NCBI RefSeq assembly: GCF_041146345.1 | Contig: NW_027191414.1 | Coordinates: 496,001-560,000, forward strand | DNA from: Neodothiora populina | Taxonomy: Eukaryota | Direction: 5' to 3' | Length of the DNA: 64,000 bases | Part shown: positions 1 to 64,000 of the stretch, in pieces | How the letters are laid out: each line of letters starts with the position of its first letter | Numbering within the stretch: the first letter of the stretch is position 1 | The notes under the pieces: generated by a model | What the model was told of the DNA's origin: nothing | The model's input: only the letters and a program-made list of their open reading frames with translations | Database searches by the model: none | Position numbers and translations under genes: made by a program

Positions 1-592
1 ATCAATAACTAACTTAGCAGAGTTTATACAGTACTCCGTATATGCCACAAAGTTATATAGGATATGAATTAATAATCTCACCGATGTTGACAAACCAGGA
101 TCTTTCATTTTGCTGGCTCTTGCGACTAGTGCCAGAAGATATAAGGTCTGCGAGGTCGGTCGGCTGCCACTTCCCCGAAGATTCCATCTCCACAGTTCCG
201 CTACCACGAGTTTCATCTACTTCCGCATCAAGATTGCGGGGATCTGCAGCAGCCACATTACATGCGTACACTGCCAAGGCCACCAATACATTGACGAAAT
301 GACGATCGCGCATGATATCTGTCGAGATGCACGAAGCCTTAGCACATAGCCTCGAACCGATCTTACCAAGGCAGATCAGTCGGCATGTTGTTGCATTCGC
401 TCTGCACCCCGCTCTGATGTAGTCGCATCGGGCCGTATGCAATGCGCCTGTAATGTGTATATAAAGGTATGCTGGACTCGCATGTCTTGTCAAAGGTGAC
501 TGTGACCCTCATTTGTTAATCCCTCGAAGGCGTGTCTTGTTCCCTCGGATATCGAGACTATCTCGAGTACACACAGACCTATGCATTACAGC

Positions 593-1955
593 ATGTTCTC
601 CCCTATCGTACAGCTTTGCGCTGTCGCAGGTCTAGCCTCGGCGACCAACCTTTTCGTCTCATCCTATGACGGTAACATCACCACACTGTCTTTGACCGAG
701 ACAAATGGATCATATAACCTTGGGAAAACATACTCCAATGATGGCTGTGCGCCGAATCCTTCTTGGCTTACTCTAGACTATGGTCATGGCGTTCTGTACT
801 GCTTGGATGAGGGTCTAACCACCGTAAATGGCACCTTGAGCTCTTTCACCATTGGCGCCAACGGTGAATTAGATCTTGTGGAGAAGAAAGACACCATCAA
901 CGGACCCGTCAGTGGAATCGTTTATGGCAATCCTGCCACAGGCAAGAGAGCGATTGCCCTGGCTCATTAGTACGTGATCTTGCCCTTGTATCGTACCCCT
1001 CTTGCATGGATGTCTGACAGAATATACAGCGTTGGAAGTGCCGTGAGTAGCTGGACTCTGAGTCCCTCGAGCAACGGAAACTTCACTTTCAACGAAGCAT
1101 TCACGTACGAGCTGGACCAACCTGGTCCAAATGCCCAGCGTCAGGATGCACCTCACGAGCACGAGGCAGTGGTCGACCCAACAGGGCAATTCATCCTGGT
1201 TCCTGATCTCGGCGCTGATGTTGTCCGTGTCTTCTCTATCGACCCAGACACCCTCAAGCTCACGCCCGAATCGCCACTCGAGGTCACACCAGGATCTGGT
1301 CCTCGCCACATTGCTTTCTACAACCCTCACAGCACCGTGTGCAAGACTTGCACGAGCTACATGTTCCTTGTCACCGAGCTCACCAACCGCGTCATCAGCT
1401 ATCGTCTGAGCTACCCTGCTGCTGGCGGCATGTCGTTCACCGAGGCTTTTAACATCAGCACCTTTGGTGACAACGCTGTTCCCGTTAACAACACTGCTGC
1501 CGAGATTGAGGTTTCTGTAAGTCTTTCCCACGTGTATCCTCGGTATCCTGCCTTGGCACTATATTCACCTCGCAGAAGAAGTGACGATAGACTACTGACT
1601 CACTCTTCAGCCCGACAACCGCTTCCTCATCGTCTCAAACCGAAACAACACCATCTTCAACCTGCCCAACCCAGACTACCCAACAAACAAGACCGAGATC
1701 CCCTCGGACGCCATCTCGACCTACCAGATCAACAAGGCCGATGGCTCCCTGACTCACACTCAGCTCTGGCCCGCCGGCGGCTTCTTTCCTCGTTCTTTCA
1801 GCATTAGCAAGGCCGGAGACTTGGTTGCTGTTGGCTTGCAGTACAGTAGCGAGGTCGTCATCTTGAGTCGTGATGTCGCTAGTGGCAATTTGGGAAGGCC
1901 GGTTGCGGCTATAGCGATTGATGGACAGGTCACTTCTGTTGTGTGGAATGAGTAG
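593..1955 (+). CDS. Secreted lactonase-family beta-propeller (6-phosphogluconolactonase / muconate cycloisomerase-like); exons 593-969, 1030-1516, 1611-1955
   Basis: Signal-peptide-like N-terminus; family motifs RQDAPHEH, DPTGQFILVPDLGADVVRVF, GSGPRH, SPDNRFLIVSNR, GGFFPRSF. GT-AG introns 970-1029 and 1517-1610 restore the frame. Alternative ATG at 581. Confidence 0.88.
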
Positions 1956-2285
1956 AATGGCATGAAATATATGGTTTCTATAAAGGGTGATAACACCAAG
2001 GCTCCCTGCATCACCTTACTCGAAAAGCGGTGTGACATTTTCCGTATTTCCAGATGACTTCCGTACTGTCAAATGTGATTGAGAATAACATATGGGGCGG
2101 GATGTCTATAGCGGAGGGTCATTGATATAAGCACTAGCTATATAACAGTCGCTATCACGACTATAGTGGTGTGATCTGTTCTCGTATATCATGTGGGGTA
2201 AAGCAGCAACCAAAACGATCTACGCTAAGTAACAAAAGATCAGCAAGCATGCATGCAACTAGGTAGCGTTCGTGTCTCGTCTCCC

Positions 2286-5200
2286 CTACATGAACCCAAC
2301 TTGTCTCCACTTGCTCAGGTACAGATTCAACAGATCGGTATCGACAGCCGGAGCATCGCGCAACCTTGGCACCAGCGCAGTGGTCTTTTCGGTTTCGAAG
2401 ACAGCCGCATCCTCGTCCGCTGCCCGTGCCATGCTTTCGAAGAAGCCAAGTAGTTTAGCGCCAGGAACGTCACCACCTTTTACCTCACAAGCAACCTGCA
2501 GCCTGGCGACCCATTCGCTCATGCTTACACGATCGAAGGCCGTTTCTGACGCTTGCTCGAGCGCGTCAAGGAATTGCGCCCAAGTGATTGTGGATGGGTT
2601 TACGAGATTATGCAGCGTGTATTTATCTGTCTCCGCGAGATCCCGGTTGAGAAGAGTAGCACGGATGGACTCTGCGCAGATGTCCACTGGGAGCCAATTG
2701 ACAAGTGACTTCTCACCGAAGACCGGCATGGCCTTGAGATGTTGCAAGCCAGTGGCTATCATGATGGGAAACATCTCGCTTGTGTTCCATGCGCCCAGCA
2801 CAGTGTGTCCACAAAGCTGGCCTACGCGATAGATGCGTACAGGCATATCGAGGACGCGCGAGTAGGTCTGGGAAACGACTTCGATGATGAATTTGCTTTG
2901 GGCGTAGCCGGTCTCGAGTGCGAGAGATGGGTTGTTGACGATTGGCGTTTCGTGGATTATCTTCCCAGCACTTGATTTGCCCATGTTGGTTGCCACGCTG
3001 CTCGTGAACGCAAATGTCTTCTTCTTTGTTGTGTAAGCAAAATGCATCAAGTTGAGTGTGCTCTTGAGACAATCATCCTCAAACATATCGACTTGTTGGT
3101 TGAAGTCCAGTCTCCAGGCGTTGTGCATGACTGCGGTAACTTCACCAGCTAGTTGTTGATGGGTCTCATCATCAAGCCCAAGCTTGGCATCTCTCATGTC
3201 ACAAGGGACTACGACAAACTTGCCACTCGTGGAGATGGCATTCGCGTAGCCACGAGTTTGCAAAGCCTCTGTCAGCCGCTTTCGGCCATTGGAGCCTCTA
3301 ATAGCGCAATAGACTTTCGAAACCTTAGGGTCTGCATCGAGGGCAGCGAGAAGGGCATTTCCGATCGCTCCAGTAGCACCGGTAAGGTAGACGACCTCGG
3401 CAGAGCTCTGGTCAAAAGTCCTAGGTTGTGATTCGCCAGCCCAGGACTCTATCACCGCGTTGTAGTTTGATATAGTATCTCGAATCCAGCAAATATTCTT
3501 GTTCGCCGTCGCAGCTGTGTCCGCCATAGTACTTTGGCCAAGTCGCTGCGACAAGCTTTGTGGAGAAGGATGCTCGAAAATGAGCATCATAGGGAACTTT
3601 CCAAATCTCTTCGATAAGCTTGACCGTAGTTTGACGGCCTTTTGTGAGTCCAGTCCAATCTCGTAGAAGCTAGTCGAGCTCTGCACGCGCTCAACAGACA
3701 GACCACAAGCACTAGCCACTGCATGACGGACAAACGCCAGATCATCAAGGCGTGCACTCTTTTCGTCTTCTCCACTCTCATCAACATCATCGAAGACCTT
3801 AGCATACAGCTCTTCAACTTGTCCGCCATACAATGACTTCGCTTCATTACGACGGACGTTGCCTTTAGGAGTTACCGGTAAGGTTTCGCCGTCCTTTAGA
3901 AAGAGGATGAGTGATCTGTTGAGTCTCGAGAAGGAGGGGAAGGCTTCACAAGCAGCTTCCATAGCGACAAGAATAGGTTCCACATCCGAGTGGCCCTGAG
4001 CCTTGCTCAACTCAACGACAGCAGATGTGCATGGTTTGCTTGTGCCGAACACAATGATCTTCTTGATTGCTGGGTGACACTCCTCTATGGCCATCTGGAG
4101 AGGCAAGGCGTTCGTCTTCTCACCATTCGAGTGTACGAGCATGTCATCCTTCCGACCTTGGAGCATGTAGAGACCGCTGTTTGGAGGATCTTGGATGAAC
4201 AAATCGTTCGTGCGGTATGGGTCCGGCGCCTGTGAATCAAGCCAAAGCTCTGCTGCTAAGGGAAAGCCCTTGTAGATAACGCATTCATAAAGATTTTCAC
4301 CTTGCGGTTCCATCACTACGCGCGCATCATTTGGAAACAGACTCTTGACTCGGTAGCAGCTACCTTCGAGAGTATCTGGAATGGTTCGGTATGGGGGCCC
4401 AATCTCAGTGGAGCCGTAAGTGGTCTTGACGTTGACCTTGAGCTTCTCCAAGTTCTGTAGCATAGTTGGAGATAACGCAGCACCGCCGGGCTGCAGGACT
4501 TTGAGCTTGCTCAAGGGGGAAAAGTCTTTCTCGGCGGAAAGAGTGATATACTCGTAGAGATCCTCGATTACCGAGGGAGCACAATGCAGGCAATCAACAG
4601 GTCTACCAACCTGTTCCAGCTTTCTCCAAGCACCGAGAATAGCTCCAGGCGACGGGGGCCAAGTCTCTGGAGGAAACGTTGTTGGCAGAGCGGTTGGGAC
4701 GCCGCCGAGAATGATTGATACACCTGCAATATGGAATCTAGGACTGTTAGTGAGCGTAGCGTGACTTTGATCTATGGCCGTCTTACAGTGGGAAACAGAG
4801 GTACCAATTCTCCACAATAAAGCTCTGGAAGAGACGATACATCCGCGCGATCAGCATGATGCTTCTGTTGGTGTGAATGATGGGTTTCGGTAAGCCGGTT
4901 GAACCACTCGAATGGATAATCATGGTCTGTTGGTTCCATTCATCATCAGACTCGAAGCGTACATATTCAGATACGGGCTTAGGGTCCCATTCCAAAGAGA
5001 CCGGCACAAAGGGTACAATAGGGACTTGTAGCCCTTGCACATGGCGAACATATTTCTGCTCAACCACAACACCTACGGCATTGCAGACTCGCATCAAGTG
5101 GTCACGAGCGACTTCGGCATTCTTGTCACTGAGCAATAAGACCCTTACACCAAGCTTAAGCAGTGCAACTTGAGAGACCCAGTAACGGAACGTGTTACCA

Positions 5201-5636
5201 CTACCGAGGAGCGCGAGAGTGGGCTGTTGGTTCATTGATAAGCTGGTCTCAAGCTCTCCCTGGAAGGCCTGCGAGTATTGCGCGGCCACATACTCTGTTA
5301 GGTGGTCAAATTGTTCCCAGGTGATCGAAGCAAATATGTCATCCCGCGGCACCAGATATGCAAGCTCATCAGGGCGGGTGCGAGCATTGAACTTGATTAA
5401 ACGCGGGAGGCTCGTGAGGTTTGCATCGAGATATCTTAGATCATCGTCAGCCTTGGCGATACTACGACTGTTATATTCAGACCACCAACGAACTTCGAAC
5501 TCTGGATATCACCATGCTGCGCCCACAATTTCTTCAATCTAGAATCTGCATTCTCGGAGGGGAATACACTTGTATCTGAGACGTTCTCAATGTGACTTGC
5601 GCTACTCTCCAGGTCCGCGACAGCGATAGGAGCCAT
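2286..5636 (-). CDS. NRPS-like A-T-R enzyme (adenylation, thiolation, terminal reductase; carboxylic-acid-reductase-like); introns 5435-5493 and 4738-4786
   Basis: A-domain motifs IIHSSGSTGLPKPI, FPLFHIAG (across the intron), YGSTEIG, YRTNDLF, GRKDD, NGEKTN; carrier motif FYEIGLDS; reductase motifs LTGATGAIG and GYAQSKF. Confidence 0.92.
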
Positions 5637-6364
5637 GATAGGTTTTCGTGCTGGTGACGTTTGTGATACAATGCCGCCACGACCATGGCAGTCTTTGTAT
5701 AGCCATTCTTGCGCCTGATACCTGATAGTCCCAAGTCACGGCATGAAGTTGATAGCGTGATAGGAAAGCTGAGACCTTGCCCGTATCGGACCCTTCGGGC
5801 AAGCGTGATTGTAACAAGCAACAAACACACGAATCAGTGGACTGCCGCCAAGATTATCGTATCATCGCCGGCAACTTGGATTTCGGTGGAGATAGGCCCA
5901 TGCATCCAAAGACACTATTCTCCTGCGGCGCAGAATATACTCCTGCAAGGCCAATGTCACTGATCAGTATTGATATCGTAGTAACTTGGACACTCGATGA
6001 AATCCATGCTGACTTCAAATAGGCCTGCCCAGGCATTATAGGGCGGCAATCTACCCTATCTCTCAAACGCACGCAACAAACGCCTAAGATTCTCTTATCT
6101 TAGTCACATCGTGCTGTTGAGACGGCCAAGAGCCTTGGAACTCAGTGCAAAGTATGACCTTTGTACATGTAGATCGATCCTACAGGTAATATGGTGAGAT
6201 ATATACCCTTTGCCACATCTTACTGACTCCCTGTGACACTACGATATCTTTGTGATCTATTGCAATAAATTTAACCTGGTAACCTGGAGACATTTGCTTT
6301 AAGGCTGCCCAATACTCTACCATTTTTGCATTCGACAGCAGAGGCTCAGTACTTGCCAGAAGCT

Positions 6365-8004
6365 ATGTTGGGTCTTCGACGCCGACTGGCATTGGAATCA
6401 GCATACCTGAATGGTGCAGATGATCAGATAGCCTCAAACAGAGAACAAGAACCTATACCACCGGACTCGGTTGAACGAACATGGACTTGGCCTTCACTGC
6501 TTGGCTTCTGGGTTGCAGAAGCCTTCTCCATATCTATGTACCAGGTTTCTTCTAGCTCTGTGAGTAAAGGACTCAATCCAGGTCTCTCTATCCTGGCAGT
6601 CCTTATCGGTCATTTTCTCGTCTGTATTCCGGCTATCCTGGACGGATGGGTAGGCGCAACATTCGGCATCAACTTCCCAATCTTTACCCGAGCCAGTTTT
6701 GGTATGCGAGGGAGTTACTTTGCCGTCTTCATCAGAGGCGTTGTCGCTGTCATCTGGTTTGGAACCCAGAGTTTCCAAGGTGGGCAATGCCTACAGGTCA
6801 TGATATCCGCTATATGGCCTAGCTTTAATCGCTTTCCAAATCACATCCCTGAAAGTTCGCATGTTACGTCTGCACAACTGCTTTGCTTCTTCCTCTTCAT
6901 CATCGTCCAAGCACCACTGCTGTGGTTGAAGGTGTCGAGTCTCAGATACATGTTCATGGCCAAGACTGTCATCATGCCGATATTCGGTCTTACGCTCTTC
7001 ATCTGGGCACTGGTCGCTGCGAAGGGTTTCGGTCCAACGTTCTCGAAGCCTACCCACATCAAGGACGGAACCTCCACCGCAGTTGTCTTTCTTCAATGCG
7101 TCACGACTGCCATCGGTCCCAAGGCCACTCTTGCACTGAACATGCCCGATTTCACCCGATATGCGAAGAAGAGATCTGATGTTATCTGGACACAAGCAGT
7201 TGGCCTTATGGTCCTCGTCACCATGTGTGGCGTGTTGGGTGCAACTGTATCCAGCGCTACAGAAGTGATATATGGCAAGACAACCTGGAACCCTCTTGAG
7301 GTGGCAGTGCTTTGGAACAACAGGGCAGCACAATTCTTCGCTGGCTTATGCTGGATGTTCGCAGTCATTGGCACGAATATTTCTGCCAACAGTGTCTCAT
7401 TCTCGAACGATCTTGCTCTCTGGTTCCCGAAGTACATTAACGCCAGAAGAGGCGCATATGTCTGCTGCATTCTTAGTATTGCTTGCACACCATGGAATAT
7501 CCAATACAAGTAGGTCCATGGACTTCGTTTTTGTAATCATTGCGTGACTAACCCATCATTAGTGCCAAATCATTCTCGTCGTTCCTCGGCGGTTACTCCT
7601 TGTTCTTGGGCGCTCTTGCTGGAGTCATCGTCACTGACTTCTGGATTTGCCGTCGCCGGTCATTGGACGTGCGAGAGCTGTACAAGAAGCACAGCGTCCA
7701 CAGCTTCACGAAAGGATTCAACTTTCGTGCGTTTGTTGCTTTCTTCTGCGGCATTGCACCCGATCTACCAGGTCTAGCTGCCGCCTGTGGCGCAAAGGGT
7801 GTCCCTGTGGGCGCGAAGGATCTGTACAGTCTCAGCTGGCTCGTGGCGATCATCATCTCGGGAGCAGTGTACTGGGCATTGTGGAAGATCTTCCCATTCG
7901 AAGTCTCGCCGAGCAGCGACATGTATGTCGATGGGATTGAAGACAGATCAGATGATGGTGTCACCAAGATACCACACGAAGTTTCGAAAAAGGATTTCGA
8001 CTAA
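6365..8004 (+). CDS. NCS1 (nucleobase:cation symporter-1) permease, Fur4/Dal4-like; intron 7510-7562
   Basis: Multi-TM protein with GINFPIFTRASFGMRG, WFGTQS, NMPDFTRY, TNISANS, PKYINARRG, PWNI, FLGGY motifs. The GTAGGT...AG intron joins the two ORFs in frame. Confidence 0.93.
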
Positions 8005-8214
8005 GATGGTTGAAATGTTACACCATTACGAGCCAGGCACCATTATAAGCCAGGGAAGGGGATAATGGGATCAATGATTATATGACAATTAAATATGTAC
8101 TCTAAAATGAAAATTACATCGTTCATCAAGGAAACGCTCCTTTATCATAAAGTAAGAGAAACATAACGGTGAATCATGGATATCGTGTGTTGAGACAATG
8201 AAAAGCGGAAGGAC

Positions 8215-10381
8215 TTAGGACATGATAGACTGCTCCTGGAAGGCTTGGAGAGCAGATGGGGACAGCTCTATGAGCTTGTCAACACCAGCAACATACAAAG
8301 CGTCCAACCTAAGTAGGGCGAGGTTCAAGAGGTCACAGCTTCGAGACTTAAGACGTAGAAGACTTCTCCAGGATCCGAGCAATTGCAGACACTCGTTCGC
8401 ATCAGTGAGGGTAGGGGCAGTTGCGAAAAGTAGGACCATGAAGTTGCTCGCAATAGTGAAGTTTGTTCGCGAGTCTGCTAAGCATTAGTACCGTAGCAAG
8501 ATAGAAGCAGGCACCCAAACTTACATGATGGCCAGAATGCTTCGAGGTGGCTAACATCAAGGGCATCCAGAAATTCAAACATCTCCTTTGCCAGAGAAAT
8601 TGCGCCCTGACGAAGAGCTGCACCAGCTTGCACGTTTGCCTCACCTCTAGGCCTCAACATGGCGCGGAATAACTCGATCTTGGCGGTGATGTAAGCTAGA
8701 TGTAGTGAACCTTCACCATTGAGGTCGTGGGCTTTGCGATCATTGGCTGGGGAAAGTCTGTCCTTGTCGAGGTCCTTGTACCATTGAGCAAGCTTCAAAC
8801 GCAAAGGCTTTGCCACCTCAAGAGTTGACTCAAGGGAGTTGCAGAGCTTTCGAGTGGATTTCAATGAGCTAGTATGCGGTCAGTACAGCAGGTCTGGATT
8901 CGTCACAGCCAGAACTTACAATAGGTTCCGAAGGATCTCATCAACTATTTCAGCTAATACACATAGCCGTAGAAAATACTCTGATTGAATGATTCCTTGA
9001 TCGTTCTCTTCGAAATCTTCAAATGTCAGAGGGTTCACGTCCCAATCGTCTGCGCTAATGTGTGAGCTTCGGCCAAAATTGAGACTCAGCCACTTCTCCT
9101 GTGAATACAGCGCCCAAGCCACTCTCTTTCGAAGCTTCAGCTCCCAGATTGGTAGTGGCCAGTCTGCTGGATCGAGATTGAGACCGAGCGCTTGCGATAT
9201 TGACACTGCATTGGTCATGATGATCCACTTGAACGGGGTGTCTGCGACATGCCTGTTGGTCGGCCGCCTTTGCACGAGCAGAAGTAGGGTCTGAACCACG
9301 GCCAACGAAGGTATGTGGAATTGAGGGATGCACGCTGTCCAGGCCAGTGTGAAGAGAGCATCCGGAGATGGAGGTGTATATACCTCGACACAAAGCTGGT
9401 CATCAAATATGCAAAAGGGCAGGGCATGACCATAGATTGCTGCAAGCAAAGGAGTGGCTATACGATCCGGGTCAAATTCACCATCACGCATGCTGCGTTC
9501 CCTCGAAAGAATTGGGAAGTATGGCTGTATGTAACGAAAAAAACTGTGGTGGACAAGGAATATTAGATGGGGTACGAGAACACAGAGGCTGTCAAACAAG
9601 GAGTGAGATTCAGTACGTACAGCTTTATAAGTCTCTTGCCAACTCCGTCATTGACTATATCCTTGATTTCCCTTCTCCATGTGTCCACGCTGTTTGGGTT
9701 CTCAGCAGGCTGAGCTTTTGCAGCAAGCTTGTTCTGCTGGATCATGAAATGCACCGGTACGCTATCGTTCTCTCCAACTCGTCGCATACGGATCTGTTGG
9801 AAGGTAAACTCGTTGTTGCCATCGAATCGATAGTGACGGAGGAGATACGGGTCTTGTTCGCCACTCAAGCCTACCACTTGAGAGTGACTGGACGTTTGTG
9901 AATCAAGAGAAGGTTCTCCAGCACATGAGGGATCAAGTGGAAGCGACTGTGGCGTGTCATTGGCAGGTGGAGCTAGGCCTGCTTGGACAGGATCGAATTG
10001 CTCAAACATCAAGGGCTCGTAGACTGGAGGATCAAATGTGAAGTCGCTGTGCAGAGATGGGGGAAGGAACGGTGGCAACTGCTGCTCCCAGCTCAACAGC
10101 TCACTGCTGATATCAAAGTTGTTGTTTGTCGGCAGCAATATTTCTGATGACCGACGTTCCTCGTTCGGCCGGCGACGCTTTGCAGGACTTTCAACGAAGG
10201 TACATTCTTTGCCATATCGAATACATAACTCGCATGGTGGATCTGCCTCGAGGTGGCAGGCAGCTTTTTTGTAACGACAGAAATCACAGGGACGTTTGTT
10301 ACGGCTCTTGTACGCCCTTGACCTGTCTTGAGCGTCTGTTTGCATCTGCTTGGGCAAACCTGGAGCACCCATGATGTCCAT
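8215..10381 (-). CDS. Zn(II)2Cys6 transcription factor with fungal-specific TF domain, Dal81/TamA-like; introns 9544-9620, 8869-8919, 8475-8524
   Basis: PCDFCRYKKAACHLEADPPCELCIRYGKEC binuclear cluster; VVGLSGEQDPYLL; ALGLNLDPADW...ELKLRKRVAWALY middle-homology region; canonical GTACGT/GTAAGT donors. The subfamily is my recognition only. Confidence 0.9.
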
Positions 10382-11959
10382 GCCTTTTTAGCCTAGGAGA
10401 TGGAGGTTTGTCTGATAGGCGTGGAGGGACGACCTATCTGGCCGTCGTGTCTGTCTAAATAAAGGCGAGAGAATGCGGGTAATCCTACAATACTCATAAA
10501 AGCAACGGCATCCCTCGACTTCTTCAGATCAAGAAACCGAGTTGTTGGGGACAAAGGTGACTATCGGTCATACTGTATTTCCCGATCAACAGCACTTTAC
10601 GCATGAAGCTATCAGCGAATACTCTATTGGTCGATGTTCCAATTGCGATGTCGCATTGTATGTTTATCCTTATCGGATCCACCGACACGCTATCCTGCTA
10701 AGAGCTACTCCACTCACGGTACACCGACCGCATCCCACGTGGCTACCATGGCTGAAAAGCCCAGCTTCGTTGTCATTTGTTCTGTTCCAGAAGTCTGGGT
10801 TCTCTCCATTCTATGATCAACGCGATACGAAGTATAATCTTTCGCTCTGGGTCATCCATAATCCGCCTTTTTGCCATGGAGCTATGTAGCGAGCATACGA
10901 CAATCGTTAGCCAAGGCAACTTTCTTGTTTGATACAGTCTCTAGTGCTGTATTGCTCTGACCTTATCAGCATCCTTGCGACGTCGGCGAGTCAAATTGAG
11001 TAAGCGAGCCATGACAAACGGTACGCAAAGCCCCTCTGTTTAGAGAGATGGAATGCGGGCAGAGTGGGGCTCGAGGGGATGGCGTGTTAAAGAGGACCCT
11101 GTCGATCCCCTGGAGTGGTTTCTGGCGGCCTTTTTAGCGCATTAAATCGCCGCGGTGGACTTTCGGACGAGTTCAAAGAGGAAGGCTCAGCCCGAGCGAT
11201 GAACGTATTGTCGGACTTTACATAAACCACACGACATCCATATATTCCCGGCGTGAGTAACCCTAGTAGTGAAGTCAAGCTGGCAAGCATAACGTGGTAC
11301 CTTATGGTTACAGATTCTGGTAGGCGTCTATATACGACTATAAGATGTGACCTGGATCCATGACGGCCATAGCAGTGTTTACCACTGCAGCAAAATCGAA
11401 AGATCCGGTGGGACTTCCGTCACGATTGTTTGGAACCTGTGTAGGTACTTCTACGCACAAGTACAAGTAGTGCCGTAGGCAGAGCCGCTTCGCCGGCGGG
11501 TTGGTACTAGATAAGCATTATGCCCAGCGTATATCGTGGTCCTTACTTCTCCATGTTTCTTATCAAACATGAGGGGTTGGCCGTATCGCGGCTCTCGGCC
11601 AACATCACTACGAGGTGTGCGTACGCATGCCTGGTTACTGATGTGCAGGGACATAGATAGGACAGTCGTGTAGTGGAGCGCCGTACTGATGGTGCTGTAT
11701 GTTGGCCGGATATGGCCCATATCGTTGAGCCTACCAATGTACAGAATATGATAGCTCTATCAGGTCTGCTTCAAGTATGCTTTATGTTTGTATCTTGAAT
11801 TAATTATCTTCAGTGTCAGCCTTCATAATATCACCGTCAATCCAAAGAGATACCGAGACTAGACTGCATACACAACCCCATCACTGACACTGAGTCGCAG
11901 CATTCCCTCCTTCACACGTCACCACAATAGCTCATTTCTAGGGACGTAAAGGATTTACA

Positions 11960-13792
11960 ATGGCGCGGAAGATAGTGCTTGCAGCTGCGCAGATGGGAGC
12001 TACCCATCGTAGTGATGAAAGACCTCAGACCTTGGCTCGTATGGTAGAACTTCTGAAGCAAGCAGGTTCCAAAGGTGCTGATGTGGTTCTTTTCCCTGAG
12101 ACTGCGTTTACGACATTCTTTCCTCGGTATTTGATCGAAGACCCGGTCGAACTCGAGTTCTGGTTCGAGCACGGAGACGTGACCACAGCGCCACAGACGA
12201 AGGCTCTTTTCGAGACGTCCAAGCAAATTGGAGTAGATATTGCTGTAGGCTTCGCTGAAGCGACCGAGGACGGTGAACACTTCAACAGTACGATATATTA
12301 CCATGCCAAAACTGGCTCCGTCTTGTCCAAATACCGGAAGATCCATCTCCCAGGCGATTTTGAGCCTATCGGCGACAAGAATACCACTCAGCAACTAGAG
12401 AAACGCTACTTCAAAGTTGGCGACCTGGGATTTAAGGCCTTCCGCGTGCCTGATCTGGCCCAACCTACAACAGCTGAGCGTGGCGAACCCATCTTTGGTA
12501 TGATGATTTGCAACGACCGACGATGGGCTGAAGCATGGAGAGTGTTAGGCTTACAAGGTGTTGAGGTTGTATTATGCGGCTACAACACTACTGGTTATGC
12601 CCCTGAGTTGTGGGGCTGGGATAAGGATGTTGCACCTGAAGCAATGCGTGATCTGGCAGTGTTTCAACACAAGCTCTCAATGCAGGGACACTCGTACACC
12701 AACGCATGCTTCTCCGTGAGTGCTGCACGTTGCGGTCTCGACGACGGAAAGCACGACCTTGTGGGAGGCTCGTGTATCACCGACCCCGAGGGCCGCATTC
12801 TTGCCGAAGCAAAGACAACAGAAGATGAAATAGTGATTGCAGAATGCGACCTAGATCTTTGCCGGGCAGGGAAGACGCGGATCTTCGACTTCTCCAGACA
12901 CAGACGGCCTGAACACTATAAACTTGTCACAGAGCAAGTTGGTGTCATCGAGCCTCCTAGGCTGTCAACAATCAACCACGCGGACGGCCACCTTGCTGAG
13001 ACGAACGGCGTCCAAGTTAACGGCACAAATGGTGTGTCAAGGAGTGGCAACAAGAAGATCAGGGTGTTGCTTGTAAACCCTAACGCGACGAAGTTCATGA
13101 CCGACAACTGCGTGAAGATGGTCGAGTCACAACTGCCACCTGATGTCGAAGTCATCGGCTTTACATCACCACCTCCAGCACCAACAGCCGTAGAGGGCAA
13201 CTTCGACGGTGTGATGTCTGCGGCAGCCGCAATGCGTGCGCTGAAGCCCATCGCCCACGGATACGATGCTTTCCTCGTAGCCTGCTATAGTGATCACGCA
13301 CTGATCCGTATGCTACGCGAAGAGTTCCTACAACCCACTATCGGTATCATGGAGGCATCCCTCTTCGCGGCACGCACTCTGGGCAATCGATTTGGATTGA
13401 TTGCCACGAGCAGACGCTCAAAGGCGATGCACGAGGACTCGATCCGACACTACGGCTTCGACGGCTTTTGTGCCGGAGTCGGAAGCTGTGGTCTAGGTGT
13501 CCTCGAACTCGAAAGCAAGAGCGAAAGAGAGGTGCTGGACATCATGTGCGGCGTAGCCAAGGACTTGGTAGAGAAAGGCGCGGACTGCTTGACGCTGGGT
13601 TGTGCAGGCATGACGATGCTGAAGCCGGCAGTCGAGGCGGCTGTAGGCGAGGATGTTCAGGTCATAGATGGAGTATTGGCCGGTGTGCAGCACCTATCTG
13701 GCCTTGTGAGGATGGGTGGGAGAACAGCCAAGGGGGGCATGTATGCCAGCTCTGCAAGAGGCAGAAAGAATCGTGGCCAGAACTACTACTGA
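11960..13792 (+). CDS. Two-domain fusion: N-carbamoyl-D-amino-acid amidohydrolase (nitrilase superfamily) + Asp/Glu/hydantoin racemase (Dcg1-like)
   Basis: Single intronless 610-aa ORF. N-part has the nitrilase triad FPETAF (Glu), YRKIHLPG (Lys), ICNDRRWAEAWRVLGLQG (Cys). After an NG-rich linker the C-part has LVNPNAT, VACYSDH, IGIMEAS, LGCAGM, VIDGV. Confidence 0.92.
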   Translation: MARKIVLAAAQMGATHRSDERPQTLARMVELLKQAGSKGADVVLFPETAFTTFFPRYLIEDPVELEFWFEHGDVTTAPQTKALFETSKQIGVDIAVGFAEATEDGEHFNSTIYYHAKTGSVLSKYRKIHLPGDFEPIGDKNTTQQLEKRYFKVGDLGFKAFRVPDLAQPTTAERGEPIFGMMICNDRRWAEAWRVLGLQGVEVVLCGYNTTGYAPELWGWDKDVAPEAMRDLAVFQHKLSMQGHSYTNACFSVSAARCGLDDGKHDLVGGSCITDPEGRILAEAKTTEDEIVIAECDLDLCRAGKTRIFDFSRHRRPEHYKLVTEQVGVIEPPRLSTINHADGHLAETNGVQVNGTNGVSRSGNKKIRVLLVNPNATKFMTDNCVKMVESQLPPDVEVIGFTSPPPAPTAVEGNFDGVMSAAAAMRALKPIAHGYDAFLVACYSDHALIRMLREEFLQPTIGIMEASLFAARTLGNRFGLIATSRRSKAMHEDSIRHYGFDGFCAGVGSCGLGVLELESKSEREVLDIMCGVAKDLVEKGADCLTLGCAGMTMLKPAVEAAVGEDVQVIDGVLAGVQHLSGLVRMGGRTAKGGMYASSARGRKNRGQNYY

Positions 13793-14450
13793 TCCGACTT
13801 ACTCTGGATAGATCACGACAGTATATACGGATATGACGATAGCCATGAGCATCTATGTTTTGCAGCGGTCAATAAGGTGGCTTTTGTTCGCTCAACTTAA
13901 GAGTATCGGCATGCCTAAATTTACACAAGACGTGCTGCAGCTCGACTAGCCTGACTTCGCATATGCGACTGACACCTTGCTTCTGTAACCACTACCTATG
14001 ACACGACCCGTCTGCGCTTGGTAAGGGCCAACCGAACAAAGAGCAAGAGCGGAACGAAGGTACGTTGGTGACGTCGCTAGCGCTGTTGCATTTAGGCGAG
14101 AGCAAATTCCGCTACTGATGATAGCACAGTACCTCGGCGAATGTACCAACATTCAGAACCGCGCTGCCACACGACAACCTACCGTACACTATCTTCGGAC
14201 AAATATGTAGCACATTGCTTTCGGACCTTGCAGCGCCACTATTAGGTATGTACTCAAGTATCCAAGCCTTGGTGTCAGCACACCCTACGACGACGTAGCT
14301 ACCCCGCATAACCCCTCATACTCCGTAGCTTGTCCGTACATAAACAATGCGGCGAAGGTAGGAGTGCTTGACAAAGCAACTTTGTGTTCTCTGCAGTGGA
14401 AAGCATACCTTTCCCAGTCATAAACATAAATTCGTGTTTCGAAAAGTGAT

Positions 14451-15697
14451 ATGGCCGCACAAAGTCAGCTCCCGCAGGGAGAGTACGTCGACCCAGCACA
14501 GGCGCAAGGAGCACAAATACCGCTGCAATCCTTCTCACTACCACAATTCCCACCCCAGGCACAGGGTCTCAAAGCGCTGACCTTGACATCTGACATCAAG
14601 CTCGACGACTACCAGTCACTGCTTTCTCAGCAATTCGAGATACCCCTATTACCAACTTCGATCGAGTCTTTGACACTCGAGCTGTTCTCCCTTGGCTATC
14701 CTCCTGGCTTTCTTACTCAATTGGCAGACCGTCTGCCTAACATTAAAAGCTTAGTAGTATACAGCCAGCTTTTGGGAGGTGTGAGCGAAGCTTCTCAGGC
14801 AGACTGCGTCGAGTTCTTCCGCAAACTATCGGGTCTCAGAGCACTGCACCTCCTGGATGTGTTTGCCAAAGCTGGGTTCTTCACATCGATTGCTCCATAC
14901 CTCACCTACTCTGCGGAGGGTGAGGATGCAAGAAGAGGCTTAATGTTCCTTGAGATCAACTACACCGTGCAGCATTCTGATGCGGATTTTCTGCCTAAGA
15001 TTCAGGCGACCGAACTGCCAAAGTTGATCGGACCAGGTCTGATCACAGCCGCCTTCAATGTGAGTGAAGCAGATGTCACCGATGATCCAGATGATCCAAA
15101 CAACGCCAGTGATGCACCAGAAGAAGAGCTCGCGAAAGATGGGATAATGGCCTTCAACAAGACATTGGCATCTGGACTCGTGGACATGTTGACCGATGAA
15201 GAGACTCGCCCAAGAAGTCTCAAGGTATTGAATTTGACTTTGTACACCCTTACACCCGCGGATCTGAAGAAAGTGGCAGAGAAGCACACAGGATTGATGG
15301 TGCTGAGTGCTACGATTGAAGTCGATGAACAAGATGCGAACCGCCGATTCTTGGTCAAGACACTTGCTTCTCTAAACAAGTTGGAGCAAGTCGAAATAGT
15401 CGCGAGTCCGAGTCTTCCATTTTTCATGGCGGTAAGTCCTGACATGAATTGTGCATCCATGAGCAATCAAGTAACAATGCTGGATAGGTACAAAACACCC
15501 GCGCAAACGCCCTCGAGGGCTCTATGCCGTCAATCAAGGACATGGAAGGATTAGCAGAAAAATGCAAGCAGCTGAAGAACCTGAAGGCAAACATTCTCCG
15601 GTCGCACGCAATGGATTCGCTCGAGTGGGCCAAGGACAAGGACAAGTGGGAAGGAGGCATCAAGCATGGTGACATGCTTATATCCGGTGCTGCTTAA
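14451..15697 (+). CDS. Hypothetical protein with LRR/RNI-like leucine periodicity; intron 15432-15487
   Basis: Long ORF with repeated LxxLxL segments (LPNIKSLVVY, LSGLRALHL, SLKVLNL, LNKLEQVEI). The GTAAGT...TAG intron gives a second exon ending in TAA at 15697. Confidence 0.75.
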
Positions 15698-16541
15698 TGG
15701 TGTTGTATTTCAGGACATTAAAGACCTTTTCAATACAAAGCCTTCACTTGAGTGGCGCCGAGATCTGGGCGCATTATATTGGTAGGTCGCCAAGTAACTT
15801 GCATGAAAGACAAGCGGAATAAACGATACGCACGATCATACCAGCAGAGCCATATAATACTCCACTTCGCGAGAAACCATGCAGCTTTTCAGAATAGTCC
15901 AGAGGATACAGAGCACTATAACAGGGTGCCGCTAAAATAAGAGACAGTTGTACAAACCATCCTGAACACACGACTGGTCTCTATCAAGTATAACACCGAT
16001 CACGTTATTCGTTTCGAAAAAAATCAGAGATGAATTCCGTGACCAGCAGCCAGAGCCTTGCCCATCAGAAGCTGAGTCAGCCAGCACGTTGCAGAACAAG
16101 TCGCAATAGAGTTATTAGAAACCCCATTATCAGTCCCTGCATTAGCCCTATCCTTCCGTATCGTGAAACGCTGACATTCGTGAGTCATTTGATTCACCTT
16201 CAGGTTGTGCTTTCCGTATTGAGCTGTCACCTCCACGCCTGTAGGGGGCAGGATGACTTGTGACAGTAACGGTGAATGAGTAACACCGTATCACATAAGC
16301 TTTGTGTTATGCAGCTCACGAGATAGTTGTTGCCTAGGAGTGTTTATCGGCTGGATGGAGGTACCTTACCTACCCAATTTGGATAAGGTAAATAGGTTCT
16401 TGTGGGGAAGGGGGAACCTACAGTCATTCTATATCTGTGGTGTATCATTATTGCATGCCTTATATAGTGATCGTGTACCTTGCCTTGTAAGCACATCATT
16501 CTAGGTCTGCCTGATTATTCGTATAAGAAAAATTATCGAAA

Positions 16542-17474
16542 ATGGCTACCCAAGGAGAATACGCAAAGACGAAGATTAATGCAGTGAATCGATATCGTGG
16601 ACGAGGTCCGTAAATCCTGGGTGGCTCTGACTAAGATGCGCTTCCACTCTACTCGAGAACCTGTACCCAGCAGAGGTCAATTATGTGAGTCATCTCTGGA
16701 CTAACATGCCTCGCAGGCAAATATGACCACGAAACCATCCACGCGTTAGTGAACTCTGTACCAGTGCTGCACGTCTCCTTCAACGTGCCTCTGCCAGACG
16801 ACGACGACGAAAGCGGGATAAGCTATCCAACAATTCTGCCAATGATAGGCTGCATGTCAAACTACCGCTCACCGGGCTCAATCTCTGCTCCCCAAGCCGA
16901 CAACGACAACGACAACTCCGACGAACCCCCAGTGCTCTACCTCCACGGCTACATCTCCTCGCGGCTGATCAAGCAAGGTGGCACCAACACGGGCTTACCA
17001 ATGAGCATAGCCGCGACCTCTCTGGACGGCCTAGTCCTAGCCCTGACCCCCAACCACCACAGCTGCAACTACCGCTCGGCGGTCCTCTTCGGGCGCGCGA
17101 CGCTGGTTTCCGACGAGTCAGAGCGAATGAGAGCCATGCAGCTCATCACGGAGAACATGCTGCCTAATCGCTGGAATAACAGCCGTGTGCCGCCGACCAA
17201 AGTCGAGATGCAGTCGACGGGAATCCTGAGGGTTGAGATTGATGCTGCGAGTGCGAAGACGAGGACCGGGGGCCCGGGAGAGGATAGGGCTGATTTGAAG
17301 GACGAGGCGCTCAGGGAAAGGGTTTGGACTGGTGTTGTGCCGGTTTCGTTGCAGTGGGGGGAGCCAGTGCCGGCGGAGGGGAATAGAGTCGATAAGGTGC
17401 CGGGGTATGTGGAGGAGTGGAGGGTGGGCTCTAATGCGGAGGCAGTCAAGGCCTCTACGGATTCTGCTTCTTGA
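16542..17474 (+). CDS. Flavin-nucleotide-binding split-barrel protein (pyridoxamine 5'-phosphate oxidase-like / NimA-like); intron 16606-16716
   Basis: VNRYRGR|GKYDHETIH across the intron; LYLHGYISSRL, LDGLVLALTPNHHSCNYRSAV, VWTGVVP motifs. Confidence 0.85.
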
Positions 17475-17981
17475 TTTGCTTGGAATTGGGCTTAATAGCA
17501 TTACGATGCTCATGAATCTCTTACTGCTTTCACCGACGTTCGCCTAGTTCGTGATGATGTCTGACGAATTCAATTCAAATTGTGCGAAAAGTGGTAAAAT
17601 TGTGAGGCTTTTGGCTGCTTTCGTGCATTTCGTCTAGACGAAGGTAGATCGTCGCGTTGTGGTCTATACCACATCCAACACCGAACGCCGTCGACAATTT
17701 CCGGCTTCAACCTACGGACGTAAGGCCGGCGTCCCAACATGTCACTGACGGAATCCAATGTACGCAGACGAATGCACGCATGCGACTTAATGTCTCCAGT
17801 TTCAAGGTCGGTCGTAAATGCGACCATGTTCAAAGCACTCATAAGCTCAACGTATGGGCATTGCCAATCTTCTCAAAAGACACCGTCGAAGTCAAGTTTG
17901 CCCATGAAGCAAGACTTGGTCCACTGATCAGCAATTGAACTTATTCGTTAGTGCATCAGCATCTACGAGTGCGTATGGCCC

Positions 17982-19416
17982 TCATCTCTTCAGGAAAGCG
18001 AGTGCGCCAGCGGCGTAAGCATCGATAGCAGTCTTCATGGTTGGATGGATAGCCGGAGAGAATAGAGCGCTGTGTGTGCCTAGTAACGAGGTCAGTACAG
18101 TCATCACTCCTCGCATCTCAAAGGGTGGAAGAATATGCAAAGATCTCGAAGAGGGATTGGGCAGGAAAAGATGCAGCAGTAGATAACTCACCAGCAATTT
18201 CATCAATCCTACCATTCTTCTTCGCATCATCCCACACCTTCTGGTCGATACCACCGTAGTTCCAGAAACAGCAGGGCGCACCAACAGCATTAGACAAGTG
18301 ACTGAAGTCCTCACTTCCCATGCTAGGGAACGGACTCGTCGAGAACCCCACGCCCTTTGAACTCTCATCATCCTTTCCGAAATGATCAATCATAGCCTCA
18401 GCCACGGTCTCTGAAACCGCCTCGTCGTTGTACAGTAACGGAAAGTGCGAGATGCTCTCGAACTTCGGCGGTTGAGGACATCTGAACGCTTCGCACTCAC
18501 ACCTGACGATGCGCTCGATGCTCTCCTGCACGCGTCTCCTGTTCTCCTCGCTAAACGTGCGCGTGTTGACTTTCAGCACGGCTTCGCCAGCAATGATGTT
18601 CTCTGCGTTACCGGCCTGCAGCGAACCCACAGTTACCACTACCGCATCCCTGGGATCCATCTCGCGACTGACTATCGTCTGCAGCTTCAGCACGATCGAC
18701 GAAGCCATGACCACAGGATCAATAGCCTGATGTGGTCGACTCCCGTGCCCTCCACGACCAAAAACCGTGATCTTGAAACTGTCAGCCGCGCTGTTAAACG
18801 GACCTCCGGCCGTCTGCACAGTCCCCGCGCGCGCAGGCATGATATGCGCACCGAGCACGATATCAGGCTTCGGCACATCATGGCGACTGGGATCATAAAG
18901 CCCATCATCAACCATGGCCTTGGCGCCCGCAGCGCGTTCCTCATTAGGCTGGAACAACATGATGAGCGTCCCGGACCAGGCAGCCTTCGCACCCTTCAGA
19001 AGCTCCGACGCCGCGAGCAGAGTACTGCAATGCATGTCGTGGCCGCAGGCATGCATGACGGGCTTCTCGACCCCGTCCGCGACATCGACCATTCGCTTCG
19101 TGCTCGAGTACGGCAGGCCGGTCGCTTCTGCTATCGGTAGCGCGTCCATGTCTGCGCGGATGAGCACGGTTTTGCCACTGCCATTGCGGAGGATCCCGAC
19201 TACGCCATGCCCACCGATGGAGGTCTTGACTTCGTAGCCGAGGGATACCAGGTGGTCTTTGATTCGTAGTGAGGTTGTAGATTCCTGGAGAGATAGCTCG
19301 GGGTCTGCGTGGAGGGTCTTGTAGAATTGTTCATATGCTGCCAGGACCGGCCGATGGGTATCTATCAGCGCTGAGATGGCAGAGGACGACGAGGACTCTG
19401 CTCTGGGTTCTGTCAT
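17982..19416 (-). CDS. M20 metallo-amidohydrolase, Acy1-like / hippurate-hydrolase type; intron 18080-18191
   Basis: PELSLQE, IRADMDALPI, MHACGHDMH, FQPNEE, GRGGHGSRPH, MGSEDF; last exon begins THSALFSP after a GTGAGT...CTAG intron. Confidence 0.92.
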
Positions 19417-20108
19417 TGCGGTTTTTTATGAAGCTCGAGTCTAGTGACGTTACTTGTGTATGATCTAGATCTGCAGGAAAGCTGTATTCTATATAGTCTA
19501 GAGATAATCAATGATCGTATGCCGAACAATGCCGCTACATATCATATATATCGATAGGGTCGGATGGTCAAATAAGGTGCTCTTATCAGGCCGAACTTGT
19601 CGAAATTGGCCTGTGCGCGCTGATAGATCTGCGTGCGAAGCGCCAGAGTTCAGAATACCAGATAAAGACATTTAGCCATGGCAACAGTGGAGAACAGATG
19701 TATTCAGTAACAAGACCTGGACACCAACTTGCTACAGGTCTCAATCGAGACCATGACTGCGAAGAAACCGAGTGAAGATAATTGAGGTGGCACACTACTT
19801 GGTCTACCATGTACGCTATCTTGCTTCTCATCCCACTTTCCTCATACTGCCGGCCCTGTCGCTGTTTGGATATCTCTTTTACATGTAATCATAAGGAGCG
19901 TCAGGCTGCCTGCTAAAAGAAGCTTCTTGAATATGCAGTGCTTCGCAAATCCCCCATGGTTCCAACCATTACGCCGTGCTTTCGATCTCGTCTCTCATCA
20001 GTCACATTCCTCCTCCGCCCATCCGATATGCAAGTACATACTGATGGGTGATGCCCAGCAAGTATGTCTCCTTTAAGAAAAGAAAAAAAAAGACGAATCC
20101 TAGTCTCA

Positions 20109-22354
20109 TCACATGGCCAAGCCCCTCGGAGCACCCAGTAGCTGCTCCGCTTTGTCGTGGCCGGATACAATACGGGACTTTTCTTGTCCGACACTGGACT
20201 TGCGGGCGCTAGTCGGACTGGTTCTTCCCTCTCTTGGTACCGAGCGGACCGGCGTTACCCCTCCAATCTGTCTGACTCTCATAGACCCGATGCCTCCCCC
20301 TGGAATCCTCTTCAGCCGACTTGTGCGCCATCCTTCATACCACTTCTCACGACTGGCCGCTCTCAGCTCACCTCTCCAATCGCCAAACACGCTCTCCTTG
20401 AGCCGTTGGAAGTCGCAATGAAGTGGATTCAGCGGGTCTGCTTCTCCCCAGGGAAAGATGCGCGTGAGGCTTTGCGGGAGCGTGTACGGATCCGGACTGA
20501 GAACGGAGAAAGGAAGGTAAGGCTCATTGTCAGAACCGAATGATCCTGCGGTGGGTGTAGGTGGTATGGGAGAGAGTACACGCCTGGGTGCCCTACCGCC
20601 AGACTTGGAGTCTTTGTCCAGATCAAGTGATGACTTGATGTTAGTGGTCGAAGATGCGCGACGGCTGCCCAGACTGTCAACTATGGAGCTGTCGTCATAA
20701 CTACCTTCGCTCGTGTATTCGGTGAATTTGGTCGTGGCTGGTGACTGGGCTTCTTTATCGGACCCAGAAGCGTCCTCGCTCGAATGATCTTCTGCATCTT
20801 CCTCCTCTTCCTCCTCATCTTCTAAGCCCATAGCTTCGAGAGGGTCGAGTTTGGCAGCCTGGATGCTAGCCCAGACTCCGTGCTTGAGAGACTTCATATG
20901 CGCGGCAGTAAGAGTATCTGCTTTACTGATGATAGGTATCACGGTCGTCTTTCCAAACAGTGCACGCATCACTTGTAGGTCCAGTTCCTCGTCCATTGTG
21001 TTCGCCAATGTGTTTGGCGCATGCTCTTCTCCTGAGCTTGCTGATCGAATGACGTTGGCATCAAGACGGGTGGGGTCTAGTATCAGGAGTACACAGTGAA
21101 TATGAGTATCTTTGGCACCTGGTGAACGGACGACCTTCTGTTCCTCGGCGAAGGTCTCCTCGAAACGGGCCTCGATGAATGTCGTTATCTCTCGAAGCTG
21201 TAAATCAGCAATGTTCTTCTGCAACCCCTTCGAGTCCCAGAGAGTAAGTCCGACTCTCTCTCCATCGATCTCGGTCTCAACGTATGATGGAGTGAAAGCG
21301 GATCCAGAAGAGACAGGGTGGCGCGCTGCCGCCTGGCCTTTTGGTCGTTTCTTCTCTGGAAGCGCCATGGATGTTTTGACGAACTCGATGAATGAGGTTT
21401 TGCCTGACTTGCTCGCTCCAGCAACCAGGATGCTGCAACATATGTTAGTAAGTCCAGAACAAAGACAAAAGACTGAGGGATGACGCACTTGAAGGGTGTG
21501 GGATCCTTCCTTCTTCTCACCCTCCTCGGAGAATTTACATTGCCACCGGCGCTGAGAGCAGCTGAAGCATAGCTCTCACGGCCACGATTAGTGATGCTCT
21601 TCGTGCGGTCATAGGAACCGATCTGCTCGGCATCATCGACAGTCGTAGCAGTTCTGACTGACGGGCTCGATGTCAAGTAAGTGGCGCTCGTACCAGGACT
21701 GTCGCTCGGTGGGGAGGCAGTGGCACGACCCGGTCTCGAAAAGTTGTTAACGGGAGCCTTTCGGGGTGGAGGAGCTGCTTCGTGGAATTCGCCAGAGAAG
21801 ATGGCGACCGAATCAGGTCGATTGTGAACATCGTGAACACCAGCATTGGCGGTGACAGGAACACCACCGAACCCATCAAGCGAGGGCATTGGCATTGGCG
21901 AAGGGATCTGAGGCGCTTGTTGAGGGACCTGCGAGACCGATGGCTTCTGCTGCGGTTGGTCACGAGACTTGTGGTGTTTCCTCAGCATTGTTCTTGAGCG
22001 TTGGCCTGAAGCCACCGAGGTCGAACGAGTGGTTGTGTGGATCTCGTGAGAGGTGGCGCGAGAAACAAGAGCTGAGAGACTACCGCGACGTTTAGGCTCA
22101 GGTTTTGCTTCCGATGCAGAAGGAGCAGCAGTGTTGAAAGAAGGAGCTAGGGACATGACAGTGTCAACTTTTTTGAGGTTCTCTGGAGACGGCATTCTAG
22201 TCGGTGTTGCTGTTTTGGACGATGGCATCGAAGACACATTGAAAGGTGAAGCAGAGGGGAAAGTGCGAAGCTTGGGTGGAGGTGATGGTGATGACGACGG
22301 AGACGGGACTTCCATCTTGCTTGCGCGGCGTGTGCTTGTGGTCGTGGTTGCCAT
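20109..22354 (-). CDS. Septin, group-5 (AspE-like), with long S/P-rich N-terminus; intron 21433-21488; probable 5' UTR intron 22364-22518
   Basis: RRRKDPTPFN|ILVAGASKSGKTSF (G1), LTLWDSKG (G3 region), IPIISKADTL (G4), RIFPWG and HCDF septin motifs; no C-terminal coiled coil. Confidence 0.85.
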
Positions 22355-24124
22355 TTCGGTCGCCTGAAGGGTAAGGTAGCAAGCGATACAAGTCAGATCC
22401 CAGTCGCGGTTCACTTTCACATCCAGTTATTGCTCAGCGCAATTGGAAAGGGCAGCGACCGAATATAACACAAGGGCAAGAGTCCAAGGTCACAGAGAAG
22501 AGAAAACACGAGACTCACCCCCTACGTATATGTCTCGCTCGCGCAATCGCTTTTATTATTTTCGCACCACTGAAACCGCCAATGATGGGCTGTAGTCACT
22601 GACTTGACTGGACGTGCTTCAGATATACAAGAGTACAGGCAGTTAAAGCGACCGGTGGGAACCCCAGTGAGAAGCAGCTGCCGAAACCTTCCGCCTGTCT
22701 CTTGCGTCGTTTGAAAACGGGTCCTGGTGTCGACGTTGGAAAACAGTCGGCTTATTGGTATAGAGAAAACGGGTGCTTTCTTTCTGGGTACTTTAGCAAA
22801 GTAGGTACTGTAAGTGAGGTATGCGATAAGGACCCTTCTTCTAGCTTCCACGTCATGAAACGGTCTATTGTATCGTCCAGAATACGACAAGTGCCTTGAC
22901 TTAGCTAACGTCAAGAAAGAAGCTGAAGAGCAACAGCAAAGAAGTAGTAAAGACGCAAAGATACAATGAAGATCAAAACAGACAACAAAAATCACAAAGC
23001 AGCCAGCACAAGGCAAGGCAAGGTACGTTAACCTTTTGTTTATTTGCAGCAAGGTAGCACCGAAGCTGTGGCCCACCATCTCCCTGCATCTCGCCCTCAT
23101 CCACTGATTTGCTTGATTACAACTTAAAAGGCCCTGTAAGCCAGCCTCCTCTCGTAATCTCGACGTGAGACCTGAAACACAACAGGGACATGCAATAAGA
23201 CGATGGGCACCCAATATATCGCCTGCTTGAGCAACCACTCTTCGTAGCTTAGACCCACCTTGGCTTAGCTTCGGCTGCGCTACCGAAGTTCCACTAAGCC
23301 TCTTATCTGTTGATCTACGGTATTGTCGATACTGCTACACGAAAGACGAGTCATGATATTGTTCAATAGTTTTGAGTGTCATGTGCGCTGTTGTAATGGA
23401 GCTAATAGTAAGTAGTAATCACTAAAGCTATACAAGCAATCAACTAAATCCATCGGCTACCGCTCTGAGGAGGCTCATACCTCGCCATTTTTGTCCTCTC
23501 TCTCTTCTACTGAGTTATATTGTCGGGAAGGGCTGAAACACGGTTGCGACGTGCATTAAGTTAAGGTAAGGTACAGGCAGGTGGGTACCCGACTCGTCAC
23601 TGTGCTTCGTACCTCCGCTTTTTAGTTTACCCTGGATTGTGATGATAATGATAAGGGTAAAGGCCAGTGACACTAGTTGTTGAGGCAGCGAAAGATTCCT
23701 ATTGCTTGCCTGCATCCTCCTAGCATATACCTTGCCTGACATCTGACATCCAGATCTACCTAGCTTACCTTCGCTACCTTGCCTTGATGTGATGTAGTAT
23801 TGCAGTGTACAATAGGTTGAGGGTGCAGCATACCTACGATACCTGTAAGCAAGACATGAAAACAGAGGTGTAATTCATCCTGTTTGAAATAGTATAATAT
23901 GATATCTCTATTGAGGCTCAAGTACAACTGTAAAGCTTAAACAGACATTTATTCTTTCTTTGCTTTGCTTTTCCCTGCACTCTGCTGATGCGGACGATGT
24001 TAAGCTATTCTGAACCAGTCGAACAACTAATATGATCATCGTTTCCTTAACGTCTCATATAAGAGCGCATGCATTTTCTGCACCCTTCCTACGAGGCATA
24101 GAGCTCGACTAGAGCAGGCTCTGT

Positions 24125-25503
24125 CTACTCTGGTCGAGGTCGCTTTGCGCCGTGCGGGTTCGCTGGTGACATGCCTGGTGATGCGGAGCCTGCTCCGGCG
24201 CCCTGGTTGAAAAAGTTTGGATTGGCGTATCCGCCTGCTGGAGAGACAATGATCAGTATATGGTCAGATATCAGTGGAGAAGAAAGGAAAATTAGTCTTA
24301 CCGACGCCACCCATACCACCCATTGCGCCCATCATGTTGGGCATACCGCCCATGCCGTTCATTGCTCCCATCCCACCCATCATGTTCGGCATAACGCCCA
24401 TGTTCATGTTGGGCATGCCTCCCATTGCAGCCATTGGATTGTTGAACCCCCCTCTGCCACCGCCTCGGCCTTGAAATCCAGCACCGCCGCGCATACCGCC
24501 CATCATGTTGCCGCGGTTATTGAATCCTCCTCCCATGGCAGCGTTGTAGCCTCCTGCCATTGCAGGGTTGAAGCCGCCGTTCATCATAGGATTGCCAAAG
24601 TTGCCGCCGCCTCTAGCCATTCCGCCGCCCATGCTATTCATGTTGTTCATGCCCCCTCGGTTGAATCCACCTCGACCTCCTCGGTATCCTCCTCCTCCCA
24701 TGTTATTGTTGTTGTATCCACCTGCTGGACCACTGTTGTTGTAGGCACCGACCTGGCCGGTCTTGTTGTTCCGAGGCGCATCCTTGGGACTCGTCTTGAA
24801 TGGGTTGTATTCCGGACGTGCGTAAATGATGGTGTACTTTTTGGCATAAGCCTGGTCTGCTCCGAACGTGCTGATGTGGCGCTTCAACGCTGTCGCAGCC
24901 TGGGCAGATTTCATCTCGACAAACGCCTCGCTACACAGATGCGTTAGCAGGACTTCTTGACCGTATGAAGCATGTGGCTTGCAGGTCACAGCAAACGTAC
25001 CCTTTGCTCTTGCCATTGACCTTGTGTTCGTTGAACGTTAGATCTTTCAGCTCATCTTCGACTCCGCATTGATTTGCCCATCCTCGAACATCGTCTTCGG
25101 TAGTCCACCATTGCAATTCGCCTAGCTTGAGCGCACTCGTGGCGCCCGGATCGACGTCTCTATCATCGTGTTCGCCTTCTCCCTTTCTCTTGACGCCTTG
25201 TTGCGTAGGGGCTTGTTTCGGCGCATTCACTTCGCCACCGGAGCCTCCGCTCGTACTTGAGATTTGTTGCGCTTGATTTTGATCATGGTCCATTTGTTGC
25301 TGCTGATGTGATTCTTGGTCTTGTTTGATTTGTTCGGGATCACCTTGGAGATTCGTGTTTGAGTCTACCGGTGGCTCTGTCTCCGGCTCGTTTTTGATTG
25401 ATGTGTCATTGGTGGATTGGGGCTCGGTAGGTTGAGGTTCAGCTTGAAAGTCTTGGGTCTCGTCCCCATAGATGTCGATGTCGAAGTTGTCGTCGTCAGC
25501 CAT
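24125..25503 (-). CDS. RBP35: Cleavage factor Im large subunit (CFIm68/CPSF6; RBP35-type RRM + RGG + Met/Asn/Gly-rich); introns 24931-25000 and 24238(or 24235)-24301
   Basis: MADDDNFDIDIYGD N-terminus; RRM with LQWWTTEDD and EHKVNGKSKG|EAFVE; RGG tripeptides in an M/N/G-rich tail; ends HGAKRPRPE. Confidence 0.85.
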
Positions 25504-25598
25504 CTTAACAACGGATGTTACGAGTCAACAGATTTGCGAAGAAGCTAGGTTCAGTTCAACACAGAGGCTAGCAGAGTCAAGAGAGTACAACGAGATTT

Positions 25599-25821
25599 CT
25601 GTCGACAGGAAACATCAGCGAAAGTTGTGGGAGAACAATATGGTTTATTTTCGAGGTTGATGTCTCTCGGGCGACCGAGGCTGATGGGTTTGCGGCATTG
25701 CCAGCATTGACGACTACTGACAGCATTTGATCAAATGGCTCGATCTTCCGACGACAAGAAACCAAGGGAGTACGAAAGAAAAGATGACAGATAGATGATG
25801 CGATGCCACGACCATACGTAC
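25599..25821 (-). promoter_or_regulatory. 5' UTR intron of the CFIm68 gene with overlapping uAUG and internal AATAAA
   Basis: Minus strand reads ctcAT|GTACGTATGG...GCTGAT...GACAG; uAUG at 25821-25823; AATAAA at 25644-25649. Confidence 0.65.
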
Positions 25822-26865
25822 ATGAGTATCCCTTGCGACGTTTCTCAATGGGCGGGTTTGCAATCAAGCTCGCTGCTCAGAGCAATACAGTTTCCTCCGC
25901 TTAATGACAACAGAGAGATGATGTAGAGAAGAAGAGCTGGGGTGTTTACAATGAAAGTAGCGATTTCCGCGCGCGACAGGCAAGGAAGAGAGAGAGACAG
26001 GAGAAGCAGCAGTAGTGTGAATAGAGTCGGGGATGAAGAAGGAATATGGGAAGCAAGTCGCCGCCTTGAGTCCAAGGTCAAGAAAGTCAGCTTCGACTCT
26101 TGCACCTTTACCGCCCTTTCTCTTTCGATGTCCTTTGTTTTGATGTTGTGTTGGGTCAGATGTCGCCAAGGCTCCTTGGTCTAGAGAGCGCGTTGTTGGC
26201 TCGACCGAGCTATATCAGTCGGACTGTCGCTTAGGTGTACTCAACTATGATACCGAGAAGGACTTGGGTCAACCGAGTCTTGCACCAAGACTGACGAAAG
26301 TGACAAGTGGCAATGAGTGAGATGTTTGGAGTCGATGGTTGTTGTGTGTAATTAAAGGAATGGACGAAGCCAATGACCGGATTCCACCCAACCTCTCTCC
26401 AGCTTCCACCGCAGGGCTGAAAGGTTGTCTCGGGTGTAGTGAACACGAGCGCCGCTGTTTGTCCTGTTTGCACTGACATGTGATAATCATCCAGATATCT
26501 CCTACACCATAGCGACAAAGAACATAGCAAATCGGAGGCGGAGGAAGGTGCGGGGGATCTGTGCTTCTTCCTTACCTTTACTGTCACTTCCAGTATGACG
26601 CTCACCAAAGGTACAGTACTGTACATAGCACAACGGCTCGTAGGTCAAGTCTGTTCCTTGACTTCAAGGATAAGGTACAATGACTTTTACATTCGTGGTA
26701 TCTAGGCACTTGATAGCCAGGTATGGGAACTATGATATAAAGTTTATGAGTAGGTTGTCTATATGTTCAGGTAACGACAGAATATTCTGCGAATGTAGAG
26801 AAAGTCAAAAAAAGACAAAGAGCACCAACAGGATGGCGCTCGGTGAAGCTGACAGTCCAGCCAAT

Positions 26866-29125
26866 CTATACCCACTTCCATGCCTCAGCGTCATGTCTCA
26901 GACTTGACCAAGGCAAGATCAATACTACCAGGCGCATCTCTGGCTTCCGCATCCCATGAGGAGGGGTACGAGGACGGTCAAGGGGCAATGATGCCATAGA
27001 GGGGGAACGTGATCCTATCGTTGGACCCTGGCTTGCATGACGACTACCATTACCACTGCCATCATCACTGCTGGCGATGATGGTGGCGGCCGGGACCTCA
27101 CCCTCGTCTGCGCCATTCATAAGTGTGTCTCTGCGCTTATCCCTCCGCATTTTTGTGGTGGTGGCGAACCGTCGAAGACCGGTTGCTTGCTGAGGTGGTG
27201 CCGTCGAAGTTTTATAGACGCACTCGAGGGTTCGAGAACTTTTGGTCTGCATAGCTTTCGGGTCTTGGATCTTCGAGAACCTTTTGAACAAGCCGATGGT
27301 GGTGGAGAACTTTTTCCGGGGCCCTTGTCTGTCCTTTATGGCTAAAGCAGTCTGCGGCCGGCCCGGCGACCTGTCACGTCTCTCGCGCATTTTGACCATG
27401 AGAATGTTAGAGTCGAGATTGCTTTGCTGTATCCTGTAAGTCTCGTCTTGTTGTTCGACGGCTTCGTGAACCATGCGTAAAAGCACAGAACCAGGTTTGT
27501 TATAGTCCACTTGAGCATCCAGATATGCAGCATCGTGCAGAACTTGGTCGACGATATCATCTCCATGCTCTCGACGCAGCTCAAGCTCGATGTGTTTCAC
27601 TCCTCCTAGATAGTACTTGTGAGACACGCGTGACCTATGCTGCGCTTGTTTGCTCTGCCAATTGTGCGGGCCTGCCTCACCATAGTGAGGGATGGTCAGC
27701 TGGCTGGTGTTGGGCTTTCGTACTGGTTCTGTGATGTCAAAGTCCATGCGCAGGTTGAGGAGCGCACCGTTGACGGAATTCAAGACGCTGCCTCTACGCC
27801 CCAAGGTACACTGGGAAGCAGACCGTCTTCGTTTTGTTCACAAGAATTTCGCTTTCATGTTGTCGACGCTGCTGCGCATTCCCAACGTTGATTCACGTAA
27901 GCTTCTGTGGCTCCATGAAGAGAAGAAGGCGTCAAGATGTTGTCTCAAAGATCTGTCCTCATCTTCATCTTGCTTTCGGGACGCGAAAGAGCGGTGATGA
28001 GCACTTGCTAGACCACCGATCGACCGGCTACAATCACGCATTGCTAGCAGGACTGTATGAGGGTTGGCAGGAGGTAGTTTAGCGAGTGGGATTTCTAGTT
28101 TTTCTGCATTGGCTCTCGAGAGCCGCAGCCGAGATGTTGAGGTGGGAAAGGAAATATCTCCTCTCGTTCTCGACGTCCCTCTGCTTATAGCGCTGGTGGT
28201 CTTTATAGTCATGAATCGAGTGGCTGATTGGAAGTAGATTTGGCGAGGTTGCGAAACTGGTGTCGAGGGTCAGCTTCGGTCGACCCGGGGAAATCTTGCG
28301 ATGTTCTGGTGCAGTAGATGGGCAATTGTGACTGGGTCCATGTCGGACTTGTCTTGTGGCTTCTTGGCCTGCTGTGTACGCCCGAGTGATGCGTTGAATA
28401 TCTCTGGCCAATCGAGGCGGTGGCGAGCCATATCTTTGACAGCGTTCCTTGTAGCCATCGAACATGCCTCTGACACAGTAACAAGCAAACTCTCTCGAAT
28501 GCGGGTAACATTCATTGATTTCAAAGAATGGGCTGAGCAATGGTGAGCCAGCTATCCATGCCAGAGATTTGAAGCAGTGCACGCAGATAGGACCATGAAT
28601 CCAGTCCTCGGTCAACTGGCCCCGTCCCTTCATGACGGCAGCGTAGGCAAAGATGCTGAAAAGACGGTGCTCAACAAGATATTCTGATTCAACGAGCAGA
28701 CTGCCACGTAGACTGTTCACTTTGCCTAACTGTAGGGCTGCGAGTCGGGCCTCGTCCAATATGGCGCGGTTGGATTCGGTGGCAGCATTGTTGATTGGGG
28801 TCACACTAGTTAGGACGAGTTGATGGTCTTGTGGAGAACAAGTCTCTTTCGGGCGTACAGATGGAGCCGGACATGAACTTTCGGCGCAGGTGTCGACGGG
28901 AATTGTCAGAGGTGAACCAGGCAGATTCAGTAAGCTGTTGTTGCTACGAGACACTTCAGAGGGCACGGTCACGAAAGAAGTCTCACTAGAAGAGCAAGAA
29001 ATGTGCGCTCCACCTATAAGCTCATAAGGTGTATCTGGGTCAGTAAGTGTTGTGATGCGGTTTGCAAGAGACCTGGTAGCTCGCGTCTGTGGTAGATCCA
29101 ATATGTTGGATAGGTCCAGTGTCAT
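26866..29125 (-). pseudogene. Disrupted hypothetical gene (about 750 codons): one frameshift near 28100-28115 and one in-frame TGA at 27838-27840
   Basis: Three abutting minus-strand ORFs. ORFs 2 and 3 share a frame across a single TGA (KFL*TKRRRS). No convincing intron bridges either break. Confidence 0.6.
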
Positions 29126-30246
29126 GGCAACTCTCGCGAAGAGCAGGGTTCATCGACAACGTGGGGGAATTGATACTCCAGACTCTGGTGGGACTTCAGA
29201 ACGATGGAGAGGACCATGAAGAGAAAGCATGATTTTGCAAATAGAGGTGAAGCCATCACCTCATGAACTTATAGCTGGGTAGGTGAAAGTGTATTGCAAC
29301 TATCAAGGTTCGGGCGATGAGTCTGATGCTGACCATTGCGATAGACCTGGTGAAGTATGACGCTTGGCATTTTTGAGCTAGTAAACCGCTTCTTCGGATG
29401 ATGTTCGAGAGATTTACAGCGAGAGATGGTCGCTCAGGAAAAGTGGTAGTAAGTTGTCTCACCAGAACGCGGAGGCGGCCTTGAAGCAAATGTGAGGACA
29501 GACATTGCCGACCATGACTCTAGCCATTAGCGTGACATGAAAAACGAATGGTTCACTTTCCACGTGCGTCCTATTTATGAAGGGAACGGAGGTCGGGATG
29601 CAGGGACTTCGACTGATACTCGTTAGAAGACTGCAGGGTGGTTGCAGTGCAACGAGCTTTCTCGAGCATGAATCATTGTTGTTTTGTATTACTGGAGTAA
29701 GAGTGGTAATTACAAGAAGTTGAGATTCGAGGATTCTTAACGGATTTCTTCCCCGCAGGCGGCGGTTATGGCTTGCGCTTAATTAATTAATCTTTATTGT
29801 TTTACCCGAGTGTTTGCTAATTATACAACATTTATCTGCGTCTTTCTTATTCGACAAGAATAGTCATTTCACTTGTAGAATTCCACAACTATTCCACCGA
29901 AGCATCGCTCTGCGCTCACAGCTCTGCAGTCCCACTGCCGTCTCTTGCACTCGACTTCTTACATGCTCGAAGATCAGAGACAAAAGTCACGACATCAGGC
30001 AGTGCGCTATCATACTAATGACCATATTTATTTGACGGTATAAGAAGTAACTGATAATCCTCCAAGTATGGGGTTCCATTATGAGAAGAGAAGAGGAGTG
30101 GGAAAGAAGAAGTGGAGGGGGTATATCTAAGTACTCGCTCAGAGAAGGAAAAACAACACGAGTTGAGAAAGTGAACAATAGTGCCTTATGCCACGCGGTG
30201 CAAACCTCATAAGCCCTTGTCTCTCCTCCTCTCCATTGTTCTATGT

Positions 30247-31644
30247 CTAGGCATGCTCTTTATTTCTTGGCGTCTTTGATGGCCCATTGCACGGCATCGT
30301 AGACGTCCTCGACAATGACCGAAGGCTTGTGAGCCGGCTCTCCGCCCTGGTAGACGCCCGTCTTGAGCAGGATGCTCTGCCATTTGCTGCCGTAAGGGGA
30401 CTTGTACGAGTTGCCGCCGAGAATGTCACTTTCTGTTTCTCATGATTAGTTCTCTGCGCATGATGTGATGAGATCTTTCGAAGAACGTACCAGGGTTGTC
30501 GCCGACCATGTACACTTTCCTCAGTGGTCTCAGCGTCTCCTTGCTCTCGTCCGGGTGTCCCGTGATCATGAGATTCTCCTCGAACAGCTTCTCTCTATAT
30601 GCCAGTAGTCTTTTCTCTGCGAATTCGTAGGTCGGCTGGTGGGGTTTGCCAATGACCGTCTTTATGAGCTCGGCGGGCTGCTTGCCGTGGCCTCCCGTGA
30701 TGGCGCGCCACACGCCTTGCAGAGCCTCGCGGAAGCCTCCTTGTCCCAGGCGCGAAAGATGGTACTTTGCCGCCCACCAGAGATCGGGATTCGAAAAGTA
30801 GAGTGGTGGCTGGCCGTCCTGCTGGTAGCCTCTGTTTGGCAGGCTGTCGTCTCCGTTCTTCTCGCTCAGTGTACCCATGATGCCCTCGCGCGACAGCAAC
30901 AGGTCCGTGATGACAGTGATGTCCAGACCCCAGTCTCTCGAGTCGTTGTAAACAAAGACAGCGTCGATCTTAAGACTCTTTTCGGGCTTGCCGGGAACGA
31001 TGGGCATAGGGAGCGGCTTGGCGAAACTGCGGTAGTAGTCTGCAAAGACTTTGGTGAAAGGCCAGATCTCGGGGTGTTGCGTCACAATGTCTCCGGGAGT
31101 GACTACGTTCTTGAATCCATATTCCTGAGCGACAATCTGGCAATTATCCCGATCCCCGCCGCATACGAGCACGGTCTTGTCGTAGAGGTCTGTGAGACCG
31201 GCGAAGGGTGTGTGCGACTGGATGAAGTTGTCCGTGTAGAGTTGGAAGTTGAGCTCGGAACTCAGATCTTCGACGCGCTGAGCCTCGGTCTTGCCGCCTC
31301 CATTGGTGAGCAGAACGAAGGGGATGTTGTTGTCCCGGAGCAGGCGGAGCGCTTTGGCTGCGCGAGGGAGAGGATCCGCTGAGCGCACCAGGACGCCGTC
31401 GATGCTGTGGATAGAGAGTAAACATCTGACTCATCCTGCAACAGCCATGTATAGGAGAATTGGGTACTTACTCAAAGGCAAAGGCGAAATCCGGTGCCTG
31501 AGGTGGACTAACATCGTCAATCAGACCGCGCGACTGGCAGAATTGCCATGGCCGTAGCAAGCCTTGCTGCGATCTGATGCTCTGAGGCCGTAGTGCTGGC
31601 CGTATGCAAGACCGCAATCTGGCCGCTGGTCGTAGAGTCGCCAT
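30247..31644 (-). CDS. HAD-superfamily class IIA hydrolase, CECR5/HDHD5-like, probably mitochondrial; introns 31405-31471 and 30433-30490
   Basis: FAFAFD|IDGVLVRS, LLTNGGG, FSNPDLWW, GKPH, YMVGDNP|ESDI motifs; Arg-rich N-terminal presequence. Confidence 0.93.
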
Positions 31645-32782
31645 TTGTGATAGGATGGGGAGAAAAGGGAATACTGCCCGAATTGATTATTATTTTACAC
31701 CATGTGCTATGACTGTACTGTTTTGTTATCGGCGCCTGACCGAAGCGGCAAACCATCGACGTCAGCGTTTGGTTCATTGTTCCTATCTACCTGGTATCTT
31801 GGCATCACACTTGCGCCTTATCTTCTTACCTATCTTCCCTATCTCAAATCATCTTACCTTGCGTAATGCTTAATAGGGTATCATGACCACTCAATCATAA
31901 TGAATCACAACATGCGAATCCGTCTTTGTGACAGTTGAACAAAGCCTCATATGTTCAGCGTTGGCAGATATGCTCGTGGTTTGGGCCATTTCGGCTAGCG
32001 ATTCTGCACACCTTCTAATCTAGTCATGCACCCTCGAATGCCATGACATCCTTTGGCCATTGGGCAAAGAATCCTGGCTCCTGTCCAAATGCTTGGGTAG
32101 CAATTGTGTCGCCTGCAAGGTCGAGCGAGACGAATGGCTCTCACCTCATTGCGCTTAGCACTCCTACCCATCTACTGGAATCAGCCTTGCGGAAGCCGAG
32201 AGACTACATTGGTCAGCGAATATCGATTCGGCATCACTTGTGCTGGCATCTGCTCCAGCTTCTTACGTCTTACCACCCGAGTACCCGGACAAGTCTTCCA
32301 TTGCCGAGCATTTGCAGCAGAGAGTATCAATTCGAGCACGACTCTAGGACAGGTGGGTCAATATTCTTGGTATATGTCCATGGTAAGACAACGATGTCAC
32401 TTCATTCCGCGTGAACATGTTGAGGTCTTCATGCCTGGCATGATGGTTGTCTGCCTCGTACTTGTCCATCAATGCAGGCAAACCCAGCCAGCAACGTCAC
32501 AGGTAAAAGTACCTCTTGTCAGCCGGGGCTCGCAACCTCAATGGCCTTTTTGTCCCGACCAACTGGTTTCAGCTTGGGTTCCGCAAAGCGTAATATCTAT
32601 TCATCTCCTGAGTGGTCCTCTCACAGATTGGTCATGAATCACTTTCTTCTACTGTATTTACCTGGGTTTGGTCGCCTGCTTTGATTTCTTTATTAAATGC
32701 TTAAACAAGTCGCGCGAACTATCGTCTATGACCACCTCCACAGCGATCGATGACTTTATTTTAGCTGTACTCCCATCTCATA

Positions 32783-33907
32783 ATGGCTCTTTCGTTCTAC
32801 AATACGCACGCCAGGATGGCTTCCTTTTCGCGAATTCTGTCATCTTTGCGCCAGGAAGAGCAAGCGTCAGCAACTCACATCTCCAAACGTTTGACCTACC
32901 CGGAGATCACTGTGACTTCTCCCCGTCCTCTACCGGCAGCAACGCCTGACGCGGACATCACTACTCACACTGAGTTGTCTCGAAAATATCCCCAGGACCA
33001 CCGCCACCGGATATCGCGAGATGATCTCGGTGCTGACACCGACACGATCAGACTTTTTCCTGCTCCAGCTGAGGACACTGAGCCACGCCGTCCTGCAAGC
33101 AACCCGTGTGCACGTCCTAGATTGAGCATAGCTTTCAATTGGCTAGCACGTCCCGCACGCCGGCTTAAGTTCAAAAAGCAGGCACGGCTCAAGACTCGCG
33201 ATGGCCTTAGAGAGCCAACCCAGGAAGGGGACACGGTGGCTTCCCCGTGCGCACCAGCATTGCACCCGCTCGAGCCTGAGATGCAAGGTACTGCTCTCAG
33301 CGGAGTCTCAACACCACCTATCTATAGCTCTGTGCTAGACCTGCCCAATAGGCTACATCAGCACGAGTACATCGTATCCACACCCGTTTGTCGTTCGAAA
33401 GATCGAGCAGAAGACGTCAACCCCTCCCTAGACGTCCGAGGCGCAACTCAAGAAGAGCAAGCTTTCCCAACGACGCACAGGCGTCGACTAAGCCCATGGC
33501 GATTATCGCCTGTCGCCTCATTTCCTGAGTTGACTTTATTGAAGAATCGAACTATAGGCAACACGCGAGAGGTGCAGGTTGACGTCTCACTGAATTCTGA
33601 TCCCGAAGCACATCATCACTCAGCCCCTGCTGCCGTCCCAAACTCAGATCTACTCACCATCGACACGGCAACTCACAGGCACGATTCAATGTCTGTGAAC
33701 CTCAGTCTCGCAACAACAGTCACGGACACGAATAGTGATGTGTTCACTACATCGTTCATCACTTCTCACGAGGAAGAAGAGGCTTTTGATAGGATATACC
33801 CAGGCAGACGCAAGAAGCCGTCGTTGACTATGAAGTTGTTCAGTAGGCTATGTCGGAGCTTCAAGGGGCTGGTCTCCTCAAGGAAGCCGACCACACTGCG
33901 GCAATGA
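32783..33907 (+). CDS. Hypothetical S/T/P/R-rich, probably disordered protein (start 32783 or 32816)
   Basis: Uninterrupted 374-codon ORF in otherwise ORF-poor DNA; no recognisable motif. Confidence 0.55.
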   Translation: MALSFYNTHARMASFSRILSSLRQEEQASATHISKRLTYPEITVTSPRPLPAATPDADITTHTELSRKYPQDHRHRISRDDLGADTDTIRLFPAPAEDTEPRRPASNPCARPRLSIAFNWLARPARRLKFKKQARLKTRDGLREPTQEGDTVASPCAPALHPLEPEMQGTALSGVSTPPIYSSVLDLPNRLHQHEYIVSTPVCRSKDRAEDVNPSLDVRGATQEEQAFPTTHRRRLSPWRLSPVASFPELTLLKNRTIGNTREVQVDVSLNSDPEAHHHSAPAAVPNSDLLTIDTATHRHDSMSVNLSLATTVTDTNSDVFTTSFITSHEEEEAFDRIYPGRRKKPSLTMKLFSRLCRSFKGLVSSRKPTTLRQ

Positions 33908-35634
33908 AACCACCCACGGAAGGCTAGATCCCCGCTCTGTATACATCACTCCCTACTCACTTCCCATGAGGCAACCTATAGTTCACAACGGCCATACCAG
34001 TGCTTGTATAAAGACAAACTTTGGAGAATCTAGATATTCCACCAATAAACAATCTCAAGATGAACTTCGCCACGAGTGGCCCTAGGTCGATAGGATGGTC
34101 GCGGCAGACCTGTACAAGAAGACACATACAGCCACATCGCTGCGGCGCCTGCGATCACGCGCGGAGGGCTTCGCTGGCCGCGAGGGTTCTCTGCTAGACC
34201 TGTTAATGGTTTCGTGTATTCTGACTTTCTCCCGTAAAGATATTACGTGTTCTGCCATCTACGAGAGTCGAGGACGTCTCCTCCATGCGCCTGCTGCTTG
34301 TCCTTTTTTCTGTGCGGTGAAGCAATTTCGTTCTAAGCTGTTTAGCTTCTTTGTTGATACACACTTTGGCTAAATGGGTGAAGGAAACAAATGCGAGGTC
34401 TCTTGCTATACATCTTGTGATACAAAGTGACATCTCTAAGCCGGGAGTTTGGTGAAATATTTCGCAGGAATGTGGTGCTTTAGATTGCTTTAGCCTACAG
34501 AACAAGGTGAGTGTCGTCCTGGAGAAGTGAGCGAGCGACTGTGACGACCGTGCGGTTGTATCTCTCCGCCACGCCGGTGCTTTCGTGTGAATACGGTGGT
34601 TTGGCTTCAGTGACGATGCCATGTTTGCGAATGATGGAACTTTCAGTACTGGACATGTATTCGCCGCCGGGTTAGGTAGCTCCTGCCGCTTTTGAGTCTA
34701 CCTGCTCGCCTTGTGCCACATGACACACTTTGATGTAGTCAGTATACTCTAACACTCTCCACGAGTCTGAGAAGTCACGCTAACAGGATATATGTATAAT
34801 GCCATTCTTCCGCCATATCATTACATGAGAAGACGGCTACCAGGACGATGGAAAGGGTACGATCGGGGCGCCTTCAGACAGAAGCCGAGGAGGCACCCAG
34901 CCCTGCAGATGGAAGGCAAGGGAAGGGAAGGTAGGGGAGGAAAGGGGCACAGACGATTACATCTCACGCACTGCTCATGGCTTTCTAGTATTCTCTGGCC
35001 CCCCACAGAATTAGGAGGACGCGAATAGAGAAGACTGGGAAAGACATACTTCGTTCGCGCGTGCCTACGTGTTGAGCCTCGCCCTCTCCCACTCTCCAGG
35101 CAGGAGTCCTTGACACACCGCACACGGGCTGATTTTCCTTCGGTATGCTGATCTTCGAGTATATGTCATTTGACGAGAGTGTTGAGGCGGGATATATATG
35201 TGCCTCGGTTCTGGAGCGGGGGTTGTGGACATGGTGTTAACTTATTGTTTAGCTGTGTAAAGAGAAGGAGCTTGAGGTCGTCGTGAATACAATTCATTTG
35301 TATGACTGGTAGTTTTATGTGGGTATTGACAAGTAGATGCCAAGTTGCTAGCACACATTGACGTGAAATTATTTTTCTGACTCGTTCCTCATGCCTCACT
35401 TTCAAGACTCTTATAGTGTACTCGGCATACATCATTGTAGCTCATTCGTGACACATCTATCTACTTGTCAGATGAGCAAGGTGGTGAAATGTTGAGACTA
35501 TCACAAAAGGCGAAACAGGACAGGGTCGCCCTCGTTATCCTGATCCAGAATTGAAAGGAAGTTAATCGCAGCCTCACCACATCAATCGAGAACCAGAATG
35601 AGCCGAACTATTTGCCCCGAAAATGAAGTGCTAT

Positions 35635-35726
35635 TGGCCTTGTGGAGGATCGAAGTCCAGACCTTCAGCATTTGATGGTAGTAGCAACACGAAGAAGATA
35701 CAATGCAAAGCAGACTCTACAAGCCC
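35635..35726 (-). pseudogene. Degenerate intron-containing tRNA-Ala(TGC)
   Basis: Minus strand: GGGCTTG-TAG-AG-TCTGC-TT-TGC-A-[about 33 nt intron]-T-GCTGA-AGGTC-TGGAC-TTCGATC-CTCCA-CAAGGCC-A. The D arm is missing and there are mismatches in the acceptor, anticodon and T stems. Confidence 0.65.
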
Positions 35727-36109
35727 AATCGATGAGGGGTAGATGGTGACTCGAATGGAGCGTCATCCATGTACTTGTGCTGCTGCCTTGACGGTCCTGG
35801 TGTTGTTCCATGTCACGACTTCAGCAGTCATCGCTAGCGGTTGGCTATCCTTGGAGCTGAATATCAAAATGGTGGGAAGCCTTTCGTAGAGAACACGGAA
35901 GACCTACCTGGTCCAAGCCGGCTCAACAGGACGTTGTAGGCCTTGCAATGTTCCACAGCACTTACCCACCACGTCCTGTTAAATCCAAAGAACATGTTCA
36001 TGTCGTTGTCCTGTCTTTGCGCAAAATATCTATACCAGACGAGGCGTCATGGTATCATCACGTGACGGGAAGCCAGTCCTCTCAGAGGACTTCGAGGCAA
36101 TCAATCGCG

Positions 36110-36192
36110 GCCGGGGTAGCTCAATCGGTAGAGCGTGTGGCTCTTATGAAGAGACAACCTCAAGGTCGCGGGTTCGAGCCCCGCCTTCGGCT
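36110..36192 (+). tRNA. tRNA-Lys(CTT) with 10-nt intron (36147-36156)
   Basis: GCCGGGG/CTTCGGC acceptor stem, TAGCTCAATCGGTAGAGC D arm (A box), anticodon CTT at 36143-36145, GGTTCGAGCC T loop (B box). Confidence 0.9.
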
Positions 36193-36227
36193 ATTCCTAC
36201 TTCTTCCTGTGACGATGAGTTTCTTTC

Positions 36228-36299
36228 GGTTGTATGGTGTAATGGTTAGCACACGAGATTCTGATTCTCGTGATCCCGGTTCGATTCCGGGTACGACCT
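36228..36299 (+). tRNA. tRNA-Gln(CTG), intronless
   Basis: GGTTGTA/TACGACC acceptor stem, TGGTGTAATGG A box, CGAGA-TT-CTG-AT-TCTCG anticodon arm, GGTTCGATTCC B box, TTTT run at 36304-36307. Confidence 0.93.
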
Positions 36300-37562
36300 A
36301 TTCTTTTGGCTGATTATGAACACTCGAAATTGACAAAGCGGTGGTCGTTCCTTTTTGCTTTGCGAACCGGACTTCTGTGCAAGGACCAACTTCATGCATA
36401 TGCATGTGTCCATGTGGAGCCACGTTAATGGTCCATCGGTCTGGGTGGCTGCGTCTTCAGTCACAATGCTGTCATGTCTGCTAGCGGAAACCAAAACTAG
36501 ACAAGCAGTCGCTATGTCTCGAGAAGGCGTGTCCAGTGACAAGAGCGCAGAGACAAGCTCCGCAGCGGCGATTATGCTGTCATGATTGAGAGGATGCAGG
36601 TTGAATCGAATGTATCTTGTTAGTGTTATGATCGATACTTGTGGTAATATATGAACAATTGTCTGAGATAAATTTATGATGTTTTTGATGCCTGTTCAAG
36701 AACAAAGAGTAGCAGATTGTGATATCGGGTTCGACGAGTATAGCCTGCTCCGGAAAAGTACAAAGACACGTGGGATGTGAGCTGGTTTGGCCGCGAAAGA
36801 ACACCATGCCCTCAATGACTTGTTGCTTGAACTTCATTCAGGAACGAGGAGCGAAAGACAACTAGACAGGTGAATTGGGCCCAGGCTGCAGATACAAAGC
36901 AGATGATTATAAAACCCTCAATGTGAATGCGGGCTGGATCCAGAGATTGTTTCGGTCAAGTGTTTCTACTCAGGGATGAGGCGAGGTGGTTGAAGTGAGG
37001 TACAGTATGGTAAGGTAAAGTAGCCAGATCGCCCGCAGGCGGGAGTGAGACGCTAGTCGGTTTGTGTACAGCCGCGCATAGTTGTCATAAAGAGACGAGA
37101 AACACGGGACACAGTACTCAGTTGCACTCGACCATCGAGGGGTAAAGTGTGTGACGAATTTTCATCAAGATCATAGCCTGGTCTGCACTGTATCTCACAC
37201 AAGAAGATAAGAACAGGAAGCCATTGGTTGTGACTACGACTTCTGTCACTCCCAGTCCCAGCTGCCCTCCCTGAGCCGAAGCTGAGTGGAAGATGGAAGA
37301 TGCAGAGCTGCAGTGGGACTAGCGTGGGCTTGGCGCTCCTGCAGTTCTCGGCTGGGCGATTTTGGCCCCGCTGCCGTCTGCCTCTGGACGCTTATCCCTC
37401 CCTCACTTGAACCACAACAACACCTTTCGTAAATTCTCCACTCACCCATCTGTCACCAGAAAAGAAAAACCCTCCCTGAGACTCTTTCCAAGGACGTAAT
37501 ACCCCTTACGCAGCACATTTCAACAAAACCCAGTCTCCAGTAACAGCCAGCCACTGCGTTTT

Positions 37563-38343
37563 ATGTCGATCGAGAACTTGAAGAGTTTTGGTAAGGACGA
37601 CAACCCCTCCTTCGACGTCACCTTGACCCTGAGTCGCTGTTCCCGACGGGCTATGGTTCGAATGTGGATGTGTAATGCATCTTGCTGTTTCTTGATCCCG
37701 GATGGATGTCGAGACTCGCCTGACTGCGTTCGCATTCTGGCTCATCGTGTCTGCCCGACTGTCACCGTTGCTCTCGCCGTCGTCGTTCCTACTCCCAGCC
37801 GCCGGCACGTGTCGCTGACAAAACCTCATTACAGACCCCTTCGCCGAAGCCGATGAGGATACAGGAGAGACTAAGCAGTCTCAAAACTACATTCACATCC
37901 GTATTCAGCGTACGTTTCTCCTCTTTCTGCTGTCGCTAGTCATCACCTCCAGCTGTTGGAGCCCAACACATCACCGTCTTGTCGCCTATTGGACAAGAAC
38001 AAAAAAAAACTAACCATTTTCTCTTGTCCAATCACAGAGCGCAATGGACGCAAGACCTTGACCACTGTCCAAGGACTTCCTAAGAAATTCGATCAGAAGA
38101 AGATTCTCAAGGTCATCAAGAAGAAGTTTGCCTGCAATGGCACCATCGTCAACGACACGGAGATGGGTGAGGTGATCCAGCTTCAAGGCGATCAGCGTAA
38201 GGATGTTCAGGAGTTCTTGACCGACAAGAAGGAGGGTCTCGAGCTCGATGCCAAGACCATCAAGGTCAGTGATTTTGTTTTGCCCAGTCTAAGACTATTA
38301 TGTCCGCATATTGACTTGAGAAATTCAGGTCCACGGTTTCTAA
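37563..38343 (+). CDS. SUI1: Translation initiation factor eIF1; exons 37563-37590, 37835-37909, 38038-38264, 38329-38343
   Basis: Spliced product MSIENLKSFDPFAEADED...NYIHIRIQQRNGRKTLTTVQG...KKKFACNGT...IQLQGDQR...TIKVHGF. Confidence 0.97.
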
Positions 38344-38969
38344 ACGTCCAACACCGCGCCATCACGCCTACTCGTCTGGTACGAGAGAGCAGCCAGCGAA
38401 CCTGACGACAAGAACCACCTTCGCTTCTTCACGCGCAGCAAACGCCACGTTCACCGGCCATTTTTCTCTCTCTATATACGACTCATGACGAACACAGTAG
38501 GCTGTGCACCCGGGGTTTGTATCTCTGGATGCGGCGCGGGATTTTGGCGTTCAAAGATACCCTCTTGTCAACTGAAACGAAGCGTGTGAAGGCAGTGTTT
38601 TCAATTTCCATTGCCTTCTAGCTGTTGTAGTTGTTGTTGCTTTTGTGCTTTTCCTTTTTGAACGAGGCAGTCTGTTATCGGACGGCGATCGTTTTCTCGG
38701 ATGAAGAGTGGCCTCGATTTGGTTTGGCGGTTTCGGAGAAGGGTAATACTCATTCGATACTCGGCCGTGTTGCTCTTGGCAAGTAGCTATTCAAATGCAG
38801 CATCGATTTCATGCTCAATTCTTTTTATTGTTGTATGTGTGAGTGATATGTACAACTTGAATGTTGAATTTACTTTTCCTCGTTTGATTTACATGCTATG
38901 TTACATTATACAGAAACGGCAGCAGGATGCCTCCTTTTTCTTTCTTTTCTTTTGACATGCAGGGCCCAC

Positions 38970-40139
38970 TTAAGCAATCGCCTTTGTCTCCTCTGCCTGC
39001 AACTTGTCGAGGGTCATCTCTTCCGTCGTGCCCCAGGCCTTCCACTCACCCATCTTGCCCTTTCTCAACGTCCTCTGCACAACGAAATACTCGACGACCT
39101 CCTTGCCGACATTGTCGGGCGTGCTGCCCTCCTCCAGCACTTCCGACACCTTCCCACCCGACGACCTGATCTTCCTGAGTCTCTGCAGCGACTGCCTGCT
39201 ACGAATGCGCACCACAGCCTGCTGGATGGCGCTCTGCTTGGTCTTGTCCTTTTCGCCCGCCGTCAGCGGCACAAAGCGATGACTGACGACCTTGGGCGAG
39301 CCGATATACTCGTGCAGCTTCCAACGCATGCTGGTGTTGGGCGCCCGGGCTAAGATGCGCGTCTTGAGCCTATCGAAGACGTTCTCGCACAGCTGCTTGC
39401 GGATCACGTCGATGTCGCCGCTGGCGAAGTGCGTGTACATGGACTCGTAGAGGGACTTGGAAATGGCGGGCAGTTGGTGGCGCTGGAGAAGGGGGAAGCG
39501 GCACGCGGTGCGCCACTTGGGCGATTTCAGATTGCTGAAGATGGTGCGGCGCGAGGGGTCCCGGATGTATATGTATTTCATCACCCCCGTCGCGAGAAGG
39601 TCTTTGGTGTGTTGGATCAGACGGGCTTTTTCTAGGGCCAGGCGGCCGGAGGGGTTCGAGAAGATGCTGGGCAGGTTGCGGCCGTGGGGCATGATGAAGG
39701 TGCCTGGGATATGTCAGTCTTGCTTCTCTCCATGACGTGCGAGTATGTGTGTGTGTGTGTGTGTATGCATGCGCAATGGGCGGATCCACTCGCGGTGCGT
39801 GGCGTAGGGTTGAGCGTAGAGATGGAAAAACGAACCAGGCAAGAACCCGATATCATCAGGAAACTGCAGAGCCTCCTTGGACTCCTGCATCAGGATCTTC
39901 ATGCTCTTCTGCGGCGTCGTCTTCTGACTCGGCATCTGAGGAATAAACGAGTTGTTTCTCTTAGCCATTCCTTGCCGTGTGGTGGTGAATGATCGAGCGC
40001 GAGGGGAGAGGCCATGCTGCGTCTGTCGCTGCTGCTGCTGTTGCTGGGCCTGCACAAGTAGAGGAGCGCATTGCTGCTGTCTTTGCTGCAGAGTACAAGG
40101 GCGCAGGATGACCTGCCGTAGTCGTGTCGTGGACGCCAT
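38970..40139 (-). CDS. Mitochondrial Tim44-like domain protein (Mba1/MRPL45-like); intron 39704-39835
   Basis: Presequence-like N-terminus; PDDIGFLP|GTFIMP; MYTHFASGD, QAVVRIRSRQSL, VEYFVVQR, WKAWGTT. Confidence 0.8.
39746..39764. repeat. (TG)9 microsatellite inside the intron of the Tim44-like gene
   Basis: Direct read of the sequence. Confidence 0.9.
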
Positions 40140-41006
40140 TGGGAGGTTTTAATGGGATTCTTTCTGTATGCCGGGAATATTATGTTTGATTCATGACCAG
40201 CGAGCTGCGAGACATTGATCATGCGGCCTTGGCGGATAAGGTCCGTGCACTTTATATTCTATCTACTCCGCCTCTCTGCCTCTATCCATATCTATCTCAC
40301 TCATCATATTTGTAGCATGAAGGACAGTGGGCCGAGTCTTTGGTTTCACACTGATGGCTGAACCTTTGAGTAGCTATCCTACCTGCGCAAATGGCTGTCA
40401 GACGACGAACGACCCGTTCCTACGCCTGATGGCTGACTACAAGCATGATACTCCACCGATAAAAGGCTGCTAACCCTCCATCATGCGCAATAGCATACAT
40501 GTACAATGCAGTAAGATACACCATGAGCAAAACCCAACCTACCGGAGAGTCCGTGGCGAAAATTTGTGGGTCTGCACAACACGAGGTAGATAAAACCCCC
40601 TCACTTGAAGGTCGTCGCGAGAGCATGTAACCCCTCCTCGCCCATGCAGTTGTTGATGAACCATGGGGCCGCATCTTCGCAGATAAGCAAATGCGCCTGC
40701 AGATACCTTACCAAGTCGAGTCTGGCTACGGTCAAGCTTCTCTCAGCCCTCGCATATCTCTTCACATGTATCGGAGCATACTTCGTATCATCATCATATG
40801 CAACTTATTATAGCCAGCCGTCACACCAATCCACTCCGGATGGAGTAATGGTGCTGCAAGACAGCGCAATTGATGCACCTACTCGTCAGCTATCGGCTGA
40901 ATAGCTCATCTACATACACTCACTTGTTTTGATGCCGCGTCCTGTACTCAGTGACTGTCCTTTTCTGCCTTACCTCTGTAGCAACCTATACCGAACATCG
41001 TTGACA

Positions 41007-42879
41007 ATGTCCACCTTCAACCCCGCCCTTGGAGTTAGTGGGACTGACATACCGGGCACGGTCTACTTGATTGATCTTGAGCACATCGGAAGAGACACGC
41101 AACATGCTGGCCACAAAGACATTATTCTGGTGCCGCAGCCAATCCTCGACAACAAGCGCGATCCGTTGGTAAGCAGCGTTCAATCCTCGCGAAGGAGATT
41201 TGTCTGCTAAAAGTGAGACCCCTAGAACTGGCCACGCTACAAGAAGTACTGGTCTTTGTTCCTCGCCTCGCTGTACGCTTGTATCGTGGCTTTCTCCGCG
41301 AACATCCTAGGCGCAGCCTGGACCACAGTTGCAGAAGATTCTCATACATCTCTAAACCAGATGAATGGTGCCTCAGCAATGTGGTACATATTGGTCGGCT
41401 TTGCCAACTTACTCTGGGTTCCAACGGTAAGCCCAACCAGCATCTGCCGCTGCAAGGATTGCTCTACTGACGGCAGCTCAGGCAATGAAAGTAGGACGTA
41501 AGTTCTGCTATATTGCTGCCATGACCATCGACGTGGCATCTATGATATGGAACGCATACTTCATGGGCGCGGGTCAATGGTACGGTGATAATTTCCTAAG
41601 CGGGATTGGTGTTGCCGCCTACGAAGCTATCATTCAGCTCACGGTATGAAATTCAATGAGCCTCTCGTTGCCGGAAGCTGAACTTGACTGCAGATATTCG
41701 ACATGTTCTTCGCACACGAGCGAGGAACCATGCTTGCGGTATACGTCTGGACCATGTCATTGGGTGCAATCCTCGGACTGATCCTCGGGGGATATATCAG
41801 TGACGATATTGGCTGGCGAGCTGGTTGCAAGATCAGTGCTATCCTTGGCGTGCGCTTTGATGCTTACAACTGTACTGCTGATATACTGACATACATCAAA
41901 GGGTGTCGTCGTACTCCTGTTCATCTTGACTTTCGACGACTCGTTGTTTCCGCGCCATGTTTTCCGGGACGGCGTCACAAATGTCATAGTCACTGAAACT
42001 CGGACTGATTCTGAGCCGACTGATACCGAGGGAAAACATGCTGCCGACAAGACGTCAGAACCAATCACTCGCCAGATCAGCACTTCCGTTGGACCTGTCG
42101 AAGTCCCGCCTCGGTCCTACCTAGAGGTGCTGAACCCTATTCATTTCTTCGCAATCGACCAGACCCGATGGATACAATACTTCTTGCGTCCCTTTGAGCT
42201 TTTCCTCTTCCCCAACATCGCCATCGCTGGCATAATCTTCGCCTTTGGTGCCACAGGAGGTGTAGTAACCTTCAACACGATCAGCGAAATCATGACCGAG
42301 CCGCCATACTCATGGACGGACGGCCCGACCGGTCTCATGTACCTCAGCTCTTTAGTCGGATCGATCATCGGCATGTTCACCGCCAACATGGGTGATCGCA
42401 TTGTACTTTTCCTGGCTCGACGAAACGGTGGGTACAAAGAGCCCGAAATGCGACTGTGGATCCTGGCCGTCACTTTCGTGTATGCCGGGGTCGGGCTCTT
42501 CGCCTACGGCTGGGGCGCTGAGACCGGCGCCCCGTGGGCCGTAATCGCGATTGGGCTAGGCGCCGTGAACGCGCACCAAGTGACGGCCTCTAGTGTTGCA
42601 ACGGCGTACGCAATGGAGTGCTACGAGGGCATCGCAGGCGAGTTAGTCGTCGTCCTGGCGTGCTGTAGCGCCGTCGTCAACTGTGCCATGTCCGAGGCCG
42701 TCCAGCCGTTCATCGCAGATGCAGGCTATGGATGGACGTTCACGTTCTTTGGCTTGTGTGTGCTGCTCAGTGTCGGTCTTGCGCTGCCTTTGGGAATTTG
42801 GGGCAAATCTTGGAGGAAAAGGGGAAAGGCAAGGTATGAGAGGTTTATTTCTCAGGGAGTGGGCATTGGCATGGGATGA
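41007..42879 (+). CDS. MFS transporter (Hol1-like); introns 41169-41225, 41427-41481, 41644-41693, 41850-41901
   Basis: IPGTVYL, IILVPQP...DPL|NWP, DMFFAHERG, RRNGGYKEPEMRLW, IWGKSWR motifs; four introns restore one frame. Confidence 0.9.
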
Positions 42880-43124
42880 TGGTTTGTCTAGGTATCCATT
42901 CTCCATAGAAGAGACATGTGATGATACCGTATACTATATCCATCTTTTCTTACTGCGAACCTGGCAAACTATCATTGCTGTACTTGAAAACCTGTTCACT
43001 GCTATCACTATCTCCAGCGTATAACATATAATGACAATCTGTCTGTAGCAGGTGACACTAGCGATCGAAGAACCACAAGGTCTCCCTGCGTCATCAATAA
43101 CACTAGACCTCTGAGACTTTGGTT

Positions 43125-44312
43125 TCACTGCATAATGTTCGCACCCATATCCTTGACCTCGCCACCCACAGATCTCACGGGGTGTCGATCGATAATGAAA
43201 AGCCTGTCAAACGTGTCTGCGTCCCAGCACATGCGCGCGGAACTGAACTCTCGCGCTGCGAACTGCGGGCCGAGCGTTTCGCGGAGTAAAGTGCGCATGC
43301 GGGATTCGGAGTCTAAAGGGATCTGATTGCGGGCGAGCGGGGTGGATTTGGGGGGGGCGGCCTGGGCAGGTGGAGACGGGGTTGATGTAGCCTGGGTGTT
43401 CGTCGCAGATTTCGAGCTCTGGAGGGTTCGAGGCTGTGGGCTCGATGAAGAGGCCTCGGTCTGCGGCGAAGAGGACGGGGAGAGCTTTCATGCGCGCTGC
43501 TTCGGGAGCTGTTAGAAGGATGTGGGCTAGGGTCGGTTTTGGACTGATCAGCTCAAAGTGAAGACGGGTGAAGGAGGAGGGATGCGGGTGCTGACCCATG
43601 CTGTCTGTCTTAGTTGGCCTTCGAAATCAAAGATCAGATCAGAGGATGCTCCAGCGGCGAGAATGACATGTTCAGCGAGATGCTCGACCGCATCTGCGGT
43701 TCTCGCTCCCAGAACCTTGCCGGCATCCTCATCATATATCAATGCCTGCACTTTCCCCACAGGATCACCAGCAACGAACTTGACACCCAGTCTACACGCC
43801 TCTGAATATGCACTCATCATCGCGCCTCGAGCGAACACCCACCCAGCACCTTTCTTCCTCCAAAACCCTCTCCAGCCAGGGAACTCACCGTTCAACACCC
43901 CCTCAGGCATCATCTTCCTAAACGCCTCTTTGCCATTCACGACCTCATACTCGTCCTCATGCCCAGTCGTATACCCCTTGACATGCTCATACGCTTCATC
44001 TCCCACAGCAGCAAACACGATGCCCGTCTCATGGTAGAAGCGTTTGTACACCTCATCATTTCTCCAGGCCTCAGTAGCTATCTGATGCATGCGGTTCCAG
44101 ACATATGACTCTTGGTTATCCGTCGACGAGGGCGGATCGCCTTCTTCCATGATTTTATTCACGTCGTTGCCCGCTGAGATGCTAGAGGGGATTGCGCAGC
44201 TGTCGAGGACGAGGATGTCGGTGTAGCCTCGCCGTGCCAGGGTTAGTGCTGTGCTGATGCCCCATGTGCCGCCGCCTATTACTTGGATTGGAGAGTTTTG
44301 AGTGGGAGGCAT
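43125..44312 (-). pseudogene. Fructosyl-amino-acid oxidase (amadoriase / sarcosine-oxidase family), apparently disrupted
   Basis: VIGGGTWGISTA, SAGNDVNKI, GAGWVFA, TAW|TLAHI, ICDEHPGY, MCWDADT. The intron 43534-43595 ends in CG rather than AG, there is a frameshift at the G8 run 43350-43357, and the C-terminal segment after DRHP is missing. Confidence 0.8.
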
Positions 44313-45332
44313 TGTTGAGGGTGTGGTCTTTATGAGGTTGGTATATTTGCTTTGCTTGGGCTTATGGATAGGTCAACAGGGCAGAATTGTCAACCGTATG
44401 GTTCAGGCCAAGTCGATCTCTGTATTGCACGTAAGGGTAGATATATAAAGCGAAAGTTCAGACGATGCTAATGTAGTCAGACACGATTGAAGTGAATCAA
44501 GATATCACAAGCATGATTAGAAATGAACATGATTTCAAGGAGGTAGTTGATGTTTCATATTCTACACCATGCAGGTCCGATGGTGGCGTGGGAAGATGTG
44601 GTGGAGACGTATATACATCGTGTGGAGACATGTGATAAGAGGAATTGGTCCACCTTCCACTCCTGGCTTGCATATGACAAAACGACTGAGACGATCCTGC
44701 GAGCTTACCGCATTCATAGTGGCAATATGGATTGTGAGATCCAGGAGTGGTGGATTGGCACATGAGTATGATATTCGTGGACGAGTATACGATTAGTCGA
44801 CTTTCGGCTGACCACAGCGCTGTGCAGTATTGCGGAAAGCCATGATCATCACTATCTATACAAGTTGAAACTACTATATAGGCACATACGGCCACAGGCA
44901 GCTGAGAACTGGGCATCCCGTCCGCTCTGCCAGACATAAGCAGTTGACCGGCTGATTAGTACTACGGTGGGTGACCACGTGGGAATCCCAGCTGCTGTAT
45001 GTTTTGTATTTTTGCAACAGACATACGAACATCGGTCTTCGCACTGTTGTGGTTCACCATGTTTTGGGCATCGTACTCAGAGCACGTCCTCGTAGTGGTA
45101 CGCAATTCAAGCTGCGTAGTGTTTGAGTCGACCGTGTTCGGCTGCGACGTCCAACTCGTGACTCTTGCTGGGCTATTTAGAATTCAACATTTCCCTCCCG
45201 GTTATATTACTTTTGTTTATCTTTCAATCAACGTGAGTCTCGTAATGACCGATCTCTCGAACGATCTGGGCTTGACTGGACCAGACCATATGCTGTAGAT
45301 GCGTAGCTAGACTTTCTCCTGCTCGTGAGTCA

Positions 45333-46656
45333 TCATACGTGTGCCCAGCCATTCGCAACAACGACCTGCATCTCGTTCACCAGGCAATAAACACCGCGTT
45401 CTACTCGACCTGCAGCACCTGAAGACCAAGCCTCAACTCTTCTCCGCATTTCCCGTTCTTTGAACCACGTACTCGTGAACCATCTTCGAAGCCGGTTCTC
45501 CCATAATTTGCTGAATATGCGGAAAGAGCTCAACCAGTCATTGTAAAGGAGAGGACTCATCCGTCGGTAAGCTGCATCATTGTAGCCAACTCGTACTCGA
45601 GGGTTGACCCATATGCCGCTTTCCTTTGCTAAAGGGTTATCGGCGTATATGAGACAGCATTCAGACCCCTCCACATGAGATTTTGCAAGACTATCAGGTA
45701 CCCCTCGGAAGCGAAGTGGGTTCTTCGAATCATAGAAAGGAGCAGCGTCCATGACGACTGTTTCGCGTCAAGAATGAACGATCTAACAAAGTGATTCTGT
45801 TTGACGTACCCATGCCATTCCAGCAACCCACTACTGGTACAGGTCCATTTGCTTTCATGGCTTCTCTCGACTTCCTCGCGCGAAAATAGGGCCACGTCAT
45901 CATCAGTGGCTCATGTCCCTCGGCATCACGGAGAGCGAACGTGTCGTAAAAGTCTGGTGGCTTGGAGAAGTCCAAGGAACAAGCAGCTCCATAGTGCCCC
46001 TGATTAGTGTTTAGGAGTGTACGGAAATCTTCTGTCTGGTAAAAGTCAGTAAAGTTCAACATTTGTATGAAGATAAGGATGCAGACATCAAACACGACAT
46101 CGTTCAGGAACAAAATCTTGTCGAATACGGTGCCATTCGTGGCAAGCTCATAAAGCGGCTGTAACGAGAGATTACGCATCTTCGACAAGTATGGTATACG
46201 CCTCAGTTCAGATTTGCCTCTAGAAGTGAAAATCCACCCGTCGGTCGTCAAAGGAGTTGCAATTTCGTCTGCGTGAGTGCTTTCACTCAACGAGATGCTT
46301 CGCTGTACGCCGATTCTTTCGAGTTCGGCATCAAGTTCTTTGAGTGCACCCTTCGAGTCATCCCAGCTCCCGCTTTCTACGACACTGACAAAAAAATTAT
46401 CCGGTCCAAGATACATGCCTAAATCAGCAACCGCAGCGTTCCAGTGACTGCGAAGTAAGGCCTCATTATTCCAATGCGTACTTGCAAGGAATATTTTTTG
46501 CCGTTTTGATTCAGTGACATCGCTTGAAGGACTCTGAGGAAATGCCACTAAATTTCGTCGTACATGTAGAACCTCCAGAATTGTCCATATTAGCCACACT
46601 ATCAAAGTGATTCTCCTCGCCCTCTTGAGATGTCGAAGATGTGAACGCATCGCCAT
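45333..46656 (-). CDS. Glycosyltransferase family 69 (CAP59/Cmt1-like alpha-1,3-mannosyltransferase); introns 46036-46086 and 45758-45809
   Basis: N-terminal TM anchor; ESGSWDDSK, RRIPYLSKMRN, ILFLNDVVF, ACSLDF, FYDTFALRD, CWNGM, EGSECCLI motifs. Confidence 0.92.
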
Positions 46657-47173
46657 AGTCGGCAACACGGAAAGGGAGGAAACAACTTTTAGGCTACAGT
46701 AGTGGTACTGTTTACCCTTTGATCAGTGACCTGAATTAGACTAGATCCCCGGTACAAGGCAAGAGCCGTACCTTATCTGCTCAGGGGTTGCCACCGTCTA
46801 CCGCCGTATGTGGAGACCTGCGGTTCGCCAAGACACTAGGCTGGACTGACTGGTAGTCAATTATCTCAAAACACATGCTCAAGCGACGTAATGGATATTC
46901 AGCATAATCACCCACTCAGAAGACATAAATTAGCGCCGTGTCGAACAGATCTAGACATCTGATAGATAAGAATAGATGTCTTTGCGAGAAATGAATTAGG
47001 GCGGTCGCTAGGTCTGCATCTCTCATTGCTGGATGAGTGATTTCCAGCAGGAACCGCCGCAATGCATCACACTACTATGCAGATAGAGCTCCTCATAATG
47101 TAGGAATGTCCTGCCTGCTGAAAGCAAGAAAGGTATCCTCCACCCTTCCTAAGTCGCGTCAGGAGGTATCACG

Positions 47174-49647
47174 ATGTCGAACCTTTCTCGAGAGACTTTG
47201 CCTCAGCGTGCTGAGAGCCACCTGGGCGGAAGATCCGATAGCATATCCGAGGTCGCATCCAGTCTCGACCTTTCCGACATTACAATAATTGACGGCCAGA
47301 TCAGCAGTTCGGATGTGAGACTACTAGAGCTGTATGTCGAAAAGCATGCTCGAGAAGTCCGTCTCGACCTGGGCCGTACGAGCGGCCTTCAACTGAGTAT
47401 CATTCCGTTGACCGATTTCCCAACAGCAATAGGCGATCGGAATCTCGAGCGAGTAGTACTGTCAATTCGTCTACAAGAACTTTGGCTGATGGTCCATCCA
47501 TGGTCCTCTCAGTCCACCCTGACCAAGATCAGCAAGGTTTTTTGCTTCGGAACCTCTGCAAGGTTCTGCGTCTGCAAATTCTTTGCGACGTATACGACAA
47601 GCGCTTTGGACACCACGTAACAGAGGTGAAGAAAGTGGCAGCTTTCAAAGACCGCAGGCAAGCTTTGGTGCGAAACATGATACACATACCGCCAATGGCA
47701 GCAGCCTTGGTGGTCGTCATCTTCAATATGGAGCAGTATTATATCGGTGGTGAGCTCAGTGGTGCTACAGGTCAAGATGTGGAGAAGCTAGCTGCGTTGA
47801 CATTTGCGGCCAAATTACACGAACTGCTAATGTTGGCTTCGTTGGGTGAAGTTGTCTTCACCTGGCTTCGTAAAGAGTTAGCTTTTGGTGGTGGAGTGCC
47901 GTTCGGAGCTGTTTTCGTTGGCCTTCAGATTGATGCAATCAGCACGTTGTGGGCACCAGAGTTCTGGGGCACAGTTTACGATGCTTGGACTAGAGGGAAA
48001 GGTAATCGGCTCAGGAAATGGGCTTTGATCTGTCTCATTACGACTTGTATCCTACTAGGAGTGTCCGTTGGACCATCGACAGTAAACTTGATGAAGCCAC
48101 GCTTGAGCAACAGGCCGGCGGGAGGTACTGACTTCTGGCTCAATGCAACTGAACGGAATATCTATCCCGCCACTATCAACGCAACCTCAGCCACTGACCG
48201 ATGTGCAGCTGAAGATACTGGGGACGCCTCCTGTCCATACGGGGACTATGAGATGATAGAAAGACATTATATGGCATTCTGGCCTCGTCTTGAAGCACTC
48301 GGCGACATGCCTGAAGAACTTTTTGTCACCGGGCCTGCATCCTTACGACGGATGGAACTACGGCACCGTAGTCAGCGGGGTAACAACAGGCCTATCTGGA
48401 CAAATGCTTATACTACGGTCACAGTCCCTTTCGCTGGGATATCAGATGCCCCCGCCGAACTTGGGAGGATGTGGGCCTTCGCAGCAGCCAACGCCAAAGA
48501 TTCGAAACGATTCAGGTATCGTCGAGATGCCGAGTACTCTGTCGACATGTATCAACCTGTAGTCATGGTGCGCTGTGAGAACATCTCTGAAGTCAAGCAG
48601 GTGGCATCGCGGATCGTTGAATTCGTCGACTTCGGGAGTCTTGTAAAAGACATTGATGGCAATAGCGGTGCCGAAGCGAAGTACTCTAGGAAGTTTTCTT
48701 GGGATAAACCATACGATCTCGAAACTCTCAACTTGACACTACAGTACTCGATAGCGCCTCAAGTCATATGGCTCGATGACGCCATGCTTTTGCGTTCCAT
48801 CGGGAGTACCCTGGCAGCTATTGTCACATTTCCGAACAGGACTGGCCATGGAAAATACTTTTGCTGTAGTATCGACAGCCGTCTTGCTCCTTCAAAAGGA
48901 ACCAGCACCAGAAATTCGCCAAAGCTAGTATCAGGATCGCAAGAAGACTGGGTTAGTCACGGGACTATCCAGGGTGGGTGGAACAAGACATACCCTTCTG
49001 CTGCATGGGCGAAGAGTATATTCCCTCCAACGAACATCAGCGCAAAAGCAACACACAACGTTTTCAGTAGCTTGGCATCGGCCGCCGGGTTATGGGAGTC
49101 GTCTGCCCCAGCGGAGCCCCTTAACGACAATTATATTGTTGAAACGCTACTGGCATCCTCTGTCGCTAACGCTCTTGGAAGACTTAACTTCAATCTGAGT
49201 ACCATAGGTGCGCTGAAGCACGCCACGACTCATCCATGGGCTGCCGGCACAGCAAAGAATAGCTGGATCAATGATTTTTTCCCCAAAAGCCAAATGAGCT
49301 CCGGTGGCAACATCTGCAACATCACAGAAGACGAGAAGCAAAAGTCGACGAAGCTCAAGATGCTCGCAGTCGTCAATGGTTACGCGTACAGTTCATCTAG
49401 CGGCGAAAGTATAGCTGAGATCATGGTGCTGCTCATATATCTTCTGGTCGCCGGAGCGCACATCGTTTTCTCCGTACTGACTGGTTGGACGTTCCTCTCC
49501 TGGGGCACTGCGCCCGAGAATGTCACACTTGCCCTCAACTCGGAGCAGAGTGAAGCGATGAGAAACACAGGAGCGGGTATCGGGACGGCAGCGACCTTTG
49601 AACAGTCTATTCGAGTCATGAGGAGGGGCGACAATCTAGAAATCTAG
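47174..49647 (+). CDS. Hypothetical membrane glycoprotein; probable intron 47376 (or 47397)-47512; C-terminus shortened by an 8-bp duplication
   Basis: 721-codon ORF with N-terminal TM segments (AAKLHELLMLASL, VSVGPS), many N-x-S/T sites and a C-terminal TM. A phase-1 intron joins it to the ORF at 47174; the 5' end is uncertain. Confidence 0.72.
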
Positions 49648-50818
49648 AAATGGTGTTTGATGATACCAAGAATGCTGAGTTGGAGCCGATCAGGCCTAAA
49701 GTCGAGTATGGGTGAAGTGTTTGTAAGGGCTGCCAGAGCCACCACGGCTGTCAATATTTCTCTCATACCTTGTCCTTGTGTGTTATCATACATTTGGCAT
49801 TGCTACAATTTAGGAACTACTTCGAAGGAAATTCCCGGACGGAAGATGCAATTTGGCATCCGGAGGCGTCCTGCCAAACCAAAAGCTCTGGTCATTTGTG
49901 CAAGGCCAAAGACCGTAATTCAGCAAAGTCAGGGGGGCAGTTATGATGAGAACATCAAACTGTCCGGACTATGCCAGCGCTGTTGTCATCTTCCTTCATA
50001 GTACTGCTCGAGAGCTCCACGCTTCAGCTTGTTCTCCAAAAATCATACTCAGAACTGTAAGGTTAGCCGCGTAACATAATGGAGTGAGTTGCAAAATAAA
50101 CAAGAAGACTCTAAGCTTCAGCTCTTCACTTCTAGATACCCAATGCCCATATCAGATGAAACAGACCCACAAGTCAAGCAATCGGGTATCTTGTTAACAC
50201 AGGAAAACCTCAGATAGCCTTGACTACTGGTTGATGTAGTGATGTAAGCATCTCCATTACTTTAGCATGCCATCATTTTCACTTTCCATCTTTCCGGCGC
50301 CGAATAGTGACCAGTCAGCCACATTTGCCGACAAGAACTATACAACAACATACCTCCACCAAGAACTCGTGTTCTCTGTGACTATTATTTTCCAGCAAGA
50401 CCATCCGGGAAGATAAAGCCGATAAGTATGGTCTGCCTCACTTTACCTCTCGAAAGCCTCGAAAGTGAGGACTTACTTTACTTTTCTCGCGCCTGCCTCT
50501 TTGGAAATGTCACTTCACTTCGCCGTCGTGTCTCAACGCTACTTTGTCTTGCCTTTGTTGTAATTTCCATCCAATGATCCAATAACTTCGTTGAGGGAAG
50601 GAAAGGGATAGGTACTCGGATGAGACAATGGATCTGTGCCATTTATGGAAGCGAGTCACGGCGATTTCGAGGCTCATGACAATGAGGACTCAGGTCAACG
50701 AATCGGACCGTGAGGAACCCCTGTCTGAAGAGGTCAGTTGCTTTTCCATCTGTCATACTTGTCTACACGCTGCAGCCGTGCAGAATGAAAAGAAATACCC
50801 TCTCATGAGTCTACATCC

Positions 50819-51556
50819 ATGAAACTAATCCCCAAACCCTTGCAGAACCACACTTTCTCCCGCAAATCTCCTATGAGAAACCCATGTCCCGACGACTCAA
50901 CCACCTCCGCTAGTCGTGGCTGCAACGAAACCTCCTTCGACTTCCTCGGCCTCCCCCCCGAAATCCGCACCATGATCTACGCGTTTCACTACCCGCACTC
51001 GCCGCCCTCAAAGCCCGACCGCAAGAACTATACCGCTCTACTACGTGTTTGCAAGACCGTGCATGTGGAAAGTAGAGCCTACTTGTATCAAAGGCCGGTT
51101 TGTGTCGAGGGATTCAAGGGGCTCAAGGCTTTTTCGACGCAGATCGGAGAGGTGAATAGGGGTTTTCTGAGGGATGTCACCGTCATCCAAAGGCTGGACG
51201 AAGAGCCAAAGCAAGAAGATGACGAAAGCTTGGAAGAGGAATTGGGGGAAAACCAATGTTTGCGCGAGGGCTTCATGACGCTTCTGTCCGACAACGGCGT
51301 TTCGACGAAGCCAGGGCTGCGGGTGCTGCGTGTCAAGCGCGTGCTCTTCATGGCTGACGGGAAGCTGGCGACTCCTGGATACGTCTCAACTTGTATGACA
51401 CGGATGCTTCTGCGTCGTATCGAGCTGATCGTGTTGTTGTTCACGGCTGACGTAGGTAGGAAGGTCACCAGGACGTCTTCTTCGGACTATAAGGTCACGT
51501 CGGGCGGCGCAGAGGTGACGTTTGTGGAAGAATGCAGATTCGACTGCATGCTTTGA
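50819..51556 (+). CDS. Hypothetical protein with F-box-like LPPEIR..IY motif
   Basis: SFDFLGLPPEIRTMIY, ALLRVCKTVHVESRAYLY, FSTQIG..N...LRDV pattern of expanded fungal F-box-like families; start codon uncertain. Confidence 0.7.
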   Translation: MKLIPKPLQNHTFSRKSPMRNPCPDDSTTSASRGCNETSFDFLGLPPEIRTMIYAFHYPHSPPSKPDRKNYTALLRVCKTVHVESRAYLYQRPVCVEGFKGLKAFSTQIGEVNRGFLRDVTVIQRLDEEPKQEDDESLEEELGENQCLREGFMTLLSDNGVSTKPGLRVLRVKRVLFMADGKLATPGYVSTCMTRMLLRRIELIVLLFTADVGRKVTRTSSSDYKVTSGGAEVTFVEECRFDCML

Positions 51557-51783
51557 GGATTCCGAAGCTGCAGAAAGACAGAGAGATTGGGGGAAATAAC
51601 GCAGGTTTACCAGACTGGAGTCCAGCCCGGTGCAGGCTAGAGGTGAAGCAACGTCATGTGTTGCCATTTACGCTTTTTTCTTGCCTGTATTTTTCAGTAC
51701 CATCTAACCGTATGAGAGGATCAAAACACATAACAATTTGCGCACCACTGAGCCACTGATTCTAGATCCCTTCTCCTCCATAC

Positions 51784-52736
51784 TCAAAAGAAAACCAACT
51801 CAATCTTCTTCTCCTTGTCTTCCTGCGCGTACCCTTCTTTCAATTCTTTCCTAGCGAGGAACCTGACAAGCGGGCCCAACGTCTCCTTCATATCCAGGAT
51901 GCCACGTTTCTTGCCATCGATAGAACTCGCATCGATCACGATTCTCTCCAGCTTGTTCAACTTGAGCGCACCCGTCTCGCCCGCATCAGCCAGATCAATC
52001 AGGCGCTGCGGCGTGCCGACACCGATGCCCATTCGCGTCTTCTCGCACCCCGTGATGGCTTCCTTGAGCTTGATGTGTTTGGCGAAGAGTTTCGCGACGG
52101 CGCATTCTTTGGTCTGGAACTGGCGCAGCGCGCGCGTGACGTCTGCGGCGCGGATGCCCGAGGCGCACACCACGAGCGTGTGAGGGGACCCTGATTGCGT
52201 GGGCGCGTGCGACAGTTTGCGTTTGGCGTGTAGACCCGTGCCGCGGCGCGGCTTGCTGTATTCTTCCAGGAAGAGAGGCAGTTTCTCTGCCGTGCGGTCG
52301 AGAGACCAGGTAGTCGTGTCTTTGATAGCGGACGCTAGATCTCCCATTAGCCCGTAGAACAAACGCAAGCAAGACGAAGGAAATCTCACCCTCAACCCTT
52401 ATTTCATCCTCCTCGACCCCCGTCAACTCCTCCCCCTCAAACCTCCTCAGCCTCTGCGCCACATGATCGGCAATCAACTGCCCGTCCATGAACCCCAGCG
52501 CCCTGTTTATCCCCAACTCCACATCCAGCGCCTCCTCGCGCGCTTCCTCCTTCTTGCTGCGCTTGCTGCCTTCGCCTTTGGCTTTTTGCTTTGCTTTCTT
52601 CGCCGCGCGCTTGCTCAGCCCACTGGGGACGGCGGATGTTGGCGGGGCATCGAGGTCGGCGTCCGAGTCTTCGAGGTCGGGCTCTTCGGATTCCGTGGCT
52701 CGCTTGCGCTTCTGCGTGGGTTTCGTCGGTTTCGCC

Positions 52737-52780
<44 letters not shown>

Positions 52781-52867
52781 AGTGGCTCGGTTCTCGGGCG
52801 GCGTCGTGCTGGGCGAGAGCGGTTCTCGTAGCGGCACTCCTGCTGAACTACTCTCCGAGTCGGACAT
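51784..52867 (-). CDS. CMS1: Cms1/CMSS1 90S pre-ribosome-associated protein; intron 52335-52389
   Basis: GSPHTLVV.ASGIRAAD, VAKLFAKHIKL, GIGVGTPQRL, IVIDAS.IDGKKRGILDM motifs. Confidence 0.9.
52740..52780. repeat. Pure (GCT)13 trinucleotide repeat encoding a poly-Ala tract in CMS1
   Basis: Direct read; translates as a 14-Ala run on the minus strand. Confidence 0.92.
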
Positions 52868-53001
52868 TTTTGTGTCTTGTCGCTCTTTCTCTTCTTGTTC
52901 TGATCAAATCTCTTGACCGGGAGTTTTCTCTCTGCCTTCCGGTTCTTGTGGGTTTTCTTTGTATGAAGAGTCACGTTGTCGGAGGCAGTGTATATACAAA
53001 C

Positions 53002-53017
53002 GAGATGAGTAATTTCA
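53002..53017 (-). promoter_or_regulatory. PAC-like (GAGATGAG) and adjacent weak RRPE-like (TGAAATT) motif upstream of CMS1
   Basis: Minus strand TGAAATTACTCATCTC about 140 bp upstream of a ribosome-biogenesis gene; resembles the yeast RiBi elements, but the match is short. Confidence 0.3.
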
Positions 53018-53376
53018 GGTACAGAAGATGAAATAAATTGGAGACAGAGCACCGTTTTCTGCGTTTGGGGGATCAGAAAAAGGTGTCTTATCGATAAGAA
53101 GAAGAAGCTGGACTGGCGGCCGAGACAATAAACTAGGACTGCTATTTATTGCTGTACTTCGTCGCAGGCATTAATTGAGGTATTCACTATATATCCTACC
53201 TAGACATACCTGGGATGCCTGTAGCCTTTGACCTCGACGGGCTGCTCTGGCTAGCATAAAACGAGCTCTGGCGAGGCAATGAGATAGCTAGTTCATGTTT
53301 GGGAAACATCGAGTCGTTACGGTGTGTGTCCCCAGACTAAGTACCGAAACCCGCTCGACTGCCCGTGGTCCATCAA

Positions 53377-53400
53377 CACCACCACCACCACCACCACCAC
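53377..53400. repeat. (CAC)8 microsatellite, intergenic
   Basis: Direct read of the sequence. Confidence 0.9.
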
Positions 53401-54074
53401 TACCATCACGTCGCCAACCTCAGAAAACAAAATCATGAGCGTCCTTGCCTCGACACATCTTCACAACCCCCAGTCCTGTTCCAAACCGGTGTGGCACGTT
53501 ACCACAGCTCAAGGACGCCGGTGACTCATAGATTCTGCATTGGCTCAATCTTTCTTTCCTTTCCCATTCTCCCATTATTGGTCGTCCTCGAGTACGAGCC
53601 ACCACCACATGAACCAGCTTCCCATGACACTTCCAACGCCACACCGCCCACCTGATCCTGATCTCGCGCGAGTGGCTTGGCTTTTTTCCTTGTCTACAGA
53701 TACAAGAAGTGATTTTTTTTTGCATATGAAGATCAAAATCAATCGGCAAGAAAAAGATCATTAGAAAAATTTGCGGGTATTAGATCCTGCTTTGGAAAAA
53801 GAAGAAAAAGCAAGATGTGAGATCAAAACAAAAAACCAGATGGCGAACAATGACACGAGAGAAAAGGACAAAAGGGTTACGAACGAATGAAGGGACATAT
53901 AGCAGTAGTAATAATAATAGTATCAATAGTGTGAATGAAATGTTGGAAAAAAGGAAGGAATAGTTGCATAAAATAAGGAATTATGTCCACGAAAGGAGTT
54001 TTGGTGAGATCAAGGCCCACTGGGAAACGCGAGCAGGTCGACCTGACCTGACATCAAGCGAGCTCAGACGAGCT

Positions 54075-56537
54075 TCACATGACATTGCTCTCCTCTTCTT
54101 CCCAGCCAGGAAGACCACCCTCAGCAGAGATGGCCAGACCATAGCCATTGCCAAGTCCACTTAGACCAGCACCGAGGCCTCCGAAGCCTTGGTTCTGCTG
54201 GTGCTGTGGCTGTGGCTGAGAGAAGACTGGCAGACTGACTGTCCTCGAGTGCTGGCTGCGTGCTGCACTGCTGTTTCCAGCAGCTGACAGAGTACCAGTA
54301 CCGAACCCGCCATTGCCGAAGCCGTTGGTCAGGTTCACCGAGTGTGTCGAGTGATGGCCGTAGTGCGAAGGCGCTTGCAGGCCGGTGGAACTTCTGCCGT
54401 TGTTGGCATCACCGCTGTAGAACGCTTCCTGCGGAGTGAGCTGCGATTGCTGTTGCTGCTGTCCTCCCTGGCTCAAACTCATGTGAGAGAATTGAGGGCT
54501 GATGTCATGGGGCGACGACTGGCCATGCTGTTGCGGCTGCTGCTGCGCATGCTGTGCTGCAGCAAGATACATCGTCAGAGGATTGTTACCACCGGCGTTG
54601 AGAATCGTGGATGGCGTCGGACCCTGGAGAGGGTTGAAGTTGTTCGATCCGCCCTGGCTTGGGGAGATGGAGTTCTGACCGCGCATAGCACTCAGCGGAC
54701 TAGGCGATTGCACGCCCTCCTGTTGCTGGCTCTGCTGTACTTGTGGGTTCTGCACCATCTGTCTCGGGGGATTGCCGCAACGATCCTTGCCAAAGTTGAC
54801 CTTGAAACGCTTGTATTCCTCTTTGCCTCGGATGGCTTCGATGGCCTTGATCGCGTTGGCAATGTTGGTGAAGTTGACAAAGGCACAGCTCTTCTCGCGC
54901 AGGGTGTTGACCAACTCGATCTCGCCGTACTCGGAGAAGTCCTGTCGAAGGCGCTCCTCGGTCCACGACTCATCGAGGTTGCCAATGTAAACGTTACGGG
55001 AAGCACCACCGCTGACAGCGAGAGCGATAGCGGGAGGAAGAGCTCCGGAGTGTTTGCCCCAGCCAATCTTCAATCGTCGGTTGTGGATCATGAGACCTTG
55101 GAGGTTAGACAAGGCGAAGAACGCGGCAGCGGACGTGGGGTCGATGAACGTCACAAAGCAAATGTGCTTGTCGGGAATGTAGCGAATGTGATGCAGGAGA
55201 CCTCCTCGGACGACGTTGCAGATTTCCTCAATGGTCGTCTCTGGATGAATGTTGCCGAGGTAGACGGTGCGGTTACCAAGATTGTTCACACCTCCCGCAG
55301 TCGTAGCAACAGCGGCAGCGGCGACTGATTGTTGGGCAAGAGCATTCGAGATGAGGTCCCGATCGGCGCCGTTCAGCACGTGTGCATAGCCAGGGGCAAT
55401 GCCCAGATACTGGGCGGCGTTCTGCTGCTGCGTCTTGGAGACATAGGCGCATCTATCCTTACCGTAGTAGACACGGCGGGGTGCTTGCCACTTGGCCTCT
55501 TGAGGGAGTTGTGTGACAGCCTTGATGGCATTGCCGATAGACAGGAAATGAACGAAACCAATGGCCTTCTCTCTGACAATCTTAACAGTATCGATGGGGC
55601 CGAACTTGGTCAACTCTTCCCTAAGCTCATCCTCGGAGACCTCTTCGGGGATGTTACCGAGGTAGACGTTACGAGAAGCGCCGGACTGTTGGACAGCGAG
55701 GGCGACAGAAGTGGGGACGGACGAAGGCTTTCCCCAGCCGATCTTGATATCCTGACCCTTGATGCAAAGCTTCTTCAAAATCGCGTCCGAGTGGAAATGA
55801 GTGGCCGAGCTCCCATCCAAGAAAGAGATGAAGGCGCAGTTCTTGTCGGCCAGGAGGCGAACAGATTCGATCTGGCCGCTGCGGACGTGGTTCAGAATTT
55901 CTTCTGCAGACGTGTCCGGGGGAATGTTGCCGAGGTAGACGGTGCGACTCGCACTCGACATCAGGCCAGGCGCGATGCCTAGAGGTGCGGTGGACAGAGT
56001 GCCCATGTTCTGGTTGGGAAGAGCGCCATAGCCAATCGACTGCTGCTGACCGCCGGGGTAGTATGGTGTAGCATTCATCTGCGGCGGAGACATGAGACCA
56101 GGGTACATCTGCGGCGACATGGCCACGTTCTGTTGAGCCTGGTAGCCATTGTTCATCTGGTTCTGTTGCATCTGCTGGCGTTGCGGTGGCTGGAAGGAGG
56201 AAAAGCTCTGGAAGCCCGGTGAAGCAAAAGCGGACGGTGACTGAGGCTGGAAGGGACTGCCGATGAGCAAGTTCGAGGGAAGTAGCGGAGTGAAGTTCAT
56301 GTCAAGCCCTGTACCAGGGGTCTGCTCATTGGTCGAGGTCATCTGGGGCAGACGACCGGTGTTGATCTGGGGAATGTTGGTTCGGTGTCTGTCAGAGAAG
56401 CTCGGGATAGACTGGTGATTGGTGGTGAAGGCGCTGTGGGAGAATCCCAGATTGTCGCTGTTCATGCCTTGATTCGCGAAAGCTTGAGACAGACGGTTCG
56501 CTTTAGACGCCGACGCTGTCGAGTCCGACACTTGCAT
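54075..56537 (-). CDS. Four-RRM RNA-binding protein, Nrd1/Msa2 (S. pombe) / Mrn1-like; true start uncertain (ATG 56537, ATG 56465 or ACG 56642)
   Basis: Four RRMs starting SRTVYLGNI, SRNVYLGNI, NRTVYLGNI, SRNVYIGNL, with IGWGK and Y/FGKDRC ends; Q/S/N-rich flanks. Confidence 0.9.
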   Translation of the reverse strand: MQVSDSTASASKANRLSQAFANQGMNSDNLGFSHSAFTTNHQSIPSFSDRHRTNIPQINTGRLPQMTSTNEQTPGTGLDMNFTPLLPSNLLIGSPFQPQSPSAFASPGFQSFSSFQPPQRQQMQQNQMNNGYQAQQNVAMSPQMYPGLMSPPQMNATPYYPGGQQQSIGYGALPNQNMGTLSTAPLGIAPGLMSSASRTVYLGNIPPDTSAEEILNHVRSGQIESVRLLADKNCAFISFLDGSSATHFHSDAILKKLCIKGQDIKIGWGKPSSVPTSVALAVQQSGASRNVYLGNIPEEVSEDELREELTKFGPIDTVKIVREKAIGFVHFLSIGNAIKAVTQLPQEAKWQAPRRVYYGKDRCAYVSKTQQQNAAQYLGIAPGYAHVLNGADRDLISNALAQQSVAAAAVATTAGGVNNLGNRTVYLGNIHPETTIEEICNVVRGGLLHHIRYIPDKHICFVTFIDPTSAAAFFALSNLQGLMIHNRRLKIGWGKHSGALPPAIALAVSGGASRNVYIGNLDESWTEERLRQDFSEYGEIELVNTLREKSCAFVNFTNIANAIKAIEAIRGKEEYKRFKVNFGKDRCGNPPRQMVQNPQVQQSQQQEGVQSPSPLSAMRGQNSISPSQGGSNNFNPLQGPTPSTILNAGGNNPLTMYLAAAQHAQQQPQQHGQSSPHDISPQFSHMSLSQGGQQQQQSQLTPQEAFYSGDANNGRSSTGLQAPSHYGHHSTHSVNLTNGFGNGGFGTGTLSAAGNSSAARSQHSRTVSLPVFSQPQPQHQQNQGFGGLGAGLSGLGNGYGLAISAEGGLPGWEEEESNVM

Positions 56538-57340
56538 ACCAAGAAGGTGAGGAGGCAGGACCAACGAGTCCCGCGAGTGGGGAGATAGGACAGCCGTGGT
56601 GTCAGAAGAGGACGTGTCCGGGGTAAGCGAGACCGGACACGTGAAATGGGTTGATTTTTTTTTGGTTCTGTCAAGTCAAGAGCAGTGACGAGGGCGGTAG
56701 TGTGTGTGCAAGTGCAGCGACGACAAAAGGCGGTCGAAGAAGCTGTAGGCAATAATTGGCGTTCAAGTCTGTTCGGGTACAAGGTTAGCAGTAGAACGGC
56801 GCCAGTGCCAGCCAGCACAGCAAGAAAGAAACAGACCCACCTACCTCGATAAGGATGAAGCAAATCTGGTATGTGTAGATTGTAACTGTCAGAATAGGAG
56901 AGTCCCAGGTATGGCGATCTCCCAGAAGTCTAAAGGAGAACTAAAGGAGAAATGAGAAGCTGTTTGTGGTATTATTGGGTATAACTGTGGTATCCAATCG
57001 AAAGTGTGATATATAGTATAACACCGTGCTCTGCGGTAGCCGGCGACGGACTCGCTCTCTTGTCTCGTAAATTGAGTGACCTTTTTTTTTTGTTCGAGGC
57101 GGTGGAAGGAAAAGGATCAGCTAGACACGGGAGTCGGGCCCCAGAGGCGTGTGTGAGAGTGTCGGTGCCAAATGGCGCTATTAAAGAAGTATGGTGGGGA
57201 TATAGGGGGTTATAAATTGTGTAAACGAAGCGAATGGATGATTGAAAGTGAATGGATTTATCCAAAGTAGAATTGAATTGAGACAAGCAAGAAAGATGAT
57301 AATTGAGAAACGAGTGACGATTTTCAAAGGGCGAAAAGAA

Positions 57341-57364
57341 GACGACGACGACGACGACGATGAC
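57341..57364. repeat. (GAC)6-GAT-GAC microsatellite upstream of the four-RRM gene
   Basis: Direct read of the sequence. Confidence 0.85.
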
Positions 57365-59707
57365 AGGGCGCTTCAGGAGCAATGGCAGAAAAAGGAAGGA
57401 AGGGAACAGACCACAAGGCCAGAGACTAGATGGATGTGGATGGTGGAACGTGAATGCCGGCTCACGCTCGCTGCCCTGGTGGTTGAGGGGAGATGATGAT
57501 TGCGAGCATCAGGGCCAGCGTAACCAAAAGGCGTCTGGGCGTGATTCCGCCTCAAAAAAAAACCCAAATGGCTTCAGCGTCAAAAAGACACACCAGAGTG
57601 GCCGAAATTACAACATTTGCCCACCCAGGCGCTAGGGCTGCCGTTCCAAGCAGCAGTGTGCAGCAACCCTCGCGCCCCCTCTTCTTTTCATCCATTGTTG
57701 TATCTCCAGGACTACCTCAATCTCTCAAGATTGCCCTTTCCATGCGATCCTCCGTCCATGGCCAGATCATGCCGTTTTCGGTCGTCATCGTGTGCTGTGA
57801 TGCAGAAAAAGCCACACCCATGCGGACACACACTTTGCTCGTCGAAAGCCTCTGTGAAGCTGTGGAAATGTGAAACGCAGCTGTGTGCAGGCCGCAAGAC
57901 CACTTGCCCAGTGTCAACAAATACAAACCACGGCCCTTTGCTCCAAAATAAACGCCGATCGTCAGGTACAGGCCAAAGCGCGCCGAGCTGTCATAGACGG
58001 CCGTCCAATCCTGGCATCTCATCCCCAGTTTTTAAGAATCCGCGGCTAAAATAGAGTAACTCTAGCTGCTTGTGCTAGCTGTATTCGTCCACCAGCAATC
58101 TCCAGAGGCGGCCCTCTCGCTACCACTCCCCATCTCCTTTCGTCTTGAGAATCCAAGTATACTGGCACGCTACTGCAGCTCTGTAGACAGACGCTCGACA
58201 GGGTGACTGCCTGCCTCGTCAAATGCAATCTAATCTCACCTGTCTCAATACTAACATACCTGTGGTACTTGGACAAGCTTCGTAAGGCGGCAACGGTCGT
58301 GAGCCCTCCTGTTGCTTGTTGCTTTACCTTACCTGACGCTGCTGCAGTGCATTGCATACGGCATGTACAATACACTGACAGTTGCCGTCGCCGCCACCTC
58401 GGCTCCGCTCCATAAAGCTCTGACAAAAACGCTCTGGGACAGAAATAAACGTGCCCATGGTGCGACAGTCTTTTTCACCTTTCCTTGCCCTGCAAATAGC
58501 CTCACTGTCTCATTGTCTTACTTGAAGATCTGCACACGCGACACTGCATCTCTGGCTGTGACCTGCGACTCTAGCAAATATGTCTCATCGTTGACAGAGG
58601 GCAACGCTGCTCGACCGAATTTTTTACTTTCTGCTTTGCCCTTCCAGCGACCGGGTAAAAGACGACCAACCGTTATAACATGTCTGCTATAGGGGTCTCA
58701 CGACATGGATGTCCCGAACCTGCAGCAGAATAAGTGCTGGCTTCCGCCACACAAGTATATACATGTGACGCAACAAAAGAAACAACCGGCCTTGCAACGC
58801 CCGCAAGTCGGCAAGTAGGTAACAATGCGAACAAGCAAGAAGCTGCGTCACAGATCTGGTGCCAGAGCCAGGCAAGGACCGTGTGGAGAGGGAAAGATGT
58901 CATATGTGTGCGCATCGCAATCTACACTTGGTTTGAACTGCTGCTGTATGACATGTGTAATGTATGAAGTGCGGAAAGACAGATCTCAACTCTCAGTGTG
59001 TACTTGCGGTAGCTTGACATAGAATCAACGACCAAAAAAAGGGGGGCGGAGTGGAATTGGAGTAGCGGAGACTCCACTCTCGGCCCATGAGTGCCGCTGC
59101 CGTCCTTGGTAAAGGCATGGTGAGGTAATAATTGCACCTCAAGTATTTAAAGATAGATATAATGTAGGCTTTGAAGGCAATGTGTTGAAAGCCCCATTCT
59201 TTGGTGGAGCTCATGGTCTGCTTACTCTACTGTAGGGTGATACTCTTTGCCTCGAAATCCAATACGAAAATTCTAGCTTGCGCCGTCTCGAGTCGCAACC
59301 AATATTATGTGTACTCTCAATAGCAGACAGAGTGGATAGATACAGTGTTACTGTCTCGAGTGGGCAACTTGGTGTCACAGTGACTCAGAAGTTAAGAGGA
59401 CACAACACTATGATTTATGAAAAACAGACTTGAAGTGATTAATTCATGTGTATCCATATATTGTATCTATCCCACTCTTTCTATCAAATGAACGCAATAT
59501 CATCATCCAACCAGCTCAACGCCCATGACCATCTATCTACTGTACGCCAACTCGTGAAATATGCAAATGGAAACGTCGAATGGAGTCGCCTGCGACCAAA
59601 TCCCATACGCCAGCAATAACACCATGACTTGCACCTTGAGACTTCTAAGCGCAAGTCGTCGCAGAAATGCCCATGCTGAGGGAAGACAACATCACAAAAG
59701 AGCGATT

Positions 59708-60319
59708 TCAAGGCTTCGCAACCCATGTTTGTGAGTAGCATATGCCTCCACCCTCGGCTTTCTCGGCTACAAAATCGCTATCTTCGCGACCGACGTGAAG
59801 ACCAACCTCTTCTACGCCCTTGCAAAAGTCCCAGCAAGCACTCCGCGATGCGCAGAAAGCGACCCAGCCTGGGCCAGTGAGTCTGTCGCATTGCATCCTG
59901 AGTCTTTTCAAATTGATCGATTCAGCCAGCAAGTGCAGACAGGGAGTGTTCAGAGGGTGCCCAAACTCCCAGGAATGAAGAGTTACATCGAGTAGCATAG
60001 CGCGGTGTTCCGGGCCGATTGCGAGCAGGAAAGTGTGTAGTGCTGCAGTGTCCTGGAAGTGCAGAGGCTGGCTGTAGAGAAGCCAGAAAGCTTCGCGATA
60101 TATCTGTTTGTTCGCCAATACCAATGCGCTGTTCAAGGTGATGTCGCGTGCGTGATTGACGTCTCGAGGATTCTGACGGCGCGCGACTGCTTTGCCGCAG
60201 CTTGGACCGTGGTGATGATACATTATTGTGACACCGGGTACCTTAAGCACATTGAGGTAGATCTCGTTGCGCAGCTCGGGCGGCAGCGACAAGAAGGGGA
60301 AGTGGTTACGACGAGACAT
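59708..60319 (-). CDS. Hypothetical protein with F-box-like LPPELR..IY motif; 3' part may be degenerate
   Basis: FPFLSLPPELRNEIY, LVLANKQIYREA..LLYSQ..HFQDTAAL..FL..IG; similarity to the family pattern fades after about aa 150. Confidence 0.62.
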   Translation of the reverse strand: MSRRNHFPFLSLPPELRNEIYLNVLKVPGVTIMYHHHGPSCGKAVARRQNPRDVNHARDITLNSALVLANKQIYREAFWLLYSQPLHFQDTAALHTFLLAIGPEHRAMLLDVTLHSWEFGHPLNTPCLHLLAESINLKRLRMQCDRLTGPGWVAFCASRSACWDFCKGVEEVGLHVGREDSDFVAEKAEGGGICYSQTWVAKP

Positions 60320-61883
60320 GTCGTCTTGACACGGTTTCTCAGTATCGATGCTGGTGACAGCGGCTTTGGAAGAAGTTGTAGAAACAGAATAACGAAATTC
60401 GTTGAACGATGACGATTCCGAGGAATGATAACGAATTAATCAAGGTAGGTTCGGGTAATTGCGCGTTCCCGTCTGCACCCGAAAACGGGAGAAACTCCGG
60501 CCGTTGGTGCAGGCGTATGCGGTAAGGTGTATGCGGTATGCTATAAAAGTATGGCATAGATTGCGGGAACAATAATGAAAAAGAAATGCGATTACCTAGA
60601 GAGCACCAGTCGTGATATGTTCCCACCGACTGTGAGGATCCGGACCACGGCGAGCAGGCTTGGGTGGAGTGATAACGATGAATGGCGTGATGGTTTCAGC
60701 CGGAGCCAAAGTGGTGCAGCGCTCTTGTACAGTAGAATATAAGGAAATTGTGGGTGAAGAAGAAGGAGGACTCAGAGACGAAACATGCGACAAAAAGTCG
60801 AACTTACCTAGTCATTACCATCACGGTGTCCATCAAGGTTTCTCACACATGCTCTGGAGAGCACGACAGTGTCGAGGGGTGGAGGACGATCAAAAATCGT
60901 CTGCTGACAACATTGAACACACGACTCTTCTCAGAGTAGACCAAGCCTGTAATCATTCGTCTATTCTCTCGCGAGCAATCTCCAGTCCGCACTTGACAGC
61001 GTAGGGTTGCACCAAATACTCCTTGAAGGACAACGTCGGTAGGCAGCACCCATGCTCGACTTATGAGATCAGATTGAACTCATCAACCACAGCCTATTGA
61101 GAGGCCCCACGCGGTGGAGTAGATCATGTTACTTCGTGAAGATGAGCGCTGGGAATATCGAGAAATGGGCAGTGGGCAATTGTGTGAGAGGAAACATGGA
61201 TGGGGAGCGACTGAACAGGTGGGGTAGCCTCGGCAATGGAAGAGGTATTCTTGTACCATGATCCATGACAGGAGCGAAGACACAAATGTGGCAATGATCT
61301 AGGCTCAATATTGATCTCGCTTTGGTCTTAAACGTTACTTGATTGAGGGCCTGACAGGGTTGAAATACCATCAACCACGAGCTGGAGGATTGATCCTCGT
61401 ATGGCTGATTATACAATGGTGTTCCTCTGAGGCAGTAGACTCGGTCCATACATGACAATGGCGAGAGATGACATGTCGTGTGAGAGTATGATGATAGAAG
61501 TCGATGGCAGTCATACTACATGAAGGAAAGCAGAATATATTCTGAGTGATTTGAAGAACACAATAAGCATGAAGTATTGAGCGAACAGTAGAATAAGGTC
61601 GTGTTTGAAGGCGAAACAAGATGGGAGATGGATGGTCGAAAGTCCAGGAGCGGAACAACTTCGGCAGGATTGTGCATGGGTACGTCAATCGACCTTCGAA
61701 GCTCCAATGATGAGGCGCGAGTGATTCCAGAGTAACAAACCGCCATTCATCTCCAATACCACAACACTATCATCTCATCCACAGATCCATCAAGTCTCCA
61801 CTTCACTGTGTAGAGAAGAAAAGCTGCACACCATCTCAGACACAACACGAATCTAGCGAGCGCCGCAGAGACATTCACCAATC

Positions 61884-63526
61884 ATGTCCGGCGGGATCAT
61901 CAAGGCCGACAAGGACTACACCAAGGAGGTTGACAAGGCCATCCCTGAGGCTGAGCAACTTGCAAAGGTACGCCTGGAGGTCAGCTGCTCCTCGGGCCTG
62001 ATTGATGCTGACAGTAATACAGAGCGATGTGCAAGGCGCGGTCGAGAAGCTCCTTGCGCTTGAGAAGCAGACCAGACAGTCTAGTGATCTACCGTCAACA
62101 TCCAAACTTCTCGTTTCCATCGTCACGATATGCAAAAATGCAGGCGACTGGCCGCTGCTTAACGAGCAGGCCCAGTTGCTATCCAAAAAGCACAGTCAGC
62201 TCAAGCAGGCCATTACCAAGATGGTCCAGGTGGTGATGGGTTTCTTGGACGAGACGCCAAACAAGGAGACTAAGATGTCGGTCATCGAGACGCTGCGCAC
62301 TATTACCGAGGGAAAGGTGCGTCTATCATAGCAGATGGTTGACTAGAAATGCACTTACTGATGATGAGTGTACAGATCTTTGTCGAGGTTGAGCGAGCCA
62401 GAGTCACACGCATTCTCTCAGACATCAAGAAGAGCGAAGGCGACGTCAAGTCTGCCGCGAACATCCTCTGCGAGCTCCAGGTCGAGACGTTTGGATCCAT
62501 GACAAGGCGAGAAAAGACCGAGTTCATTCTGGAGCAAGTGCAGCTGTGCATCGACAACGGTGACTGGACACAGGCCGGTATTTTGAGCAGAAAGATCAGC
62601 ACCAGATACATTGCAAGAAAGCCCAAGAAGACGGCGGAGCAGCTGGAAAAGGAACGCAAGGAGCACGAAGAGAAGGAAAAGAAGCGTAATGAGGACGAGG
62701 CATCCGAGCCAGTGGAGGATGATGTTACGGACCTGAAGCTGCGCTACTACGAGCAGCAGATTGTGCTGGCGAAGCACCACGACAAGTACCTCGATGCCTG
62801 CAAACACTATCGACAGGTCTTGGATACGGAGGCTGTGGAGAACAACCCAGAGCAATTACGCGCAGTGAGTTCAATCACAGTCTTAGACGATACTTCATTC
62901 ATTGACAACTTGACCAGGCCCTCCAACGAGTCATCTACTTCGTCATACTCGCCCCTCATGACAACGAGCAATCCGACCTTCTTCACCGCATCCACCGCGA
63001 CACGAGGAATTCTCAGATCCCTACCGATGCCGCTCTGCTGAACCTGTTCACCGTTCCCGAGCTCATGCGTTGGCCGTCGGTCGCCGAGAATTACGGCCCT
63101 CAACTCTGCGCAACCGACGTCTTTGACGCTTCCCCCAAGGGTAGCGATCCCAAGGCGCACCAGCGATGGGCCGACTTCCGTAAGCGCGTCATCGAACACA
63201 ACGTTCGCGTCGTCGCCAAATACTACACTCGTATCCACTTCAAGCGTCTCACTGAGCTGCTCGACCTGAGCGAGGAAGAGACGGAGAAGTACATCAGTGA
63301 CTTGGTCGTCAGCAAGACCATCTACGCCAAGATTGATCGTCCCGCCAGGTTGGTCAGTTTCGAGAAGAAGAGAGATGCCGACGAAGTGCTCAACGAGTGG
63401 TCGGGCAACATGAAGAGTCTGCTGGGCTTGCTGGAGAGGATCGACCATCTCATCACAAAGGAAGAGATGATGGCCAGGATCCAGCCGGTCAAGGGAGAAA
63501 AGGCGGCTACTGCCAAGGCAAGATGA
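61884..63526 (+). CDS. RPN5: 26S proteasome lid subunit Rpn5 (PSMD12); exons 61884-61967, 62023-62316, 62376-62864, 62918-63526
   Basis: LLALEKQTRQ, LSKKHSQLKQAI, TEGK|IFVEVERAR, ELQVETFGSM, RVIEHNVRVVAKYY, YAKIDRPA, HLITKEEM. Confidence 0.97.
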
Positions 63527-63744
63527 GAGGCGTGGACCGCATGACACGAAACACGATAGACGGGCGAGCATCTATATCTCGCCTGCTGTATTCTAGCATC
63601 GCTGTAGTCTAAAGTCGGGGCCCTCTATCATCGCTCTACGCTACAATAGAACAACGTCGATCATGACCATGTAATGTCGAGCCGTGCCATATCATGCTCC
63701 TCCTCTCTTCGTCACGTGTGAATGTGGTGGAGATATGTATAGCC

Positions 63745-64000
63745 CTAGAACGGCATGTCCATGTCCTCGACACTCTCTTCCTCCTTGGCCGGCTTGCCAT
63801 TCGGTGTCTGACTCACGACTTCCCTGATGAATGCGACAAGTGCGGCGACATATTGCTTCTGGCTGCTAGGCAAGAAGTGACCACCAGGGTGGTAGACGAG
63901 TCTCGAGACTCCACCCTGGGCTCCTCTGCCCGCAGCGCAAGCATCCACAAGTCTCAGACTCCGATCTTCCTCCACCACGGTGTCGACACTACCAATAAAA
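63745..64000 (-). CDS. 3' end of an FSH1/OVCA2-family serine hydrolase (runs off the window)
   Basis: FIGSVDTVVEEDRSLRL...VYHPGGHFLP carries the catalytic Asp and His motifs; stop at 63745. Confidence 0.82.
   Translation of the reverse strand, partial: FIGSVDTVVEEDRSLRLVDACAAGRGAQGGVSRLVYHPGGHFLPSSQKQYVAALVAFIREVVSQTPNGKPAKEEESVEDMDMPF

Follow-up and report, generated by a model that had tools for sequence, protein, structure and literature searches.

A conserved fungal gene cluster as a possible counterpart of bacterial hydantoin-utilization systems

In the 64,000-nucleotide stretch of Neodothiora populina DNA analyzed here (the window), adjacent genes encode a Fur-type NCS1 permease, a Zn2Cys6 transcription factor, and a D-carbamoylase-like hydrolase fused to a hydantoin/allantoin-type racemase. 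We put at about 60% the probability that they belong to a conserved fungal catabolic cluster that is the eukaryotic counterpart of the bacterial hydantoin-utilization (hyu) systems; no published description of this fungal cluster was found in the literature. The observed base of this reading consists of the gene identities, the catalytic residues, the synteny, the membership of a hydantoinase gene elsewhere, and a common cis-element. A preliminary description of this DNA had proposed a hydantoin/ureide cluster serving as a nitrogen source, and co-location in other species, the hydantoinase, and the cis-element support that proposal, with the substrate and a role in nitrogen scavenging as its predicted parts.

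In the proposed pathway, the permease would take up a cyclic ureide, with a 5-monosubstituted hydantoin as the likeliest candidate, the racemase domain would convert its C5 enantiomers into each other, a D-selective hydantoinase/dihydropyrimidinase (a cluster gene of Helotiales and one fused-type relative, absent from the window) would open the ring, and the carbamoylase domain would convert the N-carbamoyl-D-amino acid to the D-amino acid, CO2, and NH3. A neighboring NRPS-like reductase may process the acid product. Among the points that count against this reading, the fused activities represent the first and third steps of the hydantoinase process, which are not consecutive; the top solved matches of the racemase are allantoin racemases; and we know of no hyu pathway that gives an NRPS-like reductase a role. 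Physiological substrates are uncertain even for bacterial hyu systems.

Genes of the cluster and their predicted products

Table 1. Genes, domains, and promoter palindromes of the candidate cluster, in window coordinates.
Feature	Position	Strand	Details
NRPS-like A-T-R (adenylation, carrier, thioester-reductase) gene	2286..5636	-	at least 3 exons, ATG at 5636
Palindrome TTGCCCG-N12-CGGGCAA	5777..5802		bidirectional promoter of NRPS-like and NCS1 genes
NCS1 (Fur-type) permease gene	6365..8004	+	exons 6365..7509 and 7563..8004, 528 aa
Zn2Cys6 transcription factor gene	8215..10372	-	4 exons (10372..9621, 9543..8920, 8868..8525, 8474..8215), 659 aa; Pfam Zn_clus and Fungal_trans; model reproduces database protein P0241
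Palindrome TTGGCCG-N12-CGGCCAA	11577..11602		bidirectional promoter of regulator and fusion genes
Carbamoylase-racemase fusion gene	11960..13792	+	single intronless ORF, 610 aa
D-carbamoylase-like CN-hydrolase domain	11960..12964	+	fusion residues 1-335
Hydantoin/allantoin-type racemase domain	13058..13792	+	fusion residues 367-610

All three side-by-side genes of the preliminary description were recovered as Pfam domains and gene models (Table 1), and its divergence of regulator and enzyme across 1.6 kb was measured as 1,578-1,587 bp. The two permease exons match Pfam Transp_cyt_pur (PF02133; 2.2e-79 for exon 1, 5.3e-20 for exon 2), the permease matches TIGR00800 (3e-83), and the two-exon model is identical to database protein P0121. 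Orthologs in Pezizomycotina share 66-86% identity, and many of them carry the automatic label "uracil permease". The Fur-type NCS1 transporters of Aspergillus nidulans and bacterial Mhp1 belong to the same family, the likeness to Mhp1 being remote (1.4e-4); fungal members are described as H+ symporters in the excerpt of PMC10788122. No description of a fungal hydantoin transporter was found in the literature searched. For the regulator, which has an alternative in-frame ATG at 10381, the earlier comparison with Dal81/TamA-type factors gives way to the description as a cluster-linked Zn2Cys6 factor, with orthologs that adjoin the fusion gene in other fungi and are also present in L014 and in Helotiales-type loci.

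The fusion enzyme is borne out by both Pfam domains (CN_hydrolase at residues 8-303, 1.3e-41; Asp_Glu_race at 369-578, 3.4e-56) and PDB matches. Residues 1-329 align over the full length of N-carbamoyl-D-amino-acid hydrolases (DCases; 8i99, 6le2, 1fo6, and 1erz, 7e-74 to 1e-68), and identity with genuine D-carbamoylases is close to 50%. The Glu-Lys-Cys triad (E47/K127/C184) and the Cys-Asn-Asp-Arg-Arg-Trp substrate loop are invariant, with E47, K127, C184, N185, R187, and R188 unchanged across 17 of 17 fungal orthologs, and the carboxylate-binding Arg pair of D-carbamoylases is retained. These residues match Glu47/Lys127/Cys172, Asn173, and Arg176 as given in the excerpt of PMC11503299. The domain differs from the known enzymes in its fusion to a racemase, in a variable residue at Pro199, and in having Gln (QLEKRYF) in place of His144 of the industrial DCase in 80 of 80 metagenome loci, for which the scan pattern itself selected; D-carbamoylase activity is predicted from sequence. 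A beta-ureidopropionase is an unlikely identity for the hydrolase, which matches that enzyme at just 1e-7.

After a variable linker of about 30 residues, residues 367-598 match allantoin/hydantoin racemases (1e-24 to 1e-26). Like Klebsiella HpxA (3qvj), Pseudomonas AllR (5lfd), and fungal OpaE, the domain belongs to the hydantoin-allantoin subfamily of the Asp/Glu racemase fold and carries the pair of cysteines needed for catalysis (C442 and C548) and the NPN motif, all invariant. It is distant from 3qvj and 5lfd (7e-25 to 2e-26), lies C-terminal to a hydrolase, and carries Ala-Thr-Ser where KpAllR has its Thr-Thr substrate contact (PMC12661438); the substrate of OpaE is a bulky derivative of a non-ribosomal peptide.

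The set of three genes, real as it is, appears incomplete. The neighboring NRPS-like gene matches Pfam AMP-binding, AMP-binding_C_3, PP-binding, and NAD_binding_4, the TIGR01746 thioester reductase domain (8e-51), and, in the PDB, carboxylic acid reductases; its N-terminal exon (5636..~5490) was located through homology to L021, L027, and L033. In each of these three contigs a homolog (41-56% identity) precedes the carbamoylase gene, so that the reductase is probably a fourth cluster member.

Conservation in other fungi and the partner hydantoinase

Had the genes not been co-located in other species, the cluster reading would have lost its ground; instead, the locus tags of fusion, regulator, and permease are consecutive or nearly so in at least eight other named genomes of Dothideomycetes, Colletotrichum, and Onygenales. 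All three genes are linked in Meristemomyces frigidus (LTR08_003990/91/92 and LTR85_010983/82/81) and Vermiconidia calcicola (LTR37_018272/73/77), the tags being listed as fusion, regulator, permease; fusion and regulator in Saxophila tyrrhenica (LTR77_010049/50), Colletotrichum jinshuiense (EsH8_III_001426/25), and Dothideomycetes sp. NU459 (g3946/g3945); and fusion and permease in Emmonsiellopsis (FQN53_002022 and 20) and Diplodia seriata (SLS55_008934 and 38). Short contigs of equal size likewise link all three genes (31,102 bp) or fusion and regulator (12,398, 13,307, and 10,297 bp). Since the same genes adjoin in so many other fungi, the arrangement goes beyond chance. As a unit, the triad holds in many fungi, but in many others the fusion gene stands alone, among housekeeping neighbors in L001 (= L002), L003, L005, L009, L010, and L011, and the cluster is therefore patchy.

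Among 45 eukaryote-like metagenome loci, a regulator homolog is present in 11, a D-hydantoinase in seven, an NRPS-like gene in three, and NCS1 in two (L017 and L018, identical over their shared genes); because the peptides [NQ]QLEKRYF and TTFFPR.. served as patterns in the scans of metagenomes and genomes, the retrieval of relatives is biased. The ring-opening enzyme that the preliminary description had noted as absent from the window is thus found elsewhere: a dihydropyrimidinase/D-hydantoinase gene adjoins the carbamoylase gene divergently in seven metagenome contigs and one contig-edge fragment, and one fused-type contig also carries it. In Helotiales-type contigs, carbamoylase and racemase are separate genes beside NCS1, the hydantoinase, and the orthologous regulator; the most complete, L018, holds all five, and its racemase groups with Helotiales proteins at 90% identity. 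The cluster hydantoinase passes TIGR02033 (418 bits, cut-off 393) and has as PDB matches 2fty (yeast dihydropyrimidinase, 1e-100) and 1nfg (2e-97). Its absence from the window was upheld by a Pfam scan of 54 of the 134 long ORFs (no Amidohydro_1 or Hydantoinase_A/B) and by tblastn with two fungal D-hydantoinases (no match at E<1e-3).

Promoter elements and putative regulation

The half-site CGG(C/G)CAA is a conserved mark of the cluster promoters. In the window, TTGSCCG-N12-CGGSCAA has exactly two matches in 64 kb, one per bidirectional cluster promoter, and any match in 0 of 100 shuffles. The two copies agree at 19 of 26 positions; the copy at 5777..5802 precedes the start codon of the NRPS-like gene by 141 bp and lies 563 bp from that of NCS1, and the other precedes the fusion start codon by 358 bp. 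Extra half-sites occur at 6123-6129 and 11702-11708 in the respective promoters.

When the window was left out of the motif discovery, ACGGCCAA turned up in 8 of the 13 intergenic regions of the clusters, where shuffled sequences gave at most 5. As a post hoc finding, the motif is guarded only by the shuffles and by a cross-validated test in the window, in which 4 of 11 occurrences of CGGCCAA fall inside the two promoters, although these make up 3.8% of its length (binomial P = 5.6e-4). Across 390 kb of fungal loci there are 17 inverted half-site pairs (shuffled mean 0.34, maximum 3), every one of them either preceding the DCase gene or in the interval that separates racemase and regulator genes; those in Helotiales contigs are confined to cluster promoters. 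No pair was found in solitary fused loci or bacteria-like loci, nor the exact pair in L014, the closest relative of the same layout, nor a pair in L036 or the hydantoinase-DCase promoter of L021; L015 and L022 have half-sites in a different arrangement. The earlier suggestion of self-regulation gains support from the palindromic CGG element common to both bidirectional promoters: by binding the paired half-sites there, the Zn2Cys6 factor would control permease, fusion, itself, and reductase, and the four neighboring genes are probably co-regulated in this way.

Comparison with known systems and alternative readings

Bacterial hyu operons include hyuP-hyuA-hyuH-hyuC of Arthrobacter aurescens and the hyu genes of Agrobacterium and Pseudomonas. 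Bacterial hyu systems follow the same enzymatic scheme as the fungal cluster, with a hydantoin racemase, a cyclic-amide hydrolase, and an N-carbamoyl-amino-acid amidohydrolase, and likewise have an uptake system and a regulator of their own. The alphaproteobacterial relatives (48-52% identity; L047, L056, L053, and L124 were compared) are DCase-racemase(-amidohydrolase) operons that come with regulators of the LysR type and transporters of the ABC/TTT types, and their order of DCase then racemase is the domain order of the fusion. In contrast, the fungal genes are eukaryotic, monocistronic, and read from bidirectional promoters under a Zn2Cys6 regulator; racemase and carbamoylase form one polypeptide, as against separate genes in all five bacterial loci examined; the window lacks a hydantoinase and has an NRPS-like reductase; and the fungal hydantoinase belongs with the eukaryotic dihydropyrimidinases, sharing only 24-29% identity with the amidohydrolases of the bacterial loci. 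The hydantoin transporter of Arthrobacter and Microbacterium is also an NCS1 protein (Mhp1/HyuP), going by the excerpt of PMC10788122.

A urea-independent allantoin/ureide route, with allantoin import, an allantoin racemase, and DCase-like hydrolysis of allantoate or ureidoglycolate, seems doubtful. Allantoate is formally N-carbamoyl-2-ureidoglycine, and plants and bacteria hydrolyze allantoate and ureidoglycolate with M20 amidohydrolases; fungi already own an allantoinase/allantoicase route, which speaks against a second one here. The best solved racemase matches (5lfd, 1.7e-26; 3qvj, 6.9e-25) fit such a route, and the top NCBIfam equivalogs of the permease are allantoin permeases, yet at 154 against a cut-off of 620; the partner ring-opener scores below the allantoinase cut-off (226 against 358), and the hydrolase resembles D-carbamoylases down to the Arg pair. 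The Saccharomyces cerevisiae DAL cluster, as described in the excerpt of PMC13751858, likewise joins an NCS1 permease (DAL4), a racemase homolog (DCG1), and a cyclic amidohydrolase (DAL1); this one is allantoinase-type rather than D-hydantoinase-type, and in that excerpt DAL has no CN-hydrolase carbamoylase or in-cluster Zn2Cys6 regulator and adds allantoicase, ureidoglycolate lyase, and malate synthase genes.

We consider it improbable that the genes form a small secondary-metabolite cluster, in which the reductase would yield an amino-aldehyde-derived product, the racemase would, like OpaE and NozR, epimerize a cyclic (diketopiperazine/hydantoin-like) intermediate, the CN-hydrolase would trim a carbamoyl group, and the permease would export or import a precursor. 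The NRPS-like gene is syntenic in four lineages, the window copy has the palindrome close to its start, and L031, L034, and L037 pair DCase with a P450, but L018 and L024 lack the NRPS-like gene, the constant core is a degradative enzyme trio with an importer-type NCS1, and the nearest bacterial relatives lie in catabolic-looking operons with uptake transporters.

Still less credible is reductive pyrimidine catabolism, with uptake of uracil, dihydrouracil, or dihydrothymine, a dihydropyrimidinase, and the CN-hydrolase as beta-ureidopropionase. The "uracil permease" labels, the 2fty match of the amidohydrolase, and the CN-hydrolase nature of eukaryotic beta-ureidopropionases (2vhh) agree with it; against it, the hydrolase is far closer to D-carbamoylases (7e-74), no dihydropyrimidine dehydrogenase was found in any locus examined, and the pathway has no racemase step, yet the racemase is the most constant partner, fused or adjacent. 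That independently acting neighbors are merely held together by descent, as the solitary fusion genes might suggest, is very improbable given a common cis-element confined to cluster promoters and a linkage that spans Dothideomycetes, Sordariomycetes, Eurotiomycetes, and Leotiomycetes despite changes in gene order, orientation, and fusion or fission.

Cluster genes and the fusion enzyme

Gene models and Pfam searches indicate that the importer, regulator and enzyme genes proposed for 6365-13792 in the preliminary description are all real, and that the regulator and fusion genes diverge across ~1.58 kb, in line with the 1.6 kb given there. The PF02133 match of the permease spans its full length and its orthologs are fungal Fur-like proteins, as expected of an NCS1/Fur-type transporter; its 528-aa product is identical to the database protein P0121. 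The regulator model reproduces the database protein P0241 (659 aa). Its Zn_clus and Fungal_trans domains are common to hundreds of fungal factors, and automatic names on its orthologs vary (a few "DAL81", others "cnsN" or "xylanolytic activator"). Dal81/TamA is a general co-activator without cluster linkage; the regulator described here is tightly linked to the cluster.

Features of the cluster and its surroundings (window positions)
Feature	Position	Strand	Remarks
7-bladed lactonase-family gene	506-1807	+	upstream of NRPS-like gene
NRPS-like adenylation-carrier-thioester-reductase gene	5636-2286	-	divergent from permease
TTGSCCG-N12-CGGSCAA, first copy	5777-5802		141 bp upstream of NRPS-like start
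NCS1/Fur-type permease	6365-8004	+	PF02133 2.2e-79 and 5.3e-20 (two exons); TIGR00800 3e-83
Permease intron	7510-7562		single, 53 nt, GT-AG
Zn2Cys6 regulator	10372-8215	-	Zn2Cys6 cluster and Fungal_trans domain (Pfam); four-exon model
TTGSCCG-N12-CGGSCAA, second copy	11577-11602
Carbamoylase-racemase fusion	11960-13792	+	single intronless ORF, 610 aa
Second Met of fusion	11993	+	start of deposited protein P0001
Unassigned-family ORF	14430-15554
Pyridox_ox_2 family gene	16689-17474	+	downstream of fusion
M20 amidohydrolase	18118-19425	-	4.3 kb downstream of fusion
FAD-dependent oxidoreductase	43548-44372	-	30 kb from cluster
784-aa open frame	47293-49647	+

Solved N-carbamoyl-D-amino-acid hydrolases (8i99, 7.4e-74; 1fo6, 4e-69) align end to end with residues 1-329 of the fusion, and residues 367-598 match PF01177 (3.4e-56) and align to the allantoin/hydantoin racemases 5lfd and 3qvj. 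Invariant across 17 aligned fungal orthologs are the nitrilase-type triad (E47, K127, C184), the substrate loop C-N-D-R-R-W (including N185, R187 and R188) and the racemase cysteines C442 and C548, the last two aligning with the Cys-to-Ser positions of the 3qvk mutant. Roles of the Glu-Lys-Cys triad and of an Asn173/Arg175/Arg176 substrate loop in D-carbamoylase (DCase) are described in the excerpt of PMC11503299. The N-terminal domain thus carries the triad and loop residues of EC 3.5.1.77 D-carbamoylases, and is predicted to share their D-specific hydrolysis; the C-terminal domain carries the two catalytic cysteines of the hydantoin-allantoin subfamily of Asp/Glu racemases, with a correspondingly predicted substrate. 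Among the KpAllR substrate contacts (Asn12, Thr118, Thr119), the Asn of the NPN motif is kept and Thr-Thr is aligned to Ala-Thr-Ser, possibly with a one-residue shift. A His144-to-Gln change was ruled out as a fungal-specific feature: Gln occurs in 80/80 retrieved loci because the scan pattern itself required it.

P0001, the deposited fusion protein (599 aa), is probably 11 residues short, with window 11960-11992 belonging to the fusion, because 16 orthologs and solved D-carbamoylases align with it from the ATG at 11960 onward. Both domains occur together in at least 120 fungal proteins (120 of 120 among the matches listed), and 741 similarly long proteins, mostly of ascomycete but in some cases of basidiomycete origin, match at E<=1e-10. 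The family is labeled only "carbon-nitrogen hydrolase" in databases.

Ring opening and the predicted pathway

Scanning metagenomes with the ortholog alignment yielded 80 loci (45 eukaryote-like and 35 bacteria-like by GC content), which were examined by tblastn with the window neighbors and by Pfam scans. These revealed a second cluster type, with carbamoylase and racemase encoded by separate, mostly convergent genes. Beside this split pair, 11 of the 45 loci have the orthologous regulator (a further match lies at a contig edge), L017 and L018 (identical across their shared genes) have the NCS1 permease, and L021, L027, and L033 have an A-T-R gene of NRPS-like type. L018 has the full set of NCS1 permease, hydantoinase, carbamoylase, racemase, and regulator, and at 90% identity its racemase groups with proteins from Helotiales (Stipitochalara, Hymenoscyphus/Tricladium, Hyaloscypha). 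A third arrangement, with a cytochrome P450 gene divergent from the carbamoylase gene, occurs in L031, L034, and L037, where the racemase ORF follows the carbamoylase on the same strand and has an N-terminal extension of 190-300 residues; neither a regulator homolog nor a CGG(C/G)CAA pair was found in these three loci.

As already reported from the sequence alone, the 64-kb window contains no ring-opening hydantoinase, either by Pfam scan (54 of 134 long ORFs) or by tblastn with two fungal D-hydantoinases (nothing at E<1e-3). The proposed check on whether a hydantoinase joins the set elsewhere was positive: an amidohydrolase of 490-518 aa is linked in 7 of the 45 eukaryote-like loci (L017, L018, L021, L024, L030, L036, and L038), with one further edge fragment. 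It scores above the NCBIfam D-hydantoinase/dihydropyrimidinase equivalog cut-off (418 and 415 bits vs. 393), and among solved structures it matches dihydropyrimidinase 2fty (1e-100) and D-hydantoinase 1nfg (2e-97). L036 is a fused-type locus in which the hydantoinase gene is divergent to the fusion, whose carbamoylase and racemase domains become continuous after removal of a predicted linker intron of 50 nt.

The most likely scheme, judged from homology, resembles the bacterial hydantoin-utilization (hyu) systems. The permease would import a 5-substituted hydantoin or related cyclic ureide, the racemase domain would equilibrate its enantiomers, a D-hydantoinase (in Neodothiora populina encoded outside the window or lost) would open the ring, and the carbamoylase domain would release the D-amino acid, CO2, and ammonia; the regulator would induce the set, including its own gene. 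Like hyu systems, the window encodes a carbamoylase, a racemase, and a linked transporter and regulator, but it lacks a co-encoded hydantoinase, and conversion of hydantoins is a prediction.

Allantoin or ureide degradation without urea is a less likely reading. The racemase domain does align to allantoin racemases; however, unlike the yeast DAL allantoin cluster, the fungal cluster has no allantoinase, allantoicase, or ureidoglycolate lyase gene in the ORFs scanned from the window and related loci, and the linked amidohydrolase falls below the allantoinase model cut-off (226 vs. 358). Reductive pyrimidine catabolism, likewise less probable, would suit the dihydropyrimidinase match of that amidohydrolase, but offers no step for a racemase.

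Linkage in other fungi and a shared promoter element

Based on three protein searches (fusion, regulator, NCS1), linkage of the orthologs was read from source locus tags. Co-location in other species, as anticipated, is borne out by adjacent tags and shared contigs: the adjacency is conserved, but patchily. Further linkage comes from equal-sized short source contigs, one of 31,102 bp with all three genes, and others of 12,398, 13,307, and 10,297 bp with fusion and regulator. Orthologs of the regulator and of the permease were also returned for Aureobasidium pullulans. The fused gene also occurs with long flanks in L001 (=L002, a Thermoascus-like sequence), L003, L005, L009, L010, and L011, where its neighbors are unrelated and mostly housekeeping genes.

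Locus tags of cluster orthologs in other fungi
Species	Fusion	Regulator	NCS1
Meristemomyces frigidus (assembly 1)	LTR08_003990	003991	003992
Meristemomyces frigidus (assembly 2)	LTR85_010983	010982	010981
Vermiconidia calcicola	LTR37_018272	018273	018277
Saxophila tyrrhenica	LTR77_010049	010050	not listed
Colletotrichum jinshuiense	EsH8_III_001426	001425	not listed
Dothideomycetes sp. NU459	g3946	g3945	not listed
Emmonsiellopsis sp.	FQN53_002022	not listed	002020
Diplodia seriata	SLS55_008934	not listed	008938

By k-mer counting, ACGGCCAA is present in 10 of 15 cluster intergenic regions (shuffled maximum 6), and discovery repeated without the window gave 8 of 13 (shuffled maximum 5). In cross-validation, the window's two cluster promoters, 3.8% of its sequence, hold 4 of the 11 occurrences of CGGCCAA in the 64 kb (binomial P = 5.6e-4). 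The window has just two copies of the palindrome TTGSCCG-N12-CGGSCAA, alike at 19 of 26 positions, and 0 of 100 dinucleotide shuffles contain one. Inverted half-site pairs no more than 20 nt apart number 17 in 390 kb of fungal loci (shuffled mean 0.34, maximum 3): nine precede the carbamoylase gene by 340-710 bp, in a promoter shared with the hydantoinase where present, and eight between the racemase and regulator genes. No such pair was found in the solitary fused-gene loci or the bacteria-like loci. The exact pair is also absent from L014, the nearest relative sharing the window's layout, from L036, and from the hydantoinase-carbamoylase promoter of L021; L015 and L022 have half-sites arranged in other ways.

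Paired CGG half-sites are the classic targets of Zn2Cys6 factors, and over 47 residues of the DNA-binding region the window regulator shares 55-57% identity with those of Helotiales. From these sequence features, we infer that the cluster regulator may bind the CGG(C/G)CAA element. The everted-pair spacer is 12 nt in the window (5777-5802) and 1 nt upstream of Helotiales carbamoylase genes (L018:3978-3992 and relatives), a difference of 11 bp or about one helical turn. Two other motif leads were rejected. CGTATCGS, which is the inner part of the larger palindrome, has 3/3 of its window matches in the two cluster promoters, yet its total count is at chance (mean 2.2) and it is not enriched in other loci (18 matches in 419 kb, several within coding sequence); CGGTGGRACTTYCSG has no cluster specificity. 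Blastn footprinting of the regulator-fusion intergenic region against L014 and the NCS1 promoter returned just 9-10-mers (E>1).

Besides the trio, the NRPS-like reductase gene is probably a fourth cluster member, although known hyu pathways give it no role. Its homologs lie upstream of the carbamoylase gene in the three split-pair loci that carry it, and in L021 the 1 kb upstream of its start contains three half-sites that are no more than 450 bp from one another. The ~4 kb between it and the carbamoylase gene in the other two (L027:5910-9990 and L033:2940-7240) contain no convincing gene and are patchily conserved between contigs. This gene would suit a small secondary-metabolite cluster, a reading made less likely by the gene's absence from L018, the locus with the fullest set. 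The patchy linkage and solitary fused genes would fit an adjacency without meaning, the least likely alternative given the consecutive locus tags and the shared element.

Origin, overall reading and other neighbors

A maximum-likelihood tree built quickly for the carbamoylase domain (78 rows, root assumed) places 43/43 eukaryote-like sequences in one clade on a long stem among bacteria-like ones (SH-aLRT 100); fused forms are a single sub-clade within it (SH-aLRT 97), with split forms as sister group. The L020 carbamoylase (L020:62-1096), which is sister to L036 inside the fused-form clade, is followed by 3.2 kb without a racemase and may represent secondary loss or fission. The closest prokaryotic relatives (48-52% identity) are Alphaproteobacteria, namely Roseomonas and other Acetobacteraceae, Bradyrhizobium, and Beijerinckiaceae. 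A separate racemase gene lies directly 3' of the carbamoylase gene in 5/5 bacterial loci examined, followed in L047 and L056 by an amidohydrolase gene; the bacteria-like L053, L075, and L078 have additional LysR regulators and ABC or TTT uptake systems. A bacterial origin of the fungal carbamoylase-racemase is plausible because this gene order equals the domain order of the fusion; it is short of demonstrated because the scan peptide patterns biased sampling and the root was assumed.

Taken as a whole, the cluster may tentatively be read, with a probability of roughly 0.4, as a hitherto unrecognized, regulator-controlled D-stereospecific pathway of filamentous fungi for cyclic ureides (5-substituted hydantoins), whose carbamoylase-racemase pair came from Alphaproteobacteria-like bacteria and was fused in one lineage, whose dedicated operator is the CGG(C/G)CAA palindrome, and whose coupled NRPS-like reductase converts the D-amino-acid product. 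If true, it would be the first hyu-type system in fungi and would place a eukaryotic D-carbamoylase in a physiological context for the first time. The cluster may also be an instance in which genes of a bacterial operon turned into a fungal fusion gene in a eukaryotic-style regulated cluster, and it provides a natural enzyme, predicted to be bifunctional, that is relevant to the industrial hydantoinase process for D-amino acids. Its interest, which we consider moderate to good, is that a large family of anonymous fungal proteins gains a directly testable function and the regulator a candidate operator sequence. We found no description of a fungal hydantoin-utilization cluster, D-carbamoylase, or carbamoylase-racemase fusion in full-text searches outside subscription journals. 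The excerpts of PMC12735256 and PMC3977361 mention just an oxoprolinase-type hydantoinase or an unrelated Neurospora gene, and that of PMC12661438 presents OpaE as the Asp/Glu-racemase family's sole well-characterized fungal member.

The lactonase, the ORF at 14430-15554, the Pyridox_ox_2 gene, and the M20 gene have no homolog in the 80 metagenome loci and no promoter element, and were not counted as cluster members for lack of synteny or element; this exclusion is weak because no locus of the window's cluster type reaches downstream of the fusion. The possibility that the M20 enzyme is an L-carbamoylase was rejected: its subfamily is aminoacylase/ILR1 (TIGR01891, 255 bits; N-acyl-glutamine aminoacylase 6slf, 5e-81), outside the carbamoylase/allantoate amidohydrolase subfamily. 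Farther away, the 784-aa open frame has no Pfam match at E<=0.001, and the FAD-dependent oxidoreductase belongs to the Pfam DAO family (1.8e-19).

What the first reader, a model, noticed from the sequence alone, without database searches (positions are those of the whole stretch)
11960..13792. Single-polypeptide D-carbamoylase / hydantoin racemase fusion with both active sites intact
Seen: one stop-free, intronless frame. The nitrilase triad (E in FPET, K in YRKIHLPG, C in ICNDRRW) is followed by a linker (HLAETNGVQVNGTNG) and a racemase domain from about 13055 with both catalytic cysteines (ACYSDH, LGCAGM). Known: ICNDRRW.E.WRV.GL.G matches bacterial D-carbamoylases of the industrial hydantoinase process, where the two enzymes are separate proteins. 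The fusion joins steps 1 and 3 and skips step 2. Inference: either the racemase acts directly on N-carbamoyl amino acids (a two-step L-to-D route) or a hydantoinase partner docks on the fusion. It could be a useful biocatalyst.
Basis: partly seen in the sequence, partly recalled or inferred. Interest (0 to 1): 0.75.

Follow-up and report, generated by a model that had tools for sequence, protein, structure and literature searches.

The report
Fungal D-carbamoylase–hydantoin racemase fusion enzyme
One fungal gene encodes two enzymes of a hydantoin-breakdown route joined in a single protein; the fusion is real and common in fungi, but nobody appears to have tested what it does.

Summary
Window 11960-13792 (+) is one uninterrupted 610-aa frame. 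It has an N-terminal nitrilase-superfamily domain closest to solved bacterial D-carbamoylases (E 7e-74), a variable, disordered linker (about residues 336-362), and a C-terminal Asp/Glu/hydantoin racemase domain closest to allantoin racemases (E 1.7e-26). All catalytic residues are present and almost invariant in 120 fused homologues.

The fusion is not unique. The 120 best database clusters all carry both domains. Those with a source name are fungal, and some are already annotated with both activities. Four literature searches found no functional study.

The link between the two enzymes is old. In alphaproteobacteria, homologues of the two halves lie in one operon (33 of 79 loci) and are sometimes direct neighbours in the fusion's order. 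Of the 33 racemase-bearing loci, 30 also hold a candidate ring-opening hydrolase.

My reading is a bifunctional enzyme of a cyclic-ureide (hydantoin-type) nitrogen-salvage route. The middle, ring-opening step would be encoded elsewhere, since no such gene is in the window. An allantoin-permease-like NCS1 transporter and a Zn2Cys6 regulator lie next door.

The substrate is unknown. The active site has Gln where industrial D-carbamoylases have His144. Moderate interest; a new variant of a known kind.

The parts
11960..13792 (+). Single-exon coding sequence of the 610-aa fusion protein (stop TGA included)
   Evidence: full-length alignment to 120 fused homologues
11960..12964 (+). N-terminal D-carbamoylase-like nitrilase-superfamily domain (residues 1-335)
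   Evidence: Pfam CN_hydrolase E 1.3e-41. PDB D-carbamoylases 8i99/6led/1fo6/1erz at E 7e-74 to 1e-68 over residues 1-329. Foldseek TM by target 0.83-0.85.
12098..12100 (+). Codon of catalytic Glu47
   Evidence: (120 of 120)
12338..12340 (+). Codon of catalytic Lys127
   Evidence: (120 of 120)
12392..12394 (+). Codon of Gln145, at the position of His144 of Agrobacterium D-carbamoylase
   Evidence: Invariant Gln in 120 of 120 fused homologues. Bacterial relatives split into a Gln type and a His type. His144 is named as one of six residues around Cys172 in PMC11151596 (passages).
12509..12511 (+). Codon of catalytic nucleophile Cys184 (ICNDRRW); the carboxylate-binding Arg187/Arg188 codons follow at 12518-12523
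12965..13045 (+). Variable linker (residues 336-362)
   Evidence: Mean column conservation is 0.14 for residues 341-360, against 0.6-0.9 elsewhere. pLDDT is below 50 at residues 339-363.
13046..13789 (+). [quoted passage not shown]
   Evidence: Pfam Asp_Glu_race E 3.4e-56. PDB allantoin racemases 5lfd at 1.7e-26 and 3qvj at 6.9e-25, against glutamate/aspartate racemases at 8e-6 or weaker.
13283..13285 (+). Codon of catalytic Cys442 (ACYSDH)
   Evidence: Aligns with the first catalytic Cys of 3qvj; 120 of 120
13601..13603 (+). Codon of catalytic Cys548 (LGCAGM)
   Evidence: Aligns with the second catalytic Cys of 3qvj; 119 of 120
10382..11959 (.). Intergenic region shared with the divergently transcribed Zn2Cys6 regulator (presumed promoter)
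   Evidence: Geometry. No motif shared with the permease promoter beyond chance.
8481..10381 (-). Zn2Cys6 / Fungal_trans transcription factor gene (several exons, boundaries not determined); candidate pathway regulator by position only
   Evidence: Pfam Zn_clus and Fungal_trans
6365..8004 (+). NCS1-family permease (two exons, about 6365-7510 and 7552-8001; intron borders not determined); candidate substrate importer by position only
   Evidence: Pfam Transp_cyt_pur E 2.9e-79 and 5.3e-20. NCBIfam allantoin permease 5.4e-45 against cytosine permease 4e-6, all below equivalog cut-offs.

Best explanation
The gene encodes a bifunctional enzyme of a route that salvages nitrogen from a 5-substituted hydantoin or related cyclic ureide. 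The C-terminal domain uses two cysteines to interconvert the two enantiomers of the ring compound. A separately encoded ring-opening hydrolase, not in this window, converts one enantiomer into an N-carbamoyl-D-amino-acid-like product. The N-terminal domain then removes the carbamoyl group through its Glu-Lys-Cys triad, releasing ammonia, CO2 and the amino acid. The fusion therefore joins the first and third steps of a three-step route, probably for co-expression and fixed stoichiometry rather than channelling. Shown: domain identities, intact and conserved catalytic residues, wide conservation of the fusion, and the bacterial gene linkage. Inferred: the substrates, the stereochemistry, the order of reactions, and the roles of the neighbouring permease and regulator.
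For: Both halves are under purifying selection in 120 fused homologues, while the linker is free to vary. The N-domain keeps 5 of the 6 residues that PMC11151596 places around the nucleophile, including the Arg-Arg pair. The C-domain keeps polar residues that hydrogen-bond the substrate in allantoin/hydantoin racemases (Asn12 in 120 of 120, Thr119 in 95 of 120) plus the family-typical Met17 (118 of 120); it lacks the hydrophobic residues of the peptide epimerases OpaE/NozR. Its PDB matches are about 20 orders of magnitude better to allantoin racemases than to Glu/Asp racemases. The bacterial evidence is of the Rosetta-stone kind. In 79 bacterial loci holding the nearest D-carbamoylase homologues, 33 have a racemase homologue in the flank. 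45 have a PuuE-like polysaccharide-deacetylase-family hydrolase. 20 have an ErtD/dihydropyrimidinase-type cyclic amidohydrolase. 60 of 79 have one or the other, and 30 of the 33 racemase-bearing loci do. The racemase is thus the accessory partner of a hydrolase plus carbamoylase core, as in the hydantoinase process described in the review PMC7431475 (passages). Annotated plasmids show the same three functions together in Paracoccus and Sulfitobacter. In the window, an allantoin-permease-like NCS1 transporter and a Zn2Cys6 regulator flank the gene.
Against: No ring-opening hydrolase lies in the 64-kb window. Pfam on all stop-to-stop frames of at least 120-140 aa found none, and tblastn with 10 bacterial ring-opening or amidohydrolase queries gave no real match; the only hit at E<=1 (0.051) lies inside the fusion gene itself. 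Some bacterial units consist only of regulator, carbamoylase and racemase (L080, L072), which would fit a self-contained two-step module. Fusions more often join consecutive steps. The bacterial loci are dominated by Bradyrhizobium and Roseomonas relatives, so the counts are not independent events. The bacterial racemases linked to D-carbamoylases form a clade separate from the fungal C-domains, so function is transferred across about 30% identity. Linkage of the fusion to the permease and regulator in other fungi could not be tested, because no fungal genome collection was available. No activity has been measured.
Confidence: 0.5

Rival explanations
1. Self-contained two-step enzyme, the first reader's option (a). 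The C-domain racemises N-carbamoyl amino acids, and the D-specific N-domain pulls the equilibrium, so N-carbamoyl-L- or DL-amino acids are converted to D-amino acids without any hydantoinase.
For: The steps would be consecutive, as is usual for fusions. There is no ring-opening hydrolase in the window. Minimal bacterial units of LysR, carbamoylase and racemase have no such hydrolase within 9 kb (L080) or 8 kb (L072).
Against: The only N-carbamoyl-amino-acid racemase activity described in the review PMC7431475 (passages) belongs to N-succinyl-amino-acid racemases, an unrelated fold. The C-domain's closest characterised relatives act on the ring compounds and it keeps most of their substrate-contact residues. 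30 of 33 bacterial racemase-bearing loci do hold a candidate ring-opening hydrolase.
Confidence: 0.13
2. Consecutive steps in the other direction. The N-domain releases a D-amino acid (for example D-Glu or D-Asp) and the C-domain racemises that product to the usable L-form.
For: The Pfam family includes Asp and Glu racemases. In locus L037 the gene next to the D-carbamoylase homologue is an amino-acid racemase of the cysteate/aspartate racemase type, scoring 253.5 bits against a cut-off of 190. In Roseomonas loci the adjacent hydantoinase is most like hydantoin-5-propionate amidohydrolase, whose product is N-carbamoyl-glutamate.
Against: The C-domain matches allantoin racemases at E 1e-26 but Glu/Asp racemases only at 8e-6 to 3e-4. 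Its motifs around the two cysteines (ACYSDH, LGCAGM) align with those of the allantoin racemase 3qvj. That these are the hydantoin-racemase type of motif rather than the Glu/Asp-racemase type is recalled, not tested.
Confidence: 0.12
3. A purine-ureide enzyme. The C-domain is an allantoin racemase (a Dcg1/HpxA analogue) and the N-domain hydrolyses a ureide of that pathway, such as allantoate or a ureidoglycolate-like compound, instead of an ordinary N-carbamoyl amino acid.
For: The best solved relatives of the C-domain are allantoin racemases. The neighbouring permease scores best against allantoin permease models. In L072 an OHCU decarboxylase/HIU hydrolase gene lies 3.6 kb from the carbamoylase-racemase pair. 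Yeast DCG1 is called a probable allantoin racemase in the review PMC13751858 (passages).
Against: No other ureide-pathway gene is in the window. By my own stereochemical reasoning, not a tool result, the natural intermediates (S)-ureidoglycine and (S)-ureidoglycolate are L-like, whereas the N-domain resembles D-specific enzymes. The permease scores are far below the equivalog cut-offs (154 bits against 620). The L072 association is a single locus.
Confidence: 0.12
4. Not a real fusion: two genes wrongly read as one, or one half is decaying.
For: Standalone fungal versions of both halves exist.
Against: The frame is continuous with no stop. 120 of the 120 best clusters have both domains at 579-663 aa. 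Catalytic residues are invariant or nearly so in both halves. Both domains are modelled confidently.
Confidence: 0.02

Closest known systems
Bacterial N-carbamoyl-D-amino-acid hydrolase (D-carbamoylase, EC 3.5.1.77; Agrobacterium 1erz/1fo6, Nitratireductor indicus 6led/6lei)
   Same: Same fold and the same Glu-Lys-Cys triad, the ICNDRRW motif and the Arg-Arg pair. In the full HMMER alignment to 8i99/6led, identical residues are roughly half of the aligned columns, and the match spans the whole domain at E 7e-74.
   Different: It is fused to a racemase. Gln replaces His144 (invariant in the fused family). There are two fungal-specific insertions, at about residues 164-175 and in the loop after GYNT at about 212-228. 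All fungal sequences form their own clade, separate from both bacterial types. Activity is untested.
Allantoin racemase (HpxA/AllR, EC 5.1.99.3; 3qvj, 5lfd) and hydantoin racemase (EC 5.1.99.5)
   Same: Same family, both catalytic cysteines, and Asn12, Met17 and Thr119 equivalents conserved.
   Different: Thr/Ser118 is Ala (101), Val (16) or Ser (3) in the 120 fused homologues. The first cysteine sits in ACYSDH, where the solved allantoin racemase 3qvj has ACFGDPG. It is the C-terminal domain of a larger protein. The substrate is unknown.
Bacterial hydantoin-utilisation gene clusters and the industrial hydantoinase process
   Same: The same racemase and D-carbamoylase pairing. Homologues are co-operonic in alphaproteobacteria, sometimes adjacent in the fusion's order.
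   Different: In bacteria they are separate genes. In the loci nearest to the fungal N-domain, the ring-opening partner is most often a PuuE-like polysaccharide-deacetylase-family protein or an ErtD-like amidohydrolase, not the classical D-hydantoinase. No such partner is in the fungal window.
Saccharomyces cerevisiae Dcg1 (probable allantoin racemase of the DAL cluster)
   Same: A fungal member of the same Pfam family, assigned by similarity only (PMC13751858, passages).
   Different: It is a standalone protein next to allantoin genes.

Membership tests
Nitrilase superfamily (Pfam CN_hydrolase, PF00795) | Profile match above the gathering score | tested here: met
   143.1 bits against a cut-off of 23.2, residues 8-303
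Nitrilase superfamily (Pfam CN_hydrolase, PF00795) | Glu-Lys-Cys catalytic triad | tested here: met
   E47, K127 and C184 align with the triad of solved D-carbamoylases and are present in 120 of 120 fused homologues
D-carbamoylase (N-carbamoyl-D-amino-acid hydrolase) | Closest solved and annotated relatives are D-carbamoylases, ahead of other superfamily branches | tested here: met
   D-carbamoylases score E 7e-74 to 1e-67; the next branch, N-carbamoylputrescine amidase, scores 3e-16. Foldseek ranks 1-19 are all D-carbamoylases. No NCBIfam equivalog model for this enzyme matched.
D-carbamoylase (N-carbamoyl-D-amino-acid hydrolase) | The six residues around the nucleophile (E47, K127, H144, E146, R175, R176 in Agrobacterium numbering; PMC11151596, passages) | tested here: not met
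   Five of six are conserved. H144 is Gln145 in 120 of 120 fused homologues. The nearest bacterial relatives share the Gln: 80 HSPs are Gln type and 19 are His type.
D-carbamoylase (N-carbamoyl-D-amino-acid hydrolase) | D-stereospecific hydrolysis of N-carbamoyl-alpha-amino acids | not testable with these tools
   Needs an enzyme assay
Asp/Glu/hydantoin racemase (Pfam PF01177) | Profile match above the gathering score, and two catalytic cysteines | tested here: met
   190.8 bits against a cut-off of 31. C442 and C548 align with the two Cys of 3qvj that are Ser in the 3qvk mutant; they are present in 120 of 120 and 119 of 120 homologues.
Allantoin/hydantoin racemase subfamily | Asn/Asp12, Met17, Thr/Ser118 and Thr119 (KpAllR numbering; PMC12661438, passages) | tested here: inconclusive
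   Asn 120 of 120, Met 118 of 120, and Thr119 equivalent 95 of 120. The position-118 equivalent is Ala 101, Val 16, Ser 3. Three of four features are kept.
Allantoin/hydantoin racemase subfamily | Racemisation of allantoin or 5-substituted hydantoins | not testable with these tools
   Needs an assay (polarimetry, or NMR H/D exchange)
Hydantoin-utilisation gene cluster (racemase + hydantoinase + carbamoylase together) | A ring-opening hydrolase encoded beside the other two | tested here: not met
   None in the 64-kb window by Pfam on long frames or by tblastn with 10 bacterial queries. One is present in 60 of 79 bacterial loci.

The most novel reading that the evidence does not exclude
The fusion is a self-sufficient deracemising carbamoylase. 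Its racemase domain acts on the carbamoylase's own substrate (N-carbamoyl amino acids) or product (a D-amino acid). One polypeptide would then perform a dynamic kinetic resolution that industry now assembles from unrelated enzymes, and the hydantoin-racemase subfamily would gain a new substrate class.
Probability: 0.2. Interest if true: 0.65.

Novelty: new variant of a known kind. Interest (0 to 1): 0.4.

Why it matters
Both halves belong to enzyme families used industrially to make D-amino acids from hydantoins, yet their natural roles remain poorly defined. This natural fusion is conserved across many fungi and mirrored by bacterial operons. That is good genomic evidence that the two activities work together in nature on some cyclic ureide. 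It marks out an uncharacterised Gln145 subfamily of D-carbamoylases. It also offers a ready-made bifunctional catalyst to test. If the racemase half proved to act on N-carbamoyl amino acids or on the product, it would be a new activity for its family.

Tried and rejected
1. Shared promoter motifs. I compared the permease promoter (5509-6364) with the fusion promoter (10382-11959). Shared 9-mers numbered 11 against 10.25 in shuffles, and 10-mers 1 against 2.5, so there is no support for co-regulation.

2. Hydrolase search in the window. Neither Pfam on long frames nor tblastn with bacterial queries found one. The fungal partner stays unknown.

The taxa of the REP_ rows in the C-domain tree are therefore unknown, and Dcg1 could not be placed.

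4. Atlas look-alikes for the permease and the C-domain gave only family-level names.

5. PDB search of the permease gave only distant matches: CodB at 4.5e-5 and Mhp1 at 1e-4.

6. Origin by gene transfer from the bacterial operon. In the N-domain tree the fungal clade (100*) is separate from the bacterial clade (100*) and is not nested in it. In the C-domain tree the carbamoylase-linked bacterial racemases are a separate long-branched clade. Co-transfer of an operon fragment is therefore not supported, and the direction of any transfer is unresolved. Both trees are quick searches with SH-aLRT support only and midpoint rooting. In one search my name rule wrongly labelled one row (BACT_Hyphomicrobiales) as His type.

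7. Literature. Searches found no paper on this architecture. One search was too broad to be useful. One search (ErtD / hydantoin-5-propionate) returned unrelated uses of the letters. One search gave only transporter papers.

8. I did not run complex prediction, because I make no binding claim.

9. Synteny of the fusion with the permease and regulator in other fungi could not be examined. The only genome collection open was bacterial and archaeal.
Full report
**Observation**

Window 11960-13792 on the + strand is a single open frame of 610 codons. It begins at the first ATG after an in-frame TAG and ends at a TGA.

Pfam finds a carbon-nitrogen hydrolase domain at residues 8-303 (E 1.3e-41). It finds an Asp/Glu/hydantoin racemase domain at residues 369-578 (E 3.4e-56).

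Against solved structures, residues 1-329 match bacterial N-carbamoyl-D-amino-acid hydrolases at E 7e-74 to 1e-67. The next superfamily branch scores only 3e-16. Residues 367-598 match allantoin racemases at about 1e-26 to 1e-24, while glutamate and aspartate racemases score 8e-6 or weaker.

An AlphaFold2 model built on 74 fused homologues has mean pLDDT 83.3. Only residues 305-308 and the linker 339-363 fall below 50. Its best Foldseek matches in the PDB are D-carbamoylases, with TM by target of 0.83-0.85. The pTM of 0.58, beside well-modelled domains, suggests that the relative position of the two domains is not fixed. This is my reading of the summary numbers, not a measured result.

**Active sites**

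Glu47, Lys127 and Cys184 align with the catalytic triad of the solved D-carbamoylases. Cys442 and Cys548 align with the two cysteines of Klebsiella allantoin racemase that are serines in the deposited double mutant.

I aligned 120 fused proteins: the window's protein plus the 119 other clusters listed, leaving out the window's own shorter database model. The triad is invariant, Cys442 is present in 120 of 120 and Cys548 in 119 of 120. Mean conservation is 0.6-0.9 in both domains but 0.14 in residues 341-360. Both halves are therefore kept by selection, and the linker is only a tether.

PMC11151596 (passages read) lists six residues around the nucleophile of Agrobacterium D-carbamoylase: E47, K127, H144, E146, R175 and R176. 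Five are conserved here. The His144 position is Gln145 in all 120 fused proteins.

The nearest bacterial relatives also carry Gln there. In the bacterial loci, 80 matched stretches have the pattern EKHQECNRRNS. A second group of 19 has EKHHECNRRNT, as in the industrial enzymes. The fungal proteins also carry two insertions relative to the bacterial ones, one of them in the loop after GYNT.

For the racemase half, PMC12661438 (passages read) reports that allantoin/hydantoin racemases carry Asn/Asp12, Met17, Thr/Ser118 and Thr119. Asn12, Thr118 and Thr119 hydrogen-bond the substrate. The peptide epimerases OpaE and NozR have hydrophobic residues at these positions instead. The fused family has Asn in 120 of 120, Met in 118 of 120 and Thr at the 119 position in 95 of 120. 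At the 118 position it has Ala 101, Val 16 and Ser 3. This fits a small polar ring substrate better than a peptide, without fixing which one.

**Distribution**

A search for proteins of similar length found 741 clusters at E <= 1e-10 among the 7999 candidates scored. All 120 that were listed carry both Pfam domains and are 579-663 aa long.

Named sources span several groups:
- Dothideomycetes: Delphinella at 82% identity, plus Phyllosticta, Zymoseptoria, Alternaria, Bipolaris and Hortaea.
- Eurotiomycetes: Aspergillus, Paecilomyces, Thermoascus.
- Sordariomycetes: Colletotrichum.
- Two basidiomycetes: Gloeophyllum and Neolentinus.

Some records already carry both names, for example JGI's 'Asp/Glu/hydantoin racemase/predicted amidohydrolase'. 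The architecture is thus in the databases.

Four literature searches found no paper that discusses or characterises it. The study of horizontal transfer of D-amino-acid enzymes, PMC5169069 (passages read), treats the racemase family in fungi. In the passages I saw it does not mention the fusion.

**Split forms**

Standalone fungal racemases 56-80% identical to the C-domain exist. So do standalone fungal D-carbamoylase-like proteins 48-69% identical to the N-domain.

Eight pairs of such standalone halves share the same 'longest contig' length in the two tables. One example is Amylocarpus, with both halves on a contig of 111,788 bases. This suggests neighbouring genes or split gene models, but I could not inspect the DNA.

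In the N-domain tree (71 rows, quick search) all fungal sequences form one clade (100*). 18 of the 19 standalone fungal proteins form a starred subclade apart from the fused ones. In the C-domain tree (107 rows) the fungal sequences again form one clade (98*). There, however, standalone racemases sit among fused ones in at least four places: Myriangiales, Didymellaceae, Mycosphaerellales-like and Leotiomycetes. Fusion, fission or loss of the N-half has therefore happened repeatedly. The racemase can evidently persist alone.

**Bacterial evidence for a functional link**

A scan of bacterial and archaeal genomes with an alignment of fungal and bacterial N-domains matched 609 stretches, of which 583 were confirmed relatives. 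The best 80 gave 79 loci. All whose record title allows a placement are Alphaproteobacteria (mainly Bradyrhizobium, Roseomonas and other Acetobacteraceae), at 45-52% identity (38% in the joined L072 match).

A homologue of the C-domain lies in the flank of 33 of the 79. In a Bradyrhizobium locus the operon reads as follows:
- a LysR regulator;
- the D-carbamoylase homologue;
- an amino-acid-type ABC transporter;
- a polysaccharide-deacetylase-family protein, whose PDB matches include allantoinase PuuE at 6e-17;
- the racemase;
- a peptide-type binding protein;
- a TRZ/ATZ-type amidohydrolase.

The deacetylase-family protein is found in 45 of 79 loci. In Roseomonas-type loci the gene upstream of the carbamoylase is instead an amidohydrolase. 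It is most like hydantoin-5-propionate amidohydrolase ErtD (486-510 bits against a cut-off of 600, and well ahead of allantoinase). Enzymes of that or the dihydropyrimidinase type occur in 20 of 79 loci.

By my tally of those two lists, 60 of 79 loci hold one or the other candidate ring-opening hydrolase, and 30 of the 33 racemase-bearing loci do. The exceptions are L014, L037 and L072. These counts are inflated by many related Bradyrhizobium genomes, but the pattern recurs in three orders.

The two homologues are direct neighbours on one strand, carbamoylase first as in the fusion, in L072 (25 nt apart), a Roseomonas mucosa plasmid (96 nt) and a Paracoccus yeei plasmid (6 nt). In the plasmid collection, 11 records had one place covering at least 80% of the fusion protein, that is, both homologues side by side.

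A Sulfitobacter plasmid carries a racemase, two deacetylase-family genes, the carbamoylase, a dihydropyrimidinase and an ATP-dependent hydantoinase A/B pair together. None of the bacterial loci I looked at has the two halves fused.

**The window's neighbourhood**

Upstream lie an NCS1 permease (6365-8004, +) and a Zn2Cys6 transcription factor (8481-10381, -). The factor is transcribed divergently from the fusion gene.

The permease scores far better against NCBI's allantoin permease models (5.4e-45) than against cytosine permease (4e-6). It stays well below the equivalog cut-offs.

[quoted passage not shown] The bacterial member Mhp1 carries benzylhydantoin (PMC10788122, passages read). A transporter, a pathway-type regulator and an enzyme side by side look like a small catabolic cluster. 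That is inference from position alone: the two promoters share no motif beyond chance, and I could not test conservation of the arrangement in other fungi.

No ring-opening hydrolase is in the window. Further genes nearby include an NRPS-like reductase, a lactonase, an M20 amidohydrolase and a pyridoxamine-phosphate-oxidase-like protein. None has a demonstrable link to the fusion.

**Interpretation**

The best-supported reading is a bifunctional enzyme for steps one and three of a hydantoin-type cyclic-ureide catabolic route, with the ring-opening step encoded elsewhere.

The identities of the domains, the intact chemistry and the ancient partnership of the two activities are shown. The substrate, the stereochemistry and the physiological role are inferred. 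Candidate natural substrates suggested by the bacterial contexts are acidic hydantoins such as hydantoin-5-propionate, or allantoin-like ureides. Neither is tested.

Three rivals remain open:
- The racemase acts on N-carbamoyl amino acids.
- The racemase acts on the D-amino-acid product. In locus L037 the carbamoylase's neighbour is indeed an amino-acid racemase of the cysteate/aspartate type.
- The protein is specific to the purine-ureide pathway.

**Novelty and score**

The gene is one member of a large fungal family that is annotated but uncharacterised. Its parts are well-known enzymes, and their natural fusion is a variant of a known system rather than a new kind. A specialist would find it useful rather than startling.

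The more interesting points are the Gln145 subfamily, the recurrent PuuE-like or ErtD-like partners in bacteria, and the possibility that the racemase half has a new substrate.

Interest 0.4.

Noticed in passing
window 11960-11992: The public gene model of this locus (P0002, 599 aa) starts at Met12. The 11 residues before it are conserved in fungal and bacterial relatives, so the model appears truncated at its 5' end.
   Followed up: yes
window 2289-5508 (-): An NRPS-like adenylation-thiolation-reductase gene (AMP-binding, PP-binding, NAD_binding_4) in at least two exons, with a 7-bladed lactonase fragment at 971-1804 (+). This may be a small secondary-metabolite or carboxylate-reductase locus beside the permease.
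   Followed up: no
window 18121-19425 (-): An M20 amidohydrolase above the cut-off of the NCBIfam 'amidohydrolase' subfamily TIGR01891 (254.9 bits against 153.75) and most like carboxypeptidase CpsA. M20 enzymes include L-carbamoylases, but this one is 4.3 kb away and no link is shown.
   Followed up: partly
window 43551-44372 (-): An FAD-dependent oxidoreductase of the DAO family, about 30 kb from the fusion gene. D-amino-acid oxidases belong to this broad family; there is no evidence of a link.
   Followed up: no
window 11153-11166 and 11406-11419: Two similar CGG-type sites (CGGTGGACTTTCGG and CGGTGGGACTTCCG) in the promoter region of the fusion gene. They could be Zn2Cys6 binding sites. 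They do not occur in the permease promoter.
   Followed up: partly
P0020, P0044 (Gloeophyllum, Neolentinus): Fused homologues from two basidiomycetes are 66-68% identical to the window's protein and sit inside the ascomycete polytomy in both domain trees. This hints at transfer between fungal phyla.
   Followed up: partly
P0285 (Aureobasidium pullulans EXF-150): A standalone D-carbamoylase-like paralogue, 52% identical to the N-domain, from a fungus related to the window's source. It falls in the separate standalone clade, so some fungi carry both systems.
   Followed up: partly
L024, L031, L041, L050, L053, L056, L068 (Roseomonas-type loci): Two D-carbamoylase paralogues lie close together, one of the Gln type and one of the His type. 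They often come with an ErtD-like hydantoinase upstream and a racemase downstream on the other strand.
   Followed up: partly
L072 7992-9674: The carbamoylase and racemase ORFs are in the same reading frame, separated by one stop codon and 18 bases. This is the arrangement from which a fusion could arise.
   Followed up: partly
PDB 5lfd/5lg5 alignment: In the deposited Pseudomonas fluorescens allantoin racemase chain, the residue aligned with the first catalytic cysteine is Gly (AGYGEHG). I do not know whether this is an alignment shift or a feature of that entry.
   Followed up: no
window 14430-15551 (+): A 374-aa frame directly downstream of the fusion gene has no Pfam or NCBIfam match. Its sequence is leucine-rich and repeat-like.
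   Followed up: no
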